NCBI GenBank assembly: GCA_030430625.1 | Contig: JAUIKL010000005.1 | Coordinates: 7,658 to 71,657, forward strand | Direction of reading: 5' to 3' | Source: Gemmatimonadota bacterium | Lineage (GTDB): Bacteria > Gemmatimonadota > Gemmatimonadetes > Longimicrobiales > Gaopeijiaceae | DNA length: 64,000 nucleotides | Part shown: positions 1 through 64,000 of the stretch, piece after piece | How positions within the stretch are numbered: the first letter of the stretch is position 1 | Layout: each line of letters opens with the position of its first letter | Program-made: the position numbers and the translations under genes | Notes under the pieces: generated by a model | What the model was told of the DNA's origin: nothing | What the model saw: only the letters and a program-made list of their open reading frames with translations | Databases searched by the model: none

Positions 1-1
1 G

Positions 2-202
2 ATCCCGGATGTTCTGCCGCCCGAGGCCATACTCGTTCCCCGTGGTGAACCGAGGCTCCTTGCCAAGGCCATTGACGACCTCGTCGTCGATCGGGAAGGC
101 CGGGTAGCACGTGGCACGCGAGGCTCGAAGTGGGTGGTCGAGCGGTTCTCGCCCCGAGCCGTTGCCCCCTCGATCACCAAGGCCATCGAAAGCGCATGTT
201 GA
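2..202 (+). CDS. glycosyltransferase, C-terminal fragment (5' end outside window)
   Basis: Frame 2 is open from the window edge to TGA 200-202. The translation ...ILVPRGEPRLLAKAIDDLVVDREGRVARGTRGSKWVVERFS... resembles the C-terminal tail of GT-B (GT4-type) glycosyltransferases. Its stop overlaps the next start (ATGTTGA). Confidence 0.5.
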   Translation: MPDVLPPEAILVPRGEPRLLAKAIDDLVVDREGRVARGTRGSKWVVERFSPRAVAPSITKAIESAC

Positions 203-726
203 GAAACCTGGTTCATCTGGTGTCGCTGGTAGCCTACCGCTCGATCGGCATGCGGCTCCCACACACGTTTTGGCCCGGCGGGGGCGCCTTCACAGCCGCC
301 AGACGCCTCATGCTTCGCGGCATGGGCTGCCGAATCGGTCCCGGTTGTGACCTGGAACCACATATCGACATGGGCTTTCGGCCGCGAGTGTCGATCGGCT
401 CCGGCTGCCAGATCAACCAACGCACCTCGATCCGGTCGGCCACCATAGGAGACCATGTCATGATCGCGCCCGGGGTCGTCCTGCTCGATCGCCAACACAA
501 TTTCGACCGAACCGACATCCCCATGTCCGAACAAGGGGCCTCGGACCGACGCCCCGTGATCGTCGAGAGTGACGTCTGGATCGGACAGAACGCGATCGTC
601 ATGCCCGGCCTGACGATCGGCCACGGCTCGATAGTCGCCGCCGGCGCAGTCGTGACCCGTGATGTGCCTCCTTATTCGATCGTCGCCGGGATTCCGGCGC
701 GAATCATCGGCAACCGCTCGGAGTAG
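196..726 (+). CDS. hexapeptide-repeat (LbH) O-acetyltransferase, WcaF/LacA-like
   Basis: Part of ORF 130..726. Repeated [LIV]-G-x4 hexapeptides (IGSGCQINQRTSIRSATIGDHVMIAPGVVL ... VWIGQNAIVMPGLTIGHGSIVAAGAVVTRDVPPYSIVAGIPARIIG). ATG at 196 is chosen because it overlaps the upstream stop; the start is not certain. Confidence 0.8.
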   Translation: MLRNLVHLVSLVAYRSIGMRLPHTFWPGGGAFTAARRLMLRGMGCRIGPGCDLEPHIDMGFRPRVSIGSGCQINQRTSIRSATIGDHVMIAPGVVLLDRQHNFDRTDIPMSEQGASDRRPVIVESDVWIGQNAIVMPGLTIGHGSIVAAGAVVTRDVPPYSIVAGIPARIIGNRSE

Positions 727-730
727 CGTC

Positions 731-1843
731 GTGGATTCCTACGACCCCTTCGATATTTGGTCGCTCCCGAGGCTCGGCAGACTGAAGACCTCCTGGTACG
801 CCGGATCGAGGCTGACGCTCTTCCCGCTCGCGGCGACCTATTCCCTCGATCTCCTGGCTCCCGTGACCTTGCGGAGAATCCTCCGCACACCGAAGTACGA
901 GTTCCCGCACGTCCTCGCGATGCTCCAAACGACGCACCTACGGATGACTGATCCGGAGTTCGTCACCAGAATGGAAGCGACGCAACGCGACGGAGGCTGG
1001 GGGCTTCCGTTCCCCTGGTACTCCGTAAACGGCGTGTACCCTGCAGGCACGCCGTACATGACGAACACACCCTACGTCATGTCAGCGCTCACCCGGATTC
1101 CAGGCGAGTCCGGAGAGGGGGACCGAGCGAAGCGACTCTTCTGGCGGACCTGGGCCTTCCTCGAGTCGCTTCCGACCCGCGTGGACGACGGCGAGCGACT
1201 GGCGGTCTCCTACGCCCCGCGTGAAGAGCCGTTCACGGTGGTAAACGCCAACAGCTATGCGGCCCTCGCGTACGCGCTTCACGCGGTGCACGGGGAACCC
1301 GGACGACACCGGGAGGCCGAGGATCGAGCCGGCCGAATCATCCGCTGGATCCTGGACCAGCAGAACGATGACGGAAGTTGGTTCTACCTGGCCGAACGCG
1401 GGCCGTGGGACATGATCGACGGGTTCCACACCTGCTTCGTGATCAAGAACCTGCGTCGAGCCACCCGCCTGCTCGGCGCGGCGCCCCCCCGAGCCCAGTC
1501 GGCCCTCGACCGGGCGTGGGACTTCGTCCGCACGCGACTCTTCGACGAACGGGCCGGCCTCTGTCGAAGGTACGCGCTTCGGCACCGTCGAGACCCCTTC
1601 AAATACGACCTCTACGACCAGGCCGAATTTCTCGGCCTCCTGATCGACCACGAGGAGTTCGACGAGGCGCGGGTCTTCGCCGAGCGCGTCGAACGGAGGT
1701 TCAAGCGGGGGGGAGCGTGGTATTGCCGTGTCGACGCGACCGGCCGCCTATGGGGGCGAGGCTTCCTGAGGTGGGGCATCGCGCCGTTTCTACATCACCG
1801 GGCACGCCTGGACCCGCTACCCTCAATCAGAGAGACAAACTGA
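731..1843 (+). CDS. hypothetical protein, possibly an (alpha/alpha)-barrel polysaccharide-modifying enzyme
   Basis: Part of ORF 659..1843. In-frame GTG at 731 lies 5 nt after the acetyltransferase stop. G/C-rich third positions throughout. Motifs RDGGWGLPFPWYS and QQNDDGSWFY recall terpene-cyclase/prenyltransferase-like or glucuronyl C5-epimerase-like toroid folds, but I do not securely recognise a family. Confidence 0.55.
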   Translation: MDSYDPFDIWSLPRLGRLKTSWYAGSRLTLFPLAATYSLDLLAPVTLRRILRTPKYEFPHVLAMLQTTHLRMTDPEFVTRMEATQRDGGWGLPFPWYSVNGVYPAGTPYMTNTPYVMSALTRIPGESGEGDRAKRLFWRTWAFLESLPTRVDDGERLAVSYAPREEPFTVVNANSYAALAYALHAVHGEPGRHREAEDRAGRIIRWILDQQNDDGSWFYLAERGPWDMIDGFHTCFVIKNLRRATRLLGAAPPRAQSALDRAWDFVRTRLFDERAGLCRRYALRHRRDPFKYDLYDQAEFLGLLIDHEEFDEARVFAERVERRFKRGGAWYCRVDATGRLWGRGFLRWGIAPFLHHRARLDPLPSIRETN

Positions 1844-1844
1844 C

Positions 1845-3698
1845 GTGTGTGGGATCATCGGTACAGCGGGGTCGAAGCCCTCGGCCCTCGGGCACGCCGA
1901 CCTGAACAGGGCCCTCGGCCATCGAGGGCCTGATGGAGCCGGTCTCGAGTCGCTGAGGGTGGCGAAGTCACACGTGACTTTGGGGCAGACGCGACTCTCC
2001 ATCGTGGACCTCACCGACGCCGGTTCGCAGCCGATGTTCAGCGCGAGTGGGCGCTGGCTTGTCGCCTACAACGGCGAGATCTACAACCACAGCGCCCTCC
2101 GATCCGGCTTGAACGGTTCGTTCCGCGGGCATTGTGACACGGAGACGCTCGTCGAGGCACTCGACGCCTGGGGATTCGAGCAGACTCTCGCCCGTCTCAA
2201 CGGCATGTTCGGGTTCGCAGCCCTCGATACGGAGTCCGGTCGACTTCACGTCGCTCGGGACCCGTTCGGCGTGAAGCCCATCTACTACATGACGAGGGCT
2301 GGTCGGTTCACCTTCAGCTCGGAGGTTCGTGGCCTCCGAGCCGCGCACCCGGAGCGGCCTGAAATCGCTCCAGAAGGCATTCGCGACTACTTGGAGTTCC
2401 GCTACGTCCCGTCTCCCAGGACGTGTTGGAAGAACGTGAAGAGACTCGAGCCTGGCCATGCCCTGACCTACGACCTGAACAGCGGGAGGCTGGACAAGTT
2501 CGACTATGTCAGCCCGGTGACTGAGCGGTTCGAGGGGTCACTCGACGACGCTGTCGCAGAGTACGAGGAGATCCTTGCCGCCGCAGTGCGGCGACAGCTG
2601 CTCGGTGACGTGCCGATCGGCGTTCTGCTTTCCGGCGGTGTCGACTCGGCCCTCGTTGCAGCTCTCGCGGTCCGTGCTGGCGGTCCCACTACGGGCTACA
2701 CCGTCGGATTCGGCGAATCCTACACGGAGTGCGAGATCGGCCCTGCAGCAGAGACGGCTCGCTTCCTTGGGATGGCTCACGAGTCCGTCCTGATATCTGC
2801 CGAGCGGGCGCTGGACGCACTCGAGCCAGCGGTCACCGCCGTCGAGGAGCCGCTCGGGACGACCTCGATTCTCCCTATGTGGCACCTCTCCGCCCTCGCG
2901 GCCGAGGGTGTCAAGGCAGTCCTCACCGGGCAAGGGAGCGACGAGCCGTGGGGAGGGTACCGACGCTACCAAGGGGAACTCCTTCGCGCCCGCGCGCCCT
3001 GGCGGGCCCCCTGGGCGGCCGCGGCGAGCGTTGCCGCTCGAGTGCCTCACCGGACAGATGTGCTCGAGCGCGGCTTACGTGCTCTCGGTGCGAATAGTCG
3101 CCTCGACCGCTTCCGAGAGACCTACGCACTCTTCACCGCGTCCGAGCGAGACGCTCTCGCGGGGCCTACACAGGCATCGCCCGCCGCCGAACAACTCGCA
3201 TGGTGGATGGACTGGGCCTCGAAGGGGCGGCCGTTGAGCGACGTAGAACTCATGATGAGCGTCGACCTTCGAATGAATCTGGCCGACGACCTTCTCCTCT
3301 ACGGGGACAAGATCACGATGGCCCACTCACTCGAAGCCCGCGTCCCGATACTCGATATCGAGGTCGTCCGTTTCGTAGAGTCCCTGCCCCGCCATATGCG
3401 CTTGGGCTGGCAACGAACGAAGATCGTTCACAAAATCGCAGCTACTCGACTCCTACCCAGCGAGCTTACCAATCGACCCAAGCTCGGTTTTCAGGTTCCG
3501 GTCGGCGACTGGCTACGCGGGAGTTGGAAGGATGTGGCTCAGGCTCATCTCTTCGACCACTCGAGTGAGTTGGGATCGATCCTGGACGTAGGGGCGGTTC
3601 GCTCGATCTGGGACCAGCACCAGAGTGGTCGTCGGGATCGCACCCGACAGCTGTTCGCCCTCCTCAGTCTAGCGATATGGAGCAACCGCTACGCGTAG
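1845..3698 (+). CDS. asnB: asparagine synthase (glutamine-hydrolysing) family amidotransferase, WbpS-like context
   Basis: GTG start giving (M)CGIIG, the N-terminal nucleophile Cys. PP-loop LLSGGVDSALVAAL. 617 aa, typical AsnB length. Starts 2 nt after the previous stop. Confidence 0.9.
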   Translation: MCGIIGTAGSKPSALGHADLNRALGHRGPDGAGLESLRVAKSHVTLGQTRLSIVDLTDAGSQPMFSASGRWLVAYNGEIYNHSALRSGLNGSFRGHCDTETLVEALDAWGFEQTLARLNGMFGFAALDTESGRLHVARDPFGVKPIYYMTRAGRFTFSSEVRGLRAAHPERPEIAPEGIRDYLEFRYVPSPRTCWKNVKRLEPGHALTYDLNSGRLDKFDYVSPVTERFEGSLDDAVAEYEEILAAAVRRQLLGDVPIGVLLSGGVDSALVAALAVRAGGPTTGYTVGFGESYTECEIGPAAETARFLGMAHESVLISAERALDALEPAVTAVEEPLGTTSILPMWHLSALAAEGVKAVLTGQGSDEPWGGYRRYQGELLRARAPWRAPWAAAASVAARVPHRTDVLERGLRALGANSRLDRFRETYALFTASERDALAGPTQASPAAEQLAWWMDWASKGRPLSDVELMMSVDLRMNLADDLLLYGDKITMAHSLEARVPILDIEVVRFVESLPRHMRLGWQRTKIVHKIAATRLLPSELTNRPKLGFQVPVGDWLRGSWKDVAQAHLFDHSSELGSILDVGAVRSIWDQHQSGRRDRTRQLFALLSLAIWSNRYA

Positions 3699-5005
3699 CG
3701 TGGCTCCGCGCGCATTCGGCGGCTCTCGACGAGCCCGACGGCCACGAAGAGCGCGAGGAGTGATGATGGAGTCGGGCTGAAGAGCGCGTGGCCCGCCAGC
3801 GTTGCATGCCCCAGGTATAGGGTGAGCGCCCCCGCCAAGGTGACCATGAGCGCCGATCGATACCGCAGAGCGGTTGTCATGAAGCGTACCAGAACTGCTA
3901 AGAGAACGGCATGGATCAGCACCGTGAACACGATCCCGTGACGCCCGACGCTGTCCAGGAAGTCCACTTCCGTCATCCGCCGCCCACCTGACGGCCAGCG
4001 ACTCCCCACACCCCGCTCGAACAAGTCAGCGCCCTCTCCGAAGATGTTCACGACTACCGAGCGACTTCCGATGTGTGCCATGCCAGCCTGCATGAGCGCG
4101 AGTCGAGGCAGCTGGCCCTGGGCGAGCTCGAGCAGCTTGTCTTCCTGAAAAGACTGGCTGACCTGCATCTGAAAACCGTACCACGCCCCCCCGCCGAGAG
4201 CTCCGACGACGAGGAGGCCCAGGCCCCACTTTCGCACTGTCGAGACGCCCTTCTGGAGACGCCTTCCCTTGTCGACGGCGAGAGCGGCGGCCATGACGGC
4301 ACCGAACCCGATGACAATGGCCAGCGACGCCCGCGATCCGAGCTGGATGCAGGCCCAGATGGCCAGCAAGAGGCAAGCGGCTCGCAGCCAGCTCTGTCGA
4401 ACGAACAAGAGGCGGTAGCCGACGGCGAACATGCTGACGCCGAGTGCCACCGAAACGTCGTTGGCAGCGTAGAAGATTCCTCTGTCACCGAACGCATAGT
4501 CACCATACGTCGACACCTGAACCCCGAGCAGCCCCGGGAGGACGAGCGACGCGGCGAAGAGCACTCCGGCCCACTCCACGGCCCGAAGCACGTCGTCTGC
4601 CTCCAACTCGTAGCGACGCATGAGGACGAGACCGAACAGTGCGACGATGGGAAGGTAGAGGGCGCGGAAGACCGCGATCGAGTCGTATATGAGAGCCCCG
4701 CCACTGAAGACGGAGATGACCAGGCTCGGCACCATCGCAGCGAACAACACCGTGACCCAGAGGCCCTCGATCCACCTGACCCGGCGCGCGTTCCGGACGA
4801 TGAACAGGGCCGCTGCCGCGACCAAGAAGCCCCGAGCAGCCACCGCGGGTGACACCGGCAGGGTCAATCCAACGAGCGCGGCAACTCCGAAGAAGACGTC
4901 AGCCAGCACGACCACGACACATATGTAGCCCAACCACAACCAGAGCTTCTGAAGACGCAGGCTCCCGACGAGCCCCCCGCGGCCAGTGGCAGCGGCCCTG
5001 GTCAT
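3689..5005 (-). CDS. O-antigen polymerase/ligase-like (Wzy-type) polytopic membrane protein
   Basis: Part of ORF 3689..5428. ATG at 5005 forms an ATGA overlap with the upstream stop at 5002. About 10 hydrophobic segments with a large loop, the typical Wzy/O-antigen-ligase topology. The upstream Arg/Pro-rich part of the ORF overlaps the neighbouring gene and is rejected. Confidence 0.7.
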   Translation of the reverse strand: MTRAAATGRGGLVGSLRLQKLWLWLGYICVVVVLADVFFGVAALVGLTLPVSPAVAARGFLVAAAALFIVRNARRVRWIEGLWVTVLFAAMVPSLVISVFSGGALIYDSIAVFRALYLPIVALFGLVLMRRYELEADDVLRAVEWAGVLFAASLVLPGLLGVQVSTYGDYAFGDRGIFYAANDVSVALGVSMFAVGYRLLFVRQSWLRAACLLLAIWACIQLGSRASLAIVIGFGAVMAAALAVDKGRRLQKGVSTVRKWGLGLLVVGALGGGAWYGFQMQVSQSFQEDKLLELAQGQLPRLALMQAGMAHIGSRSVVVNIFGEGADLFERGVGSRWPSGGRRMTEVDFLDSVGRHGIVFTVLIHAVLLAVLVRFMTTALRYRSALMVTLAGALTLYLGHATLAGHALFSPTPSSLLALFVAVGLVESRRMRAEPRYA

Positions 5006-6465
5006 GTCCTGAATTGCTCCAGGATGTGGTGATACACCAGGGTCAAATCGTGGCGATCCCGCACCCCCGTATCCCACGTTCCCCCCGCGCAAACCGCCAG
5101 GGCTGCAGACGATTTGCCACACAGCAGCCGACCGCGGGTCACGCTGCTGATGTCGAAGGCGGCGCCGGGAGGGTCGAATCGATGGAACGTTTCCGAATGC
5201 TCCTCGGAGGTCATGTACCCGTCTGGTACATCGAGTACGACGTCGGGAAAGTGGGCCGCCCCTTCGTGGCGGCTGACGTTTCGCAAACGTGCCGTAAGTC
5301 CGTGGTGTTGGGCCTCGGAGTGTCGGTTCACTCCGTCCACGATCTGCTCCGCAAGTCGGTCGATGTCTTCGACCGAAACGGGTCCGCCGAAGCGTGCCAC
5401 GTCGTTGATGTAAATGCCGTGGTTCCAATCCCCGATCACCTTGGAGAAGGCCCGGGAGGTCGCTACGTCGTAGGAGGACATCGATTCATACGCCGCCTTG
5501 ACCTTGGCCTGCCCACGAATCGCCAAGCGCAGCCTGTACGGCACCAGCTTCTTCACTCGACGTACCAACTCCGCCTTGGCCTGCCCACCCGCAGAGGCGT
5601 GCAGGAAACCGAGCTCCTGAAGGAGTGAATTCGGGTTGACCGACCATCGTCTGCTGGCCATCCCGTGGTCGGACACCAGAAGGATCTGAGTGTCGGGGAA
5701 AGTCTCACGCAGCCGTCTCACCAGCCCGTCAAAATGCCGATAATATTCTTCGGCCGCGGCGACGAGTTCACCGTTGGGCTCGTCTCCGCGTAGTGCCGCC
5801 CGATCGAGCTCGGGCAAGAGGAGAAACTCAGCCAAGTTCGAAGAGGACTTGAAGACCACGAAGCCGAAGTCGATCTGGAACTGCTTTGCCAGATCCACGA
5901 ATGCGTCGGTCCTCGCTTCGTTCATCGTACTCAGTCGACCGAACAGTTCGCCGGCCCGGTAGAGCCCCTTGTCGGCCAGTAGTGAGTTCAGGCGCTCATC
6001 GACGATGTACCCGTGTCGCTTCAGGTCCGAAAGAATCGACCGGGGATGGCACAGCTCCGGCAGTGGGTCCTGGAGAACCGGCCCACCCCCACCTCCACCC
6101 GACACGAAGAAGCCGTTCACCTCGGGAGCCGGGAACGCTGTGGGCACGTTCATGACACCGACCGTCCACCCCTCTTCGTTCAGCACCTGCCAAAGCGGCT
6201 TGACTCGCTCCCCGACACCGGGGATGTCGGCCAGTTTGAATCGAAGCGACCACCGGTTGGAGCCGTCCAGGCCCGGCCGGTCGTAAACCGCTCCTGTCCG
6301 CTCGGCATGCTCACCGGTGATGACTTCGGACCATCCACGACTGACGAGGTCCTCTTTGAGCGGGTGTACCTCTCCTGTCTCCACGAGCGACCGGGTGAAT
6401 GGTGTCCACCCGCGGTCGAAGACGTCTGCATGCGCTCCATCCATCCCCACGACGAGCACCTTCAC
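5002..6465 (-). CDS. alkaline-phosphatase superfamily enzyme (type I phosphodiesterase / nucleotide pyrophosphatase-like)
   Basis: N-terminal KVLVVGMDGA (metal-ligand Asp motif) and LLVSDHGM (DHG motif), both characteristic of the AP superfamily. GTG start overlaps the Wzx stop (GTGA). Confidence 0.7.
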   Translation of the reverse strand: MKVLVVGMDGAHADVFDRGWTPFTRSLVETGEVHPLKEDLVSRGWSEVITGEHAERTGAVYDRPGLDGSNRWSLRFKLADIPGVGERVKPLWQVLNEEGWTVGVMNVPTAFPAPEVNGFFVSGGGGGGPVLQDPLPELCHPRSILSDLKRHGYIVDERLNSLLADKGLYRAGELFGRLSTMNEARTDAFVDLAKQFQIDFGFVVFKSSSNLAEFLLLPELDRAALRGDEPNGELVAAAEEYYRHFDGLVRRLRETFPDTQILLVSDHGMASRRWSVNPNSLLQELGFLHASAGGQAKAELVRRVKKLVPYRLRLAIRGQAKVKAAYESMSSYDVATSRAFSKVIGDWNHGIYINDVARFGGPVSVEDIDRLAEQIVDGVNRHSEAQHHGLTARLRNVSRHEGAAHFPDVVLDVPDGYMTSEEHSETFHRFDPPGAAFDISSVTRGRLLCGKSSAALAVCAGGTWDTGVRDRHDLTLVYHHILEQFRT

Positions 6466-7790
6466 GACGACGTCCCCCTTCGGTTACGAATTACAGGCCC
6501 CCAGAATCCACTCTCCAACCCCAACCGCAGCGCCACGAACCGCCACAGCACTACGTTCCAACACAGCAGCGAAGCCGCAGTGGCCGTAGCTGCACCGGTG
6601 ATCCCGTAGAGCGGGACGAGAAGCAGGTTCAGTCCGATGTTCACGACGCCCGCGAGGACCATCCCCTGAACAGTGTCCCTCTCGTGGCCGGTCATGTTCA
6701 GGAGCGCTCCGACCGACCCGAATGTGGCATTCATCAACTGTCCGATCACGATGATCGACAGGGCCAGCCCTGCCTCTCGGAAGTCCTCACCGAAGGTCAT
6801 CGAGAGGATGACGTCCCCCCACAACACCAGTACGACTGCTGGCACGGCAGCAATGAGGAAGATACCACGTGCGCTTTGAGTAACCAGCGATTGGAGTGCA
6901 TCCGCGTCGCCGTTCGCGTGAAGTTCCGAGAACCGCGGGTGGAGCACCTGGTTGATGGCCGCCAACCCGAAGACGACCAAACTGCCCAGTTGGACCGCTG
7001 CCCGGTATAGACCCGTTTCGGCGTCGGTGCGAAAGGCGCTGACCAGGAGCAGGTCCGCCGACCCGTTCAGCAGTTGAAGCCCGGAGACGAGGTAGAGATA
7101 TCGAAGAGAGCGAGTCCACTCTCGTGCCTCCGTGACCATCGACGGGGCGCTGGGACTGCTTGTCGCGCGACGGAGCAAGGCATGGCCGAACAAGGCCGCG
7201 ACGATCGCGGCCATCGAGTGAGCGCCGATCGCCATGGCCGCACTATGGGGGTGCGAGGACAACGGCAGTGCGAGCCCAACGAGGGCGACCAACACGATGA
7301 ATGCGAGGGGGCGGACGATAAGGTCCGGCACCTGACCGAGGACAACCTGCCCAAGACCCCGCACCAACGACCCCCGAGCGCCGGCGATCGGAACGCCAAC
7401 CAGAAGCAGCACGCCCGAGCAAATGGCCAAGGCTCGTTGGGACTCGGTGACACCTCCCGAGACGAGTGCTACGCCCGCGACCAGGGCCACCATGGAGACA
7501 GAGGCGTACCTGAGCACCACACCGTCCGCCCATCGACCGATCGGCCATACGGCGACGACTTTGCCCGACCGGGCACGACGGGCGGCCTCGCGCACCATCA
7601 GGTGCGAGAGCCCTGTCTGCATGGGCATCGCAATCAGCATGAGCACTGTCTGCGCGAACGCGAACACGCCGAACCCCGCGACACCGAGCACACGGGCAAG
7701 ATAGATCGAGACAGCGAAGGTCAGCCCTGTGCCGACGACCTTGACGGTCAGACTCCCGAGGCCGCTGCGAAGCAGAGCCGGGTCAAGCAT
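6462..7790 (-). CDS. Wzx-type polysaccharide flippase (MOP superfamily)
   Basis: 442 aa and highly hydrophobic, with roughly 12-14 predicted TM segments. The N-terminus (KVVGTGLTFAVSIYLARVLGVAGFGVFAFAQTV) is typical of polysaccharide biosynthesis protein/Wzx families. Confidence 0.8.
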   Translation of the reverse strand: MLDPALLRSGLGSLTVKVVGTGLTFAVSIYLARVLGVAGFGVFAFAQTVLMLIAMPMQTGLSHLMVREAARRARSGKVVAVWPIGRWADGVVLRYASVSMVALVAGVALVSGGVTESQRALAICSGVLLLVGVPIAGARGSLVRGLGQVVLGQVPDLIVRPLAFIVLVALVGLALPLSSHPHSAAMAIGAHSMAAIVAALFGHALLRRATSSPSAPSMVTEAREWTRSLRYLYLVSGLQLLNGSADLLLVSAFRTDAETGLYRAAVQLGSLVVFGLAAINQVLHPRFSELHANGDADALQSLVTQSARGIFLIAAVPAVVLVLWGDVILSMTFGEDFREAGLALSIIVIGQLMNATFGSVGALLNMTGHERDTVQGMVLAGVVNIGLNLLLVPLYGITGAATATAASLLCWNVVLWRFVALRLGLESGFWGPVIRNRRGTSS

Positions 7791-7835
7791 CCGCCGGACG
7801 CACCTCGTGGCTGGCCAACGGTCTCGGGCGGCCGC

Positions 7836-9122
7836 TCAGTCGGCGCTGGAAGCGCCGGGTGGGACCTGCCCCACTTCCCCCACCAGGACGGTATAGTCGT
7901 CGAGCTGACGCGTCAGCGCTGCTCTGGCCTCTTCCAGCTCGGCCCGAATCGTCTCTTTGCCGTCCAACGCCTCGTTGATCGTCCGCGCCAAGCCCGTGGA
8001 GTCGAGTCCGGCGATATCCAGTGAGTAGCGCGACTGCTTCGCCAGGGCCATGAACCCAGCGAGCTTTCTTTGTGTGTTGATCGTGATCGTCGGCGTACAT
8101 GCCATCGTCGAAAGGATCGAGGCATGCATGCGCGTCGAGACATGAAGACTCATCCGACTGCTCAGCGCTTTGAAGACCGCAGCCGGAACCAGCACAGGAG
8201 GGAGGATGCCGGCCGGGCAGATGTCCCCGATCGCATCCAAAACGCGTCTCGAGGCGTCGTAGTCGGTCGAGTCGTTGCCCTGCACTGGCATGTTCGCGGG
8301 CATGACCAGAACGCCGATTCGGCGTTCGGCAGCGACCTCGCGGAGCGCCTCAGCGATGAGGGTGAGATAATCGCGGCTCGAAACGCCTTCCTCCACCCAG
8401 GGCGATGTGGTGAGCCCAATCCACTCGTCCGCCTCGGTCCAGGTGAGTTTCACCTGCTCGAGAAGCGTATCGACCTCGGCATCGTTTGCCATCGGCTGCG
8501 CGACTCCGACGTCGGGACTGAACGTCGCCGTACGTCCGGAGAGCCCCAGGGACTTCAATTCGTCCAAAGAGACCTCGTCCCGAGCCGTGACGAGGTCCAG
8601 TCGCGAAAGTGTCAGCCCGCTGAGCCACCGTGTCCACGACCTTCGCAGGGGCCCTATGCTCTGCGGAAAGATCATCACCCGGCTCCCGCATCGGTGCGCT
8701 AGCCAGAACATGAAGAGATACAGTGGCAAAGTCTTTCGGAAGGAGTCGTTGATCATCTCCCCTCCGATGGATATCGCCACATCGGCACTCTCGAAGTCCA
8801 TCAAGGCGTCACGCTTGAAACCCCACGCCAACCGATGCGGCGCGACCCTGAGCGTGGCCTGATTCAACCCTTGAACGGTCATGAACAAGAGCTCGCCGAG
8901 CATCCACCCGACCTTGCCGAGGAAGTGTCGAGGCGCATCCTTGAACAATCGCTGCCCCGACTGGATGCCGAGCGTCCCCATGAACGCTTCGGGTGATTTG
9001 GCATGCACGACGACCGTGGCATTCGGAAAGGCGCGTTGCACCACCTGCAGACTGCTCTCCAGCAGCACGTCGTTCCCGACGTGGGATGCGCAATACGCAT
9101 CCATCAGCAGTACGCGCGTCAC
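7836..9122 (-). CDS. polysaccharide pyruvyl transferase (WcaK/CsaB-like)
   Basis: Part of ORF 7836..9212. GTG at 9122 avoids overlap with the secA 3' end. Motifs LLMDAYCASHVGNDVLL, ISIGGEMINDS and FPQSIGPL match what I recall for the pyruvyl-transferase family. Confidence 0.65.
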   Translation of the reverse strand: MTRVLLMDAYCASHVGNDVLLESSLQVVQRAFPNATVVVHAKSPEAFMGTLGIQSGQRLFKDAPRHFLGKVGWMLGELLFMTVQGLNQATLRVAPHRLAWGFKRDALMDFESADVAISIGGEMINDSFRKTLPLYLFMFWLAHRCGSRVMIFPQSIGPLRRSWTRWLSGLTLSRLDLVTARDEVSLDELKSLGLSGRTATFSPDVGVAQPMANDAEVDTLLEQVKLTWTEADEWIGLTTSPWVEEGVSSRDYLTLIAEALREVAAERRIGVLVMPANMPVQGNDSTDYDASRRVLDAIGDICPAGILPPVLVPAAVFKALSSRMSLHVSTRMHASILSTMACTPTITINTQRKLAGFMALAKQSRYSLDIAGLDSTGLARTINEALDGKETIRAELEEARAALTRQLDDYTVLVGEVGQVPPGASSAD

Positions 9123-9166
9123 CGTGCTGGCCCGGGCCTCGGACCCGACACCCGAGACCGCACCGC

Positions 9167-12100
9167 TCACCCCCTCCCGTGGCACTTCTTGTATTTCTTT
9201 CCGCTGCCACACGGGCAGGGATCGTTCCTGCCCGGCTCATCGGTGGCTGTGACCGGGGTCTTCTCCTTCGCGGCCTCCCCCCGGTTCGTCGCCAGCTGGC
9301 GCGGGTCCGGCCCTGATGGCACCGCTGCCGCTGCGCCGCCGGCCGCCGCCGCACGAGTCGACATGCCGAGATCGTCCACGCCCGCCCTGCGCTGGGGAGG
9401 ACGCTGCTGTCGGCCGGCCTGGGCGGCTCGGTCCGCGACCGAACTTCCAGGCTCGGCCGGTCCGGTGTAGCTGAGCCGCTGCGGAGCCTGCCGCCTCTGC
9501 TGGGGCTGACCGAACTGGGCGCGGAAGAAGTAGCTCGACAGGGTCTTCCTGAGATCGCTCATCAGGTCGACGAACATCTCGTAGGCTTCCTTCTTGTACT
9601 CGACGAGCGGGTCCTTCTGCCCCCAGCCGCGGAAGCCGATCGAAGCTTTGAGATGGTCGAGGTCGTAGAGGTGGTCTTTCCACTTCTCGTCGATGACCGA
9701 AAGCATGATGAAGCTCATGATCGCCTCGGCGTGTTCCCCGAGGGTCTCGAGCTTGTAGTGGAACGATTTCCGGAGGCCGTCCATGACCCAGGTCTCGACC
9801 TCGTGCCGCTCGAACTCGTGCTCCGGATCGTTCTCCTCCGGCAGGTCCGTGACGTTGAGGAAGAAGTCGAGCATCAGTCGACGCCGAAGGCCGGCTAGAT
9901 CCCAATGCTCCGGGTTCTGGTCTGCAGCCGCGTACTCGTCGATGGCGTCGGCCGCAGCCTGCTCCATCATCTCCCAGATCTCACCCTTGAGATCCGCGCC
10001 CCCCTCGAGGGCGAACAAGCGGAGGTCGTAGATGACCTCTCGCTGCTGGTTCATGACGTCATCGTAGTCGAGCAACCGCTTCCGAGCCTCGAAGTTGTTC
10101 GTCTCGACCCGCTTCTGCGCGCGCTCGATAGACTTCGTGACGAGGCCGTGGGTGATCACCTCACCTTCTTCGGCACCCCACTTGTCCATGACGTTGGCGA
10201 TTCTCTCGGACCCGAAGAGCCTCATCAGGTCGTCTTCGAGTGAGAGATAGAACTGCGAGGCGCCCGGGTCACCCTGACGCCCCGAGCGGCCGCGCAACTG
10301 GCGGTCGATTCGGCGGGAGTCGTGGCGCTCAGACCCGATGATCTGAAGCCCTCCGTCTTCGAGGACGTCGTCCTCGTTCACCAGCTTGATCTTCTCCGCC
10401 CGAACGGGATCGACGGGCATGACGTCGTCGATGTCGAGCCCGCGCTCGTTCAACCACCTCAGCGTGCGCGGTCGCGTCACCCCATCCCCGAGTTTGATGT
10501 CGGTTCCGCGACCGGCCATGTTCGTCGCGACCGTCACGGCCCCCGGCTGCCCAGCATCGCGGACGATCTCGGACTCGGACTTGTGGTGTTTCGCGTTGAG
10601 GACCTGATGCTTGATCCCACGTCGCTTGAGCATCCGAGCGAGGGTCTCGGACACGTCGACGTTGGTGGTACCGACCAGGACCGGGAGCTCGAGCTTGTTG
10701 AGTCGCTCGATCTCGTCCATGATCGCGATGTACTTCTCGCGCTTCGTCCGGAAGATCAGGTCCTCTCGATCCGCTCGCGCGATCGGCCGGTTGGTCGGAA
10801 TGACCAGAACGTCGAGGCCGTAGATCTGGTGGAACTCGGTCTCTTCCGTCTCCGCCGTACCCGTCATGCCGGCGAGCTTGTCGTACATCCGGAAGTAGTT
10901 CTGGATCGTGATCGTCGCGAGCGTCTGAGTCTCGCCTCGGATCTCGACACCTTCCTTCGCCTCGACCGCCTGGTGGAGGCCGTCACTCCAACGGCGCCCC
11001 GCCATCTGCCGTCCGGTGAACTCGTCGACGATCACGACCTGACCGTCTTCGCCGATGATGTAGCGCTCGTCCCTGTGGAAGAGCGTGTACGCCTTCAGTA
11101 GCTGGTGGATGACGTGGATCTTCTGACTCTTGGCCGCATACTCGGCCTCCAGCTCCTGAATCCGCTCGCGCTTCTCGTCGACGGAGAGAGTCTCCGACTG
11201 TTCGACCTCTCCCATCTCGGCCGAGAGATCGGGGGCAACGAACGCCTCCGGATCGTTCGGGGCGAGGTCGTCGAGACCGCGATCGGAGAGATGGACGTTG
11301 TGCCCCTTTTCGTCCATCGCGAAGTACAACATCTCGTCGACCTCGTGCAGGCGCTTCTCCCGCATGTAGTCGCCTTCGACCTTGTTCACGAGGGTCTGAA
11401 GGGAGGGATCGTCCGAGAAGAGCTTCACCAACTTGCGGTGCTTCGGCGCGCCGCGTTTGACAGCCAGTAGCTTCTCGCCCGCCTCGAATTCCTCTCCGGC
11501 CTCCAGGTGAGCCTCGGCCTCGGCCACCAATTGGGTCGTGAGGCGCGCCTGCTTCTTGTAGAGCGCGGAAACGATCGGATTGAACTGCTTGAACGGGGTC
11601 GAGGTGTCACGGCCGACGGGCCCGGAGATGATCAGAGGAGTCCGGGCCTCGTCGATCAGGATCGAGTCGATCTCGTCGATGATGGCGTACGCGTACTGGC
11701 GCTGAACCTTCTGCGCCAGCTGGTGAACCATGTTGTCACGCAGGTAGTCGAAGCCGAACTCGTTGTTCGTCCCATACGTGATGTCGGCGCGGTACGCGGC
11801 CTGGCGCTCGGGCGATCCGGGATCGTGGAGGTCGATGACGTCCACGGTCAGTCCGAGATAGTTGAACAGGTGCCCCATCCACTCGGCGTCTCGCTGAGCC
11901 AGGTAGGAGTTCACCGTGACCAGGTGGGCCCCACGTCCTGTGAGCGCGTTCAGGTAGAGCGGCATCGTGGCAACGAGGGTCTTCCCCTCACCAGTCGCCA
12001 TCTCCGCCACCTTACCGCGGTGCAGCGAAATCCCACCGATCAGCTGGACGTCGTACGGGACCATGTCCCAGCTGAGTTCCTGCCCGGTGACCGTGACCGT

Positions 12101-12472
12101 CGTACCGCATAGCCGGCGACACGATTCTTTGACCACGGCGAAGGCCTCGGGGAGGATGTCCTCGAGGGACTCTTCGAGCTCGGTGAGGAGCTTCTTCTCC
12201 AACTCGCCGATCTGAAGGGACAGTCGCTCGCGCTCGGACCCGTCCTCCGACTCTCGCTTCTCTGCCTTGAGCTCCTCGATCTCTGCTTCGATCGAGGCGG
12301 TTCGCTCCTCGATGTAGGACCGGAACTCACTCGTCTTGGCCTTGAGACGCTCGTCGGAGAGTGACGACAGTTCCTCGTAAATACGATTGATCTCTTCGAC
12401 CACGGGTTGAAGCTTCTTCGCTTCACGCTTGTGGCGAGAGCCGACGAGGGTCTTGAGTGCGGATTTCAGCAT
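9167..12472 (-). CDS. secA: preprotein translocase ATPase SecA
   Basis: Start [21 protein letters not shown] (ATG at 12472). Walker [15 protein letters not shown]-like [21 protein letters not shown], and the C-terminal SEC-C zinc motif [14 protein letters not shown]. The 5' 1086 nt of the tracked ORF (12473..13558) is a spurious extension. Confidence 0.97.
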
Positions 12473-12679
12473 AGGGCACGAATGCGTGTTCGATCCGCGA
12501 TACGTGAGCGGATGGGACGCGGTGGTTACACCACCGTGTGGAGAAAGATCGCCCTCTCGCACACGATGATACAGGTCCCCGGCGTACGAGCCCCAACGTT
12601 GTAAAAGGCCACCGCGAATCGGTAGATTCGGCGCGACACGGTCGGCGCAACGACTAGCACGGCATGCCCGTCGGCCGCT

Positions 12680-14908
12680 ATGAGGAACAAGGACAGAGGG
12701 CATCGGGTGAAGATTCGCGGATGGGTCATGGGGTTCGGTTTGTTCTGGTGCTTGACCAGCCCGAGTACCACCGAGGCTCAAGTGCCCGACCTTGCCGCGG
12801 CCCGTCAGCTGCTCAGCGAGAACCCCGAACTCGTGCGTCAGCGGCTTGAAGAGTCCGGATTGACCGACGCCGAGATCCGGTCCCGCCTCGCCGCTGCGGG
12901 CCTTCCGACGAACGCCCTGGACGGATTCTTGTCCGGGTCCTCGGGCGGAGCTCCCGCTGTGGACGCTTCGGCATTCTCGGCGCTCCAGCTCCTCGGCGTC
13001 ACGCAGATCGGTCTGGATGGCCTCGAAATCGTCGACCAGGTCGAAGGAATGCAGGAGGGCATGCCCGTGGAGACCGAGGATTTCCCGATCTTCGGTCACG
13101 ACGTCTTCAGCCGAGCAACGTCCCAATTCCAGCCTCTGATGTCCGGGCCGGTTTCGGACGAGTACGTCCTGGGCCCCGGCGACCAACTGCTGGCGGTCGT
13201 GACCGGAGACGTGCAGATCGTAGAGCCTCTCCAGATCGGACGTGACGGTGCGGTCGTCGTTCCTACGGTCGGGCGCATTCCGCTTGCGAACCTGACGCTC
13301 GGCCAGGCGCGGATCCTCTTTCGCGACCGCTTTGCCGCGTTCTACTCCGGCCTCGATCGCGGCACCGCGGAGTTGAATCTTTCGATCTCCGAGTTGCGGG
13401 CCATTCAGGTCTACGTAACCGGGTCGGTGACCCAGCCGGGCGCATACCAACTGTCGTCGGTCGCGACGGTCACCAACGCCCTCTACGCCGCAGGAGGTCC
13501 TACCGCCCTCGGGAACCTGCGCGGTGTTCGGGTGGAGAGTCGACAGGGAGAGAGTCATACGATGGACCTCTACCCCTACCTGCTCACCGGGGACATCTCG
13601 GGAGATCGGACCCTATCCGAGGGCGACGTCGTCTTCATTCCGCCGCGAGAGCGGCGAGTCGAGCTCCATGGAGCCGTCAGCCGACCCGCGGCCTACGAGG
13701 TGACGGACGAGGAAGGGCTGGCCGATGTTCTTCGGGCGGCCAACGGCTTCGCCCCCAGGGCGAATCGGTCGAGAGTCACGATCCACCGTGTCGTTCGGCC
13801 GGCTGATCGGGGTCCGGGACTCGGGGACCGCAGCGCTATCGACCTGGCCCTGATGCCGTCGGACGACCCGACCGCGCCCAACCATGTTGGCGGAGTGCTC
13901 GTCCCTGAGATCGGCCTCCAGGACGGCGACTCGATCGTCGTCGGCGCGGTCGTGGACCTGGAAGACGGCTTCTACGTTTCCATCACGGGGATGGTAGCCC
14001 AACCGAACCGGTTCCCCTGGCGAGAGGGGATGACGATTCGAGATCTCATGCTGCTCGCGCGCGGTCCGACAGTCGGCGCGGACCTCAGATACGCGGAAGT
14101 CACGCGCCTACCCGATCAACGAGCCACAGGTGAGTTGGCGGACAGAATCGTGGTCCCCCTCGACTCCAGCTATCTGTCGCAACGATCTCCCGACGGTCGC
14201 TACGAGGGTCCCCCGGGCATCGCGTTCCCCCCGGCTGGGTCCGCGGCAGAATTCGCGCTTGCCCCGTACGACCAGGTGTTGGTCCTGCGACAGCCCGAGT
14301 TCGAGATGCCGCGCTCCGTGAAGATCACGGGTGAGGTCTCCGTACCGGGGGAATACACACTCCTGACGAAAGACGACCGGGTCACCGACCTCGTCGCACG
14401 AGCCGGAAACGTTCTCGAGAACGGATACCTCGAGGGAGCTCGACTCTTCCGATCCGAGCAGTCGATGGGACGGATCGACCTTCAGCTGCGAGCGGCGCTG
14501 GCGGACCCGGCCAGCGATGAGAACGTCCTACTCCAGCCGGGAGATTCGCTACACATCCCAACCTACACCCCGACGGTCGTCGTACGAGGCGCGGTGAACT
14601 CCCAGGTCACGGTCCTCTACCGAGAGGGTCAGGACTTCGACTACTACATCTCGGCCGCGGGCGGCTTTCGGTACGACGCGGACAAGGGCCGCACATCGGT
14701 CCGATTCGCGAACGGCCTGGCTCGGACCCGCTCGAAGTTCCTCTTCTGGTCCTCATACCCCACGCCGGACGCCGGAAGCACGATCTCCGTGCCGACCAAG
14801 GACCCGGACAGCGGGATCGACCCCGTTCAGCTGACGACGAGCCTCGTATCGGTGCTCGGCACGATCACCACGCTGGTCATCGTCATCGTGAACAACACGG
14901 GGAGTTGA
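12680..14908 (+). CDS. polysaccharide export protein (Wza/Poly_export with several SLBB-like repeats)
   Basis: N-terminal signal ([17 protein letters not shown]). [12 protein letters not shown] Poly_export-type motif. Repeated 'V.V.G.V..PG.Y' soluble-ligand-binding beta-grasp units. C-terminal hydrophobic helix [16 protein letters not shown]. Confidence 0.8.
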
Positions 14909-14974
14909 CCTACCGACGCTCGGACGACTTGGTCCGGTAGCGTTGGTCTCGAAGTCTTCGACCGCCGGGGCCCC

Positions 14975-16066
14975 CTAGGCTCCGGTAAACTCCTCGTAAA
15001 TCCGCGCGATCCGTTCGGCCGCCGCTCCGTCCCACCCTTCGGGTCGCGTCCCGGTCACCGGCTGCCCCCACGTTTCGTCGAAGGCAGCCAAGATGGCATT
15101 TCGGCTACGATCCGGTACAAGACGATTGGTTCCTTCGGTGATCGTGATCGGACGCTCCGAGTTGGACCGAAGAGTCAGGCACGGAACTCCGAGCACCGTT
15201 GTCTCCTCCTGGATCCCGCCCGAGTCGGTCATAACGAGGCCAGCCGACCGCTGGAGCGACAGCATCGAGTCGTATCGCAGAGGTGGAAGCATCCTGACAC
15301 CCGGTGCTTCAAGACCAAACTCCTCGATGGACTTGGCCGTCCGGGGGTGTACAGGGAATACGACGGGTACTCGCTTCGCCACTGCGACGAACGCTTCGAG
15401 GATCTGGTCAAGCTGGTCACGGTCGTCCACGTTCGACGGACGATGACAGGTGACCGCTACGTAATTGCCCGGCTCAAGATCCGGAGCGGGGTGTGCGTCG
15501 TCCTCGAGTCGCTCCAGTCGGTACATCAGCGAGTCGATCATCACGTTGCCGACGAACCACACCCTGTCTTCGGAAATCCCCTCACGACTCAAATGCTCAT
15601 GAGCGTCTCGGCTCGGCGTCAGGCAAAGGCTCGCAAGTTGGTCCGTCAGGATCCTATTGATCTCCTCAGGCATCTCGCGGTCTCCGCTCCGTAGCCCCGC
15701 CTCGACGTGAGACACCGGGATATGAAGCTTGGCCGCTGCCAACGCGGCGGCCACGGTCGAATTCACATCCCCGACGACCGACACGAGGTCGAAGTGCCGC
15801 TCGGTGAGAACTTTCTCGACCCCCATGAGCACGCGACCCGTCGTCTCGGCATGAGTCCCTGACCCGACTCCGAGGTGGACGTCCGGAGCCGGAATACCCA
15901 AGTCCTCGAAGAAGGAGTCGGACATCTCCGAGCCGTAGTGTTGTCCCGAATGGAGCAACACGTTGTCGGTGCGCCCTCGCTCCAGCAGTTCACGTAGGAT
16001 TGGAGCGACCTTCATGAAATTGGGTCGCGCACCGGTCACGTGAAGGATCGTCGGCTTCGGATTCAT
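14975..16066 (-). CDS. wecB: UDP-N-acetylglucosamine 2-epimerase (non-hydrolysing)
   Basis: ILHVTGARPNFMKVAPI, HVEAGLRSGD and DSGGIQEETTVLGVPCLTLR are hallmark WecB/MnaA motifs. 363 aa. Confidence 0.9.
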   Translation of the reverse strand: MNPKPTILHVTGARPNFMKVAPILRELLERGRTDNVLLHSGQHYGSEMSDSFFEDLGIPAPDVHLGVGSGTHAETTGRVLMGVEKVLTERHFDLVSVVGDVNSTVAAALAAAKLHIPVSHVEAGLRSGDREMPEEINRILTDQLASLCLTPSRDAHEHLSREGISEDRVWFVGNVMIDSLMYRLERLEDDAHPAPDLEPGNYVAVTCHRPSNVDDRDQLDQILEAFVAVAKRVPVVFPVHPRTAKSIEEFGLEAPGVRMLPPLRYDSMLSLQRSAGLVMTDSGGIQEETTVLGVPCLTLRSNSERPITITEGTNRLVPDRSRNAILAAFDETWGQPVTGTRPEGWDGAAAERIARIYEEFTGA

Positions 16067-16091
16067 TGCCGAGGCCCCTCGCCACCGCGAC

Positions 16092-17387
16092 TCACGGCTG
16101 CGGTTTCACAATCCAACCGAACGGCGCCGTCCCTTCCGGTCGCGGGGCGATGTGACGTGCATCGATCAGGACCCCCGACTGCGCTACGACCCGACCGTAG
16201 TCGATGTCCGTGTGATCCGTCAGGATGACGACGGCATCGGCGGACGACATGGCCTCGTCCGTCAACGCCACGGACTCGAGGGCGATCCCCTCCTCGGAGA
16301 GCTCCGACACGTAGGGGTCGTGGTACGATACCGAGGCACCGTCCTCCTGGAGGAGCTGGATCACGTCGAGGGCCGGCGACTCGCGGACGTCTTCGATGTC
16401 GCGCTTGTACGCGACACCCAGGACGAAGATCGACGAGCCGTTGACCGACTTCTGCTGGCGGTTGAGCGCCTCGCGAACCTTGTCCACGACGAAGTACGGC
16501 ATCTCCGAGTTGATGTCGGAGGCCAGCTCGATGAAGCGCGTCTTGTAGTTGAGCGTCCGCATCTTCCACGACAGGTAGTGCGGGTCCACCGGGATGCAGT
16601 GTCCCCCGAGACCGGGACCGGGGGTGAACTTCATGAAGCCGAACGGTTTGGTGGCCGCAGCGTCGATCACCTCCCACACGTCGACTCCAAGCCGCTCCGC
16701 GATGATCGCGGTCTCGTTCACCAGACCGATGTTCACGGCCCGAAACGTGTTCTCCAGGATCTTCGTCATCTCGGCGGCTTCACTCGACGAGACGGGAACA
16801 ATGGTGTCGAGGAACTGCGCGTAGAACGCTTCGCCCGCGGCGGTACACGCTGCCGTGATTCCGCCGACCACCTTCGGTGTGTTCTTGGTGGTCCACACCG
16901 CGTTGCCCGGATCCACCCGCTCGGGGGAGAAACAGAGGTGGAAGTCCTCTCCGACCTGAAGCCCCGTCTCCTCGAGACGGGGGAGGAGCACCTCGCGAGT
17001 CGTCCCCGGATAGGTGGTCGACTCCAGGATGACGAGTTGCCCCTCCCGAAGCCCGCCTGCCACCGCCTCCGAAGCCGAGATGATGTACGACACGTCGGGA
17101 TCCCGCGTCTTCGACAGCGGTGTCGGAACACAGATCGAGATGACGTCGCACTCGGCGAGCCGAGACATGTCGGTCGTCGCCTCGAGTCGTCCTCCCGTCC
17201 GCAGCGCCGCAACCTCCTCCGCCGGGACATCTCCGATGTGGGACTCACCCTGGTTGATGAGGTCGGTGACCGCTGGATTGACGTCGAAGCCGAGGACGTC
17301 GAAACCCGCCTTGCCCGCCTCGACGGCCAGCGGAAGGCCTACGTAGCCCAGGCCGATGATTCCGACCGTCTGCGTCGTGTCAGTCAT
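16092..17387 (-). CDS. nucleotide-sugar 6-dehydrogenase (UDP-ManNAc/UDP-GlcNAc dehydrogenase, WecC/WbpA-like)
   Basis: Rossmann motif GIIGLGYVGLPLA, catalytic-Cys motif GLGGHCIPVDP, 431 aa. Immediately upstream of wecB on the same strand. Confidence 0.85.
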   Translation of the reverse strand: MTDTTQTVGIIGLGYVGLPLAVEAGKAGFDVLGFDVNPAVTDLINQGESHIGDVPAEEVAALRTGGRLEATTDMSRLAECDVISICVPTPLSKTRDPDVSYIISASEAVAGGLREGQLVILESTTYPGTTREVLLPRLEETGLQVGEDFHLCFSPERVDPGNAVWTTKNTPKVVGGITAACTAAGEAFYAQFLDTIVPVSSSEAAEMTKILENTFRAVNIGLVNETAIIAERLGVDVWEVIDAAATKPFGFMKFTPGPGLGGHCIPVDPHYLSWKMRTLNYKTRFIELASDINSEMPYFVVDKVREALNRQQKSVNGSSIFVLGVAYKRDIEDVRESPALDVIQLLQEDGASVSYHDPYVSELSEEGIALESVALTDEAMSSADAVVILTDHTDIDYGRVVAQSGVLIDARHIAPRPEGTAPFGWIVKPQP

Positions 17388-17454
17388 GTACTCGAGGATC
17401 CCGGATTCGGGGTTCGGAACGAAGAGAAACGATAACGGATCGAGGGATCGGCGA

Positions 17455-18438
17455 TCAGCCCTGAACCGCCTGCACCCACGCTTGATTGTCCACGTACCAC
17501 GCTACGGTGTCCGCCAACCCGACTTCAAAGGTTTCGTGGGAGCGCCATCCGAGCTCTGCCCGCGCGCGGCTGTCGTCGATCGCGTATCGGCGATCATGAC
17601 CCGGCCGGTCCGCAACGAAGTTGATCCGAGAGGCGTCGAGACCGAGTGCAGCAAGAACCCCCTCGACGACCCGCAGATTCGTCCGCTCGGAGCGGCCTCC
17701 GAAGTTGTACACGCGCCCGGCCTCTCCGCGCTCGACGGCAGCGATGAGCCCACGGCAGTGGTCGTCGACGTGGATCCAGTCCCGGACGTTCAATCCGTCA
17801 CCGTACACGGGGAGCGGCTCCCCGCGCAGGGCCCGATCGATCATCAGCGGGATGAGCTTCTCGGGGAACTGGTACGGACCGTAGTTGTTCGAGCAACGGG
17901 TCACGCTAACGTCGAGGCCGTGGGTCGTGTGGTAGGCGAGGGCCAGGTGATCCGAGGCCGCCTTGGTCGCCGAGTACGGTGACCTGGGAGAGAGGGGTGT
18001 GTCCTCCGTGAAGAGCGGCCCCTCATCGATCTCGGGGTCGACCCACGGCAGCTCTCCGTACACCTCATCCGTCGACACGTGGAGAAAGCGCCCGACCCGA
18101 GCGTCCAGGGCGGCCGCCAGGAGCGCGGCCGTGCCGACAACGTTCGTCCGGACGAAGGCGTGATCGGAATCGATCGAACGGTCGACGTGGGACTCGGCGG
18201 CCAGATGCATCACCCAGTCGACGCCGTCCATCAGGTCGCGAGCGAGGGCGGCATCACAAATGTCACCGTGAACGAACGTGTGGCGAGGGTCGTCGGCGAC
18301 GTCCGACAGGTTCTCGAGGTGGCCCGCATAGGTCAGAGCGTCCAGGTTGACGACCTCGACGTCGGGCCTCTCGAGAAGCATCCGGACGAGGTTCGAGCCG
18401 ATGAAGCCGGCCCCGCCCGTCACGAGAACCCGGGTCAA
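17455..18438 (-). CDS. rfbB: dTDP-glucose 4,6-dehydratase
   Basis: VLVTGGAGFIGSN and YSATKAASDHL (YxxxK). TTG at 18438 lies 1 nt after the rfbA stop. The longer tracked ORF (to 18582) overlaps rfbA. Confidence 0.9.
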   Translation of the reverse strand: MTRVLVTGGAGFIGSNLVRMLLERPDVEVVNLDALTYAGHLENLSDVADDPRHTFVHGDICDAALARDLMDGVDWVMHLAAESHVDRSIDSDHAFVRTNVVGTAALLAAALDARVGRFLHVSTDEVYGELPWVDPEIDEGPLFTEDTPLSPRSPYSATKAASDHLALAYHTTHGLDVSVTRCSNNYGPYQFPEKLIPLMIDRALRGEPLPVYGDGLNVRDWIHVDDHCRGLIAAVERGEAGRVYNFGGRSERTNLRVVEGVLAALGLDASRINFVADRPGHDRRYAIDDSRARAELGWRSHETFEVGLADTVAWYVDNQAWVQAVQG

Positions 18439-18439
18439 C

Positions 18440-19201
18440 TCAAGACCCTTCGAGGCCCGGGTCGGCCCCGGTGAGTACGGGGTTGCTCCGATCGGCGGCC
18501 ACGAGCCCGGACGCCCGGTGCAGCGAGCGGATCGTCCCGGCGTCGGTCCACCAACCCTCCACCACACGGTGACGAAGGTCACCCCATGCCAGATAGCGGT
18601 TGTTCACGTCGGTAATCTCAAGTTCGTCCCGAGCCGATGGCTCCAGCCCCCGAATGACGTCGAAGACACGGGCGTCGTACATGTAGCAACCGGTCACGGC
18701 CAGGGACGACGCAGGGTCCGTGGGCTTCTCGACGATCTCGACGACACGATCCTCGGAGATGGTCGCCACGCCGAAGCGCTCGGGGTCGTCGACCTCCTTC
18801 AAGAGGAGCTGAGCCCCGGTCGGGTTGGCGCGGAAGGCGTCCACCGCCGATGCGATCGAGTCCTGGAAGAGGTTGTCGCCGAGCAACACGACGACCGGCT
18901 GCCCGGCGGCATGGTGTTCGGCCAGGCCGAGCGCTTCGGCGATGCCCCCCTCCCCGTCCTGGTACGCGAAGCGCAGGTGCTCCAGGCCGAAGTCCTGGCC
19001 GTTGCGCAGCAGCTTGAGAAAGTCGCCAGCGTGATCTCCCCCCGTGACGATCAGAATGTCCCGGATGCCGGCGTGCACCAGCTGCTGGATCGGGTAGTAG
19101 ATCATCGGCCGGTCGTACACGGGCAGCAGATGCTTGTTGGTCACCCGGGTCATCGGCAGAAGGCGAGACCCGAGCCCCCCGGCCAGAACGACGCCCCTCA
19201 T
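18440..19201 (-). CDS. rfbA: glucose-1-phosphate thymidylyltransferase-like sugar nucleotidyltransferase (short form)
   Basis: MRGVVLAGGLGSRLLPMTRVTNKHLLPVYDRPMIYYPI is the nucleotidyltransferase signature. ATG at 19201 forms an ATGA overlap with the upstream stop. Confidence 0.85.
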   Translation of the reverse strand: MRGVVLAGGLGSRLLPMTRVTNKHLLPVYDRPMIYYPIQQLVHAGIRDILIVTGGDHAGDFLKLLRNGQDFGLEHLRFAYQDGEGGIAEALGLAEHHAAGQPVVVLLGDNLFQDSIASAVDAFRANPTGAQLLLKEVDDPERFGVATISEDRVVEIVEKPTDPASSLAVTGCYMYDARVFDVIRGLEPSARDELEITDVNNRYLAWGDLRHRVVEGWWTDAGTIRSLHRASGLVAADRSNPVLTGADPGLEGS

Positions 19202-19980
19202 ACGAGCCAGCGAGCGATGGCGGCGGCAGACACGGTCCGGCCCGATGCCACGAAGTTCGGATACACCGGCTCGGGCTGGTTGAACGCGGGCATCGATCCG
19301 TCCCTGAGGGATACGACCCCGCCGGCCGCACGGACGAGTGCGGCTCCTCCGGCGATGTCCCACTCGCTTTTGCCGACCAGCGTCCAGGTCGCGTCCGCCT
19401 TCCCCGCAGCGACGAGGCCGAGCTTGTAGGCCACCGAACCGCACGCCTGGACCTCGATGGGATCGTTCTCGAAGCGGGTCCATTCACCGCGCCGAATCTC
19501 CGATCGACTGGCGAGCACGGTCACCGCAGCACCTCCGCCGACATCGGGTTCGGTCACTCGAGCCGGCTCACCGTTGTAGGTCACCCCGTGCCCCACCGCA
19601 CCGAGTATCAGCTCGTCCGTGGCCGGATTGAGGATGCCACCAGCCACGGGTTCGCCGCCGTCGAGCAGGCCGATGGAGATGCACCACTCGGGAATGCCCT
19701 CGATGAACTCGCGCGTCCCGTCGATCGGATCGACGACCCAGACCCGTTCGCAGGTCAGCCGAGACTTGTCGTCGACCGACTCCTCGGACAGCCACCCCTC
19801 TCCGGTTTGAGGGAGGATCTCCCGAAGAACGACGTCGGCCGCCTCGTCTGCCGCAGTCACGGGATCGTTCCGCTCGGCCTTCTTCCTGTACTCGACGTCG
19901 CCCGGGACGAAGGGGGCTACGGCGTCTGCCGCGGCCAGAAGGCCCTCACGGATGCGTCGAAGATCGTCGGTATGTGTCAT
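19198..19980 (-). CDS. inositol monophosphatase family protein (CysQ / 3'(2'),5'-bisphosphate nucleotidase-like)
   Basis: IMPase motifs WVVDPIDGTREF and WDIAGGAALVRAAGG. ATG at 19980 forms an ATGA overlap with the rfbD stop. Confidence 0.8.
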   Translation of the reverse strand: MTHTDDLRRIREGLLAAADAVAPFVPGDVEYRKKAERNDPVTAADEAADVVLREILPQTGEGWLSEESVDDKSRLTCERVWVVDPIDGTREFIEGIPEWCISIGLLDGGEPVAGGILNPATDELILGAVGHGVTYNGEPARVTEPDVGGGAAVTVLASRSEIRRGEWTRFENDPIEVQACGSVAYKLGLVAAGKADATWTLVGKSEWDIAGGAALVRAAGGVVSLRDGSMPAFNQPEPVYPNFVASGRTVSAAAIARWLV

Positions 19981-20837
19981 GCTTGGAGACTCAGATACGA
20001 GTTCAGGGCTTCGGGCCAGGCCTGCATCGATCGCCCGAGGACCTTCTCGGTCGACGACAGGGAGAGCACGGAGTAGGCGGGCCGGGGAGCCGGCGCGCCC
20101 CACTCCTCGGTCGAGACCCCCTCGAGCGTGGGCGTCAGGCCCCGGATACGGAAGATACCCGAAGCGAAGTCGAACCACGTCGCGGTCCCGGAATCGGCCA
20201 CATGATGGACCCCCTCTTCATTCCGTTCGACGAGGTCGATCAGCGCGGACGCCACGTTGAAGGCCCATGTCGGCCGCCCGACCTGATCGTCCACGACGCG
20301 GATCGCTCGTCCCTCCGAGGCCAGCCGAACCATCGTGTCGACGAAATTCGGTCCGTGCTGTCCGTACAGCCAGCCGGTCCGCACGATCAGCGCCCTCCCG
20401 TCGGTGAGGGCAGCGGCTTCGACCTCCCCGGCCAGCTTGCTCCGACCATAACTCGATCGAGGCCCGACAGCGGACGAGGGCGTGTAGGGGGTGGCGGCAC
20501 GCCCGTCGAAGACGTAGTCGCTCGAGACGTACAGAAGGCGACTCCCCCGCTCCGCGCAGGCCCGTGCCACGTTTCGGGTCCCCTCTCCATTGACCCGCAT
20601 AGCCCGGTCGGGCTCGGACTCGGCCCTGTCGACCGCCGTGTACGCGGCACAGTGAACGACCCAGTCGGGCGCGGCCGACCGGATGCGGGAGCGACACACC
20701 TCCGCGTTGGTCACGTCCAACTCCGCTCGCCCCCACGCGATCACCGTGTGCCCGCGCGCCCGCCCCGCTTCGACCACTTCGCTCCCCAACAAGCCGCGTG
20801 CCCCGGTCACGGCAATCGTGATCTCACTCCCTGTCAC
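19977..20837 (-). CDS. rfbD: dTDP-4-dehydrorhamnose reductase
   Basis: IAVTGARGLLGSEV, VHCAAYTAVDRAESEPD and YGRSKLAGE, typical of RmlD. 286 aa. Confidence 0.85.
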   Translation of the reverse strand: MTGSEITIAVTGARGLLGSEVVEAGRARGHTVIAWGRAELDVTNAEVCRSRIRSAAPDWVVHCAAYTAVDRAESEPDRAMRVNGEGTRNVARACAERGSRLLYVSSDYVFDGRAATPYTPSSAVGPRSSYGRSKLAGEVEAAALTDGRALIVRTGWLYGQHGPNFVDTMVRLASEGRAIRVVDDQVGRPTWAFNVASALIDLVERNEEGVHHVADSGTATWFDFASGIFRIRGLTPTLEGVSTEEWGAPAPRPAYSVLSLSSTEKVLGRSMQAWPEALNSYLSLQA

Positions 20838-20849
20838 GGTCGTCGCCCG

Positions 20850-21977
20850 CTAGCCGTTGACCAGCGAAGTGTAGAGATCCGCGAGCCGAGCCACGACGTT
20901 CGCGACGTCGACCTCGGCCGTCACCTTCGCCCCGTGCGCCCGGATGTCCTGGTGCACCTGGCGATCCTTCGACAGCCGAACGAGGTCCGCAGCAAAACGC
21001 TCAGGATGGCCCGAGACCATGGGGAGGCTCTCCGCCATGTCCTCCGACCACCCCCCGACTCCCTGCTGCAACTTGAGCGTGGGCAGCCCCGCAGCGATCG
21101 CCAGGAGCGCGGCGCGGGACCACGACGCCCAGGGCGAGGCATCGATGGCCACATCGCCCGCCGCCCAGATCGGCCCCGACTCGGTCCCGCGACCGAGAAA
21201 GACCACTGCGTCACCGAGGTTCAACTCCTCAGCCTTCCAGCGAGTCGATCCCTCGTAGCGGCCGGAGCCCACGATGAACATTCGCATGTTCGGATCCTCG
21301 ACCATGGCCAGGGACAGCCCGGTGAGGATTCGGTCCATCGCAGCGCCCGAGTCGAAGTTCGAGAGGAGCACGAAGGCCGTGTGATCGTCTTCCAGACCGA
21401 GCATGCGACGGATCGCCTCTCGTCCGGCCTGCTCGACGCGATCGCGCACGGCCGCTACGTCGATCGACGTCGGCAGCACCACAATGTGGCCGTCCGCGGC
21501 GTTGTAGGCCTTGAGCGCGAGCCCCCGGCTTCCCTCGTTGGGCACGATGAACCGAGTCGAGTGCCGACTGCGCGCCCTTCGCTCGAGGTGACGCAGGAGG
21601 CGCCCGCGCAGGTCCTTCTCGTGGTTCGGCGGCCGGGTCACACTGCGGACGACCGGGATCTCCCGTGGCGCCGCCAACTCCGCGACCGACCCACCCCACG
21701 ACCCGAAGCCGTGGACGAGGTCGGCCTTTGTGCTCTCGATCAGGTCCCGAACCTGCGAGACCGCCTGGAGCGTCCCCATCGGACCCACGAGTCCGAGGGC
21801 ATGCGTGGTGACCTTCAGCTCACGGATACGCGGGCCGAGTTCGTCCTGTCCCCCCAGAGTCACGACCTGGGGATCGAAGCTGGATCGCGAGAGGCGCCCG
21901 AGAATCGTCAACACCTCTTCGCCGAGGTCGTTGGCGGCCAGCGAGCCCATGATGTACAGAACGCGCGGTCGGTTCAT
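20850..21977 (-). CDS. glycosyltransferase family 4 (GT-B fold)
   Basis: 375 aa. N-terminus RVLYIMGSLAANDLGEEV and overall GT4-like layout. First gene of the minus-strand sugar operon. Confidence 0.7.
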   Translation of the reverse strand: MNRPRVLYIMGSLAANDLGEEVLTILGRLSRSSFDPQVVTLGGQDELGPRIRELKVTTHALGLVGPMGTLQAVSQVRDLIESTKADLVHGFGSWGGSVAELAAPREIPVVRSVTRPPNHEKDLRGRLLRHLERRARSRHSTRFIVPNEGSRGLALKAYNAADGHIVVLPTSIDVAAVRDRVEQAGREAIRRMLGLEDDHTAFVLLSNFDSGAAMDRILTGLSLAMVEDPNMRMFIVGSGRYEGSTRWKAEELNLGDAVVFLGRGTESGPIWAAGDVAIDASPWASWSRAALLAIAAGLPTLKLQQGVGGWSEDMAESLPMVSGHPERFAADLVRLSKDRQVHQDIRAHGAKVTAEVDVANVVARLADLYTSLVNG

Positions 21978-22040
21978 GCTTAGGCAGCTAACGGTGCGGA
22001 GCTACCCTCACAAGGTACATCATTCCCCCCGCATATGGCG

Positions 22041-22078
22041 CAAGAAAACGCCCCCCGGGACCGAAGTCCCGAGGGGCG
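22041..22078 (-). terminator. intrinsic terminator downstream of rpmB
   Basis: Minus strand reads CGCCCCTCGGGACTTCGGTCCCGGGGGGCG followed by TTTTCTTG. GC-rich 12-bp stem with one mismatch, 24 nt after the rpmB stop. Confidence 0.8.
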
Positions 22079-22101
22079 CTCCATCACGAGCAGCCCGCCG
22101 C

Positions 22102-22317
22102 TCAGCTCTCGACTAGAGAGACCGGGGGTGCCTTGCGGATCTTCTCGGCCGAGATGCACCGGGTGCAGACCCGGACCCGACGGCGGTCACCGTTCTCGTC
22201 CACGATCTTCACGGTCTGGAGATTCGGCAGCCAGCGCCGACGCGTCTTGTTGTGCGCGTGGCTGACATTGTTTCCAGTGGCGGGACCTTTGCCACAGGAG
22301 TAGCAGACTCGGGCCAT
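22102..22317 (-). CDS. rpmB: 50S ribosomal protein L28
   Basis: [34 protein letters not shown] is the canonical L28 N-terminus. Confidence 0.95.
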
Positions 22318-22356
22318 CGTTCTATCGCAATCGTTGAAGGTTCTGAGTCGACGGCG

Positions 22357-22917
22357 TCAGTTGCCGCCGTCCATATCGCCGCCGCCCATGTCACCGCCCT
22401 GCACCTCGACGGTCTCCGCCCGCACCAGGTGCGTAGCGAACTCGGCGACGATCCGGTCGTTCTCCGAGATCGATCCCTGGGCCGCCCAGGCTTCGATGGC
22501 GGACAGATCGACCGTGCGCATCTCACCCGTGACGACCACTTGATCGCCCTGGCTCACCGTCACGCCCTCGGCGAGAAGTTCCGGCGACCAGCTCACGAGG
22601 AACGGACCGGACGGCGTGTTGAGCCAGAAGCCCTGCGTTCCGAGCAGAGAGGCGACTTCCATCCGGGGCGTCCGGATGGTCTCACCGACATGGTCGTCGG
22701 CGTTGAAGCCGTTCTCGATGTCACCGAGCATGACCTCGGCGACCGTCGATCCGACCGGCTCCTCGGGCATCTCTTCCTCGACGACTTCGCGGAGCGCGCG
22801 CTCTTCCGCAGCTTCGCCGTTGAGCCAAAACATGAAGCCACCGATGACCGCAAAGGCGACGATCATCAGAATCGTCCCCATGTCCGCGGCACCGCGGCGA
22901 GAGGCGTGGTGAGGCAT
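22357..22917 (-). CDS. hypothetical single-pass membrane protein
   Basis: Part of ORF 22357..23076. ATG at 22917 is preceded by GAAGGAA. One TM segment (ILMIVAFAVIGGFMFWL), an acidic linker, and a C-terminal GGDMGGGDMDGGN tail. I do not recognise a family. Confidence 0.6.
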   Translation of the reverse strand: MPHHASRRGAADMGTILMIVAFAVIGGFMFWLNGEAAEERALREVVEEEMPEEPVGSTVAEVMLGDIENGFNADDHVGETIRTPRMEVASLLGTQGFWLNTPSGPFLVSWSPELLAEGVTVSQGDQVVVTGEMRTVDLSAIEAWAAQGSISENDRIVAEFATHLVRAETVEVQGGDMGGGDMDGGN

Positions 22918-22963
22918 TTCCTTCGTCCTGTTACGTAAAGGGGCGTCGTTCGCGGCGAGCAAC

Positions 22964-23317
22964 CTAACTGACCAGTTCGATGAGCGACATCTCTGCTGCG
23001 TCACCTTTTCGGTTGCCCAATTTGAGCACGCGGGTGTACCCACCCGGGCGCTCGGCATACCGCGGCGCGATGTCATCGAACAGCTTACCCAGCACCTGAC
23101 GGTCCTGGATCTTCGTGGCGGCCAGGCGCCGACTGTGGACGTCGCCCCGACGCGCGAGCGTGATCAACCGCTCGGCGTACGGACGGAGTTCCTTGGCCTT
23201 GGCCGTCGTCGTCTCGATCCGCTCGTGGCGGAAGAGCGAGGTGGCCAGATTGCGCATGGTCGCCTTCTTGTGGCTCCGCGTGCGCGACAGCTGTCTTCCC
23301 TTCTTACGGTGCCGCAC
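22964..23317 (-). CDS. rplQ: 50S ribosomal protein L17
   Basis: [37 protein letters not shown], follows rpoA. Confidence 0.95.
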
Positions 23318-23319
23318 GG

Positions 23320-24363
23320 TTACTCCTCGCCGCTCGTCGCGGCTTCTGCCTCGTCTTCCACGAAGAAGAGGCGACCGTCCTCTCCCTGCTCCAACTGCAT
23401 CCCGAAGCGCAGGTTGTGCTCCTCGAGGAAGTCGGAGATCTCCTTGAGCGACTTCTTACCGAAGTTCTCGATCTGCAGCATGGCCTCTTCGGTCCGCTGC
23501 ACCAGATCACCGAGCGTGCTGATGCTCTCCTTCTGGAGAGAGTTACGCGAGCGCACCGAGAGCTCGGCGAGGTCCTCGATGGGACGCTCGAAGAGGTCCT
23601 GTAGGCGCTCGGGCACCGGCGACGCACCCGGAGGCGCGACCTCGGGAATGCCACCCTCGCCGAAGTACAGCATGTACTCGAGGTGCTTCCGAACCAGGCC
23701 GGCCGCGTAGGCCACAGCGCCTTCGGGGTCGATCGATCCGTCGGTCTCGATGTGCAGGGTGAGCCGATCGAAGTCGGTGCGCTGGCCGACCCGGGTCTCC
23801 TCGACCTGGAAGTTGGCGCGGCGGACCGGGTTGTAGATCGAGTCGATCCGAACGAGGTCGACTGGTGCTCCCCGCGGAATCGGATGCGCATCGGCCAGGA
23901 CGAAGCCCCGTCCCTTGTTCACGTACAGCTCGACGTTGATCGAGCGGTCTTCCTGAAGCGTGAACAGGTGGTGATCCGGGTCCATGATGGCCGAGCCAGC
24001 AGCCGGCTGAATCATCGAAGCCGTCACCGGACCGGCCTTCTCGATGTGCATCTCCATCACGGCTTCCTCGACGTCGTCGTCGAGGGTCACGACCAGCGAC
24101 TTCAGGTTCTGAATGACCTGGTGGACGTCTTCGACGACGCCCTGAATGGTCTGATGCTCGTGAACGACACCATCGATCCGGAAGGCCCACACCGCCGAAC
24201 CACGCAGCGACGAGAGCAGTACGCGCCGGACCGAGTTGCCGAGCGTGTGGCCGAAGCCCCGCTCGAGCGGCTCGATCACGAACTGAGCCGACCGAGCACC
24301 ATCCTGCGGGTCGAGGTTCTCGACGCGCTCGGGCAGTACCAGTCCGGTCAGATCTAGATCCAC
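23320..24363 (-). CDS. rpoA: DNA-directed RNA polymerase alpha subunit
   Basis: [21 protein letters not shown] and the C-terminal domain [24 protein letters not shown] at 24363 lies 4 nt after AGGAGGA. The tracked ATG at 24396 would sit upstream of this SD. Confidence 0.93.
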
Positions 24364-24424
24364 AATGTCCTCCTGAGTGCACCAATTGGCGCCCACCCTC
24401 CCCTACGGGACGGGGGCGAAGGCA

Positions 24425-25060
24425 TTACTTCGAGTAGAGCTCCACGATGAGCTGCTCCTGGATGGAGCTGTCGATGTCGGTCCGCATCGGAGCGCGGACC
24501 ATCCGACCGACGCGCTGCTTGTCGTCAAGCGCGAGCCACTCGGGGAGCTTGGGGCGAGTCCGCGCCTCGAGGGCCGACTCGATCGCAACGAGCTTCTTCG
24601 ACTTGGCTTTGACCGAGATCTCGTCGCCCTGGCTCACGCGGAAGCTCGGGACGTCGACGACCCCGCCGTTGACTTCGACGTGGCGGTGTCGGACGAGCTG
24701 GCGTGCCTGGTTCCGGCTCTGAGCGAAGCCCATCCGGAAGACGATGTTGTCCAACCGCGACTCGAGCGCGACGAGGAGGTTGTCACCCGTGACGCCCGGA
24801 ATGTGGTTGGCGTACTCGAACAGGCTGCGGAACTGCCGTTCGGCGAGGCCGTAGATCCGCTTCACCTTCTGCTTCTCGCGAAGCTGAACGGCGTAGTCGG
24901 ACTGCTTCCGACGGCGAGCCTGGGCGGGGCCATGCTGACCCGGCGGGTAGGCGCGACGGTCGATCGGGCACTTGTCGGTGTAGCACTTCTGACCCTTCAA
25001 GAAGAGCTTCTGTCCCTCGCGGCGGCAGAGCTTGCAGACGGGTCCGGTGTAGCGAGCCAT
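24425..25060 (-). CDS. rpsD: 30S ribosomal protein S4
   Basis: MARYTGPVCKLCRREGQKLFLKGQKCYTDKCP is the Zn-ribbon-type S4 N-terminus. Confidence 0.95.
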   Translation of the reverse strand: MARYTGPVCKLCRREGQKLFLKGQKCYTDKCPIDRRAYPPGQHGPAQARRRKQSDYAVQLREKQKVKRIYGLAERQFRSLFEYANHIPGVTGDNLLVALESRLDNIVFRMGFAQSRNQARQLVRHRHVEVNGGVVDVPSFRVSQGDEISVKAKSKKLVAIESALEARTRPKLPEWLALDDKQRVGRMVRAPMRTDIDSSIQEQLIVELYSK

Positions 25061-25072
25061 ATCGTTGTTCCC

Positions 25073-25462
25073 TTAGACCCGGCGCTTCTTCGGCGGGCGG
25101 CAGCCGTTGTGCGGAAGAGGAGTCACGTCGAGGATGGACTTGATGAAGAGGCCGGCGGCGGCGAGCGCCTGGATGGCGGACTCACGACCCGAACCGGGCC
25201 CCTGTACACGCACGTCGACACGGCGGACGCCCATGGCGACCGCTTCACGACCGGCCTGCTCACCCGCGACCGTGGCGGCGAACGGGGTCGACTTCTTCGA
25301 CCCCTTGAACCCGGCCTTCCCGGCGCTGGCCCAAACGATCGTGTTGCCGGCGTTGTCCGTGATCGTGATCACGGTGTTGTTGAACGTCGCTTTGACGTGA
25401 GCGACGCCCTCTGCCTCGACGACCTTCTTCGAGCGCTTGGGGCGACTGGTTGGCTTGGCCAC
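25073..25462 (-). CDS. rpsK: 30S ribosomal protein S11
   Basis: [30 protein letters not shown]...[16 protein letters not shown]. Confidence 0.95.
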
Positions 25463-25544
25463 GTGCTTGTGTCCTCTTCCCTTCGGATGTCCTGCGATTC
25501 AATGCGCCGAGGGCCGACCCGAAGGTCACCGTCCGGCGTGTGGA

Positions 25545-25925
25545 TTACTTCCTGGGCGGCGCCTTCTTACCGGCGATCGCCCGACGCTTCCCTTTGTGGG
25601 TGCGGGCGTTCGTGCTCGTGCGCTGCCCGCGAACGGGAAGCCCACGGCGATGCCGGAGGCCGCGGTAGCAGCCGATGTCCATCAGCCGCTTGATGTTCAT
25701 GGAGCGCTCGGTACGGAGGGCCCCTTCGACCTTGTAGTTCCCCTCGATCTGACGACGGAGACGGTTCACGTCGTCGTCGTCGATATCCTGGGTCCGGCGG
25801 TTCGGATCGACGTCACACGCTTCCAGAATTTGCTTCGCGCGGGTCGGGCCGATCCCGTAGATGTACGTGAGCGCGACTTCGATTCTCTTGCCGCGCGGCA
25901 GGTCTACGCCAGCGATGCGTGCCAT
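25545..25925 (-). CDS. rpsM: 30S ribosomal protein S13
   Basis: [34 protein letters not shown]. Confidence 0.95.
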
Positions 25926-25929
25926 GATC

Positions 25930-26046
25930 TTATCCCTGACGTTGCTTGTGCTTGGGGTTCCTGGAGCAGATGACTCGGACGACCCCCTTGCGGCGGATCA
26001 CCTTGCAGTGCTCGCAGATTGGTTTCACGCTGCTGCGGACCTTCAC
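25930..26046 (-). CDS. rpmJ: 50S ribosomal protein L36
   Basis: Not in the ORF track (38 aa). Manual translation from GTG 26046 gives (M)[37 protein letters not shown], then TAA at 25932-25930. Confidence 0.9.
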
Positions 26047-26106
26047 GAGAATCTCCCCATCCGTGTGTAGCAGAGCCGAATAGTATAACCAGGCACTTTG
26101 GGGGCT

Positions 26107-26901
26107 TCAACCGGCGGACGGGATGTCCGCGCCCGCTGCGACGGGCCAATCCGCCGCAGTGAGGACCCGGGGCCCATCCGAAGTGATTCCCACAGTGTGC
26201 TCGAAGTGTGCGGAGAGCGAACGATCGGCGGTGACCACCGTCCATCCGTCCCCCAGCGTCTTGATCCGAGGTGTTCCCGCCGAGAGCATCGGTTCGATGG
26301 CGAGCACCATTCCGTCCCGGAGCAGCGGCCCGTGGCCCCGACGGCCGTGGTTCGGGACCTGCGGCTCCTCGTGGAGCTCGCGGCCGACGCCGTGCCCCAC
26401 GAGTTCGCGGATGATTCCGTAGCCGGTGCCGTTGACGACGTCGACGACGGCAGCACCGATGTCACCGATGTGGTTGCCCACGACGGCGGCCTCGATCTGG
26501 CGCTCCAGCGACTCGCTCGTGACCCGCATGAGTTCGGTGGCCTCCGCGGAAACCTCTCCGACCGCGAAGGTCCGCGCAGAGTCCGAGTACCATCCGTCCA
26601 GGCGTACGCCGACATCGATGGAAACGATGTCGCCCTCGTCGAGAATCCGGTCCCGTGAGGGAATCCCGTGGACGACCTCGTCGTTCACCGAGATGCAGAC
26701 GCTGCCGGGGAAGCCATACAGGCCCTTGAACGCGGGGATCGCCCCTTCGTGGGACACGATGAACTCTTCGGCAAACGCGTCGAGCTCTCCCGTCGACACC
26801 CCTGGGCGGACATGGTCCGGAAGGGTGTCGTGCAGCTTCCCGATGATGGACCCCGCCTGAGCGATGGTGTCCATCTCCGTACGCGTGCGAAGGTGGATCA
26901 C
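26107..26901 (-). CDS. map: type I methionine aminopeptidase
   Basis: Part of ORF 26107..27168. GTG at 26901 overlaps the adk stop (GTGA). Motifs VVHGIPS, ISIDVGVRLDGWYSDSARTFAVG, HGVGRELHEEPQV, LAIEPM. Confidence 0.9.
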   Translation of the reverse strand: MIHLRTRTEMDTIAQAGSIIGKLHDTLPDHVRPGVSTGELDAFAEEFIVSHEGAIPAFKGLYGFPGSVCISVNDEVVHGIPSRDRILDEGDIVSIDVGVRLDGWYSDSARTFAVGEVSAEATELMRVTSESLERQIEAAVVGNHIGDIGAAVVDVVNGTGYGIIRELVGHGVGRELHEEPQVPNHGRRGHGPLLRDGMVLAIEPMLSAGTPRIKTLGDGWTVVTADRSLSAHFEHTVGITSDGPRVLTAADWPVAAGADIPSAG

Positions 26902-27554
26902 GACGCCTGCGTCTCCACCGCCGAACGGAAATCGGTGAACACGTCCTCGACGGGACGATCGGCGCGAACCCGCGACAGCGGAGCTTCGTGCTCGTCGTAG
27001 AAGTCGATGAGCGGAGCGGTCTGGTCCAGGTACACCTCCAGGCGCCGCGCGACGGTCTCGGGGGTGTCGTCCTTTCGGTGGACCAACGATCCACCGCACC
27101 GATCGCACACGCCTTCGGAGGCCGGGGGGCTGAAGAAGGTGTTGTACACAGCCCCACAGTCCGGGCAACTCCGTCGGCCGCTGAGGCGCTGGATCAACGT
27201 CTCGTCCGGCGCCTCGAAGAGGACCACCGCGTCGACGCGACGTCCGATCGACTCGAGTGCCCCGTCGAGACCGGCCGCCTGGTCGGTGGTGCGCGGGAAT
27301 CCGTCGAAGAGGACGTCCCGGTCGGCGTCCACTCCCGCCAGGTGATCTTTCACCAGGTTCAGGATCAGGTCGTCGGGGACCAACTCACCACGGTCCATAT
27401 AGCCCTGAGCGAGCTGTCCCAACTCGGTACCCTCGCGACGCGCGGCCCGAAGGAGGTCTCCCGTCGAGACGTGTTCGGCGCCGAGGTCGTCCACGAGGCG
27501 GACGGCCTGGGTGCCCTTCCCGACACCGGGAGGACCCAGGAGGACGATAACCAT
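26898..27554 (-). CDS. adk: adenylate kinase (zinc-lid type)
   Basis: P-loop LLGPPGVGKGTQA. Lid CPDCGAVYN...CDRCGGSLVHRKDD. Confidence 0.95.
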   Translation of the reverse strand: MVIVLLGPPGVGKGTQAVRLVDDLGAEHVSTGDLLRAARREGTELGQLAQGYMDRGELVPDDLILNLVKDHLAGVDADRDVLFDGFPRTTDQAAGLDGALESIGRRVDAVVLFEAPDETLIQRLSGRRSCPDCGAVYNTFFSPPASEGVCDRCGGSLVHRKDDTPETVARRLEVYLDQTAPLIDFYDEHEAPLSRVRADRPVEDVFTDFRSAVETQAS

Positions 27555-27574
27555 CGTTCAGCTCACCACTTCGA

Positions 27575-28894
27575 CTACATGTACCGCTGGCGACCACGCA
27601 TCTTCACGCGCCCCTTCTTCATGAAGCCGTCGTAGTGCCTCAGGAGAAGGAGCTGCTGGGCCTGCTGAACGGTGTCCAGCCCGACCCCGACGACGATGAG
27701 GAGACTCGTGCCGCCGAAGAAGAAGGTGTTGATCCCGAACGCGCGGATGATCCAGAAGGGCACCAGGGCGATAAGGGCCAGATAGATGGCCCCGGGGAGC
27801 GTCACCCTCGTCAGGACGCGGTCGATGTACTCGGCCGTCCTGGCGCCCGGCTTCACGCCGGGAATGAAGGCACCCTGCTTCTTCAGGTTCTCGGCGAGAT
27901 CGACCGGGTTGAAGATGATCGCCGTGTAGAAGTAGGTGAAGAACAGGATCAACAAACCGTACGTGATGTCGTATCCCAGCGTCTGGGGCTGGAACATGTC
28001 GGCCATGGTCTGGATCCAACCGACGCTCGGGAAGAGCGCGGTCGCCGTACCCGGGACGACGATGAACGACTGCGCGAAGATGATCGGCATGACGCCGGCC
28101 GAGTTCACACGCAGCGGAATGAAGCTCTTCTGGCCCTCTCGAATCCGACCACGGCCCACGACCTTCCGCGGGATCTGCACCGGGATCTTACGAGCGGCCA
28201 TGGTCATGGCCGTCACGGCCGCCGTGATGAAGATGACGACCGCACCGAGCAGGGCGAGCGAGAAGAGGCCGATCTCGCCGAGGGTGAAAGACTCATACGT
28301 CCGACCGAGCGCGGACGGGAAGGTCTCGATGATCGAGAAGAAGATCAGGAGCGACATCCCGTTCCCGATGCCGCGATCCGTGATCTGCTCACCGAGCCAC
28401 ATCACGAAGATCGCACCGACGGTCAACACGATCACGGTCGTGGCCGTGAACATGAAGCCCGGGTTCGCCACGGCGCCCGGAATCGACTGCAGGAAGACCG
28501 AGTACCCGTACGCCTGCGCGGCGGAGAGACCCACCGTGGTGTAACGCGTCCACTGGGTCAGCTTCTTGCGGCCGTCCTCACCTTCCTTCTGCAGCTTCTC
28601 GATCGTCGGGAACACCGCCGCGAGCAGCTGGAACATGATGCTCGCGGAGATATACGGCATGATCCCGAGCGCCAGAATGGTCGCCCGGGAGAGCCCGCCG
28701 CCCACGAACATGTCGTAGATGCCGAAGAACGTGTTCTGGAGCGCACCGAACGCCTGCCGGAGCGCATTCACGTCGAGGCCCGGCACGGTGATGTGCGCAC
28801 CGGTCCGGTAGATGAGGAGGATGAACAAGGTGAAGAGAATCTTCTCCTTGAGCTCCGGTGCCCTCATCAGGTTGGCGACGGGGTTGTTGGCCAT
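27575..28894 (-). CDS. secY: preprotein translocase subunit SecY
   Basis: 439 aa, 10-TM pattern. LGIMPYISASIMFQLL and GIRPG-like FIPGVKPGARTAEYI motifs. Position between rplO and adk. Confidence 0.95.
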   Translation of the reverse strand: MANNPVANLMRAPELKEKILFTLFILLIYRTGAHITVPGLDVNALRQAFGALQNTFFGIYDMFVGGGLSRATILALGIMPYISASIMFQLLAAVFPTIEKLQKEGEDGRKKLTQWTRYTTVGLSAAQAYGYSVFLQSIPGAVANPGFMFTATTVIVLTVGAIFVMWLGEQITDRGIGNGMSLLIFFSIIETFPSALGRTYESFTLGEIGLFSLALLGAVVIFITAAVTAMTMAARKIPVQIPRKVVGRGRIREGQKSFIPLRVNSAGVMPIIFAQSFIVVPGTATALFPSVGWIQTMADMFQPQTLGYDITYGLLILFFTYFYTAIIFNPVDLAENLKKQGAFIPGVKPGARTAEYIDRVLTRVTLPGAIYLALIALVPFWIIRAFGINTFFFGGTSLLIVVGVGLDTVQQAQQLLLLRHYDGFMKKGRVKMRGRQRYM

Positions 28895-28905
28895 TCTGGA
28901 CTCCG

Positions 28906-29364
28906 CTAGTCGTCGGAGGCGTCGGCGCCGATCACGGACACCGTACCCCCGGCCGCCTCGATCTTCGACTGAGCCGAAGCGCTGAACTTGTGGGCGGACA
29001 CCGTCAGCTTCTCGGAGACCTCACCGATTCCGAGAATCTTCACGGGCAACTTGAGGGACCGGACGAGCCCAGCGGCCTTCAGCGACTCGGGCGACACGTC
29101 CCCTTCGACGCGGCCCAGGTCGCGGACATTGACCACCTGATACTCGACGCGGTTGATGTTCTTGAAGCCGCGCTTCGGGATCCGGCGAATGAGCGGCATC
29201 TGACCGCCCTCGAAGCGCGGGTGCACGCTTCCACCGGACCGGGACTTCTGACCCTTCTGGCCACGTCCCGCCGTCTTGCCGTTCCCCGAACCGGGGCCGC
29301 GCCCCTTCCGCTTACCGGCCTTCGTCGAACCCGTGCTCGGGCTCAGATCGTGCAACTCTGCCAT
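28906..29364 (-). CDS. rplO: 50S ribosomal protein L15
   Basis: [42 protein letters not shown]. Confidence 0.95.
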
Positions 29365-29366
29365 TT

Positions 29367-29564
29367 CTATTCGACCTCTTCGACGTCGATCATGAAGGAG
29401 ACCTTGCGAATCATCCCCTCGATGGCCGGCGTGAGCTCATGGACTACGCTCTGCTGATGGCGTTTGATCCCGAGCGCGCGAATCGTCCGCCGGTGCTGCT
29501 CCTGACGGCCGATCCCGCTGCGCTTCTGCGTGATCTTCACCTTCTTCACTGCACTCTTAGCCAC
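29367..29564 (-). CDS. rpmD: 50S ribosomal protein L30
   Basis: GTG at 29564 gives (M)[39 protein letters not shown]. Overlaps the rpsE 3' end by 8 nt. The longer tracked start (29597) is unlikely. Confidence 0.88.
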
Positions 29565-30102
29565 GGTGTACTCCCAGTGCCTCCACCGGCACGCCACGTT
29601 CCTCGGCGGCCTGCTCGGCCGTCACCAACTCGTCGAGTCCCTGCATCGTCGCGCGCACGACGTTGATCGGGTTGTTCGTACCGAGGCTCTTGGTGAGCAC
29701 ATCGGTGACACCCGCCGCCTCGAGCACGGCGCGAACCGGGCCACCCGCGATCACACCGGTACCGGGGGCGGCAGGGCGCATCAGCACGCGACCCGCTCCC
29801 CAGATCCCGACGATGTCGTGCGGGATGGTGCCGTTCTCGATCGGGACCTTCACCATGTTGCGGCGAGCCCGTTCGAACGCCTTCCGGATCGCCTCGGCGA
29901 CCTCGTTGGCCTTCGCGATCGAAACGCCCACGTTGCCCTTCTGATCGCCGACAGCGACCAGAGCCGAGAACGAGAAGCGACGTCCGCCCTTCACGACCTT
30001 GGCCACGCGGTTGATGAAGATCACGTTCTCGACGAGATCGTCACGCCCACCACGGCCGCGATCCTCGCGCTTTTTTCCCTTCTTCGGATTCGGCTTGTTC
30101 AT
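29557..30102 (-). CDS. rpsE: 30S ribosomal protein S5
   Basis: [33 protein letters not shown] and [12 protein letters not shown]. Confidence 0.95.
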
Positions 30103-30488
30103 CAGAACTCCAGGCCACCCTCGCGGGCGCCGTCAGCGAAGGCCTTCACTCGACCGTGGTACTTGTAGCCGCCGCGATCGAACACCACGGCCTTGATTCC
30201 TTGACTCTTGGCACGCTCGGCCAGGAGCTTGCCTGCGGCGAAGGCCTGTTCGACCCGCCGGTTCTGCCCCTCGGCCTTGAAGTCGCGCAGACCTTCGGAA
30301 AGCGTGGACAGACCTACGAGCGTAACACCCTGGTCGTCGTCGACGAGCTGGCCCTCGATGTTCTTGAGGGAGCGGTACACGACGAGCCTCGGGCGCTCCG
30401 CCGACCCCTGCACCCGGTTCCGGACGCGGTAGTGGCGGCGCTTGCGCTGCAGGCTCCGATTCTTCTTGAGCTGACTCTGTTTGATCAT
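30102..30488 (-). CDS. rplR: 50S ribosomal protein L18
   Basis: [35 protein letters not shown]...[26 protein letters not shown]. Confidence 0.95.
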
Positions 30489-30503
30489 GTCGGTTCTCCG
30501 CCC

Positions 30504-31043
30504 CTACGCGCCGGCGGTCTTACCGGCCTTACGCCGGACGTATTCACCCTGGTACCGGATTCCCTTGCCCTTGTAGGGCTCCGGGGGCCGGAAGGCGCGG
30601 ATCTCGGCCGCGGTCTGTCCGACCTTCTGCTTGTCGGCACCCGAGACGACGATCGTCGTCTGGTTGGGGCACTCGAGCTTCACTCCGTCGGTCGGCACGT
30701 ACTCGATGGGGTGGCTGAAGCCGAGGTTCAGGGTCACGCCCTGTCCCTTGGCGTCCGCGCGGTATCCCACGCCGATGATCTCGAGCGTCTTCGAGAACCC
30801 CTCGCTGACCCCGGTCACCATGTTGTTGATGAGCGAGCGCGTCAGGCCGTGGAGTGCACGATGATCCTTGTGATCCGAGGGCCGCTCGACGCGGATCTCG
30901 GCTTCGTCGATCACGACGCTCATGTCCGGGTGCACGGTGAGCGAGAGCTCACCCTTGGGCCCCTTCACGTTGAGCGTGCCTTCTTTCTGCTTGACCTCGA
31001 CGCCTTTGACGATCGAGACCGGCATCCTACCGATTCGAGACAT
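30504..31043 (-). CDS. rplF: 50S ribosomal protein L6
   Basis: [34 protein letters not shown]...[14 protein letters not shown]. Confidence 0.95.
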
Positions 31044-31052
31044 CGTTCTTTC

Positions 31053-31445
31053 CTACCAGACCAGCGCCAGGACCTCGCCCCCGACACCCTGCGTGCGGGC
31101 GTCGCGGTCCGAGAGCATTCCGGCCGAAGTGGACATGATGGCGACCCCGAGCCCGTTGCGGACGCGCGGAATGGCGTCCTTGCCGACATAGTGCCGGCGC
31201 CCGGGGCGCGAAACCCGCCGGAGGTGCCGGATGACCGGCTTCCCGTCGTGGTACTTGAGGTACACCCGGAGCACGCCGAAGCGGCCGTCCTGGAGCACCT
31301 TGTGTGCGTGCACGAAGTGGCTCTCCTGAAGGAGGCGAGCGACCTCGATCTTCTGTTTCGACACGGGCATGTCCACCCACTTGTGCGACGCCTGGCCGGC
31401 GTTGCGAATGCGGGTCAGCATGTCCGCGATAGGATCGGTCATCAT
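31053..31445 (-). CDS. rpsH: 30S ribosomal protein S8
   Basis: MMTDPIADMLTRIRNAGQASHKWVDMPVSK. Confidence 0.95.
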   Translation of the reverse strand: MMTDPIADMLTRIRNAGQASHKWVDMPVSKQKIEVARLLQESHFVHAHKVLQDGRFGVLRVYLKYHDGKPVIRHLRRVSRPGRRHYVGKDAIPRVRNGLGVAIMSTSAGMLSDRDARTQGVGGEVLALVW

Positions 31446-31457
31446 AGCTAGAGTCCC

Positions 31458-31643
31458 CTACCAGCTCGACTTGCGCACGCCGGGGATCTCCCCGCGCAGT
31501 GACATTTCACGGAAGCAGATGCGGCAGATGCCGAACTTCCGAAGGAACGCGCGGGGACGCCCGCAACGCTGACAACGGTTCCGGTGCCGGACGGCGTACT
31601 TCTGCTTGCCGTTGGCCTTCTCGATCAGTGCCTTTCTTGCCAT
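31458..31643 (-). CDS. rpsN: 30S ribosomal protein S14, short zinc-binding (type Z) form
   Basis: 61 aa. [23 protein letters not shown] (CxxC...CxxC), ends KSSW. Confidence 0.95.
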
Positions 31644-31657
31644 CGAATTCTACGCTC

Positions 31658-32239
31658 CTACGCCGACGCGCCGATCTGCACCGGCACCTCACCACGGAAT
31701 GGGAAACCGAGCTCGCGCAGGAGCGCGAACGCTTCGTCGTCCTTCTGGGTGGACGTCACGAAGGTCAGATCCATCCCGTGGATCTTCTTCACGTCGTCGA
31801 AGTTGATCTCGGGAAAGATGATCTGCTCACGGATGCCCATCGTGTAGTTGCCACGACCGTCGAACGAACGCGTGCCGAGGCCGCGGAAGTCACGAATTCG
31901 CGGGATGGCCGTGCTGATCAGCCGATCGAGGAAGAACCACATCCTGGCGCGACGAAGAGTCACCGATGCTCCGACCGGCATGCCTTCGCGAAGCTGGAAG
32001 TTCGAGATCGACTTCCGCGCCCGGTTCGTGTTCGCCTTCTGACCGGTGATCAGGCCCAACTCTTCGACGACACTCTCGAGGAGCTTCTGGTCCTTGGCCG
32101 CCTCACCGACGCCGACGTTCAATACGATTTTCTGCAGCTTCGGGATCTGGTGCGGGTTCTGGAACCCGAACTCGGTCTGAAGCTTGGTCCGGACGTACCC
32201 TTCGTAGTGCGTCTGGAGCCGCGGTCGAATCTTGTCCAC
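31658..32239 (-). CDS. rplE: 50S ribosomal protein L5
   Basis: GTG start. PKLQKIVLNVGVGEA, GQKANTNRARKSISNFQLREGMPVG. Confidence 0.93.
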   Translation of the reverse strand: MDKIRPRLQTHYEGYVRTKLQTEFGFQNPHQIPKLQKIVLNVGVGEAAKDQKLLESVVEELGLITGQKANTNRARKSISNFQLREGMPVGASVTLRRARMWFFLDRLISTAIPRIRDFRGLGTRSFDGRGNYTMGIREQIIFPEINFDDVKKIHGMDLTFVTSTQKDDEAFALLRELGFPFRGEVPVQIGASA

Positions 32240-32252
32240 TGTGGCTATTCCT

Positions 32253-32582
32253 CTACTGCGGTCGCGGAATCGGATTCCCGCTCTTCACGGCGATCCGTTC
32301 CTTCGTGCCATCGTCCTCGACACGCATCCGGATCCGGCTGGCGGTATCCGCGGTCGTGTCGACGAGCATGACGTTCGAGATGTGAATCGGAGCCTCGAAG
32401 GAGATGATGCCTCCGTCGGGGTCCGCCTGGCTGGGGCGGGTGTGGCGCTTACGCATGTTCACGCCCTCGACCCGCACGCGGTTCTTCTCGGGGATCACTT
32501 CGAGGACAGAGCCCTCCATGTCGCGGTAGTTCCCGCGAATGACCTTGACCCGATCTCCCTTCATGATTTTCAGCTTCGCCAT
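32253..32582 (-). CDS. rplX: 50S ribosomal protein L24
   Basis: KIMKGDRVKVIRGNYRDMEGSVLEVIPEKNRVRVEGVN (KOW motif). Confidence 0.95.
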   Translation of the reverse strand: MAKLKIMKGDRVKVIRGNYRDMEGSVLEVIPEKNRVRVEGVNMRKRHTRPSQADPDGGIISFEAPIHISNVMLVDTTADTASRIRMRVEDDGTKERIAVKSGNPIPRPQ

Positions 32583-32950
32583 CAGAGCACCTCCGGGGCG
32601 AGCGAGACGATCTTCATGTACTTCTTCTCACGCAGCTCACGGCCGACGGGCCCGAAGATGCGGGTCCCCCTCGGCTCACCGTTGTCGTCGACGATGACGG
32701 CCGCATTGTCATCGAACCGGATATAGGTGCCGTCGCGACGCCGACTCTCCTTGGCCGTGCGGACGATGACCGCCTTCACGACCGTACCCTTCTTGATGCC
32801 GGCATTGGGGATGGCGTCCTTCACCGTCGCGACGATCAGGTCGCCCACGCCCGCGTAGCGGCGACGCGAGCCGCCCAGGACGCGGATACACAGCGCCGCT
32901 TTGGCGCCGGTGTTGTCGGCGATCCGAAGGACCGATTCCTGCTGAATCAT
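32582..32950 (-). CDS. rplN: 50S ribosomal protein L14
   Basis: [37 protein letters not shown]. Confidence 0.95.
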
Positions 32951-32982
32951 GGTTCTCTCTCTGCTCTAGCCGTCTCGCTCGA

Positions 32983-33267
32983 TCAGACCGGGCGCGACAT
33001 CAGCTCGAGTACACGCCAACGCTTCGTCTTCGAAAGCGGGCGGGTCTCGGTGATGCGCACCGTGTCTCCGACGCGGTACTCGTTGTTCTCGTCATGGGCG
33101 TGGTACCGCTTCGTGCGCTTGACCGCCTTCCCGTAGAGCGGGTGGGGGAAGCGACGCTCGACAGCCACGGTCACCGTCTTGTCCATCGCGTCGCTCGTCA
33201 CGACACCGATCCGGACCTTCCGGCGGTTCCGACCTTCGTCGGCCTGCACGTTCTCGATCTCACTCAT
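32983..33267 (-). CDS. rpsQ: 30S ribosomal protein S17
   Basis: [45 protein letters not shown]. Confidence 0.95.
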
Positions 33268-33470
33268 GCCTGTGCCTCGTTCGCGAGCTCACGCTCACGC
33301 AGAATCGTCTTGAGCCGGGCGATGTCGCGGCGGATCTGGCTCACCACGGCGCTGCTCTCGAGCTCCATCATCGAGCTGGAGAAACGGAGCTTGAACTGCT
33401 CCTCCTTCAGCTCCTTGAGACGCGCCTCGATCTCGACGTCGTCCCACTCGCGGATGTCTTCAGCCTTCAT
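33264..33470 (-). CDS. rpmC: 50S ribosomal protein L29
   Basis: 68 aa. [21 protein letters not shown] overlap with rpsQ. Confidence 0.92.
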
Positions 33471-33491
33471 CGTTATCTCCTCGCCGGTCGA

Positions 33492-33908
33492 TTAGAGCTG
33501 GCGCTCGCGAACGACGAACTTGCACTTGATGGGGAGCTTGGCCGCGGCCAGCTGCATGGCGCGCGACGCCACGTCCTCCGGCACACCTTCGAGCTCGAAC
33601 ATGATCCGGCCGGGCTTCACCACCGCGACCCAGGACTCCGGGTTTCCCTTACCCTTACCCATCCGCGTCTCCGCGGGCTTCTGGGTGATGGGCTTATCGG
33701 GGAAGATCCGGATCCAGACCTTTCCACCACGCTTGATGTGGCGGGTCATGGCCACACGGGCGGCCTCGATCTGGCGGTTCGTGATCCAGGTCGGCTCGAG
33801 GGCCTGGAGGCCGTACTCACCGAAGGAGACCTTGCTCCCACGGTGCGCCTGCCCCCGCATCCGGCCCTTATGGGTCTTGCGGCGCTTGACTCTTTTCGGC
33901 GCTAGCAT
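33492..33908 (-). CDS. rplP: 50S ribosomal protein L16
   Basis: [36 protein letters not shown]. Confidence 0.95.
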
Positions 33909-33929
33909 CGTTCTTCGTCCTCAGTCCGT

Positions 33930-34589
33930 TCAGGATCCGGTCGAGTAGGTGCGGCCCCGCCGCTCCTCCACGACTTCGCCTTGGAAGATCCAGCACTTCA
34001 CCCCCACGACGCCGTACGTCGTGAAGGCGGGTACCTGCGCGTAGTCGATGTCGGCCCGCAGCGTGTGCAGCGGAACGCGACCTTCGTTGTAGCCTTCGGT
34101 CCGAGCGATCTCGGCGCCGCCGAGGCGACCGGCACACTGGATCTTGATCCCTTCGGCACCGGCGCGAACCGACGACTGGATGGCGCGCTTCATCGCGCGA
34201 CGGAAGGAGATCCGCTGGCGGAGCTGGTGGGCGACGTTCTCGGCCACCAGGTACGCGCTCAGCTCCGGGCGCTTGATCTCCTCGACGTTCACGGAGATCT
34301 CGGAGTTGGTCAGCGTCGCGAGCTCGTCGCGCAGCTTGTCGACCTCGGCACCACGCTTCCCGATGACGACACCGGGTCGGGCGGTATGGAGGGTGACCAC
34401 GACCTTGCTCGGCTTCCGCTCGATCTCGACCATCGCGAGGGCGGCGTGCGAGAGGCGGCGGCGCAGATAGGTCCGGATCGTCTCGTCTTCCTTGAGGAGA
34501 CGCGGGAAGTCGCGCTCGGCGTACCAGCGAGACTTCCAGTCTTTGACGACGCCGAGCCGGAACCCGATCGGATGTGTCTTCTGTCCCAT
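33930..34589 (-). CDS. rpsC: 30S ribosomal protein S3
   Basis: [24 protein letters not shown] plus KH domain [11 protein letters not shown]. Confidence 0.95.
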
Positions 34590-34594
34590 AGTGC

Positions 34595-34945
34595 TCAGTT
34601 CCTGGTGTCGACGACGACAGTGATGTGGCTCGTCCGCTTCCGAATCGGAGAGGCACGGCCCTGGGCGCGTGCCCTCCAGCGTCGGAGGGTCGGGCCCTCA
34701 TCGACGTACGCCTCTCGGACGAAGAGATCGTCGGCATCCACCATCGACCCCTCGTCCTGCGACTTTACTTGTGCGTTCGCGACCGCGGAGCGGAGTGTCT
34801 TCGAGACCGGCTCGGCCGCGCGCTTCTTCGAGAACTGAAGGAGCGCGTACGCCTCGTTGACGGACATTCCGCGGATCTGGTCCACCACGAGGCGCACCTT
34901 ACGGGCGCTCATGCGGACGTGTCTGGCTTTGGCTCTGGCTTCCAT
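34595..34945 (-). CDS. rplV: 50S ribosomal protein L22
   Basis: [26 protein letters not shown]...[16 protein letters not shown]. Confidence 0.95.
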
Positions 34946-34947
34946 GA

Positions 34948-35229
34948 CTAGCGGCTTCGCTTGTCGGCGAGCTTCCCACCGTGTCCGCGGAACAACCGCG
35001 TGGGCGAGAACTCACCGAGTTTGTGGCCGACCATGTTCTCCGTGATGTACACGGGAATGAACTTGTTTCCGTTGTGAACGGCGACCGTGTGACCGACGAA
35101 ATCAGGTGAGATGGTGGAGGCACGGGACCAGGTCTTGATGACCTTCTTTTCACCCCGGGCATTCATCCCATCGATCTTGAGAAGAAGCTTCTCGTCGATG
35201 AACGGGCCCTTCTTTACGCTACGCGGCAT
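34948..35229 (-). CDS. rpsS: 30S ribosomal protein S19
   Basis: [16 protein letters not shown]...[27 protein letters not shown]. Confidence 0.95.
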
Positions 35230-35239
35230 CGCTCAGCTC

Positions 35240-36082
35240 CTACGACTTGGTGGCTTTGCCGCGCTTGCGGCCGCGCACGATGTACTTGTTGGTGTCCTTC
35301 TTCTTCTTCCGGGTCTTCTTGCCCTCCGGCTTGCCCCAGGGGCTCACCGGGGGACGTCCACCCGAGGCGCGGCCTTCACCACCGCCGAGCGGGTGATCGA
35401 CCGGGTTCATCGCCACACCGCGGACCTTGGGACGCTTGCCCCGCCAGCGGTTGGCACCGGCCTTACCGACGACCGTCAGCTCGTGATCGGAGTTTCCGAC
35501 CTCACCGATCGTCGCCATGCACTCCTTCCGAACCCGGCGCATCTCCGTCGAGGGCAGGCGCAGGGTGACGAAGTCGCCCTCCTTCGCCATGACCTGGACA
35601 CCCGCTCCGGCCGAGCGCGCCATCTGGGCGCCCTTCTTCGGCTTGAGCTCCACGCAGTGGACGATCGTACCGAGGGGGATCAGCTCGAGCGGCAGTGCGC
35701 TTCCCAGCCGGACGTCGGCGTTCGGGCCGGACGAGATTGAGTCGCCGACCTGCAGCCCCTTCGGGTGGATGATGTAGCGCTTCTCACCGTCCGCGTAGTG
35801 GATCAGGGCGATGTTCGCCGACCGGTTCGGGTCGTACTCGATGTGAGCGACCGTGCCGGGCACGTCGAACTTGTTGCGCTTGAAGTCGATCTTCCGATAG
35901 CGGCGCTTGTGACCACCGCCCCGGCGGCGCGTCGTGATCCGCCCGTGGTGGTTACGACCACCGGAGCTGCTCAGCGACTCCGTCAGCGACTTCTCGGGTC
36001 CCTTCCGCGTGATCACCTCGTTGTCGAGGATCGAACGCGTCCGCTGACCCGGGGTCATCGGCCTGAATTTCTTGATACCCAT
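35240..36082 (-). CDS. rplB: 50S ribosomal protein L2
   Basis: [37 protein letters not shown]. Confidence 0.95.
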
Positions 36083-36390
36083 CAGCCGGCCTCGTAGAGC
36101 TCGATATGTTCGCCTTCGGCGAGCTGGACCACGGCCTTCTTGAAGGCGGGGCGGCGACCCTTCTGATGGTTCCGCGCCATCCGACCCATGAAGGCGCGCT
36201 TGGCCTTACCGGCGTAGCGCATGGTCCTCACGTCGGTCACGGTCACATCCCACAGCTTCTCGACCGCGTGACCGATCTCGATCTTGTTGCAGTTCTCCGC
36301 GACCAGGAAGGTGTACATAGAACCCTCCATCTGCTCGGTCGTCTTCTCCGTGATCACCGGAGTGAGAATCACGTCCCAGGGCTCACGCAT
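36082..36390 (-). CDS. rplW: 50S ribosomal protein L23
   Basis: ATG at 36390 gives [20 protein letters not shown]. The upstream part of the tracked ORF overlaps rplD. Confidence 0.9.
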
Positions 36391-37039
36391 GGTCGGCCTC
36401 CTCGGTCTTGTCGTCGCTCGACGAAGCCTGTGCGTCGAGGGCACCCTTCTCGATCACGACCGTGTGGGCCCACAGCACGTCGTAGACCGACTCGTCCCCG
36501 AACGGCATGACCTGAACCTGCTTCAGGTTCCGAGCCGAGCGATGCAGAGCGCCGTTCAAGCCGTTCGTGAGGATCAGCGTCTTACCCTCCAGCTCGAGCG
36601 CCCCGAGGAAGCCTACGACCTCCTTGGTCTTCGGCGTCTCGAGCACCGGCAGGTCCGCGATCACTACGCGGTCGTGCTCGGCGCGATCGTTCAGCGCGGA
36701 GCGACGAGCGAGCGAGCGGACCTTCTTGGGTACACGCTTCCGCCACGAGTGCGGGATCGGCGGGAAGGCCACACCACCGCCCTCCCACTGCACTGCGCGA
36801 ATCGTGCCCTGACGGGCGCGGCCGGTGCCTTTCTGGCGCCACGGCTTCCGACTTCCGCCCCGAACCTCGGAACGAGTCTTCGCTGCCGCCGTGCCCTGGC
36901 GTTGGTTGGAGAGATACGCCTTCACCACCTGGTGCATGGCGCTCTCGTTCACGACGCCATCGAAGACGGACTCGGGCAACGCCCGGGCCTTCCCCTTCTT
37001 GCCGTCGGCTTTGTAATAGGGTGCCTTGAACATCGTCAC
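36383..37039 (-). CDS. rplD: 50S ribosomal protein L4
   Basis: GGSRKPWRQKGTGRARQGTIRAVQWEGGGVAF. Confidence 0.95.
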   Translation of the reverse strand: MTMFKAPYYKADGKKGKARALPESVFDGVVNESAMHQVVKAYLSNQRQGTAAAKTRSEVRGGSRKPWRQKGTGRARQGTIRAVQWEGGGVAFPPIPHSWRKRVPKKVRSLARRSALNDRAEHDRVVIADLPVLETPKTKEVVGFLGALELEGKTLILTNGLNGALHRSARNLKQVQVMPFGDESVYDVLWAHTVVIEKGALDAQASSSDDKTEEADHA

Positions 37040-37650
37040 TTCGAGATCAGGACGTAACCGTCGCGGGCGCCCGGAACACCGCCCTTCACGAAGAGCAGGT
37101 TGCGCTCACCATCGACGCGCACGACCTGCAAGTTCCGGATGGTCTTGCGATCCCCACCCATACGCCCGGGCAACCGCTTGCCCTTGATGACGCGGGAGGG
37201 GTCCGTACCCGGGCCCAGCGAGCCCGGGTTACGGGACATCGGGTGACCGTGGGTCGAAGGACGTCCGCCGAAGCCGTGACGTTTCACGACTCCCTGGAAG
37301 CCCTTCCCCTTCGAGCGCCCGGTGACCTTGATTCGGTCGCCGGCCTCGAACTGGGCCACGGTCAACTCCTGACCCACTTCGTAATCCTCACCGTTGGTGG
37401 GGAACTCACGAAGCAGGCGCGGCGCGGCCTCGAGGCCCGCCTTCGCGGCGTGCCCGGCCTCTCCGGCCGACGTCCGCTTTGCCTTCTTGGCGCCGTACCC
37501 GAGCTGAACGGCCTGGTAGCCATCCGCATCGGCACTGCGCACGCTCACGACCGGGCACGGACCTGCTTCAATGACGGTCACGGGGACTTGAACCCCTTCC
37601 TCATTGAAGATCCGGGTCATGCCGATCTTCTTTCCGATCAATCCAGCCAT
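37036..37650 (-). CDS. rplC: 50S ribosomal protein L3
   Basis: MAGLIGKKIGMTRIFNEEGVQVPVTVIEAGPC, GKGFQGVVKRHGF. Confidence 0.95.
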   Translation of the reverse strand: MAGLIGKKIGMTRIFNEEGVQVPVTVIEAGPCPVVSVRSADADGYQAVQLGYGAKKAKRTSAGEAGHAAKAGLEAAPRLLREFPTNGEDYEVGQELTVAQFEAGDRIKVTGRSKGKGFQGVVKRHGFGGRPSTHGHPMSRNPGSLGPGTDPSRVIKGKRLPGRMGGDRKTIRNLQVVRVDGERNLLFVKGGVPGARDGYVLISK

Positions 37651-37667
37651 CTTCCGGAAGTCCTCCG

Positions 37668-37976
37668 TCAGTCGACTTTGATCTCGACGTCGACACCAGC
37701 GGGAAGATCCAGCTTGGTCAACGCGTCGATCGTCTGGGGGCGGCTGTCCACGATATCGATGAGCCGTTTGTGAGTTCGCAGCTCGAACTGCTCACGGCTC
37801 TTCTTGTCGATGTGTGGAGAGCGAAGGACCGTCCACCGCTGGCGACGTGTCGGAAGCGGGATCGGTCCACGGACCGACGCACCCGTCTTCTGAGCCGTAC
37901 GCACGATGTCGGCGGCCGTCTGATCGACCACCCAGTGGTCGAACGCCTTGAGTCGAATTCTGATTCTGTCAGACAT
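37668..37976 (-). CDS. rpsJ: 30S ribosomal protein S10
   Basis: [39 protein letters not shown]. Confidence 0.95.
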
Positions 37977-38347
37977 TGCTTATCCGTTACGGTTCGCGGG
38001 CAGTCGGACCGAGGGTGGCTCGCTCTCGCGAACGCCGCTCGGCGCCGATCACGAGCCTTCCTCTTCCTTCATTCCGCTTCCTCGCTACGGCCGCTACGCG
38101 CGGCCGAGCGTTCCTTCGAGCGAGCCACCCTCGGTCCGAAATCCCGACCGTAGCGGCACGCTTTCCAACTTTTCCTACCAGGTCCTACAACCTCTTCTGT
38201 TTCTGTTGGCCGCGCGAAGCGCCGGCCAGTGCCGGCGATCCACGACCGTGGTGGTGGGGCCCGGTGGCGGGGCCTCTCGAAGCGCGTCTCAGGCCGACTG
38301 CCGTCAACGCGCGGAGAGAGGCCCCGTCATCGGGACCCGCCGGCCTA
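37977..38347 (-). repeat. shared tuf 3' flank / rpsJ leader (copy 1 of the duplicated non-coding segment)
   Basis: The whole tuf-to-rpsJ spacer aligns with 61815..62182 (tuf-to-rpmG spacer). It is near-identical from about 38158 to tuf (single difference at 38186 vs 62021) and diverged but alignable from 37977 to about 38157. Confidence 0.9.
38006..38137 (-). promoter_or_regulatory. long conserved hairpin in the rpsJ leader (candidate structured RNA element), copy 1
   Basis: GGACCGAGGGTGGCTCGCTC (38006-38025) is the perfect reverse complement of GAGCGAGCCACCCTCGGTCC (38118-38137). On the transcribed strand the apical loop reads GAAGCGGAATGAAGGAAGAGGAAGG. Confidence 0.6.
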
Positions 38348-39538
<1,191 letters not shown>

Positions 39539-39575
39539 CGCTCTGGTCCTCTCGTCAGTCGCTGAGGGGTGGGTA

Positions 39576-41675
<2,100 letters not shown>

Positions 41676-41719
41676 CTATCTGGTCTCGTCGGTTCTTCGT
41701 CTGCGGCCCGTAGGCCATG

Positions 41720-41778
41720 AAAAAGGGAGCGTGGTCCTGTTGCGCTGTCGTCCTTCGGACGCAGCTGTCCGCGCTCCC
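41720..41778 (-). terminator. terminator-like hairpin plus T5 tract between rpsG and fusA (candidate attenuator)
   Basis: Minus strand reads GGGAGCG...(inner stem GCTGCGTCC GAA GGACGACAGC)...CGCTCCC followed by TTTTTC, 44 nt upstream of the fusA ATG. Confidence 0.55.
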
Positions 41779-41894
41779 TCGATTCGGAGAGGGCCCGTCG
41801 GCTTATCCGGGGGCCATCGCGTCTCTGTTATCCGCGGCCCCCATGCTTCGGAGGCTTCGGGTCCTTCCAGCGTTCTTTCTCGGCTACCTCGCCG

Positions 41895-42365
41895 TTACCA
41901 GCGGTAGTGGGCGAACGCCTTGTTCGCCTCTGCCATCCGGTGCGTGTCGTCCTTCTTCTTGATCGTGCTGCCCTCACCGCGGCTGGCCGCGAGGAGCTCG
42001 CCGGCCAGGCGCTCGGCCATGCTCTTCTCCGAGCGACCGCGAGCGAAGCTGATCAGCCAGCGCGTCGCGAGCGCCGTGCGGCGGTCGGGGCGCACCTCGA
42101 TCGGAACCTGATACGTGGCACCACCAACGCGACGGCTCTTCACCTCGAGCGCGGGCTTCGCGTTGTTGAGCGCCTGCTCGAAGACCTGCACGCCGGGCTG
42201 ACCGGAGCGCTGCTCCATGATGTCGACGGCGTCGTAGAAGATCTTCTCGGCGATCGACTTCTTCCCGTCCACCATCAGGTTGTTGATGAACTTGGTGACG
42301 GTACGGGATTCGAACTTCGGATCGGGCGGGGTAACCCGCCGCTCTGCGCGACTACGACGACTCAT
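41895..42365 (-). CDS. rpsG: 30S ribosomal protein S7
   Basis: [37 protein letters not shown]...AFAHYRW. Confidence 0.95.
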
Positions 42366-42373
42366 CTCTTCCC

Positions 42374-42745
42374 CTACTTCGGCCGCTTGGCGCCGTATTT
42401 GGAACGCCCCTGGCGCCGGGCTTCGACGCCGGACGCATCGAGCGTGCCCCGAATGATGTGGTAGCGGACGCCGGGAAGGTCCTTCACACGACCGCCTCGG
42501 ATGAGAACGATCGAGTGCTCCTGCAGGTTGTGACCTTCACCACCGATGTACGCGGTGACCTCGAAGCCATTCGTCAGGCGTACACGGGCGACCTTCCGAA
42601 GGGCCGAGTTCGGCTTCTTCGGCGTCGTCGTGTACACACGCGTGCAAACCCCGCGCTTTTGCGGGTTCCGCTGAAGAGCAGGTGCCTTGTTCTTCTTCAC
42701 CTGCGCCTTGCGGCCCTTCCGGACGAGCTGGCTGATTGTGGGCAT
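42374..42745 (-). CDS. rpsL: 30S ribosomal protein S12
   Basis: [25 protein letters not shown]...[19 protein letters not shown]. Confidence 0.97.
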
Positions 42746-42770
42746 GCGACCTCGGTCGTGCTACTTCTCG

Positions 42771-42799
42771 AAAAGAAAACGCGCCCGAACCGGGGCGCG
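42771..42799 (-). terminator. terminator-like hairpin in the rpsL 5' region
   Basis: Minus strand reads CGCGCCC-CGGTTC-GGGCGCG followed by TTTTCTTTT, ending 25 nt upstream of the rpsL ATG. It is either the udk terminator or a leader attenuator. Confidence 0.55.
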
Positions 42800-42851
42800 C
42801 CGTGTCGACGCCCGCAAGAACTTCGTGAGCGCCTGTCCGACAGAGCACGAA

Positions 42852-42880
42852 AAGGTAGAGGCCCCTGAGGGGGGTGTCAA
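42852..42880 (-). promoter_or_regulatory. candidate sigma70-type promoter for the str operon
   Basis: Minus strand has TTGACA (42880-42875), a 17-nt spacer, then TACCTT (42857-42852). The -35 is perfect and the -10 is weak. Lies about 105 nt upstream of rpsL. Confidence 0.35.
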
Positions 42881-42909
42881 CCGGATAACGGGCCTATTGC
42901 CGGGGCTTT

Positions 42910-43554
42910 TCACCCAGCGTCGATCAGGGAGTGAACCCGTTGCGCCAATCGGTCGATCGCCTCGTGGTTTCGGGCCCCTCCTTCGATCACCACATCCGCC
43001 CATACCCGGCTGGGCTCGACGTACTCGCGGTGCATCGGTTCGACGCGGGCGACATGCTGCGCCTCGACCTGCGCGGGGTCTCGGCCGCGCTCCGCGCCGT
43101 CCCTTTCGATCCGCCGGGCGAGGCGTTGTTCGGCCGTGGTCGCGACGAAGACCCGCAGGGTCGCGAGCTCTCGCACACGCGGCTCGGCCAGAACGAAGAG
43201 GCCCTCCGCCAGGATGACGGGTGCGGGCTCGACCGAGAGGCGACTCGCGCCTCGCGTCTGTGTGACGAAGTCGTACCGGGGCCTATGAATGGTCTCACCC
43301 CGGAGCAGCGCCTCGAGGTGCCGAACGAACAGGTCGGTCTCGAGGCTGCCCGGCTCGTCGACGTTGACACGGGTCCGCTCGGCGGGAGCCAGGTGCGACA
43401 GATCGCGATAGTACGCGTCGTGTGGGAGGGACGTGCACGAGACCGGCTCCAGGGCCGCCCGGAGGCACGCCACGACGGAGGACTTCCCCGACGCACTCCC
43501 ACCCGCGACGGCCAGGAGGATGCGCTGACGAGCGGGTGAGGTGGGTCGGCCCAT
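42910..43554 (-). CDS. udk: uridine kinase
   Basis: P-loop LLAVAGGSASGKSSV, HDAYYRD, RYDF, VILAEGLF, RRIERDGAERGR, PMHREYVEPS. These match the Udk pattern along the whole length. Confidence 0.85.
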   Translation of the reverse strand: MGRPTSPARQRILLAVAGGSASGKSSVVACLRAALEPVSCTSLPHDAYYRDLSHLAPAERTRVNVDEPGSLETDLFVRHLEALLRGETIHRPRYDFVTQTRGASRLSVEPAPVILAEGLFVLAEPRVRELATLRVFVATTAEQRLARRIERDGAERGRDPAQVEAQHVARVEPMHREYVEPSRVWADVVIEGGARNHEAIDRLAQRVHSLIDAG

Positions 43555-43623
43555 CCGATCCAGTGAGTAGGTGTCGAGCGGCGACGGTGCCCGTTCGCGT
43601 GAAGACTTCTCCTGGCGTGGAGA

Positions 43624-44640
43624 CTACTTGAGGGTCGGGTCGCGACACAACGTCGGGAGCGGGCGCTCCCGGTCCGCCATCCTTTCCAGGTATCCGACGG
43701 TCGTCACGCGCAGGATCTCTCCGCGGTCGAAGCTTTCGATCAGGTGGATTTCCGTCGGCTCATAGCTGTCCAGTTCGGCCATCCCTCCGAACGCCTGCCG
43801 CCCGTCGATGCACAGCTCGACCTCCTTCAACTCCCCGCCCACCCGGCGGCAGCCGGTCAGACCCTCTTCGATCGGACACGGCTCCATGTAGATGCCGAGC
43901 CGTGCCAGCAGAGCCCGGGTGTCGACCCAGGGCCGACTCGCGACGAGCCTCCGGTCGAGGGTTTGCACCGGCATCGTAGCGACCGCACGCCGCTCCCATT
44001 CCGCCTTCGCCTCGATCGCTTCGATCCTGGCGAGCGCAACGGAGTCGGGTTCTAGGGCGATATCGAGATCGGTGGGCGTCGGGATCCTCAAGTAGCGAAC
44101 CTGGGGGACGTACCCCAGATGCCGGAACTCCATCAGGACCGGCCCCACCCGGACGTCGGGGACGGAGAACCGACCTCCGGACCGGCTCAGCGCCGGTCGC
44201 GCGCGCCGTGCCGACATGTCGCGAACCTCCGCCCCCACGAGCGGTACGCCGTCCTCCGCGTCCACGACCCGACCGACGACCGTCACTTCGTTCGACACGC
44301 TCACATCGAGACCCTCCAGCAGCACCGGTCGGGCCACGAGACCGAGGCGGAGGGGTCTGGGGGCATCGGCCGGGTCGACCGTCACCGCGAGGGTCGCGTA
44401 TCCGAGCGCCTCGACCCGCACCTCGACGAAGCCGTCCGGGAGGCCACGAAGGAAGAACGTCCCATCCGCCGCGCTCAGCGTCGCGGCTCCGGCCACGTCC
44501 ACCCGAACGATGGCTCCCGGCAAGGGCTCCGAGGAGACGGCGTCGACCACCACCCCCCGAAGATCCGTCTGGGCCGAGACCGGCGAGCACACGCCGATGA
44601 CGAGAACCAACCCGACCAGGTTCAGCCACCAACCGCGAAT
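43624..44640 (-). CDS. secreted protein with two carboxypeptidase-regulatory-like (CarboxypepD_reg) beta-sandwich repeats
   Basis: ORF 43624..44610 (TTG) is extended here to an in-frame ATT at 44640. Repeats LRGVVVDAVSSEPLPGAIVRV and VVGRVVDAEDGVPLVGAEVRD. The C-terminal half is unassigned. The start codon is uncertain (44610 or 44640). Confidence 0.6.
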   Translation of the reverse strand: MRGWWLNLVGLVLVIGVCSPVSAQTDLRGVVVDAVSSEPLPGAIVRVDVAGAATLSAADGTFFLRGLPDGFVEVRVEALGYATLAVTVDPADAPRPLRLGLVARPVLLEGLDVSVSNEVTVVGRVVDAEDGVPLVGAEVRDMSARRARPALSRSGGRFSVPDVRVGPVLMEFRHLGYVPQVRYLRIPTPTDLDIALEPDSVALARIEAIEAKAEWERRAVATMPVQTLDRRLVASRPWVDTRALLARLGIYMEPCPIEEGLTGCRRVGGELKEVELCIDGRQAFGGMAELDSYEPTEIHLIESFDRGEILRVTTVGYLERMADRERPLPTLCRDPTLK

Positions 44641-44767
44641 GGGTCACCTCCCTCCATGTCCCGCCACCCCGCCGGTCGATCGACCGGTGCACACGGGAGC
44701 GCACCCAGAGTAGCGGACACACTGCGGTCCCGACACCGCCCCTGTTCTGCCGTGAAGCGGCGAGCAG

Positions 44768-44833
44768 TGTCGGCTCAGGCGGTGTGCGGTGTCGGCTCAG
44801 GCGGTGTGCGGTGTCGGCTCAGGCCGTGTGCGG
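44768..44833. repeat. 3 x 22-bp direct tandem repeat
   Basis: GTGTCGGCTCAGGCGGTGTGCG at 44768-44789 and 44790-44811 (identical), and GTGTCGGCTCAGGCCGTGTGCG at 44812-44833 (1 mismatch). Starts 5 nt downstream of the TonB-receptor stop. Confidence 0.95.
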
Positions 44834-44838
44834 CCGCG

Positions 44839-46896
44839 TCAGAAGGGTAAGGTGTCGAAGGTCATCCGGACCCGGAGGGAGCGAGGGGCTCCCGGGGTCA
44901 CGTATGACGTCGACCGCAACTCGACGTACCGGATGTCGAGCGCGTTTCCGAGCTCGAGATCGATCGTACGCCCATCGGCGATGGTCCAGGACACCCCCGC
45001 GTCCAGGACCGAATACGCCCGCGTCCGGACCGACGGCTCCCCGATCGGGACGTGGGGCCCCGACCAACGCCACGAGAGCCGAGCTTCGACGTCGTCCGTG
45101 GCCTGGGCCAGGAGTCGCACCCGCCCGTGATGGTCGGCCAAACCGGGGACCCGGCGTGCGTCCTCGTCGGTCGACACCTCCACCGGGGTCGAACCCGCGA
45201 AGACCTCGTTGGGGTGGTCTTCATGAGCGTCCGCGTAGGGCGCGCTCAGGCGGGCGTGGTTCCAGGTGCCGCCGACCTCGACGGCGAGGCGCTCCGTGAC
45301 CGTCACGGCCAACCGTCCCTCCAGACCCTGCCGTGTGCTCTCACCCGCCCCGGAGCTGGCCAGTGTGATCGCGTCGAAGACGCGCTCGTTGTCCACGTCG
45401 ACCCGGAACGCCGACAGAGACGCCTCCCAGTCGTCACCCTCACGCTCGATCGCCAGCTCGTTCGACCAGGAGATGTACGGCTCCCGCGTCGGGTCCCCGA
45501 TGATCCCCACCGCGCTCCTGAACCCGCGTGCAGTGGTCGCCACCGCGTACCAGGACCTCGCGAGCTCGAAGCGTGCACCGAGCTTGGGGGAGACGATGGT
45601 GTTCGTCGACGAGATCCATGTCGGTTCGTCTGACAGCGTGGAGCGACTCCGGTGCCGCACGACGTCCGCGCGAAGCCCGACGTCGACCCCGAGTCGGTCA
45701 CCGGCGGTCAGTCTCCAGCGGCCGTACGCCGCGCCCGCACGATGCTGCGAGTCGAGCTCGATTTCCGGGTCGACGACCTCGCGGAGCAGCGTCAGGGCGT
45801 GTTCGTAGCGGACGTCGTCAGCCCGTCCGGACACACCGAGAAGGACGTCGCCGCGACTCGTCGTCCACCCGAGCTCGACCTGCCCCCCTCCCCCGACCCT
45901 CTCGTCCCATTCGCCCGACTGCTGGAGGAGACCGGCCCCTCCATGGTCGTGCCCGGGAATGTGGAGAAAGAATGAGTAGTCCGAGTGCATCCCCCACCCC
46001 ACTGCCTGCAGATACCCACCCGCTACGCCGGGCTGAGCGTACCGTGCGTGACCCACCACCCGCCGGGACCGCCCTCCGTCGGTGGGGTCAGTCGGAGTCT
46101 GGAAGAGCTCGGCGTTGAAGTCGGTGACGGAGACGAAGCCGGGCGAGTCCCAGCCGGATCCGTAGACCCCGACGCCGCCCTCGAGTCTACCCCGGCCGAG
46201 GGAGCGCCATCCCCGGACGAGCCCGTTCGCCAACCAGGCGTCCGATCCTTCACGCCAGCCCTCGTCCCGCGCGCCCTGAGCCCCCACGAAGAAACCCCCG
46301 TCGTCGAAGCGGCGGCCCGTGGACACGTCGCCCCGAAGGTCCCGGAAGCTCGACGCCGAGAAGGAGCCGCGTGCACCTTCGGCATCGGCCCGTGTGAAGA
46401 CTTCGACGGTCCCCGCGAGCGCGAAGTCCCCGTACAGGGGGCTCGCATTCCCCTCGATCACCCGCATCGACGCCACGGACGACGACATCAAGACGTTCCA
46501 ATCCGCGTACCCTTCGACGTGCCCGTGCGCCGGCAAATTCACCGGCACCCCGTCGATCACGAGGAGGACGTCCGACGAGTGGTCCGACGTGAAACCCCGC
46601 ATGACGACGTTCGAGGCGTAGCCCGGGCCCTGGCCCTGAGCGTGGACTTCGACCCCGGCGACGTCGCGAAGCAGCTGATACGCATCCGCCGACTGGGCAC
46701 GCCGCAGATCGACCGGACTGACCGTGAGCGCGCCGACCGGCGGAGGCGCCGAGCGCTCGCGCTCGACCGCGACCTCGATCGGCTCGAGGATGTACCGGAC
46801 GGTGTCCACCGCGATCGAATCGGGGTCCTGCGCTCCGAGTCCGGGTGACAGGCAGCCGCAGGCCGCAACCAGGCCGCATAGAATCCGCGTCTTCAT
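44839..46896 (-). CDS. TonB-dependent outer-membrane receptor
   Basis: Part of ORF 44839..47235. ATG at 46896 forms an ATGA overlap with the upstream stop. Signal MKTRILCGLVAACGCLSPGLGAQ. Plug motifs LLRDVAGVEV...NVVMRGF...VLLVIDGVPVN. C-terminal ...RVRMTFDTLPF (terminal Phe). Confidence 0.88.
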   Translation of the reverse strand: MKTRILCGLVAACGCLSPGLGAQDPDSIAVDTVRYILEPIEVAVERERSAPPPVGALTVSPVDLRRAQSADAYQLLRDVAGVEVHAQGQGPGYASNVVMRGFTSDHSSDVLLVIDGVPVNLPAHGHVEGYADWNVLMSSSVASMRVIEGNASPLYGDFALAGTVEVFTRADAEGARGSFSASSFRDLRGDVSTGRRFDDGGFFVGAQGARDEGWREGSDAWLANGLVRGWRSLGRGRLEGGVGVYGSGWDSPGFVSVTDFNAELFQTPTDPTDGGRSRRVVGHARYAQPGVAGGYLQAVGWGMHSDYSFFLHIPGHDHGGAGLLQQSGEWDERVGGGGQVELGWTTSRGDVLLGVSGRADDVRYEHALTLLREVVDPEIELDSQHRAGAAYGRWRLTAGDRLGVDVGLRADVVRHRSRSTLSDEPTWISSTNTIVSPKLGARFELARSWYAVATTARGFRSAVGIIGDPTREPYISWSNELAIEREGDDWEASLSAFRVDVDNERVFDAITLASSGAGESTRQGLEGRLAVTVTERLAVEVGGTWNHARLSAPYADAHEDHPNEVFAGSTPVEVSTDEDARRVPGLADHHGRVRLLAQATDDVEARLSWRWSGPHVPIGEPSVRTRAYSVLDAGVSWTIADGRTIDLELGNALDIRYVELRSTSYVTPGAPRSLRVRMTFDTLPF

Positions 46897-48083
46897 GATG
46901 GGGGCCACGGGTTCGCGAAGCGCGGCTCGGTGATGAACGTCGAGTCCGTCAGCGCATGGAGGTAGTCGATCAAGCCCTCGCGCTCTTCGGGCGTCAGCGT
47001 GAACCCACTCACGAAGCTGCTCTTGAACGGGTTCTCGCTTCCGACGCCCGCGTTCGGACCGAACGAGATCGTGCGTCCGCCTGCGGCATAGTGATCGATG
47101 ACCTCGTCGAGGGTCGCGATGCTCCCGTCGTGCATGTAGGGTGCCGTCAGCGCGATGTTGCGCAGTGTCGGGGCCTTGAAACGGCCCATGTCTTCGGGTC
47201 GAAGGGTGAACTCGCTCAGACCCACGTTCGGCCACGGGTATCCGCCCTCACCGTCGACGTTGTAGAGCCCCGTGTTGTGGAACTCGACCTCGGGCGAACT
47301 CTTACCCTCGAAGTCGAAGGTCCCGGTGAACATCAGCCCACCGTGGCAGTGGAAGCACTCGAGTCGCTCGGAGAAATAGAGCGCCTGTCCGAGCCGCGCC
47401 GACGCAGACAAAGCGTCCGCGTCTCCCCGTCGGAAGCGATCCACCGGGGCATCGCCCGAGATCAGTGTCCGCTGGAAGGCGGCCAGGGCTCGAGTGACCG
47501 TCGCAATCGAATAGGGGTCGACCTCGGCGGGATACGCGGCGGGAAAGAGCGTCTGATAGGTGGCATCCGCTCGCAGCCTCGCGAGGAGTTCGTCCTCCAT
47601 GCCGCTCATGCCCAGCTCGACCGGGTCCTCCCCGAAGAGTGGGCCGAGGGCCTGGTGGGAGAGTGTCGTCTCGTTCGGATTCGCCCAGTTGAGTGCCGGC
47701 TGATATCCCGGGTTCGTCAGACTCATGCTGCTGCGCGGATGGTTCTGCCCCGTCGAGCCGAGTCCGACCTCGCGCCCGTCCGTGAACGCCAACGCCTGCT
47801 GGTGACACGAGGCGCACGACTGTGTCTCGTTGGCCGACAGCCGGGTGTCGTAGAAGAGGTGTCGGCCGAGTTCGACACGCTCGGCCGTCATCGCTTCCCC
47901 TTCGGGCACCCGGGGAGGCGGGAACCCCTCGGGCAGATTCCAGTCGAAGTCCGTCGGCTCGACGAGCGTCACCCCGGGGCCGAGGACTTCGTCACCTCCG
48001 CACGCCGAAAGGGCCGTGAGGACCGCGGCCAGTGCCGCGGCCCCCACACGTCTGCGCCCCGCCGATTCGCTACAGAACCACAT
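46893..48083 (-). CDS. mbnH: di-heme cytochrome c peroxidase family lipoprotein (MauG/MbnH-like)
   Basis: Two CxxCH haem motifs (CASCHQQ and CFHCHGG). Lipobox LTALSAC. About 396 aa, as in CCP/MauG enzymes. Lies immediately downstream of an MbnP-like gene. Confidence 0.75.
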   Translation of the reverse strand: MWFCSESAGRRRVGAAALAAVLTALSACGGDEVLGPGVTLVEPTDFDWNLPEGFPPPRVPEGEAMTAERVELGRHLFYDTRLSANETQSCASCHQQALAFTDGREVGLGSTGQNHPRSSMSLTNPGYQPALNWANPNETTLSHQALGPLFGEDPVELGMSGMEDELLARLRADATYQTLFPAAYPAEVDPYSIATVTRALAAFQRTLISGDAPVDRFRRGDADALSASARLGQALYFSERLECFHCHGGLMFTGTFDFEGKSSPEVEFHNTGLYNVDGEGGYPWPNVGLSEFTLRPEDMGRFKAPTLRNIALTAPYMHDGSIATLDEVIDHYAAGGRTISFGPNAGVGSENPFKSSFVSGFTLTPEEREGLIDYLHALTDSTFITEPRFANPWPPS

Positions 48084-48094
48084 GACGGATTCGA

Positions 48095-48952
48095 CTAGCG
48101 GACCGCGATCCAGCTCTGACCGGTCGAGGTCGCACCCTCGTAGTCCAGCCCGAAGCGGTTCATGACCGCCGCACAGTCGGCATCGCCCGGGAAGGACATG
48201 CAGCCCGAGGCTCCACCGCCCTGCTGTGACACGTCACTCCCTTCGAGGAGGAGGGCGAGGTCAGCGCCGACCTCGTCTGTCTCCCAGTCGAACGATGTGA
48301 GCACGATCTCGGGTCGGTGCGCATTGGCGCACGAAGTCGCGGGTACGGTCGGGTCGCCGCTCGGCGAACATCCCGTCGAGCCCAGGTGGACGTTCCAACC
48401 GTTCGGCTGGTCGGCCGAGGTGTGGTCGATCCGCGCGAACTTGTAGCCGGCGTTCCAGTTCCAGAAGAGACCGGTGATGTCCTGGGGAGCCGCAGCCGTG
48501 GTGTGGTCGATGTGGTTCATGTCGGCAGGAACGCCGAGCACGAACCGCACACCGGTGTAGTCGCCGGCTTCGACCGTGCCGCGGAGCGAGGTGTTCATTC
48601 CGGCGGTCCCGTTCACGCAGGGGCCACTTCCGTTCTCGAAGTCGAGGAGCGCGAGACCGTCCCGCTGCCACACGCCGTCGTCCTCGAGCTCGACTGCGAC
48701 CATGTCGCCACCCGAGGTCGTCAGGTACACGTCGTGCACGTAGAAACGGAAGTCGATCGGGGTGATCTCGGTCGAGGCCGTCCCGATGCCGGCGTACGAC
48801 TGGCCGCACGCGAAATCGGATCCGTCGACGAGGGCCGCGAAGGCGATCGTCACGTCGATGGGGCCGTCCGGCTCCATCATGTCGTCGTCACAAGCGGCAA
48901 CAGCGGCCACGGCGAGGCCGAGGGTCATCGTCTTCTTGAGCATATGCAGCAT
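48095..48952 (-). CDS. mbnP: MbnP-like (WxW-motif, Cys-containing) putative copper-binding lipoprotein
   Basis: Lipobox LAVAAVAAC. FWNWNAGYKFARIDH contains the WxW signature I associate with the MbnP / 'metallo-mystery pair' partner family. Seven Cys. Obligate-looking pairing with the di-heme enzyme 12 nt downstream. Confidence 0.6.
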   Translation of the reverse strand: MLHMLKKTMTLGLAVAAVAACDDDMMEPDGPIDVTIAFAALVDGSDFACGQSYAGIGTASTEITPIDFRFYVHDVYLTTSGGDMVAVELEDDGVWQRDGLALLDFENGSGPCVNGTAGMNTSLRGTVEAGDYTGVRFVLGVPADMNHIDHTTAAAPQDITGLFWNWNAGYKFARIDHTSADQPNGWNVHLGSTGCSPSGDPTVPATSCANAHRPEIVLTSFDWETDEVGADLALLLEGSDVSQQGGGASGCMSFPGDADCAAVMNRFGLDYEGATSTGQSWIAVR

Positions 48953-49111
48953 GGTGTCCTACCCACTGAGAAAGGGTGATCGGTCGTCGGGTGACGCGCG
49001 CCATCCGTGCGATGGGCGGTCAGGCACTACCTCGGAAGCGAGGAGTTCCATACGACGAGATCAGCCGCACACCCACGTCGGGTACGGCTCGGCCTTCGGT
49101 CCGCGGAACTC

Positions 49112-49513
49112 CTAGAGGAGGGCGGGAGGGCCGTTCGGGTAGGGAAGGACGTACGCAGGGGTGGCGATCACCACCTCGACCGCGGGAACGACATCGGCCA
49201 CCGCGTCGGTCGAGGCCGACGCGACCGTAGCAGTCGTCGGGACGAGGAGGAACTCCTGTCCCGCCGGCTGACAACAGAAGCCGCACAGGCCGCAGTCGTC
49301 TTCTTCCTGCGAATCGGACGGGCCGTGCTCGGCATGCGCGGGACGCGCCATCTCGTGGCCCGCCATCTCATGGCCGGCCATCATCCCGTGGCCACTTCCG
49401 GCCGTCTCGTGCCCGAGACAACAGGCGTGCACGAGCGAAGAGGCCGCATGCACCATGACCAGGAGGGTCAGGACCGCGGCGCCGAACCGGTAGGAACGAG
49501 ACAACGTACTCAT
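49112..49513 (-). CDS. small secreted His/Met/Cys-rich protein (putative metal-binding)
   Basis: 133 aa. N-terminal hydrophobic signal/anchor FGAAVLTLLVMVHAASSLVHA. GHGMMAGHEMAGHEMARPAHAEH tract, acidic SDSQEEDD, Cys cluster CGLCGFCC, Pro-rich end. G/C-rich third positions support coding. Confidence 0.6.
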   Translation of the reverse strand: MSTLSRSYRFGAAVLTLLVMVHAASSLVHACCLGHETAGSGHGMMAGHEMAGHEMARPAHAEHGPSDSQEEDDCGLCGFCCQPAGQEFLLVPTTATVASASTDAVADVVPAVEVVIATPAYVLPYPNGPPALL

Positions 49514-49575
49514 ACTTCTGAAACGTAACGCGGCTCGGGCCGAGCGGGAGCCTTCAGCGGGCGAATGCCGCGCGA

Positions 49576-49600
49576 GGCCGCCTCTTCGGCGGAGGCGGCC
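49576..49600 (-). other. GC-rich hairpin (9-bp stem) between rpoC and the small metal-protein gene
   Basis: GGCCGCCTC-TTCGGCG-GAGGCGGCC. No T tract on either strand. Confidence 0.5.
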
Positions 49601-49624
49601 CGGCTACCCCAAACGGGAGCCAGC

Positions 49625-49657
49625 GTAGGCCCGAGGAGCGGCGCCCCTCGGGCCTAC
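49625..49657 (-). terminator. rpoC-proximal terminator-like hairpin
   Basis: Perfect 12-bp stem GTAGGCCCGAGG / CCTCGGGCCTAC with a 9-nt loop, beginning 5 nt after the rpoC stop. The downstream T tract is weak (GTTT), so termination efficiency is unknown. Confidence 0.55.
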
Positions 49658-49661
49658 ACCA

Positions 49662-53969
<4,308 letters not shown>

Positions 53970-54057
53970 GTGTATTAAGCCTCTTTGGCACAGATAGCAG
54001 ACTGGGGTACTTCACCTTCGAAAGCGTTCGACTCGGACGCGGCCGAGATCGACGCCC

Positions 54058-57000
54058 TCACTCTTCCTCTCCGAGTGTCACACTCAGCCCGAGCGCCTGT
54101 AGCTCCTTGACCAGGACGTTGAAGGACTCGGGGATACCCGGCTTGGGCAGGTTGTCGCCCTTCACGATGGCCTCGTAGACCTTCGAGCGACCCTGCACGT
54201 CGTCGGACTTGACCGTCAGGATCTCCTGCAGCGTGTGCGCGGCACCATACGCCTCGAGTGCCCACACCTCCATCTCACCGAAGCGCTGGCCACCGAACTG
54301 CGCCTTACCGGCCAGCGGCTGCTGCGTGACGAGAGAGTACGGTCCGATGGACCGGGCGTGGATCTTGTCATCCACGAGGTGGCTGAGCTTCAGCATGTAG
54401 ATCGCGCCGACCGTGACGGGGAAGTCGAACCTCCGCCCGCTGCGGCCGTCCCGGAGCCAGATCTTTCCGTTCGGGAAGATCTCGGCGTGCTCGAGCAGCT
54501 CGATCACGGCGTCGTCCAGTCCGGACTTCACCGACGAACGCCCCTTGAGCTTCTGAATCGCGGGGAAGAGGTCCGAGACCTTCTCACCGTTGCGATCCGC
54601 CAGCTCCTCGGCCGCCTCCAGCAGGAACTCGACCGTCTTGTCGAAGAACTTCGACTGCTGCTTCGAGAGCTTGATCCCGAGGTAGGCGTCGAGCGACTGC
54701 CCGATGCCGTGGCTGTGGCCCACATGGTCCTCGCCATCGCCGTTGGTGTCGTCGTCGGCGCCGGCCATAACGACCGGGAGCTGCGCGGCGATGTCGACCA
54801 TCGTGGAGATGTCGTCGAGCTCGGTCGGGGACTGAGCCTTCAGGTTCAACGCCTGATCGACCCACTTGAGGCCGGCCAGCTTGAGCAGCGCGCCGACCTC
54901 GTTCTCGGTGGCCCCCTGGAAGACCGGGGTCTTCGCCTCGAAGCCGAGCACGCGCCCGGCCCACCCGAGGTGGGTCTCGAGGATCTGACCGACGTTCATG
55001 CGGGACGGCACACCGAGCGGGTTGAGCACGATCTCGACCGGGGTTCCGTCGGGGAGGAACGGCATCTCCTCCTCCGGCACGATCCGGGCAATGATGCCCT
55101 TGTTTCCGTGCCGCCCGGCCATCTTGTCACCGACCGAAATCTTGCGCTTCTCGGCGACGTAGACCTTCACGAGCTGGACGACGCCCGGGGGCAGCTCGTC
55201 CGGCTGGAAGACCTTGTCGATCTGCTCTTCCGTCTTGTCCTTGACCCGCTGAACGCGGGTGGCCGCCTCGTCGATCACACGACGGAGTCGCTCACTCGCT
55301 TCACCGTTCTGGACCTTGAAGGTGGCCAGATCGACGCGCCGGAAGTTGATGTCGTCGATCAACTCCTTCGTGAGCTTGGTGCCCTCGTCGAGGACCGGCT
55401 CTACGGTGCCCTTCTTGAGCATCAGGGCGATGGTCTGACGCTGGAGTACGGTGCGAAGCTCGTCGTCCCGCGCATCGTTGATGCGCTGGATCTCCTCGCG
55501 TTCCATCTGGCGGAGGTCACCGATCTTGGCGCCGTGTTCCTTCTCCAGAAGCGGGTCGTCGATCCGGCGACTGAAGATCTTCACGTCGATGATCGTGCCC
55601 GTCATTCCCGGGGGCACGCGGAGCGACGAGTCCTTCACGTCCTTCGCCTTCTCTCCGAAGATCGCGGTGAGGAGCTTCTCCTCCGGAGACAGCTCGGTCT
55701 CACCCTTCGGGGTGATCTTTCCGACGAGGATGTCGCCCGCCTTCACCCGGGCGCCGACGCGCACGATGCCGCGCTCGTCGAGGTCGACGAGGCTCTCCTC
55801 GGCGACGTTCGGGATCTCCCGGGTGATCTCCTCCATGCCCCGCTTCGTGTCGCGGACGTGGAGTTCGAGTTCCTGAATGTGGATCGAGGTGAAGACGTCG
55901 TCCTTCACCAGCTTCTCGCTGATGACGATGGCGTCCTCGAAGTTCGATCCGTACCAGGGCATGAAGGCCACCAGCACGTTGCGGCCCAGCGCGAGCTCAC
56001 CCGCGTCGGTGCTCGGTCCGTCGGCGATGATGTCACCGGGGTGGACTTCCTCACCGATCGAAACCAGCGGGCGCTGGTTGATGGCCGTGTCCTGGTTGGT
56101 CCGCCAGTACTTGCGGAGCCGGTACCGATCGAACTGTGCCAGCTTCGCCAGGGGCTGATCCGGGCGACCGGCGATCGAACCGGTATCGACCACGATTTCG
56201 TCAGCCGTCACCTGAACCACCCGCCCACCGCGACGCGCCGTGATGACGGCACCGGAGTCGGAAGCGACCTTCGCCTCCAGCCCCGTTCCTACGAGAGGCG
56301 CGTCCGTGTACAGGAGCGGAACGGCCTGCCGCTGCATGTTCGAGCCCATGAGGGCCCGGTTCGCATCGTCGTGCTCGAGGAAGGGGATCAGGGCCGCCGC
56401 CACCGAGACCAGCTGGTCCGGCGCAACATCCATGTAGTCGATGTCGTCCGGCTGGAGGAGCGGGAAGTCACCGCGCTCGCGGCAGAGGACGAACTCGTTC
56501 TTGAAATTGCCCTTCTCGTCGAGGGGGGCGTTGGCCTGGGCGATCCGGGCCTCCTCCTCCTCGTTGGCCGACAGCCACTCGATCTCGGCCGTGACCTTCC
56601 CGTTTTTCACCTTCCGGTACGGCGTCTCGACGAAGCCGAGATCGTTGATCCGCGAGTACGTCGTCAGAGACGTGATGAGGCCGATGTTCGGCCCCTCGGG
56701 CGTCTCGATCGGGCACATCCGGCCGTAGTGGGAATAGTGGACGTCTCGGACCTCGAAGCCCGCACGCTCCCGCGTGAGACCACCCGGACCCAGCGCGGAG
56801 AGACGACGCTTGTGCGTCATCTCGGCCAGCGGGTTCGTCTGGTCCATGAACTGGGACAGCTGACTGGAGCCGAAAAACGCCTGGATGACCGCGGACACCG
56901 TACGAGCGTTCACCAGGTCGTCGATGTTGATCTTCTCCGGATCGGTGTTGATCGACATCCGCTCCTTCACCAGGCGCGCCATCCGGCTGAGCCCGACGGA

Positions 57001-58305
57001 GAACTGGTTGGCGATCAACTCACCGACCGTGCGAACACGGCGGTTCCCGAGGTGGTCGATGTCGTCCGTGTACCCGCGACCCTCATTGAGCTCGATGAGG
57101 TGACCGATGATCGAGACGAAGTCCTCCTGAGTGAGGACCGTCTGGCTGCGAGGCACGTCGACGCCGAGCCGCTGGTTGATCTTGTAGCGGCCCACACGCC
57201 CGAGGTCGTACCGCTTCGGGTTGAAGAAGACCCGCTCGAGCGCTTCGCGGGCCGTCTCGATGTTCGGCGCCTCACCGGGGCGGAGAAGCGAGTAGATCGC
57301 GCTGAGCGCCTCGCCCTCGTTCTCGGTGGGGTCCTTCTTGATCGTGTTCTTGATCATCGGGCTCTCGCCGCGAGACGTCTCACGATCGCTCTTGTAGATC
57401 TTGATCTTCTTGACGCCGAGGCGCTCGAGGATCTCCATCACCTCGTCCTCGATCTCCTCGCCGTTGTCGATCAGGACCTCACCGGTCTCCGGATCGACGA
57501 ACTCCTCGGCGATGACCTTCCCTTCGATCTCCAGCTTCTTCTCGTCGTCCATCTTCCCGAGCTTGACCTCGGTGACGTCGTAGTAGAGCTGGAAGATCTC
57601 CGCGTCCGAGCTGTACCCGAGTGCGCGGAGGAGGGCCGTGGCCGGGAACTTCTTCTTCTTGTCGATGTGCACGTAGCACACATCGTTGATGTCCAGGGTG
57701 AACTCGACCCATGAGCCGCGGAACGGAATGATCCGCGACGAGAAGAGCTTGGTGCCGTTGGGGTGCACGCTCTCCTCGAACACCACACCGGGCGACCGGT
57801 GCAGCTGGCTCACCACGACGCGCTCGGCCCCGTTGATGATGAAGGTGCCGAGTTCGGTGAGGAGGGGCAGGTCACCGAGATAGACTTCCTTCTCGATGAT
57901 GTCCTGCGTCACCCGCTCCTCGATGGGCGTCGACTTCTTCTTCTTTTTCTTCTTCTTCTTGGCCTCCTCCTCATCTTCCTCGGGCTGTTCCCAGATGATG
58001 AGGCGAAGGGTCGCCTTGAGAGGCGCGGCGTACGTCATGTCACGCTCGATGCACTCCTCCACGGAGTACTTCGGCTCGCCGAGCGTCGCGGAGACGTATT
58101 CGAGCATGAAGTGCTCGTTCACGTCCTCGATCGGGAAGATCTCACCGAAGACGCGGTCGAGACCGAAATCCCACTGCTCCTGAAGGTCCGGCTCGACGAG
58201 CTTCTCGAACGACCGAAGCTGGACGTCGAGCAAGTTCGGCATCGGCATGACCGACTTGAGTTTGGCGAAGCTCAGAATCGGACGGTTGTCTTTGCGGAGT
58301 TCCAA
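54058..58305 (-). CDS. rpoB: DNA-directed RNA polymerase beta subunit
   Basis: [52 protein letters not shown] (rifampicin region), [15 protein letters not shown] start preceded by GAGGGGGA. 1415 aa. Confidence 0.97.
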
Positions 58306-58629
58306 CGTACGTCCCCCTCTAGGAACCCGTTCCGGGGTGGGAACGGGTGACGTGACTCGAATGCGGTATGGCCCGAGCGCAGGAACCCCGGACCCCGGAC
58401 ACCCCTCCTGAGGAGGGATGTCCAGAGCCGGGTCCTTGCAGCGCTCGAACTGTCACGCGGCCACTGGCCGCGCCGGGATCAGCCACCGCACGATGCGGCG
58501 CCTCCCGTACGAGCTGGAGCGGTCCCTCGGTCTTTGCCGGAGCGCAATATCCTACCCGACCTCGCTGCACGCGGGGTCGAGAGGGAGCTACGCGCCTCGA
58601 TGTAACCGAGGTCCCGCTTCGGCTCACTA

Positions 58630-59007
58630 CTACTTGAGTGCGACGGCCGCGCCGACGTCCTCGAGCTTGGCCTTCATCTCCTCGGCCTCTTCCTTGGTCG
58701 CGCCTTCCTTCAGCGTACCAGGTGCGCCGTCGACCAGCTCCTTGGCTTCCTTCAATCCGAGGCCGGTGAGCTCGCGCACCACCTTGATGACCTGGATCTT
58801 CTTGTCGCCGATGCCCTCGAGCACGACGTCGAACTCGTCCTTCTCGGCGGCCGCAGCTTCACCGCCGCCAGCCGCTGCGCCCGGCATCGCGACCGGAGCC
58901 GCAACCGCGGTGACGTTGAACTTGTCCTTGAAGGCGTCAACGAACTCGGAGAGCTCGAGAACGGTCATGTTGCCGATGGTGTCGAGCAGCTCTTCGTGAT
59001 TCGCCAT
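58630..59007 (-). CDS. rplL: 50S ribosomal protein L7/L12
   Basis: ATG at 59007 preceded by AGGAGA. ...[20 protein letters not shown]...[25 protein letters not shown]. Confidence 0.95.
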
Positions 59008-59115
59008 GATTCCTGTCTCCTGATTCCAGCCGACGCCGTGTCGGCCTCGTTGTTGACCCTGTAGTGATGACCAGAGACGCACCCGCGTCCCGTGTACCTA
59101 GCCCGGGAAGCGGGC

Positions 59116-59649
59116 TCAGCCTGCCTGTGCTCGATCTTCTTTGAGGGCGTCGAACAGACCCGCGGTTTCCTGCAACTTCGCGCCCAGCGCACTGGCCAGA
59201 GCGGACATCGGTGCCTCGAAGGCCCCGGCCAATTCGGCCAGGAGCTGCTCCCGCGGCGGGAGCTTGGCGATCTTCTCCACCTGCTCCGGCCCGAGAACCT
59301 TGTTGTCCAGAACACCGAGCTTGAATGCCGGCTTCTGGTCGTTGTCCTTGGCGAAGTCGCTGAGCGCCTTCGCTGCAGCGGCCGCATCCTCGTATCCGAA
59401 GACGAAACCCGTCGGCCCAACCAGGCTGTCGCTGATGTCGGGGAGACCGTTGGACTCGTCGGAGAAGATTCGCTGTGCGAGCCGGTTCTTCACCACGACG
59501 TACTCGGCACCCGACTTCCGCAGGGAGCTGCGGAGCTGGGTCATCGCCTTGACGTTGAGACCACTGAAGTCCGTCAGGTAGAGGACCGGTGCGCGATCGA
59601 TGCGCTCCCGAAGTTCGTCGACGAACGTCTCTTTCTGTGTGCGATCCAT
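59116..59649 (-). CDS. rplJ: 50S ribosomal protein L10
   Basis: [44 protein letters not shown]. The start overlaps the rplA stop by 1 nt (TGATG). Confidence 0.93.
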   Translation of the reverse strand: MDRTQKETFVDELRERIDRAPVLYLTDFSGLNVKAMTQLRSSLRKSGAEYVVVKNRLAQRIFSDESNGLPDISDSLVGPTGFVFGYEDAAAAAKALSDFAKDNDQKPAFKLGVLDNKVLGPEQVEKIAKLPPREQLLAELAGAFEAPMSALASALGAKLQETAGLFDALKEDRAQAG

Positions 59650-60344
59650 CAGGCCCTCCGATACAGGTTCGGGTCGATCGACACACCCGGGCCCATCGTG
59701 CTGGAGACCGTCACGCTGCGGACATAGGTGCCCTTGGCCGCCGACGGCTTCGCCCGAACGATCTGATCCATGAACGCCCCGAGGTTCTCCCGGAGCTGAT
59801 CCTCACTGAAGGAGGCTTTCCCGATCGGCGCGTGGACGTTCCCCGTCTTGTCGACGCGGAACTCGATCTTACCGGCCTTGATCTCGGAGACGGCCCGACC
59901 GATGTCGAAGGTCACCGTGCCGGCCTTGGGCGTCGGCATGAGTCCACGCGGACCGAGTACCCGGCCGAGCGGCCCCACCTTCCCCATCATGTCCGGCGTG
60001 GCGACACAGACGTCGAAGTCGAGCCACCCGTCCTGGATCTTGTCGACGTACTCGACGCCCACGTAGTCGGCCCCGGCCTCGGTGGCCTCGGCCTCCTTCT
60101 CACCCTGGGCGATCACGAGCACGCGCACCGACTTACCGGTGCCGTGCGGGAGCACCACCGTTCCCCGGACGAGCTGGTCCGCCTGGCGCGGATCCACTCC
60201 GAGGCGTGTGGCGACGTCGACCGACTCGTCGAACTTCGCGGTCGCCAGCTCCTTGACGAGCCGCACGGCTTCGTCGGGAGCCAACTTGGCGCCTTCCGGC
60301 ACGGCCGATTTGGCCGCCGAAAAACGCTTCCCTGTCTTCGGCAT
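59649..60344 (-). CDS. rplA: 50S ribosomal protein L1
   Basis: [40 protein letters not shown]. Confidence 0.95.
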
Positions 60345-60444
60345 GTCGTAACTCGAGCCGCTTGGTTGACCCTCCCACCGCCGACGGCTCTCAAGCGGTG
60401 GTACACGGGTGGGACTCGTGCGAGTCCCGAAAAATCGGTCCTTC

Positions 60445-60870
60445 CTACCCCTCGACGACCACGCCCATCGAGCGCGCGGTCCCGGCGATCATCTCGACGG
60501 CAGCGTCGATGTCGTTCGCGTTGAGGTCTTCCATCTTGGTTTCCGCGATCTCCGCCAGCTGAGCCCGCGTGATCGTGCCCACCTTCTCCCGGTTCGGCTC
60601 ACCCGAGCCCTTCGGCAGGTTGATGGCCTTCTTGATCAGCACCGCCGCCGGTGGCGTCTTGGTGATGAACGAGAAGGAACGATCCGCGTAGACGGTGATC
60701 TCGACAGGGATCGTGAGCCCCTGCTTGTCGGACGTCTTCGCGTTGAACTGCTTGCAGAACTCCATGATGTTGACGCCGTGCTGACCGAGGGCCGGTCCCA
60801 CGGGCGGCGCCGGGTTGGCCTGACCACCCGGCACATGGAGCTTGATGAATCCGATGACTTTTCTTGCCAT
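60445..60870 (-). CDS. rplK: 50S ribosomal protein L11
   Basis: [36 protein letters not shown]. Confidence 0.95.
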
Positions 60871-60891
60871 GAGTCTGCTCTGGCTTCCCGC

Positions 60892-61437
60892 CTAGTATCC
60901 CTTCAGATCCGTGTAGTCGAGCTCGACGGATGTCGGCCGACCGAAGAGCGACACCTCCACCTTGACCTTGCCCTTGTCCGGGTAGACCTCCTGAACCGTT
61001 CCACTGAAGTCCGTGAACGGCCCCTTGGTCACCTCGACGACCTGGTCGATGTGGAAGGGAATCTCCTCCTGCGTGCTGTCCTCGGACTCGATCTCGACCC
61101 CGAGGATCTTGTTGATCTCTTCTTCGCGTAGCGGCTGGGGCGCCTTCCCCGAGCCGACGAACTTGATGACACCCTGAATGTTGTTGATGGCGTGCGAGGT
61201 CCGCTGGTTCAACACCATGTGGACCAGGACGTACCCCGGGTAGAGACGACGCGTCACCGTGACGCGCTTGCCGTTCCGGATTTCGAGGACCTCCTGGGTC
61301 GGGACGATCACGTCCAGGAGTTCTTCCGCCTCCTCGGGCTCTTCCTCGATGCGACGCTGAATCAGCTTCTGCACCTTGTTCTCGTGCCCGGAGTAGGTCT
61401 GCACGGCATACCAGCGGGTGTCGGCCATCGTTTGCAA
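60892..61437 (-). CDS. nusG: transcription termination/antitermination factor NusG
   Basis: RWYAVQTYSGHENKVQKLI (NGN domain) and a C-terminal KOW (VEVTKGPFTDFSGTVQEV). Confidence 0.93.
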   Translation of the reverse strand: MQTMADTRWYAVQTYSGHENKVQKLIQRRIEEEPEEAEELLDVIVPTQEVLEIRNGKRVTVTRRLYPGYVLVHMVLNQRTSHAINNIQGVIKFVGSGKAPQPLREEEINKILGVEIESEDSTQEEIPFHIDQVVEVTKGPFTDFSGTVQEVYPDKGKVKVEVSLFGRPTSVELDYTDLKGY

Positions 61438-61449
61438 CCTATCTCCCGC

Positions 61450-61662
61450 TCAAGCCCCGAAGAGGGCCATGATCTGCCCAATGATCCAGCTCACGGACTT
61501 GTCCATGAGCCAGATGATCCCGGAAACCGCGATCGTGAAGAGGAGGACGACCAGGGTGGCCGAGCGCAGCTGATCCTGGTCCGGCCAGGTCACCTTCTGC
61601 AACTCGACCCAGCACTCCTCGATGAAGTTCCGGGTCTCCTTCGCCTTCTCGACCGCGCCCAC
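61450..61662 (-). CDS. secE: preprotein translocase subunit SecE
   Basis: 70 aa, GTG start. ...FIEECWVELQKVTWPDQDQLRSATLVVLLFTIAVSGIIWLMD. Single TM, sits between rpmG and nusG. Confidence 0.9.
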   Translation of the reverse strand: MGAVEKAKETRNFIEECWVELQKVTWPDQDQLRSATLVVLLFTIAVSGIIWLMDKSVSWIIGQIMALFGA

Positions 61663-61814
61663 TATTTCGTTTCCTTGTGCTGCGTGTGCGACTTACAACG
61701 CGGGCAGTACTTACGGTACTCCACGCGCTCCGGGTGGAGCCGTTTGTTCTTCGTCGTGTCGTAGTTCCTCTCCTTACAGTCCTGACAGGCGAGGATCACT
61801 TTATCGCGCGGCAT
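61662..61814 (-). CDS. rpmG: 50S ribosomal protein L33
   Basis: Not in the ORF track (50 aa). Manual translation gives [50 protein letters not shown], then TAG overlapping the secE GTG by 1 nt. Confidence 0.9.
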
Positions 61815-62182
61815 CTGCTGCTCCGTTACGGTTCGCGAAGTGGGGCCGAGGATGGTGCGTCATCGGAACGCCGCTCGGCGCCGATCACGAGCCTTCCTCT
61901 TCCTTCATTCCGCTTCCTCGCTACGGCGGCTACGCGCCGCCGAGCGTTCCTCCTGACGCACCACCCTCGGCCCCAAAGGCGACCGCAGCGGCACGCTTTC
62001 CAACTTTTCCTACCAGGTCCCACAACCTCTTCTGTTTCTGTTGGCCGCGCGAAGCGCCGGCCAGTGCCGGCGATCCACGACCGTGGTGGTGGGGCCCGGT
62101 GGCGGGGCCTCTCGAAGCGCGTCTCAGGCCGACTGCCGTCAACGCGCGGAGAGAGGCCCCGTCATCGGGACCCGCCGGCCTA
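61815..62182 (-). repeat. shared tuf 3' flank / rpmG leader (copy 2 of the duplicated non-coding segment)
   Basis: Aligns end to end with 37977..38347, right up to the start codon of the downstream gene (CGCGAACCGTAACGGAGCAGCAG-ATG here, CGCGAACCGTAACGGATAAGCA-ATG in copy 1). Confidence 0.9.
61842..61974 (-). promoter_or_regulatory. long conserved hairpin in the rpmG leader, copy 2
   Basis: GGGGCCGAGGATGGTGCGTCA (61842-61862) pairs with TGACGCACCACCCTCGGCCCC (61954-61974) with one mismatch. The apical ~90 nt are almost identical to copy 1 (a few compensated substitutions). Confidence 0.6.
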
Positions 62183-63373
<1,191 letters not shown>

Positions 63374-63416
63374 CGCTGTCCTCTCGGATCCGTTGACGCT
63401 CTAGTCAGGTGCTACA

Positions 63417-63488
<72 letters not shown>

Positions 63489-63537
63489 AACCGCGGCCAG
63501 GGGCCGATCCCACGTTCAGGTCCTTCAACTTCGTCAG

Positions 63538-63611
63538 AGCGGGAGACGGGACTCGAACCCGCGACCCTCAGCTTGGAAGGCTGATGCTCTAGCCAACTGA
63601 GCTACTCCCGC
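63538..63611 (-). tRNA. tRNA-Gly (anticodon TCC)
   Basis: Minus strand: GCGGGAG TA GCTC AGTTGGCTA GAGC A TCAGC CTTCCAA GCTGA GGGTC GCGGG TTCGAGT CCCGT CTCCCGC T. 74 nt. Confidence 0.93.
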
Positions 63612-63631
63612 CTCGCTCTACGATCCAACAG

Positions 63632-63713
63632 TGGTGGGGGGAGGATTCGAACCTCCGAAGGCTATGCCAGCAGATTTACAGTCTGCCCCGTTTGACCGCT
63701 TCGGTACCCCACC
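63632..63713 (-). tRNA. tRNA-Tyr (anticodon GTA), long variable arm
   Basis: Minus strand: GGTGGGG...CAGAC TGTAAAT CTGCT GGCATAGCCTTC GGAGG TTCGAAT CCTCC CCCCACC A. Closely resembles bacterial class II tRNA-Tyr. 82 nt. Confidence 0.9.
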
Positions 63714-63778
63714 GTATTCGCCCCCGAAACGACGTTCTGCGGAGCTTCTCGCCCGCCCCCTCCCCGGCACGGGACCGT

Positions 63779-63811
63779 GGAAAAGAGCCGTCCTCGAAAG
63801 TCGTGGACGGC
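63779..63811 (-). terminator. candidate intrinsic terminator upstream of the tRNA-tuf operon
   Basis: Minus strand reads GCCGTCC-ACGACTTTCGA-GGACGGC followed by TCTTTTCC. It would terminate a minus-strand unit that begins beyond the window end. Confidence 0.4.
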
Positions 63812-64000
63812 TTCTCTGCGAACGAGCCCAGAAAAGTAATGGGCACCCGTAGGAGCGTAAAGGGCGGGGAGCACTGGTTTTCAGCCCTCCCGCCGAGCGG
63901 TCGGTCCGAGGTGCCGGAGTCGATCGATTCGGCCGCAGAGACTAGCTTTCCCGGGCCCCGGAGCTCGGAATTCAGGAACTCGTGACACGCTCGCTCAACC

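Follow-up and report, generated by a model that had tools for sequence, protein, structure and literature searches.

A structured element family of Gemmatimonadota, most likely RNA, with a conserved three-way junction on a variable stalk, found between tuf and two ribosomal-protein operons

The spacer between tuf and rpsJ in this genome contains a member of a previously undescribed family of structured elements, so far seen only in Gemmatimonadota and most likely acting as RNA. Each member, about 130-160 nt long, is a sequence-conserved three-way-junction core carried on a long, near-perfect basal helix (P1), the sequence of which is unique to each copy while its pairing is maintained by compensatory change. 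The window (the whole 64-kb stretch of DNA that was analysed) holds two copies and no others, one before the S10 operon and one before the rpmG-secE-nusG operon. That this is a selected, covarying structure, as the original prediction held from these two copies, is supported, and greatly strengthened by the wider alignment. The same data make clear that it is not a leader specific to ribosomal-protein genes, since the copies in relatives also adjoin unrelated genes.

The two copies in the window

The features of the two loci are as follows, in window coordinates.

38348..39538, minus strand: tuf copy A (396 aa), the gene upstream of element copy 1
38253..38341, minus strand: separate tuf-proximal hairpin of inverted repeats, directly past the tuf stop codon, with a twin at 62088-62176
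37990..38152, minus strand: candidate outer helix P0, ACGGUCGGG / CCCG..ACCGU, extending the stalk (RNAfold only)
38004..38139, minus strand: element copy 1 (P1-P2-P3-P4), within the 371-nt tuf-rpsJ spacer; folds and matches model R1
38118..38139, minus strand: copy 1 P1 5' arm, 22 nt, G-rich, pairing perfectly with 38004-38025
38004..38025, minus strand: copy 1 P1 3' arm, pairing with 38118-38139
38107..38113, minus strand: copy 1 P2 5' strand, GAACGC-U, partner 38030-38036; covaries in the family
38030..38036, minus strand: copy 1 P2 3' strand, partner 38107-38113; covaries in the family
38088..38106, minus strand: copy 1 P3 hairpin, CGGCCGC-GCGUA-GCGGCCG, with invariant GCGUA loop; pair 38102/38092 compensated in copy 2
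38037..38085, minus strand: copy 1 P4 arm, GC-[GA]-GG / CC-[GA]-GC, with tandem G.A at 38082-38083 / 38039-40
37668..37976, minus strand: rpsJ (S10), the gene directly after copy 1, starting about 27 nt past P1
62183..63373, minus strand: tuf copy B, coding sequence 100% identical to copy A
61841..61975, minus strand: element copy 2, in the spacer that separates the second tuf from rpmG-secE-nusG; matches model R1
Parts of copy 2, minus strand: P1 61954-61975 and 61841-61862; P2 61943-61949 / 61866-61872; P3 61924-61942; P4 61873-61921
61662..61814, minus strand: rpmG (L33), the gene directly after copy 2, itself followed by secE, nusG, rplK, rplA, rplJ and rplL

The hairpin stems originally placed at these two sites are borne out on the minus strand, where P1 spans 22 bp in both copies, two pairs more than had been claimed; it is perfect in copy 1 and includes one G.U pair in copy 2. 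Folding the two copies with RNAfold, a check proposed at the time, gives minimum free energies of -89.1 (copy 1) and -89.0 kcal/mol (copy 2), far below the mean of -62.8 kcal/mol (sd 4) for dinucleotide shuffles (z = -6.5 and -6.6, respectively), and none of 200 shuffles folds as stably. Covariance model R1 matches copy 1 over 38019-38123 (84.3 bits, E = 6e-19) and copy 2 over 61855-61959 (80.5 bits).

The two tuf genes and about 160 nt downstream of them are 100% identical. Within the element 19 positions differ between copy 1 and copy 2, and 16 of these make up eight fully compensated pairs, seven of them among the 22 pairs of the basal helix (38138/38005, 38135/38008, 38124/38019, 38123/38020, 38120/38023, 38119/38024 and 38118/38025) and one in the inner hairpin P3 (38102/38092). 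One further difference turns a G-C pair into G.U (38128/38015), two fall in an internal loop, and no pair is broken. The covariation reported earlier is real, then, although its tally of six compensated pairs was too low.

What had been described as an apical, GGA-rich loop is actually a conserved three-way junction formed by P2, P3 and P4. In P4 of copy 1, the tandem G.A is followed by an AA/G loop and then by a distal helix, and it is the purine-rich stretch at the apex (about 38046-38075) that had been read as the loop. A mini-ORF in this stretch (MKEEEGS; ATG 38072-38070, TGA 38051-38049) is absent from L001, L009, L014 and others, and was rejected for that reason.

Outside the element proper, P0 could possibly extend the stalk further; its sequence is kept in both window copies, and in copy 1 the predicted helix stops some 15 nt short of the rpsJ start codon. 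The tuf-proximal hairpin (MFE -66.5 kcal/mol, z = -4.7) lies inside the tract that is 100% identical between the tuf copies.

Conserved core and variable stalk across the family

In 25 aligned distinct sequences the P3 loop GCGUA is invariant, and so is the tandem G.A of P4 (25/25), while the pairs that flank the latter covary (C-G to U-A; G-C to C-G and A-U). The P4 consensus pairs GCGAGG with a downstream CCGAGC through the tandem G.A helix; the CGAG...CUCG closure first proposed for a purine loop turns out to be peculiar to the window. P2 is found as GGAACGC/GCGUUCC, CGAGAC/GUCUCG and GGAGGC/GCCUCC, with four of its seven pairs changed on both sides, and P3 as CC/GG, CG/CG, UC/GA and CU/AG, with UG/CA in L129. 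A long-range switch pairing of GCUCGGCCGC with the second GCGGCCGAGC was considered and rejected, the P3 covariation not being mirrored in the P4 3' strand. Over the core as a whole 94% of the cells are paired and 10 of the 23 pairs change on both sides; the observed score is matched by none of 500 shuffles, and slid controls are 27-55% paired.

The stalk evolves very differently. P1 and P2 together make 23-36 pairs in all 25 copies examined, with P1 sequences that are unrelated to one another. Between different loci or more distant genomes, P1 identity is 42-74%, rising to as much as 93% for recent duplicates or orthologues in close species, with core identity at 68-98%. At orthologous sites in two Gemmatimonadales species, the core is 85-90% identical as against 58-63% for the upstream flanks. 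The case of Gemmatimonadales MFD04944 bears on the idea that the element was merely duplicated along with tuf: its tuf-rpsJ and tuf-rpmG copies have flanks and P1 that are only 53-58% identical, around a core that is 80% identical, so the sharing of the core does not come from mere hitch-hiking on tuf gene conversion.

Distribution and genomic neighbourhood

The search of related genomes with a covariance model that had been suggested found, with model R1, about 30 copies, scoring 70-100 bits when full-length and 46-71 bits when truncated by a contig end, all in Gemmatimonadota MAGs or metagenomes and all from the orders Longimicrobiales and Gemmatimonadales. Chance pattern matches in other phyla reach at most 28 bits. 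By a strict pattern, which misses diverged copies that do exist, there are 2-5 copies per MAG; Gemmatimonadales genomes have 3-5 each. A metagenome scan with the core pattern returned eight loci, of which only L025 is a true member and the others are chance matches in coding sequence. Two pattern matches in viral contigs were not confirmed by the covariance model, and BLAST against plasmids and phages gave no match to the element. Some close relatives have no element, including ones with an identical S10 protein and a 60-nt spacer; it is dispensable.

Rfam 15 (4227 families, among them ribosomal-protein leaders, riboswitches, self-cleaving ribozymes, 5S, 6S, SRP, Y RNA and tmRNA) identifies only three tRNAs in the whole window at the gathering threshold. 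For the element region at E <= 10 it gives only sub-threshold noise of miRNA type, and for L037 and L119, two canonical members, nothing relevant at E <= 5. This bears out the earlier statement that no known ribosomal-protein leader matches. The sarcin-ricin loop, 5S rRNA, hammerhead core, K-turn, boxA/boxB, an AAV-type T-shaped hairpin with GAGC repeats and a retron msr were also considered and rejected; the conserved positions do not fit any of these, and none has an Rfam match, which leaves them all as loose analogies. In being defined by covariation, in having a conserved core and in being restricted to one phylum, the family resembles the orphan motifs of the Rfam type, but unlike those already catalogued it matches no Rfam 15 family even at E up to 5-10. 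A full-text literature search found nothing relevant on the element.

The claim that the same element precedes rpsJ and rpmG is true here and across two orders: Longimicrobiales and Gemmatimonadales alike have retained the element between tuf and rpsJ and between tuf and rpmG, with these tuf-linked copies always downstream of tuf and 20-50 nt before the next start codon. Further copies, in relatives viewed as 8-kb loci, adjoin genes for an ABC permease and a rhodanese, a CoA-transferase, DivIC-eno, AsmA, GNAT and LytTR. Most Gemmatimonadales copies adjoin unrelated genes, and three of five either flank such genes or sit at 3' ends between convergent genes. The original prediction had placed the element in leaders and had named many copies dispersed in intergenic regions unrelated to translation genes among the grounds that would refute it; in part, such dispersal is what is seen. 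The non-ribosomal copies mostly follow a co-oriented gene, three of them beginning 12-15 nt after its stop codon. An AsmA-linked pair lies about 340 nt downstream of a co-oriented gene, and this pair and the three just mentioned are at convergent-gene junctions. A diverged family member runs antisense to tuf in L025 and L096, a divergent pair without shared outer termini occurs in L119, and OFTM400 has a 330-nt paralogous repeat unit. In the window, tuf copy B is preceded by tRNA-Tyr, tRNA-Gly and tRNA-Thr genes.

Neither a sigma-70 promoter nor a U-tract terminator is seen at the element, and 37600-38700 contains no terminator-like site. The tails that follow P1 are C/A-rich rather than U-rich; about 9 of 25 copies have a CCACCA-like motif there, reminiscent of a tRNA-like CCA tail. 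The Shine-Dalgarno sequence and the start codon lie outside the conserved structure, which does not sequester the Shine-Dalgarno sequence.

RNA or DNA

A structured nucleic acid of this kind could in principle act in either form. In P1 and P2, G.U combinations outnumber A.C by 34 to 18, and in the core by 10 to 5; to these can be added a candidate U.G that is invariant at the foot of P2, and the P1 5' arm is G-rich in 16 of 20 copies. The invariant tandem G.A with covarying flanks, the excess of G.U and the G-rich 5' arm together favour sense-strand RNA, which we regard as the most likely form, although the excess of G.U over A.C is only about 2:1 and the L096 copy folds better on the opposite strand.

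The alternative is a palindromic repeat acting as DNA, be it a selfish element of the REP/REPIN/MITE type or a single-stranded hairpin site for an HUH-type enzyme or recombinase, spread by duplication. Several features would suit it: the several dispersed copies per genome beside unrelated genes, the occurrence of both orientations and of an inverted pair, the repeat unit of OFTM400, the presence or absence of the element among relatives, and the fact that G.T wobbles are tolerated in single-stranded DNA too, so that the G.U bias is compatible with it. Ribosomal genes, moreover, usually have a sense strand that serves as template for the lagging strand, which also counts in its favour. Among known systems, the REP/BIME elements of enterobacteria and the Correia elements of Neisseria are palindromic repeats, transcribed together with the genes beside them, that serve as mRNA stabilisers or RNase III substrates, and like the present element they are intergenic multi-copy hairpins of about 100-150 nt, in operons and between convergent genes. 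They have, however, conserved arms or termini and tens to hundreds of copies, whereas here the arms are copy-specific, the apex is conserved and the copies number 2-5 (two in 64 kb, at most five per MAG by the strict pattern), at positions that, unlike theirs, are conserved across orders. Rather than the conserved terminal arms and looser interior of a REP, REPIN or MITE, P1 is the most variable part of the element, the reverse of the terminal repeats recognised by a transposase; a classic REP/MITE is a poor fit to this. The outer termini of the L119 pair are not conserved, and a composite transposon with the divergent pair as its terminal repeats was likewise rejected, with outer ends that are not conserved and a spacing that varies from ~375 to 555 bp. 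The retention of orthologous positions with purifying selection on the core, an RNA-type motif in the invariant tandem G.A with covarying neighbours, and the lack of anything similar in plasmids or phages also speak against a DNA repeat, which we consider unlikely.

Possible function

Our favoured explanation, to which we would give a little less than an even chance, is an RNA domain in which the long helix serves as a processing or stability stalk for a double-strand-specific RNase and the junction as a binding platform for a partner. The element would act as gene-sense RNA, either in one transcript with tuf, or as a 5' leader to the S10 and rpmG-secE-nusG operons, or both. A long, sequence-independent helix is the type of substrate that an endonuclease such as RNase III would cut, a helix of about 20 bp or more being called for and P1 having 22 in both window copies; it is also the type of barrier that would halt exonucleases. 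It may in this way set the tuf message, expressed at very high levels, apart from the cistrons that follow, as a boundary for processing and stability, with the conserved junction presented, or freed as a small stable RNA, for a conserved partner, and the same module would be reused before or after unrelated genes in other Gemmatimonadota. RNase III processing stalks are known from the stems of rRNA precursors, the E. coli secE-nusG leader and rplL-rpoB intercistronic sites. Like the element, they are long sequence-independent helices of at least two turns that flank conserved RNA or lie between translation-gene cistrons, and one of them precedes secE-nusG, as does the element, which also lies between tuf and the next operon. 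Unlike them, the element bears on its helix a conserved three-way junction, found again at unrelated loci, and in sequence it is unrelated to the E. coli sites. The positions kept across two orders and a core that outlasts its flanks point to selection at the level of the host. A mere stalk would leave the sequence conservation of P3 and P4 unexplained; the orientation does not strictly follow that of the genes alongside (L025, L096, L119), some relatives lack the element and hence can dispense with it, and the G.U bias is modest. Of the four roles put forward in the original prediction, a processing or stability element is the most plausible.

Closely allied to the stalk-and-platform explanation is a stand-alone small stable RNA of about 90-110 nt, a ribonucleoprotein RNA of the Y RNA, 6S or SRP type, which would ride on strong transcription units such as tuf and be excised via the stalk; the two overlap, but here the function would be in trans. 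An architecture in which a long variable stalk, built from the 5' and 3' flanks, encloses a conserved core would suit such an RNA (rRNA precursors are likewise built as a core within a stalk of flanking sequences), as would core conservation whatever the neighbouring genes, an orientation independence fit for a separate gene, and two copies behind tuf, itself co-located here with three tRNA genes. As in Y RNA and other RNAs made of a stalk plus a module, a long stem made from the 5' and 3' ends bears a multi-branched, conserved module of about 100-130 nt; unlike Y RNA, the element has no Rfam Y RNA match, no link to rsr in the loci seen, and a P1 that is not conserved, hence no conserved Ro-binding sequence. 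With no promoter or terminator detected, an apical P4 that varies freely, no match to a known stable RNA family in Rfam and an absence from some close relatives that would be odd for a housekeeping RNA, we find this rather unlikely. The more specific proposal that the core is a new Gemmatimonadota-specific small stable or ribonucleoprotein RNA, excised via an RNase III-type stalk and coupling the S10 and rpmG-secE-nusG-L11-L1-L10-L12 operons to a conserved partner, we hold to be equally doubtful.

An operon-specific autoregulatory leader, in which a protein encoded nearby in the S10 operon or the L11/L1/L10 cluster, or NusG, S10/NusE or EF-Tu, would bind the junction and control translation or attenuation of rpsJ and rpmG, accords with the placement 20-50 nt before both start codons in two orders and with the retention of both copies even where they have not been homogenised. 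It is improbable, though, given that the two operons share no single regulator gene apart from tuf, which lies upstream, that the Shine-Dalgarno sequence and start codon fall outside the conserved structure, and that copies are not confined to the 5' leaders of regulated operons, three of five in Gemmatimonadales being at unrelated genes or convergent 3' ends. The E. coli S10 operon leader, through which L4 exerts attenuation and translational control, is similarly a structured RNA upstream of rpsJ, but there is no Rfam or sequence match between the two, and the present element also precedes rpmG and unrelated genes and has no U-tract terminator hairpin. A riboswitch or other ligand-sensing RNA might be suggested by the occurrence in 5' leaders of a conserved three-way junction whose helices covary; we think it very improbable, the neighbouring genes sharing no theme, many copies being at 3' ends, an expression platform (terminator or Shine-Dalgarno sequestration) being absent, and the junction having almost no unpaired conserved nucleotides and helices that are themselves conserved in sequence. 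A P1 of 20-30 bp is also atypical of riboswitches. As for a CsrA/RsmA-type site or sponge, or a decoy for the 16S anti-Shine-Dalgarno sequence, the window copies do have four GGA motifs in about 30 nt, and GCGGA is nearly universal. It is, however, the only conserved GGA, and it is placed in the distal P4 helix, where several conserved GGA in hairpin loops would be expected. No part of the core is less conserved than the rest of the purine-rich stretch, and several members (e.g. L037 and L047) have a single GGA. The GGA-rich loop is thus not a conserved feature, and these two ideas, weakened accordingly, now seem scarcely credible.

Significance

The family adds a well-supported structured element to a phylum in which hardly any non-coding RNAs have been described, and model R1 can be used on any Gemmatimonadota genome. 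Metagenome contigs often break inside or beside the element because of its place within or adjoining the tuf duplication, which helps explain why it escaped notice. In two orders it occupies two key junctions of the translation-gene super-cluster, tuf/S10 and tuf/rpmG-secE-nusG, and so offers a handle on how the expression of EF-Tu is separated from, or coordinated with, that of the ribosomal proteins and NusG. An invariant junction on a fast-evolving stalk is the opposite of a classical REP or MITE, and may point to an RNA-binding partner.

Gene setting and fold of the two window copies

The two copies of the element, the only ones in the window, lie among genes carried exclusively by the minus strand, each with a long basal helix (P1) that encloses the rest of the structure:

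38348-39538, minus: tuf, first copy, separated from rpsJ by a 371-nt spacer
38118-38139 paired with 38004-38025, minus: P1 of copy 1, 22 bp
37668-37976, minus: rpsJ, after the 371-nt tuf spacer
62183-63373, minus: tuf, second copy, with tRNA-Tyr, tRNA-Gly and tRNA-Thr upstream
61954-61975 paired with 61841-61862, minus: P1 of copy 2, 22 bp

The second tuf is followed by a spacer similar to the first and then by rpmG-secE-nusG-rplK-rplA-rplJ-rplL. Between the two tuf loci no difference occurs in the coding sequence or in about 160 nt of its 3' flank; this 100% identical tract of about 1350 nt (38187-39538 vs. 62022-63373) suggests concerted evolution by gene conversion. The final ~210 nt upstream of the rpsJ and rpmG start codons, which include the hairpin, are about 88% identical. 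Metagenome contigs of relatives repeatedly terminate within or beside the tuf repeat (loci L008, L009, L011, L012, L100 and L104).

Both copies fold at about -89 kcal/mol (z about -6.5); dinucleotide shuffles reach -62.8 +/- 4 on average. The original prediction had placed the stems correctly, P1 being slightly longer than reported. Sixteen of the 19 positions that differ between the copies make up eight fully compensated pairs (seven in P1, one in an inner hairpin); the others are one G-C to G.U change and two in an internal loop, and no pair is broken. No Rfam 15 family matches the element, even at permissive E-values.

Several other features of the region may be recorded. Directly 3' of each tuf stop codon, inside the 100% identical tract, is a second large hairpin (38253-38341 and 62088-62176, minus strand). 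Its arms are 35 nt long and it folds at -66.5 kcal/mol (z = -4.7); L005 has a comparable hairpin after tuf. Upstream of the element is a purine-rich stretch with recurring (G)AAGGACC(A) (about 38155-38200 and 61990-62035, minus strand), similar motifs being present in the tuf spacers of L001, L013, L025, L096, L123 and L014. A perfect-looking tandem repeat at 44767-44833 (three 22-nt units of GTGTCGGCTCAGGCGGTGTGCG, 97% matches) is located upstream of the rpsL-rpsG-fusA-tuf region. Both copies contain, in their apical purine stretch, a seven-codon ORF, MKEEEGS, with GAGGA upstream (38049-38072, minus strand); it is conserved in no relative and is probably a chance ORF.

Anatomy and distribution of the family

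Alignment, RNAalifold and explicit pair counts define a three-way-junction core. P2 has 5-7 bp in three covarying sequence types. P3 reads CGGnnGC-GCGUA-GCnnCCG, with an invariant GCGUA loop and CC/GG, CG/CG, UC/GA or CU/AG at the nn pairs; beyond this variation, L129 replaces an otherwise invariant G-C by U-A. P4 reads GC-[GA]-nGC ... GCn-[GA]-GC, in which the tandem G.A is invariant and the pairs on either side of it covary (C-G to U-A; G-C to C-G and A-U), followed by an AA/G loop, a distal GCGG/CCnGC helix and an apex of 20-30 nt that is rich in purines and variable. The window copies show the compensated loss of one P4 pair (GG/CC, not GGC/GCC). P1 and P2 together form 23-36 pairs in every copy, though their sequences are unrelated, and many copies carry a C/A-rich tail after P1. 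In 25 distinct core sequences pairing is kept in 94% of cells, and two-sided changes occur at 10 of the 23 pairs, covariation matched by none of 500 shuffles; slid controls were only 27-55% paired. The family is real, selected and structured.

It is also new to Rfam and, as far as sampled, restricted to the Gemmatimonadota. When 185,579 species genomes were scanned with a strict core pattern and the matches scored by a covariance model of the family, true members were found in that phylum only, every other match scoring 28 bits or less. A metagenome scan added one member, L025, from soil; plasmid and phage collections and the literature searched held nothing similar.

By its proteins the window belongs to Gemmatimonadota, most probably to Longimicrobiales. 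Contigs encoding exactly the window's S10 protein fall into three situations at the spacer: L001 has a homologous element with the same core and a completely different P1; L008 and L009 end inside the element, because the tuf repeat breaks assemblies; and L002, L003, L004, L006, L007 and L010 have a 60-nt spacer with a small hairpin only. Look-ups of NusG homologues gave further copies preceding rpmG (L013, L014, L015, L017, L129) and lineages without the element (L018-L023, L135-L137).

Genomic context

The order tuf-element-rpsJ or tuf-element-rpmG recurs in Longimicrobiales (the window; L001/L013; L096/L014), in Gemmatimonadales (L123/L037; L049; L052) and in unclassified MAGs (L115, L064, L025). 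The two ribosomal copies of the MAG MFD04944 are unrelated in their flanks and P1 (53-58% identity) and 80% identical in the core, so the sharing is not merely a by-product of tuf gene conversion.

By the strict core pattern, Gemmatimonadales genomes hold up to five copies (MFD04944, 5; MFD05684, 5; OFTM400, 3), the additional ones adjoining an ABC permease and rhodanese, CoA-transferase III, a hypothetical gene with DivIC-eno, AsmA, GNAT and LytTR. Most have a co-oriented gene upstream and a convergent gene ahead; three begin 12-15 nt past the upstream stop codon, and the pair linked to AsmA is found about 340 nt downstream. Two species share three of these sites as orthologues, with cores 85-90% and upstream flanks 58-63% identical. 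No promoter or U-tract terminator was detected at the element. In OFTM400 a paralogous unit of about 330 nt (L036 3470-3800 vs. L100 1640-1960), comprising the element and some 170 nt upstream with a GGGAGGGACC...GGUCCCUCCC hairpin and a CAAAGAGUGUGA motif, indicates segmental duplication of a larger unit.

Some patterns are puzzling. The two copies of this genome have diverged in P1 (about 70% identity) and are 97-100% identical in the upstream flank and in the apex, which normally varies; MAG CBDCVV01 shows the reverse, a diverged apex and identical P1. In P1 and P3 the rpsJ copy of a relative, L009, has the alleles of the window's rpmG copy. Patchy gene conversion, hairpin-templated mutation or selection may underlie these opposite patterns. 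L119 (MAG MFD05684.bin.2.267) has two canonical, divergent copies, 291-395 (-) and 683-787 (+), separated by about 290 nt and lying between a pair of convergent genes; they have private core variants in common (CUGC/GCAG in P3, GGG/CCC in P4) and unrelated P1 arms. Other Longimicrobiales and the soil relative have a post-tuf hairpin, a bigger three-way junction, with the family junction motif read antisense to tuf: L025 287-397 (-) and L096 2544-2656 (-), scoring 32.8 and 24.5 bits with the covariance model, and, by eye, L001 (2611-2760), L014 (2080-2160) and L013. Its motif is GAGAC-UC-[P3]-AGCGAnGC...GCnGAGCGG-UCUC, with P3 and P4 different from the family's.

Strand and proposed role

RNA on the gene-sense strand is favoured by the tandem G.A, invariant on that strand (the opposite one would read U.C/C.U), by the excess of G.U over A.C (34 vs. 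18 in P1/P2, 10 vs. 5 in the core, a bias of only about 2:1), by a G-rich P1 5' arm in 16 of 20 copies and by the four U.G pairs of the L025 P1, all on the sense strand. An invariant candidate U.G at the base of P2 points the same way. The L096 copy folds better on the opposite strand, and G.T pairs are tolerated in single-stranded DNA too. We infer that the element works as RNA.

A nuclease specific for double strands, or a block to exonucleases, would require a helix of 20-30 bp whose sequence is free and whose pairing is maintained. The same logic applies to rRNA processing stalks, to the RNase III sites of E. coli secE-nusG and rplL-rpoB and to REP or Correia elements in mRNAs. Placement right after tuf, 20-50 nt ahead of the next start codon, would fit a boundary between transcript segments, as would the copies downstream of other genes, and the conserved P3 and P4 sequence implies an additional specific partner, protein or RNA. 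Tentatively, we favour an RNA with a stalk of this kind at a transcript boundary, whose conserved core would also bind such a partner.

A DNA-level or selfish repeat is unlikely; the REP/MITE-like palindrome of the original prediction, in its classic form, fits poorly with the low copy number given by the strict pattern, with variable arms and with a conserved apex. Excision from these transcripts of a trans-acting small stable RNA is less probable still. That the element is an operon-specific autoregulatory leader agrees with its position before rpsJ and rpmG; the copies beside unrelated genes, part of what the prediction itself had named as counting against it, leave this a small chance. A riboswitch is very improbable, and a CsrA site or anti-SD decoy even more so: the supposed GGA-rich loop corresponds to the apex of P4 together with its 5' strand, where GGA is conserved only in GCGGA.

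The stems and compensated pairs first noticed are therefore confirmed and extended to a wider family; of their interpretation, a selected, covarying structure that matches no Rfam family stands, and leader specificity and a conserved GGA loop do not. The element can be classed as an orphan structured RNA or as a structured repeat of intergenic regions.

Follow-up and report, generated by a model that had tools for sequence, protein, structure and literature searches.

A DUF2946 leader peptide of the CruR/CutF type as a probable copper-responsive regulator of an mbnP-mbnH-TonB receptor operon in Gemmatimonadota

The small open reading frame that heads an mbnP-mbnH-TonB receptor gene string in a Gemmatimonadota bacterium (hereafter the leader) is probably a DUF2946 (CruR/CutF-type) upstream regulatory ORF that makes the copper-acquisition operon behind it responsive to copper. 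It occupies positions 49112..49513 (minus strand) of the window, the 64,000-nt stretch of contig JAUIKL010000005.1 that was analysed. Its product is most likely a regulatory leader peptide that senses copper, and less likely a metal chaperone. The evidence in hand comprises family membership, synteny, motif spacing, two conserved nucleotide islands, a C>G patch, and the match between the leader tail and the Shine-Dalgarno (SD) region of mbnP. By analogy with the studied members of the family, we infer that translation arrests at NGPP and that the ligand is copper, and likewise the sign of the regulation and the respective shares of Rho and SD occlusion.

DUF2946 proteins have been characterised since 2022, namely CruR in Bordetella (PMC9426467) and CutF in Rhodobacter (10.1101/2022.11.11.516240, 10.1101/2025.02.05.636593). 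Each is an exported copper sensor that acts as a nascent chain, stalling the ribosome at a C-terminal proline motif and thereby controlling the genes downstream (PMC9426467; 10.1101/2022.11.11.516240; 10.1101/2025.02.05.636593). An export signal or an N-in/C-out transmembrane segment is found in over 95% of the family, CxxC is the DUF2946/CruR hallmark, and MbnPH has already been listed among the genes behind cruR homologues (PMC9426467). CutF acts in cis; the SD of the gene behind it is shielded by mRNA structure, which the stalled ribosome presumably opens (10.1101/2022.11.11.516240; 10.1101/2025.02.05.636593). The leader resembles CruR of Bordetella pertussis (Bp2923; Roy et al., mBio 2022, PMC9426467) in being small, apparently exported and first in a TonB-receptor copper-uptake operon, although CruR is proteobacterial and directly precedes the receptor, whereas the leader comes from Gemmatimonadota and precedes mbnP. 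With CutF of Rhodobacter capsulatus (Ozturk et al.) it shares a DUF2946-like character, a Sec signal and a Cys motif. By analogy, nascent-chain copper sensing of the CruR/CutF type would thus extend to Gemmatimonadota and to MbnP/MbnH operons.

In the proposed mechanism, the N-terminal signal or anchor would direct the nascent chain to the membrane during leader translation, and the ribosome would pause at ...LPYPNGPP, its P site occupied by Pro129 and its A site by Pro130. At the pause, the CGLCGFCC cluster, 46-50 residues back, would be just emerging from the exit tunnel, and HACC and the His/Met tract, ~70-100 residues back, would already be outside and probably periplasmic. Copper on the Cys/His sites would alter the pause duration. 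The paused ribosome would cover a C-rich rut-like patch and would sit on or beside a pyrimidine segment complementary to the mbnP SD, so that its presence or absence would decide both downstream transcription (through Rho) and translation (through SD occlusion). A more specific model can be offered only tentatively and may well be wrong: that the Gemmatimonadota core LLP[FWY][AS]-N-[AG]-P-P arrests translation without the Arg regarded as indispensable in RAPP/RGPP/RAGP arrest peptides, that copper is sensed in two parts, and that the MbnPH operon is doubly gated. The two-part sensor would consist of a periplasm-exposed H-P-C-C plus His/Met module and a CxxCxxCC module positioned at the tunnel exit during stalling, and in the dual gating the stalled ribosome would mask the rut-like C-rich patch together with a co-evolving anti-Shine-Dalgarno segment.

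The leader ORF, which runs from the ATG at 49513 to the TAG at 49114..49112, is a real gene. Every part ascribed to the 133-aa product in the initial annotation was found in the translation of this frame. Its third codon positions are GC-rich in its own frame (GC3 = 0.81), and in the comparison with its 88%-identical relative, L001, which was used for nucleotide comparisons, 31 of the 45 nucleotide differences affect third positions; of the codon changes, 24 are synonymous and 16 non-synonymous. This substitution pattern indicates purifying selection. About 35 clusters of leader homologues were recovered, among which His, Cys and Pro positions are invariant. The third-position substitution pattern, the GC3 value and the homologue clusters rule out a chance ORF. 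A metatranscriptome contig covers mbnP, the intergenic region and the leader, with the reservation that such contigs are assembled at low depth and may include DNA. The region itself, with ~67% G+C, is crowded with spurious ORFs, 88 of at least 50 aa in 14 kb.

A profile search confirmed the likeness to DUF2946 that the initial annotation had suggested: PF11162 scored 25.5 bits (E = 2.4e-5; gathering cut-off 23.7), the alignment running from leader residue 13 to residue 130 and over the full profile (positions 1-117 of 117). The margin over the cut-off is only 1.8 bits, and of the 17 subfamily members nine match DUF2946 at E <= 0.1, the window leader alone clearing the cut-off. CopL_fam (NCBIfam NF033807) and CzcI also matched, far below their cut-offs (16.2 bits, E = 0.013, curated cut-off 40; and 13.7 bits, E = 0.073, cut-off 100, respectively). 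These weak matches agree with the CutF-like superfamily of 10.1101/2022.11.11.516240, and Ozturk et al. included CopL in their CutF-like network. CopL and CzcI are likewise small metal-related leader-like proteins encoded upstream of copper or metal resistance genes, but the genes downstream of them differ from the MbnPH string. The Pfam and NCBIfam scans at E <= 1 additionally gave a weak match to Na+/H+ antiporter subunit E. The filters by which Ozturk et al. define CutF-like proteins (<150 aa, a PP among the final 15 residues, a signal peptide, and a gene on the same strand <1 kb downstream) retain the leader, which has 133 aa, PP at 129-130 and a signal-like N-terminus and is followed after 159 nt by mbnP in the same orientation. 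It represents, in Gemmatimonadota, the already described DUF2946 (CruR/CutF) type.

The relatives were reached by exhaustive HMMER searching, while a word-indexed homology search with the leader alone recovered one relative; motif and spacing counts refer to 35 subfamily proteins and the residue alignment to 17. With the trimmed subfamily alignment as the query, six loci from Gemmatimonadota metagenome-assembled genomes (MAGs) were found. No related locus appeared in GTDB genomes searched with the single leader protein, and tblastn of the leader against plasmids gave no match. All 35 members are metagenomic, and the named ones are Gemmatimonadota MAGs. The gene is either unnamed or, in the sources that give it a name, called 'hypothetical protein', so a specific function is proposed here for a gene that carries at most that label.

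The first 30 residues (49424..49513, minus strand) form a putative export signal or N-in/C-out membrane anchor. The N-terminus, MSTLSRSYRFGAAVLTLLVMVHAASSLVHA, has an n-region with two Arg followed by a hydrophobic core of 18-20 residues. In the AlphaFold2 model (mean pLDDT 57), a helix at residues 4-27 contains the sole high-confidence residues and the remainder is low-confidence coil; the signal-like N-terminus had been noted earlier. A predicted lack of structure has also been reported for CruR. The Cys pair of VHACC was found where it had been described, at residues 28-32. Cleavage by signal peptidase I at this site is disfavoured because most relatives carry Pro at -1 (LLHPCC). A lipoprotein reading of VHAC was rejected: His at -2 is atypical, and Pro is at -1 in most relatives. 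H29-A-C31-C32, an instance of the subfamily H-P/A-C-C motif at the presumed membrane/periplasm boundary (49418..49429, minus strand), has invariant H29 and C31 and nearly invariant C32 among the 17 aligned members.

A variable His-rich linker follows, in which lies the His/Met tract GHGMMAGHEMAGHEMARPAHAEH (residues 41-63; 49325..49393, minus strand). The tract had been described as encoded by a near-repeat of about 15 nt, and Tandem Repeats Finder located such a near-repeat, 15 nt long and present in 2.5-3 tandem copies, at 49346..49393; the tract itself lacks conservation, its counterpart in the relatives being a linker of variable length with 6-18 His and 0-5 internal Met. The acidic patch SDSQEEDD (residues 66-73; 49295..49318, minus strand), also recognised initially, precedes the Cys cluster, and an acidic stretch occupies the equivalent place in most relatives. 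The dense cluster CGLCGFCC, again as annotated, spans residues 74-81 (49271..49294, minus strand) and holds the family CxxC (C77-x-x-C80); C74, C80 and C81 are invariant, and C77, G75 and G78 nearly so, in the 17 aligned proteins. Relative to CruR, the Cys motif is expanded to CxxCxxCC, and an H-P/A-C-C motif directly after the signal and a His-rich (also Met-containing) linker are added; CutF has CxxxC and PPP where the leader has CxxCxxCC and N-G-P-P. The conserved H-P-C-C and His-rich linker are superfluous in the CruR model and could serve a mature protein.

The 133 aa of the leader include 6 Cys, 8 His and 5 internal Met, and it could also be a copper chaperone or buffer, stable and either exported or anchored in the membrane, whose Cys clusters and His/Met tract bind Cu(I)/Cu(II) for delivery to MbnP, to the receptor or to an importer in the inner membrane. 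This role, which could coexist with that of a leader, is rather unlikely but deserves to be weighed. The wealth of metal ligands, the conservation of the H-x-C-C motif and of the C(E)GxCGxCC cluster beyond a simple CxxC, and the constant co-occurrence with the copper protein MbnP all favour it, and the first investigators of CutF conjectured such a function (cited in PMC9426467). Nevertheless, DUF2946 was the only family recovered apart from the weak matches given above, and the leader matched none of the PcoE/SilE, CusF, CopC, PCuAC and CopM profiles (Pfam and NCBIfam, E <= 1), nor any other known periplasmic copper chaperone family in these collections. Outside the signal helix the protein is predicted to lack structure, and its His/Met tract varies in sequence and length among the relatives. 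For neither CruR nor CutF can a mature protein be detected in vivo, and the action of CutF is confined to cis (PMC9426467; 10.1101/2022.11.11.516240). The initial proposal of a metallochaperone feeding MbnP or the receptor is therefore disfavoured, since the studied DUF2946 proteins are cis-acting upstream ORFs and the 3' end of the leader is conserved at the nucleotide level. Small Cys/His-rich ORFs that end in a C-terminal PP and precede copper genes are better annotated as regulatory leaders than as chaperones.

The genes behind the leader lie on the same strand in the order that had been described. The leader is followed by mbnP (48095..48952, minus strand), encoding a 285-aa MbnP-family copper-binding protein (PF20243, 137 bits; TIGR04052, 266 bits), by mbnH (46893..48083, minus strand), encoding a 396-aa MbnH-family di-haem MauG-like enzyme (TIGR04039, 457 bits; PF03150), and by a gene for a TonB-dependent receptor (TBDT) with Plug and TonB_dep_Rec_b-barrel domains (44839..46896, minus strand), whose start (MKTRIL...) shares 4 nt (ATGA) with the mbnH stop. 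The order leader, intergenic region, MbnP, MbnH, TBDT is kept in the window and in 10 independent contigs, which are all those long enough; the co-occurrence with MbnP/MbnH put forward as a check thus held in every relative with sufficient contig. CopC follows the TBDT in two loci. The genes upstream of the leader vary between loci, and the window cassette lies between rpoC and a group made up of a CarboxypepD_reg protein gene, a kinase-like gene and ribosomal genes. The link of the leader to copper is well founded, and it touches on operons whose regulation is poorly known outside methanotrophs.

Such a neighbourhood invites another explanation, already raised initially as the less likely one, namely that the leader gives rise to a ribosomally synthesised, modified peptide that binds copper (methanobactin-like or bufferin-like), its Cys-rich core being matured by neighbouring enzymes. 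The Cys-rich core does lie behind a leader-like N-terminus, and the gene adjoins mbnP and mbnH, which are found in methanobactin operons too (PMC3621798). No maturase gene (MbnB/MbnC (DUF692/MNIO), radical-SAM, cyclodehydratase or peptidase) was detected, however, in the window cassette and its flanks or in the contigs of the relatives, which leaves the proposal unsupported. Methanobactin precursors are short cytoplasmic peptides, unlike the leader with its Sec-type signal, and MbnH reportedly acts on MbnP itself, according to work from the Rosenzweig laboratory. A peptide precursor is consequently unlikely, with a near-negligible chance of being the right reading.

The C-terminal core LPYPNGPP (residues 123-130; 49124..49147, minus strand) is the putative arrest element of the regulatory leader, with P124, P129 and P130 invariant. 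It lies in the Pro-rich tail PAYVLPYPNGPPALL, which was found at the C-terminus as annotated. NGPP occupies the RAPP position, three residues before the end of the protein, a placement as in CruR, and the subfamily consensus for the core reads LLP[FWY][AS]N[AG]PP. Between C80 and N127 there are 46 residues (45 if counted from C81), and 32 of the 35 subfamily proteins have a spacing of 44-46 residues between CC and N[AG]PP; in CruR, CxxC and the C-terminal motif are 45 residues apart (PMC9426467). The leader thus shares with CruR a CxxC ~45 residues upstream of x-A/G-P-P. A chaperone would leave unexplained both the invariant PP core and its fixed distance of 45-46 residues from the Cys cluster.

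The residue in front of this core sets the subfamily apart. At the position of the RAPP Arg, 32 of the 35 proteins have Asn and the other three Thr, while the Pro-Pro is invariant. The RAPP/RGPP arrest peptides (ApdA, ApdP, ApcA and SecM-type; Fujiwara et al., EMBO J 2025, PMC12992588) resemble the leader as small secretory or membrane proteins with x-A/G-P-P near the C-terminus, encoded upstream of a presumed regulated gene, and TonB-related and copper-related downstream genes were noted in their survey. In ApcA, ApdA, ApdP and SecM, however, the Arg was reported as irreplaceable for arrest, and R139A abolishes the arrest of CruR (PMC12992588). Because Arg is replaced in all 35 subfamily members, arrest through the RAPP mechanism cannot be presumed. 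NGPP may cause a weaker, EF-P-sensitive diprolyl pause like that of the GPPP of CutF, whose C-terminal proline repeat (EGPPPRL) lacks a preceding Arg as well, or it may cause no arrest. An invariant Asn/Thr where all studied RAPP-type peptides need Arg is of wider interest: if N-G/A-P-P arrests translation, the rules for arrest cores would widen, and if it does not, the regulatory model of the family would need revision for the Gemmatimonadota clade.

At the RNA level, the leader is separated from mbnP by a GC-rich intergenic region (IGR) of 159 nt with predicted hairpins (48953..49111, minus strand). Across mbnP-type loci with curated starts the IGR measures 110-159 nt, and the B. pertussis counterpart behind cruR is similarly long and GC-rich (162 bp). 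Identity to L001 amounts to 98.1% for the IGR, 88.8% for the leader and 92.8% for mbnP. No Rfam match was obtained over 48800..49750 (E <= 1), a sigma-70 promoter scan returned no site, and a terminator scan gave one terminator-like match, inside the ORF and at chance level. Sliding 78-nt windows revealed a C-rich, G-poor patch at 49092..49195 (minus strand; C 0.44-0.47, G 0.22-0.26), a candidate Rho-utilisation site, and in 14 of 16 loci the maximum of C-G lies at most 55 nt upstream of the leader stop. CruR has a comparable C>G-rich patch in the 3' part of its ORF, and its rut site was mapped to the C>G bubble within cruR (PMC9426467). In the minimum free energy (MFE) fold of 231 nt (z = -3.07), leader codons 120-126 (GCGU..GUCCU..CCUAC; 49139..49156, minus strand), a predicted anti-Shine-Dalgarno, pair with the mbnP SD region and start codon (GUGGGUAGGACACCAUGC; 48949..48966, minus strand). 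Such matched complementarity is undescribed for cruR.

This predicted structure bears on the sign of the regulation. If the leader worked like CutF, copper would induce stalling and turn the operon ON, and the cassette would serve copper stress. The predicted hiding of the mbnP SD, as by the stem-loop at cutO, fits such a scheme, as does the G-P-P of the leader core, which is nearer to the EGPPP of CutF than to RAPP; the stalling of CutF is copper-induced and EF-P-sensitive (10.1101/2025.02.05.636593). CutF, however, controls a detoxifying multicopper oxidase, while the genes downstream of the leader are of the uptake type (TonB-dependent receptor, MbnP, CopC), and among the studied leaders only CruR precedes a TonB receptor, which it shuts off with copper (PMC9426467). 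Furthermore, the IGR of 159 nt exceeds that of most CutF-like loci (<100 nt), and stem-loop melting is thought to be restricted to short IGRs (10.1101/2022.11.11.516240). We consider the opposite sign improbable. Low-copper-ON is the most likely sign because the cassette is an uptake system, as with CruR-BfrG: at low copper the stall would hold and the operon would be ON, and with copper the stall would be relieved, the leader completed and released, and the operon OFF.

The two partners of the predicted pairing, the 3' end of the leader and the mbnP SD region, are the most conserved islands of the locus, and their sequences match each other. Taken together with the ATG, the final 25 nt of the IGR are 86-100% identical in eight of nine locus pairs, even where the middle of the IGR has diverged, and the last 45-48 nt of the leader are 83-98% identical in eight of nine, against 58-88% for the leader body and as little as 61% for the whole IGR. 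A chaperone would account neither for this nucleotide-level conservation nor for the constant first position of the gene with a long IGR after it. For the regulatory leader, permutation of the tail and SD partners across loci gave an own-pair sum of -169.1 kcal/mol against a null of -139.4 +/- 7.4 (P = 0.0002). When synonymous codons were resampled for the tail/SD duplex, 15 of the 16 loci, which are not independent, fell below the null mean, with individual p-values from 0.002 to 0.84, mostly non-significant; this shows that most of the complementarity stems from the amino-acid sequence. Folding constrained by a ribosome footprint raised the mean SD accessibility slightly, from 0.41 to 0.47-0.49, and in the window the value went from 0.38 to 0.36 with a monosome and to 0.53 with a disome.

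The leader ORF (49112..49513, minus strand) heads the mbnP-mbnH-TonB receptor cassette and encodes a 133-aa product, MSTLSRSYRFGAAVLTLLVMVHAASSLVHACCLGHETAGSGHGMMAGHEMAGHEMARPAHAEHGPSDSQEEDDCGLCGFCCQPAGQEFLLVPTTATVASASTDAVADVVPAVEVVIATPAYVLPYPNGPPALL. Its translation contains every part described in the initial annotation, from the signal-like N-terminus to the Pro-rich tail, and the Met/His tract is indeed encoded by a tandem near-repeat, with a 15-nt unit in 2.5–3 copies (49346..49393). As the region is around 67% G+C and crowded with spurious ORFs, the reality of the gene was tested. The leader frame has a GC3 of 0.81, and 31 of the 45 nucleotide differences from L001, a relative with 88% identity that comes from a different metagenome, fall in third codon positions; these two features exclude a chance ORF. 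Exhaustive HMMER and profile searches revealed around 35 clusters of homologues, which share invariant columns of His, Cys, and Pro. One 863-nt contig of a same-habitat metatranscriptome assembly runs from mbnP across the 159-nt intergenic region (IGR) into the leader, two-thirds of which it covers; a second contig of this assembly takes in the leader start plus 77 nt of upstream sequence. These RNA contigs are consistent with co-transcription of the leader and mbnP, possibly including rpoC read-through, at low depth and with DNA carry-over possible. An RNA-derived contig of metatranscriptome run X5 (49103 and nearby) represents a strain variant with 10 substitutions and a 1-nt insertion across 48503..49364; the insertion and five substitutions fall in the IGR, and one, in leader codon 131, is synonymous. 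The window's own DNA was found in biofloc and aquaculture metagenomes.

The genes behind the leader follow on the same strand, as anticipated: MbnP (48952..48095; TIGR04052, 266 bits), MbnH (48083..46893; TIGR04039, 457 bits), and the TonB-dependent receptor (46896..44839), the start of which overlaps the mbnH stop by 4 nt (ATGA, 46893..46896). The mbnP-mbnH gap is 11 nt (48084..48094), compared with 159 nt behind the leader; judging from the overlap and the short spacing, mbnP, mbnH, and the receptor gene look translationally coupled. A CarboxypepD_reg-domain protein, recognised by a domain match, is encoded downstream of the receptor on the minus strand, and rpoC and rpoB lie upstream of the leader. 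Both the co-occurrence of homologues with MbnP/MbnH pairs and the conservation of the frame beside them, on which the initial annotation had made its reading depend, were borne out: the order leader, IGR, MbnP, MbnH, TonB receptor is kept in every relative with an adequate contig (metagenome or MAG loci L001, L004, L005, L007, L009, L012, L013, L014, L016, and L019), with an IGR of 110–159 nt after start curation. CopC follows the cassette in L004 and L007. The gene 5′ of the leader varies by locus (rpoC, a glycosyltransferase, an RND pump, and others), which, together with the constant cassette order, indicates that the leader moves with the cassette, always at its head.

The likeness to DUF2946 suggested in the initial annotation is confirmed by the profile search: PF11162 matched with 25.5 bits (gathering score 23.7), leader residues 13–130 aligning to profile positions 1–117 of 117, and 9 of the 17 aligned subfamily members match DUF2946 at E ≤ 0.1. 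Weak, sub-threshold matches to CopL and CzcI fit a wider "CutF-like" network. The subfamily is small and found in metagenomes only; its consensus runs from a signal, LLH-P-C-C-L-G, and a variable His-rich linker to C(E)GxCGxCC, around 45 residues, LLP[FWY][AS]N[AG]PP, and a final 3–7 residues. The export signal of the leader comprises a charged n-region and a hydrophobic core, which AlphaFold2 models as a single helix (residues 4–27), the only element predicted from the 17-sequence alignment (mean pLDDT 57). CxxC lies inside an expanded cluster, C74GLC77GFC80C81, the Cys residues of which are invariant or nearly so in the subfamily alignment.

The function of DUF2946 proteins is known from the work on CruR and CutF (PMC9426467; 10.1101/2022.11.11.516240; 10.1101/2025.02.05.636593). 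Roy et al. described Bordetella pertussis Bp2923 (CruR) as an upstream ORF whose nascent product senses copper through CxxC, which relieves arrest at the C-terminal RAPP and leads to Rho-dependent termination ahead of the TonB-dependent transporter gene bfrG (PMC9426467). According to Ozturk et al., Rhodobacter capsulatus CutF is exported co-translationally and stalls at the C-terminal GPPP upon copper binding, and the stall melts a stem-loop masking the cutO ribosome-binding site (10.1101/2022.11.11.516240; 10.1101/2025.02.05.636593). The distance from the Cys cluster to the C-terminal motif, 45 residues and functionally important in CruR, is 45–46 in the leader and 44–46 in 32 of the 35 relatives, and PP ends 3 residues short of the C-terminus in both proteins. 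Like cruR, with its IGR of 162 bp, the leader is the first operon gene, followed by the 159-nt IGR; CruR was reported as poorly structured and undetectable, and the leader is likewise modelled as mostly unstructured. However, the CruR core RAPP is replaced by N-G-P-P, and Arg gives way to Asn in 32 of the 35 subfamily proteins and to Thr in the other 3. Fujiwara et al. found Arg irreplaceable for arrest in ApcA, ApdA, ApdP, and SecM, and R139A abolishes CruR arrest (PMC12992588). A proline core lacking Arg nevertheless has a precedent within the family, since CutF stalls at EGPPPRL, an EF-P-sensitive site with an Arg-free core (10.1101/2025.02.05.636593). MbnPH-like genes are among those listed by Roy et al. 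behind cruR homologues (PMC9426467), so the association noticed in the initial annotation was already in the literature; the leader adds a lineage-specific member to an established type of regulatory leader, whose link to MbnPH and TonB receptors had been published before.

Nucleotide identity between the window and L001 is 98.1% in the IGR and 97.8% in the last 45 nt of the leader, against 88.8% for the whole leader and 92.8% for mbnP. Distant pairs retain two islands, the last 48 nt of the leader (83–98% identical) and the 3′-terminal 25 nt of the IGR together with the ATG (86–100% in 8 of the 9 pairs and 66% in the most distant one), whereas the leader body drops to 58–79% in most and the whole IGR to 61–71%. 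A C-rich, G-poor patch (49195..49092; C 0.44–0.47, G 0.22–0.26), corresponding to around 25 last leader codons, recurs at the leader 3′ end in 14 of 16 loci and parallels the internal C>G bubble of cruR, where a rut site was coarsely mapped (PMC9426467).

The RNA comprising the leader 3′ end, the IGR, and the mbnP start (231 nt) folds with z = −3.07, and the predicted helix, which closes the IGR, pairs leader codons 120–126 (49156..49139) with the mbnP Shine-Dalgarno (SD) and AUG (48966..48949). The SD differs among lineages and the leader tail differs correspondingly: CCCUCUCC is paired with the SD GGAGAGGG, CUUCCUCU(CG) with (CG)AGAGGAAG, CUCCCCCCUC with GAGGGGGAG, and CCUCGUUCGA with UCGAACGAGG. 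In several lineages, the tail segment lies within the footprint of the putative PP-stalled ribosome. In a permutation test on nine lineage representatives, own tail/SD combinations were far more stable than shuffled ones, with −169.1 versus −139.4 ± 7.4 kcal/mol (P = 0.0002, possibly inflated by the G+C content common to each locus). Under synonymous resampling with fixed amino acids, the pairing was mostly non-significant; codons for Pro, Leu, and Ser inherently complement an SD. Blocking the ribosome footprint in the fold raised mean SD accessibility from 0.41 to 0.47–0.49 only. Because of the resampling result, the small accessibility gain, and the shared G+C, we regard the predicted SD occlusion by the leader tail as plausible only.

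By analogy with the known systems, the leader most probably senses copper and acts in cis. With the ribosome at N127-G-P-P130, 46–50 residues would separate the CxxCxxCC cluster from the peptidyl-transferase centre, placing the cluster at the tunnel exit or slightly past it, and the HACC motif and the His/Met tract would lie 70–100 residues back, probably across the membrane by then. Metal binding may alter the pause via folding force, disulfide prevention, or changed translocon pulling. The paused ribosome would mask the C-rich patch and sit on or next to the anti-SD segment, and its release would permit Rho loading and SD helix formation. Since this is an uptake-type cassette, we favour the CruR sign, in which copper would switch the operon off; the CutF sign, with stalling on copper binding, is the lesser rival. 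The data demonstrate the family assignment, the synteny, the motif spacing, and the conserved islands; we infer the arrest, its ligand, the sign, and the respective shares of Rho and SD from these analogies. The initial annotation had preferred a metallochaperone. A stable copper chaperone, which could coexist with a leader role, seems rather improbable: the extra conserved H-P-C-C motif and the His-rich linker favour some further metal chemistry, but such a function leaves unexplained the C-terminal PP core at a fixed distance, the nucleotide-level conservation, and the constant first position in the operon. The modified-peptide (RiPP) precursor, its second suggestion, is unlikely, as no maturase gene was found near the leader. 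Experiments would be worthwhile on four features of the proposed sensor: the putative arrest core with Asn in place of Arg, the enlarged Cys cluster, the additional metal module, and the complementarity between matched tails and SDs.

When GTDB species genomes were scanned, six loci emerged, all in Gemmatimonadota MAGs. One (L019) carries the same cassette, and five (L020–L024) encode a sister family, LHTCVMHGG...CSCLGDC...LLPFSNGPPxASSRA, for which no Pfam match was found. Sister leaders in Gemmatimonadaceae MAGs (L020:3001-3534, L021:2950-3495, L023:2950-3512, and L024:2902-3455) stand around 100 nt 5′ of a CarboxypepD_reg-TonB receptor gene (Pfam-confirmed in L021 and L023), matching the CruR-BfrG arrangement. 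Their terminal codons (GCUUCCUCUCG) form an 8–11 nt perfect complement of the SD region of the receptor gene.

The rpoB-rpoC and rpsG-fusA-tuf-S10 ribosomal blocks are normally contiguous in bacteria. Here, they are separated by around 6.7 kb within 35240..58305 (minus strand), containing the copper cassette (leader, mbnP, mbnH, and TonB receptor), the CarboxypepD_reg protein, and a PRK/uridine-kinase-like gene; rpoC read-through may be one reason why the cassette needs a post-transcriptional gate. A GC-rich 8-bp hairpin without a U-tract, GCCGCCTC-N7-GAGGCGGC (49578..49600), lies around 65 nt past the rpoC stop, and in L001 the matching position is occupied by a hairpin with another sequence. 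It may be an rpoC attenuator/terminator or a portion of the leader 5′ UTR. Rfam, promoter, and terminator scans of the leader region found no Rfam family, sigma-70-type promoter, or intrinsic terminator. A clear SD is absent before most leader ORFs (49514..49540 in the window; L005, L011, L012, and L014), and TAnnnT-like hexamers 7–15 nt 5′ of the ATG in several leaders hint that their 5′ leaders are very short or missing; the window RNA contig nevertheless reaches 77 nt upstream of the ATG. The product of rpoB (54058..58305, minus strand) has an N-terminal-proximal lineage-specific insertion, in which an acidic run is followed by a poly-Lys run.
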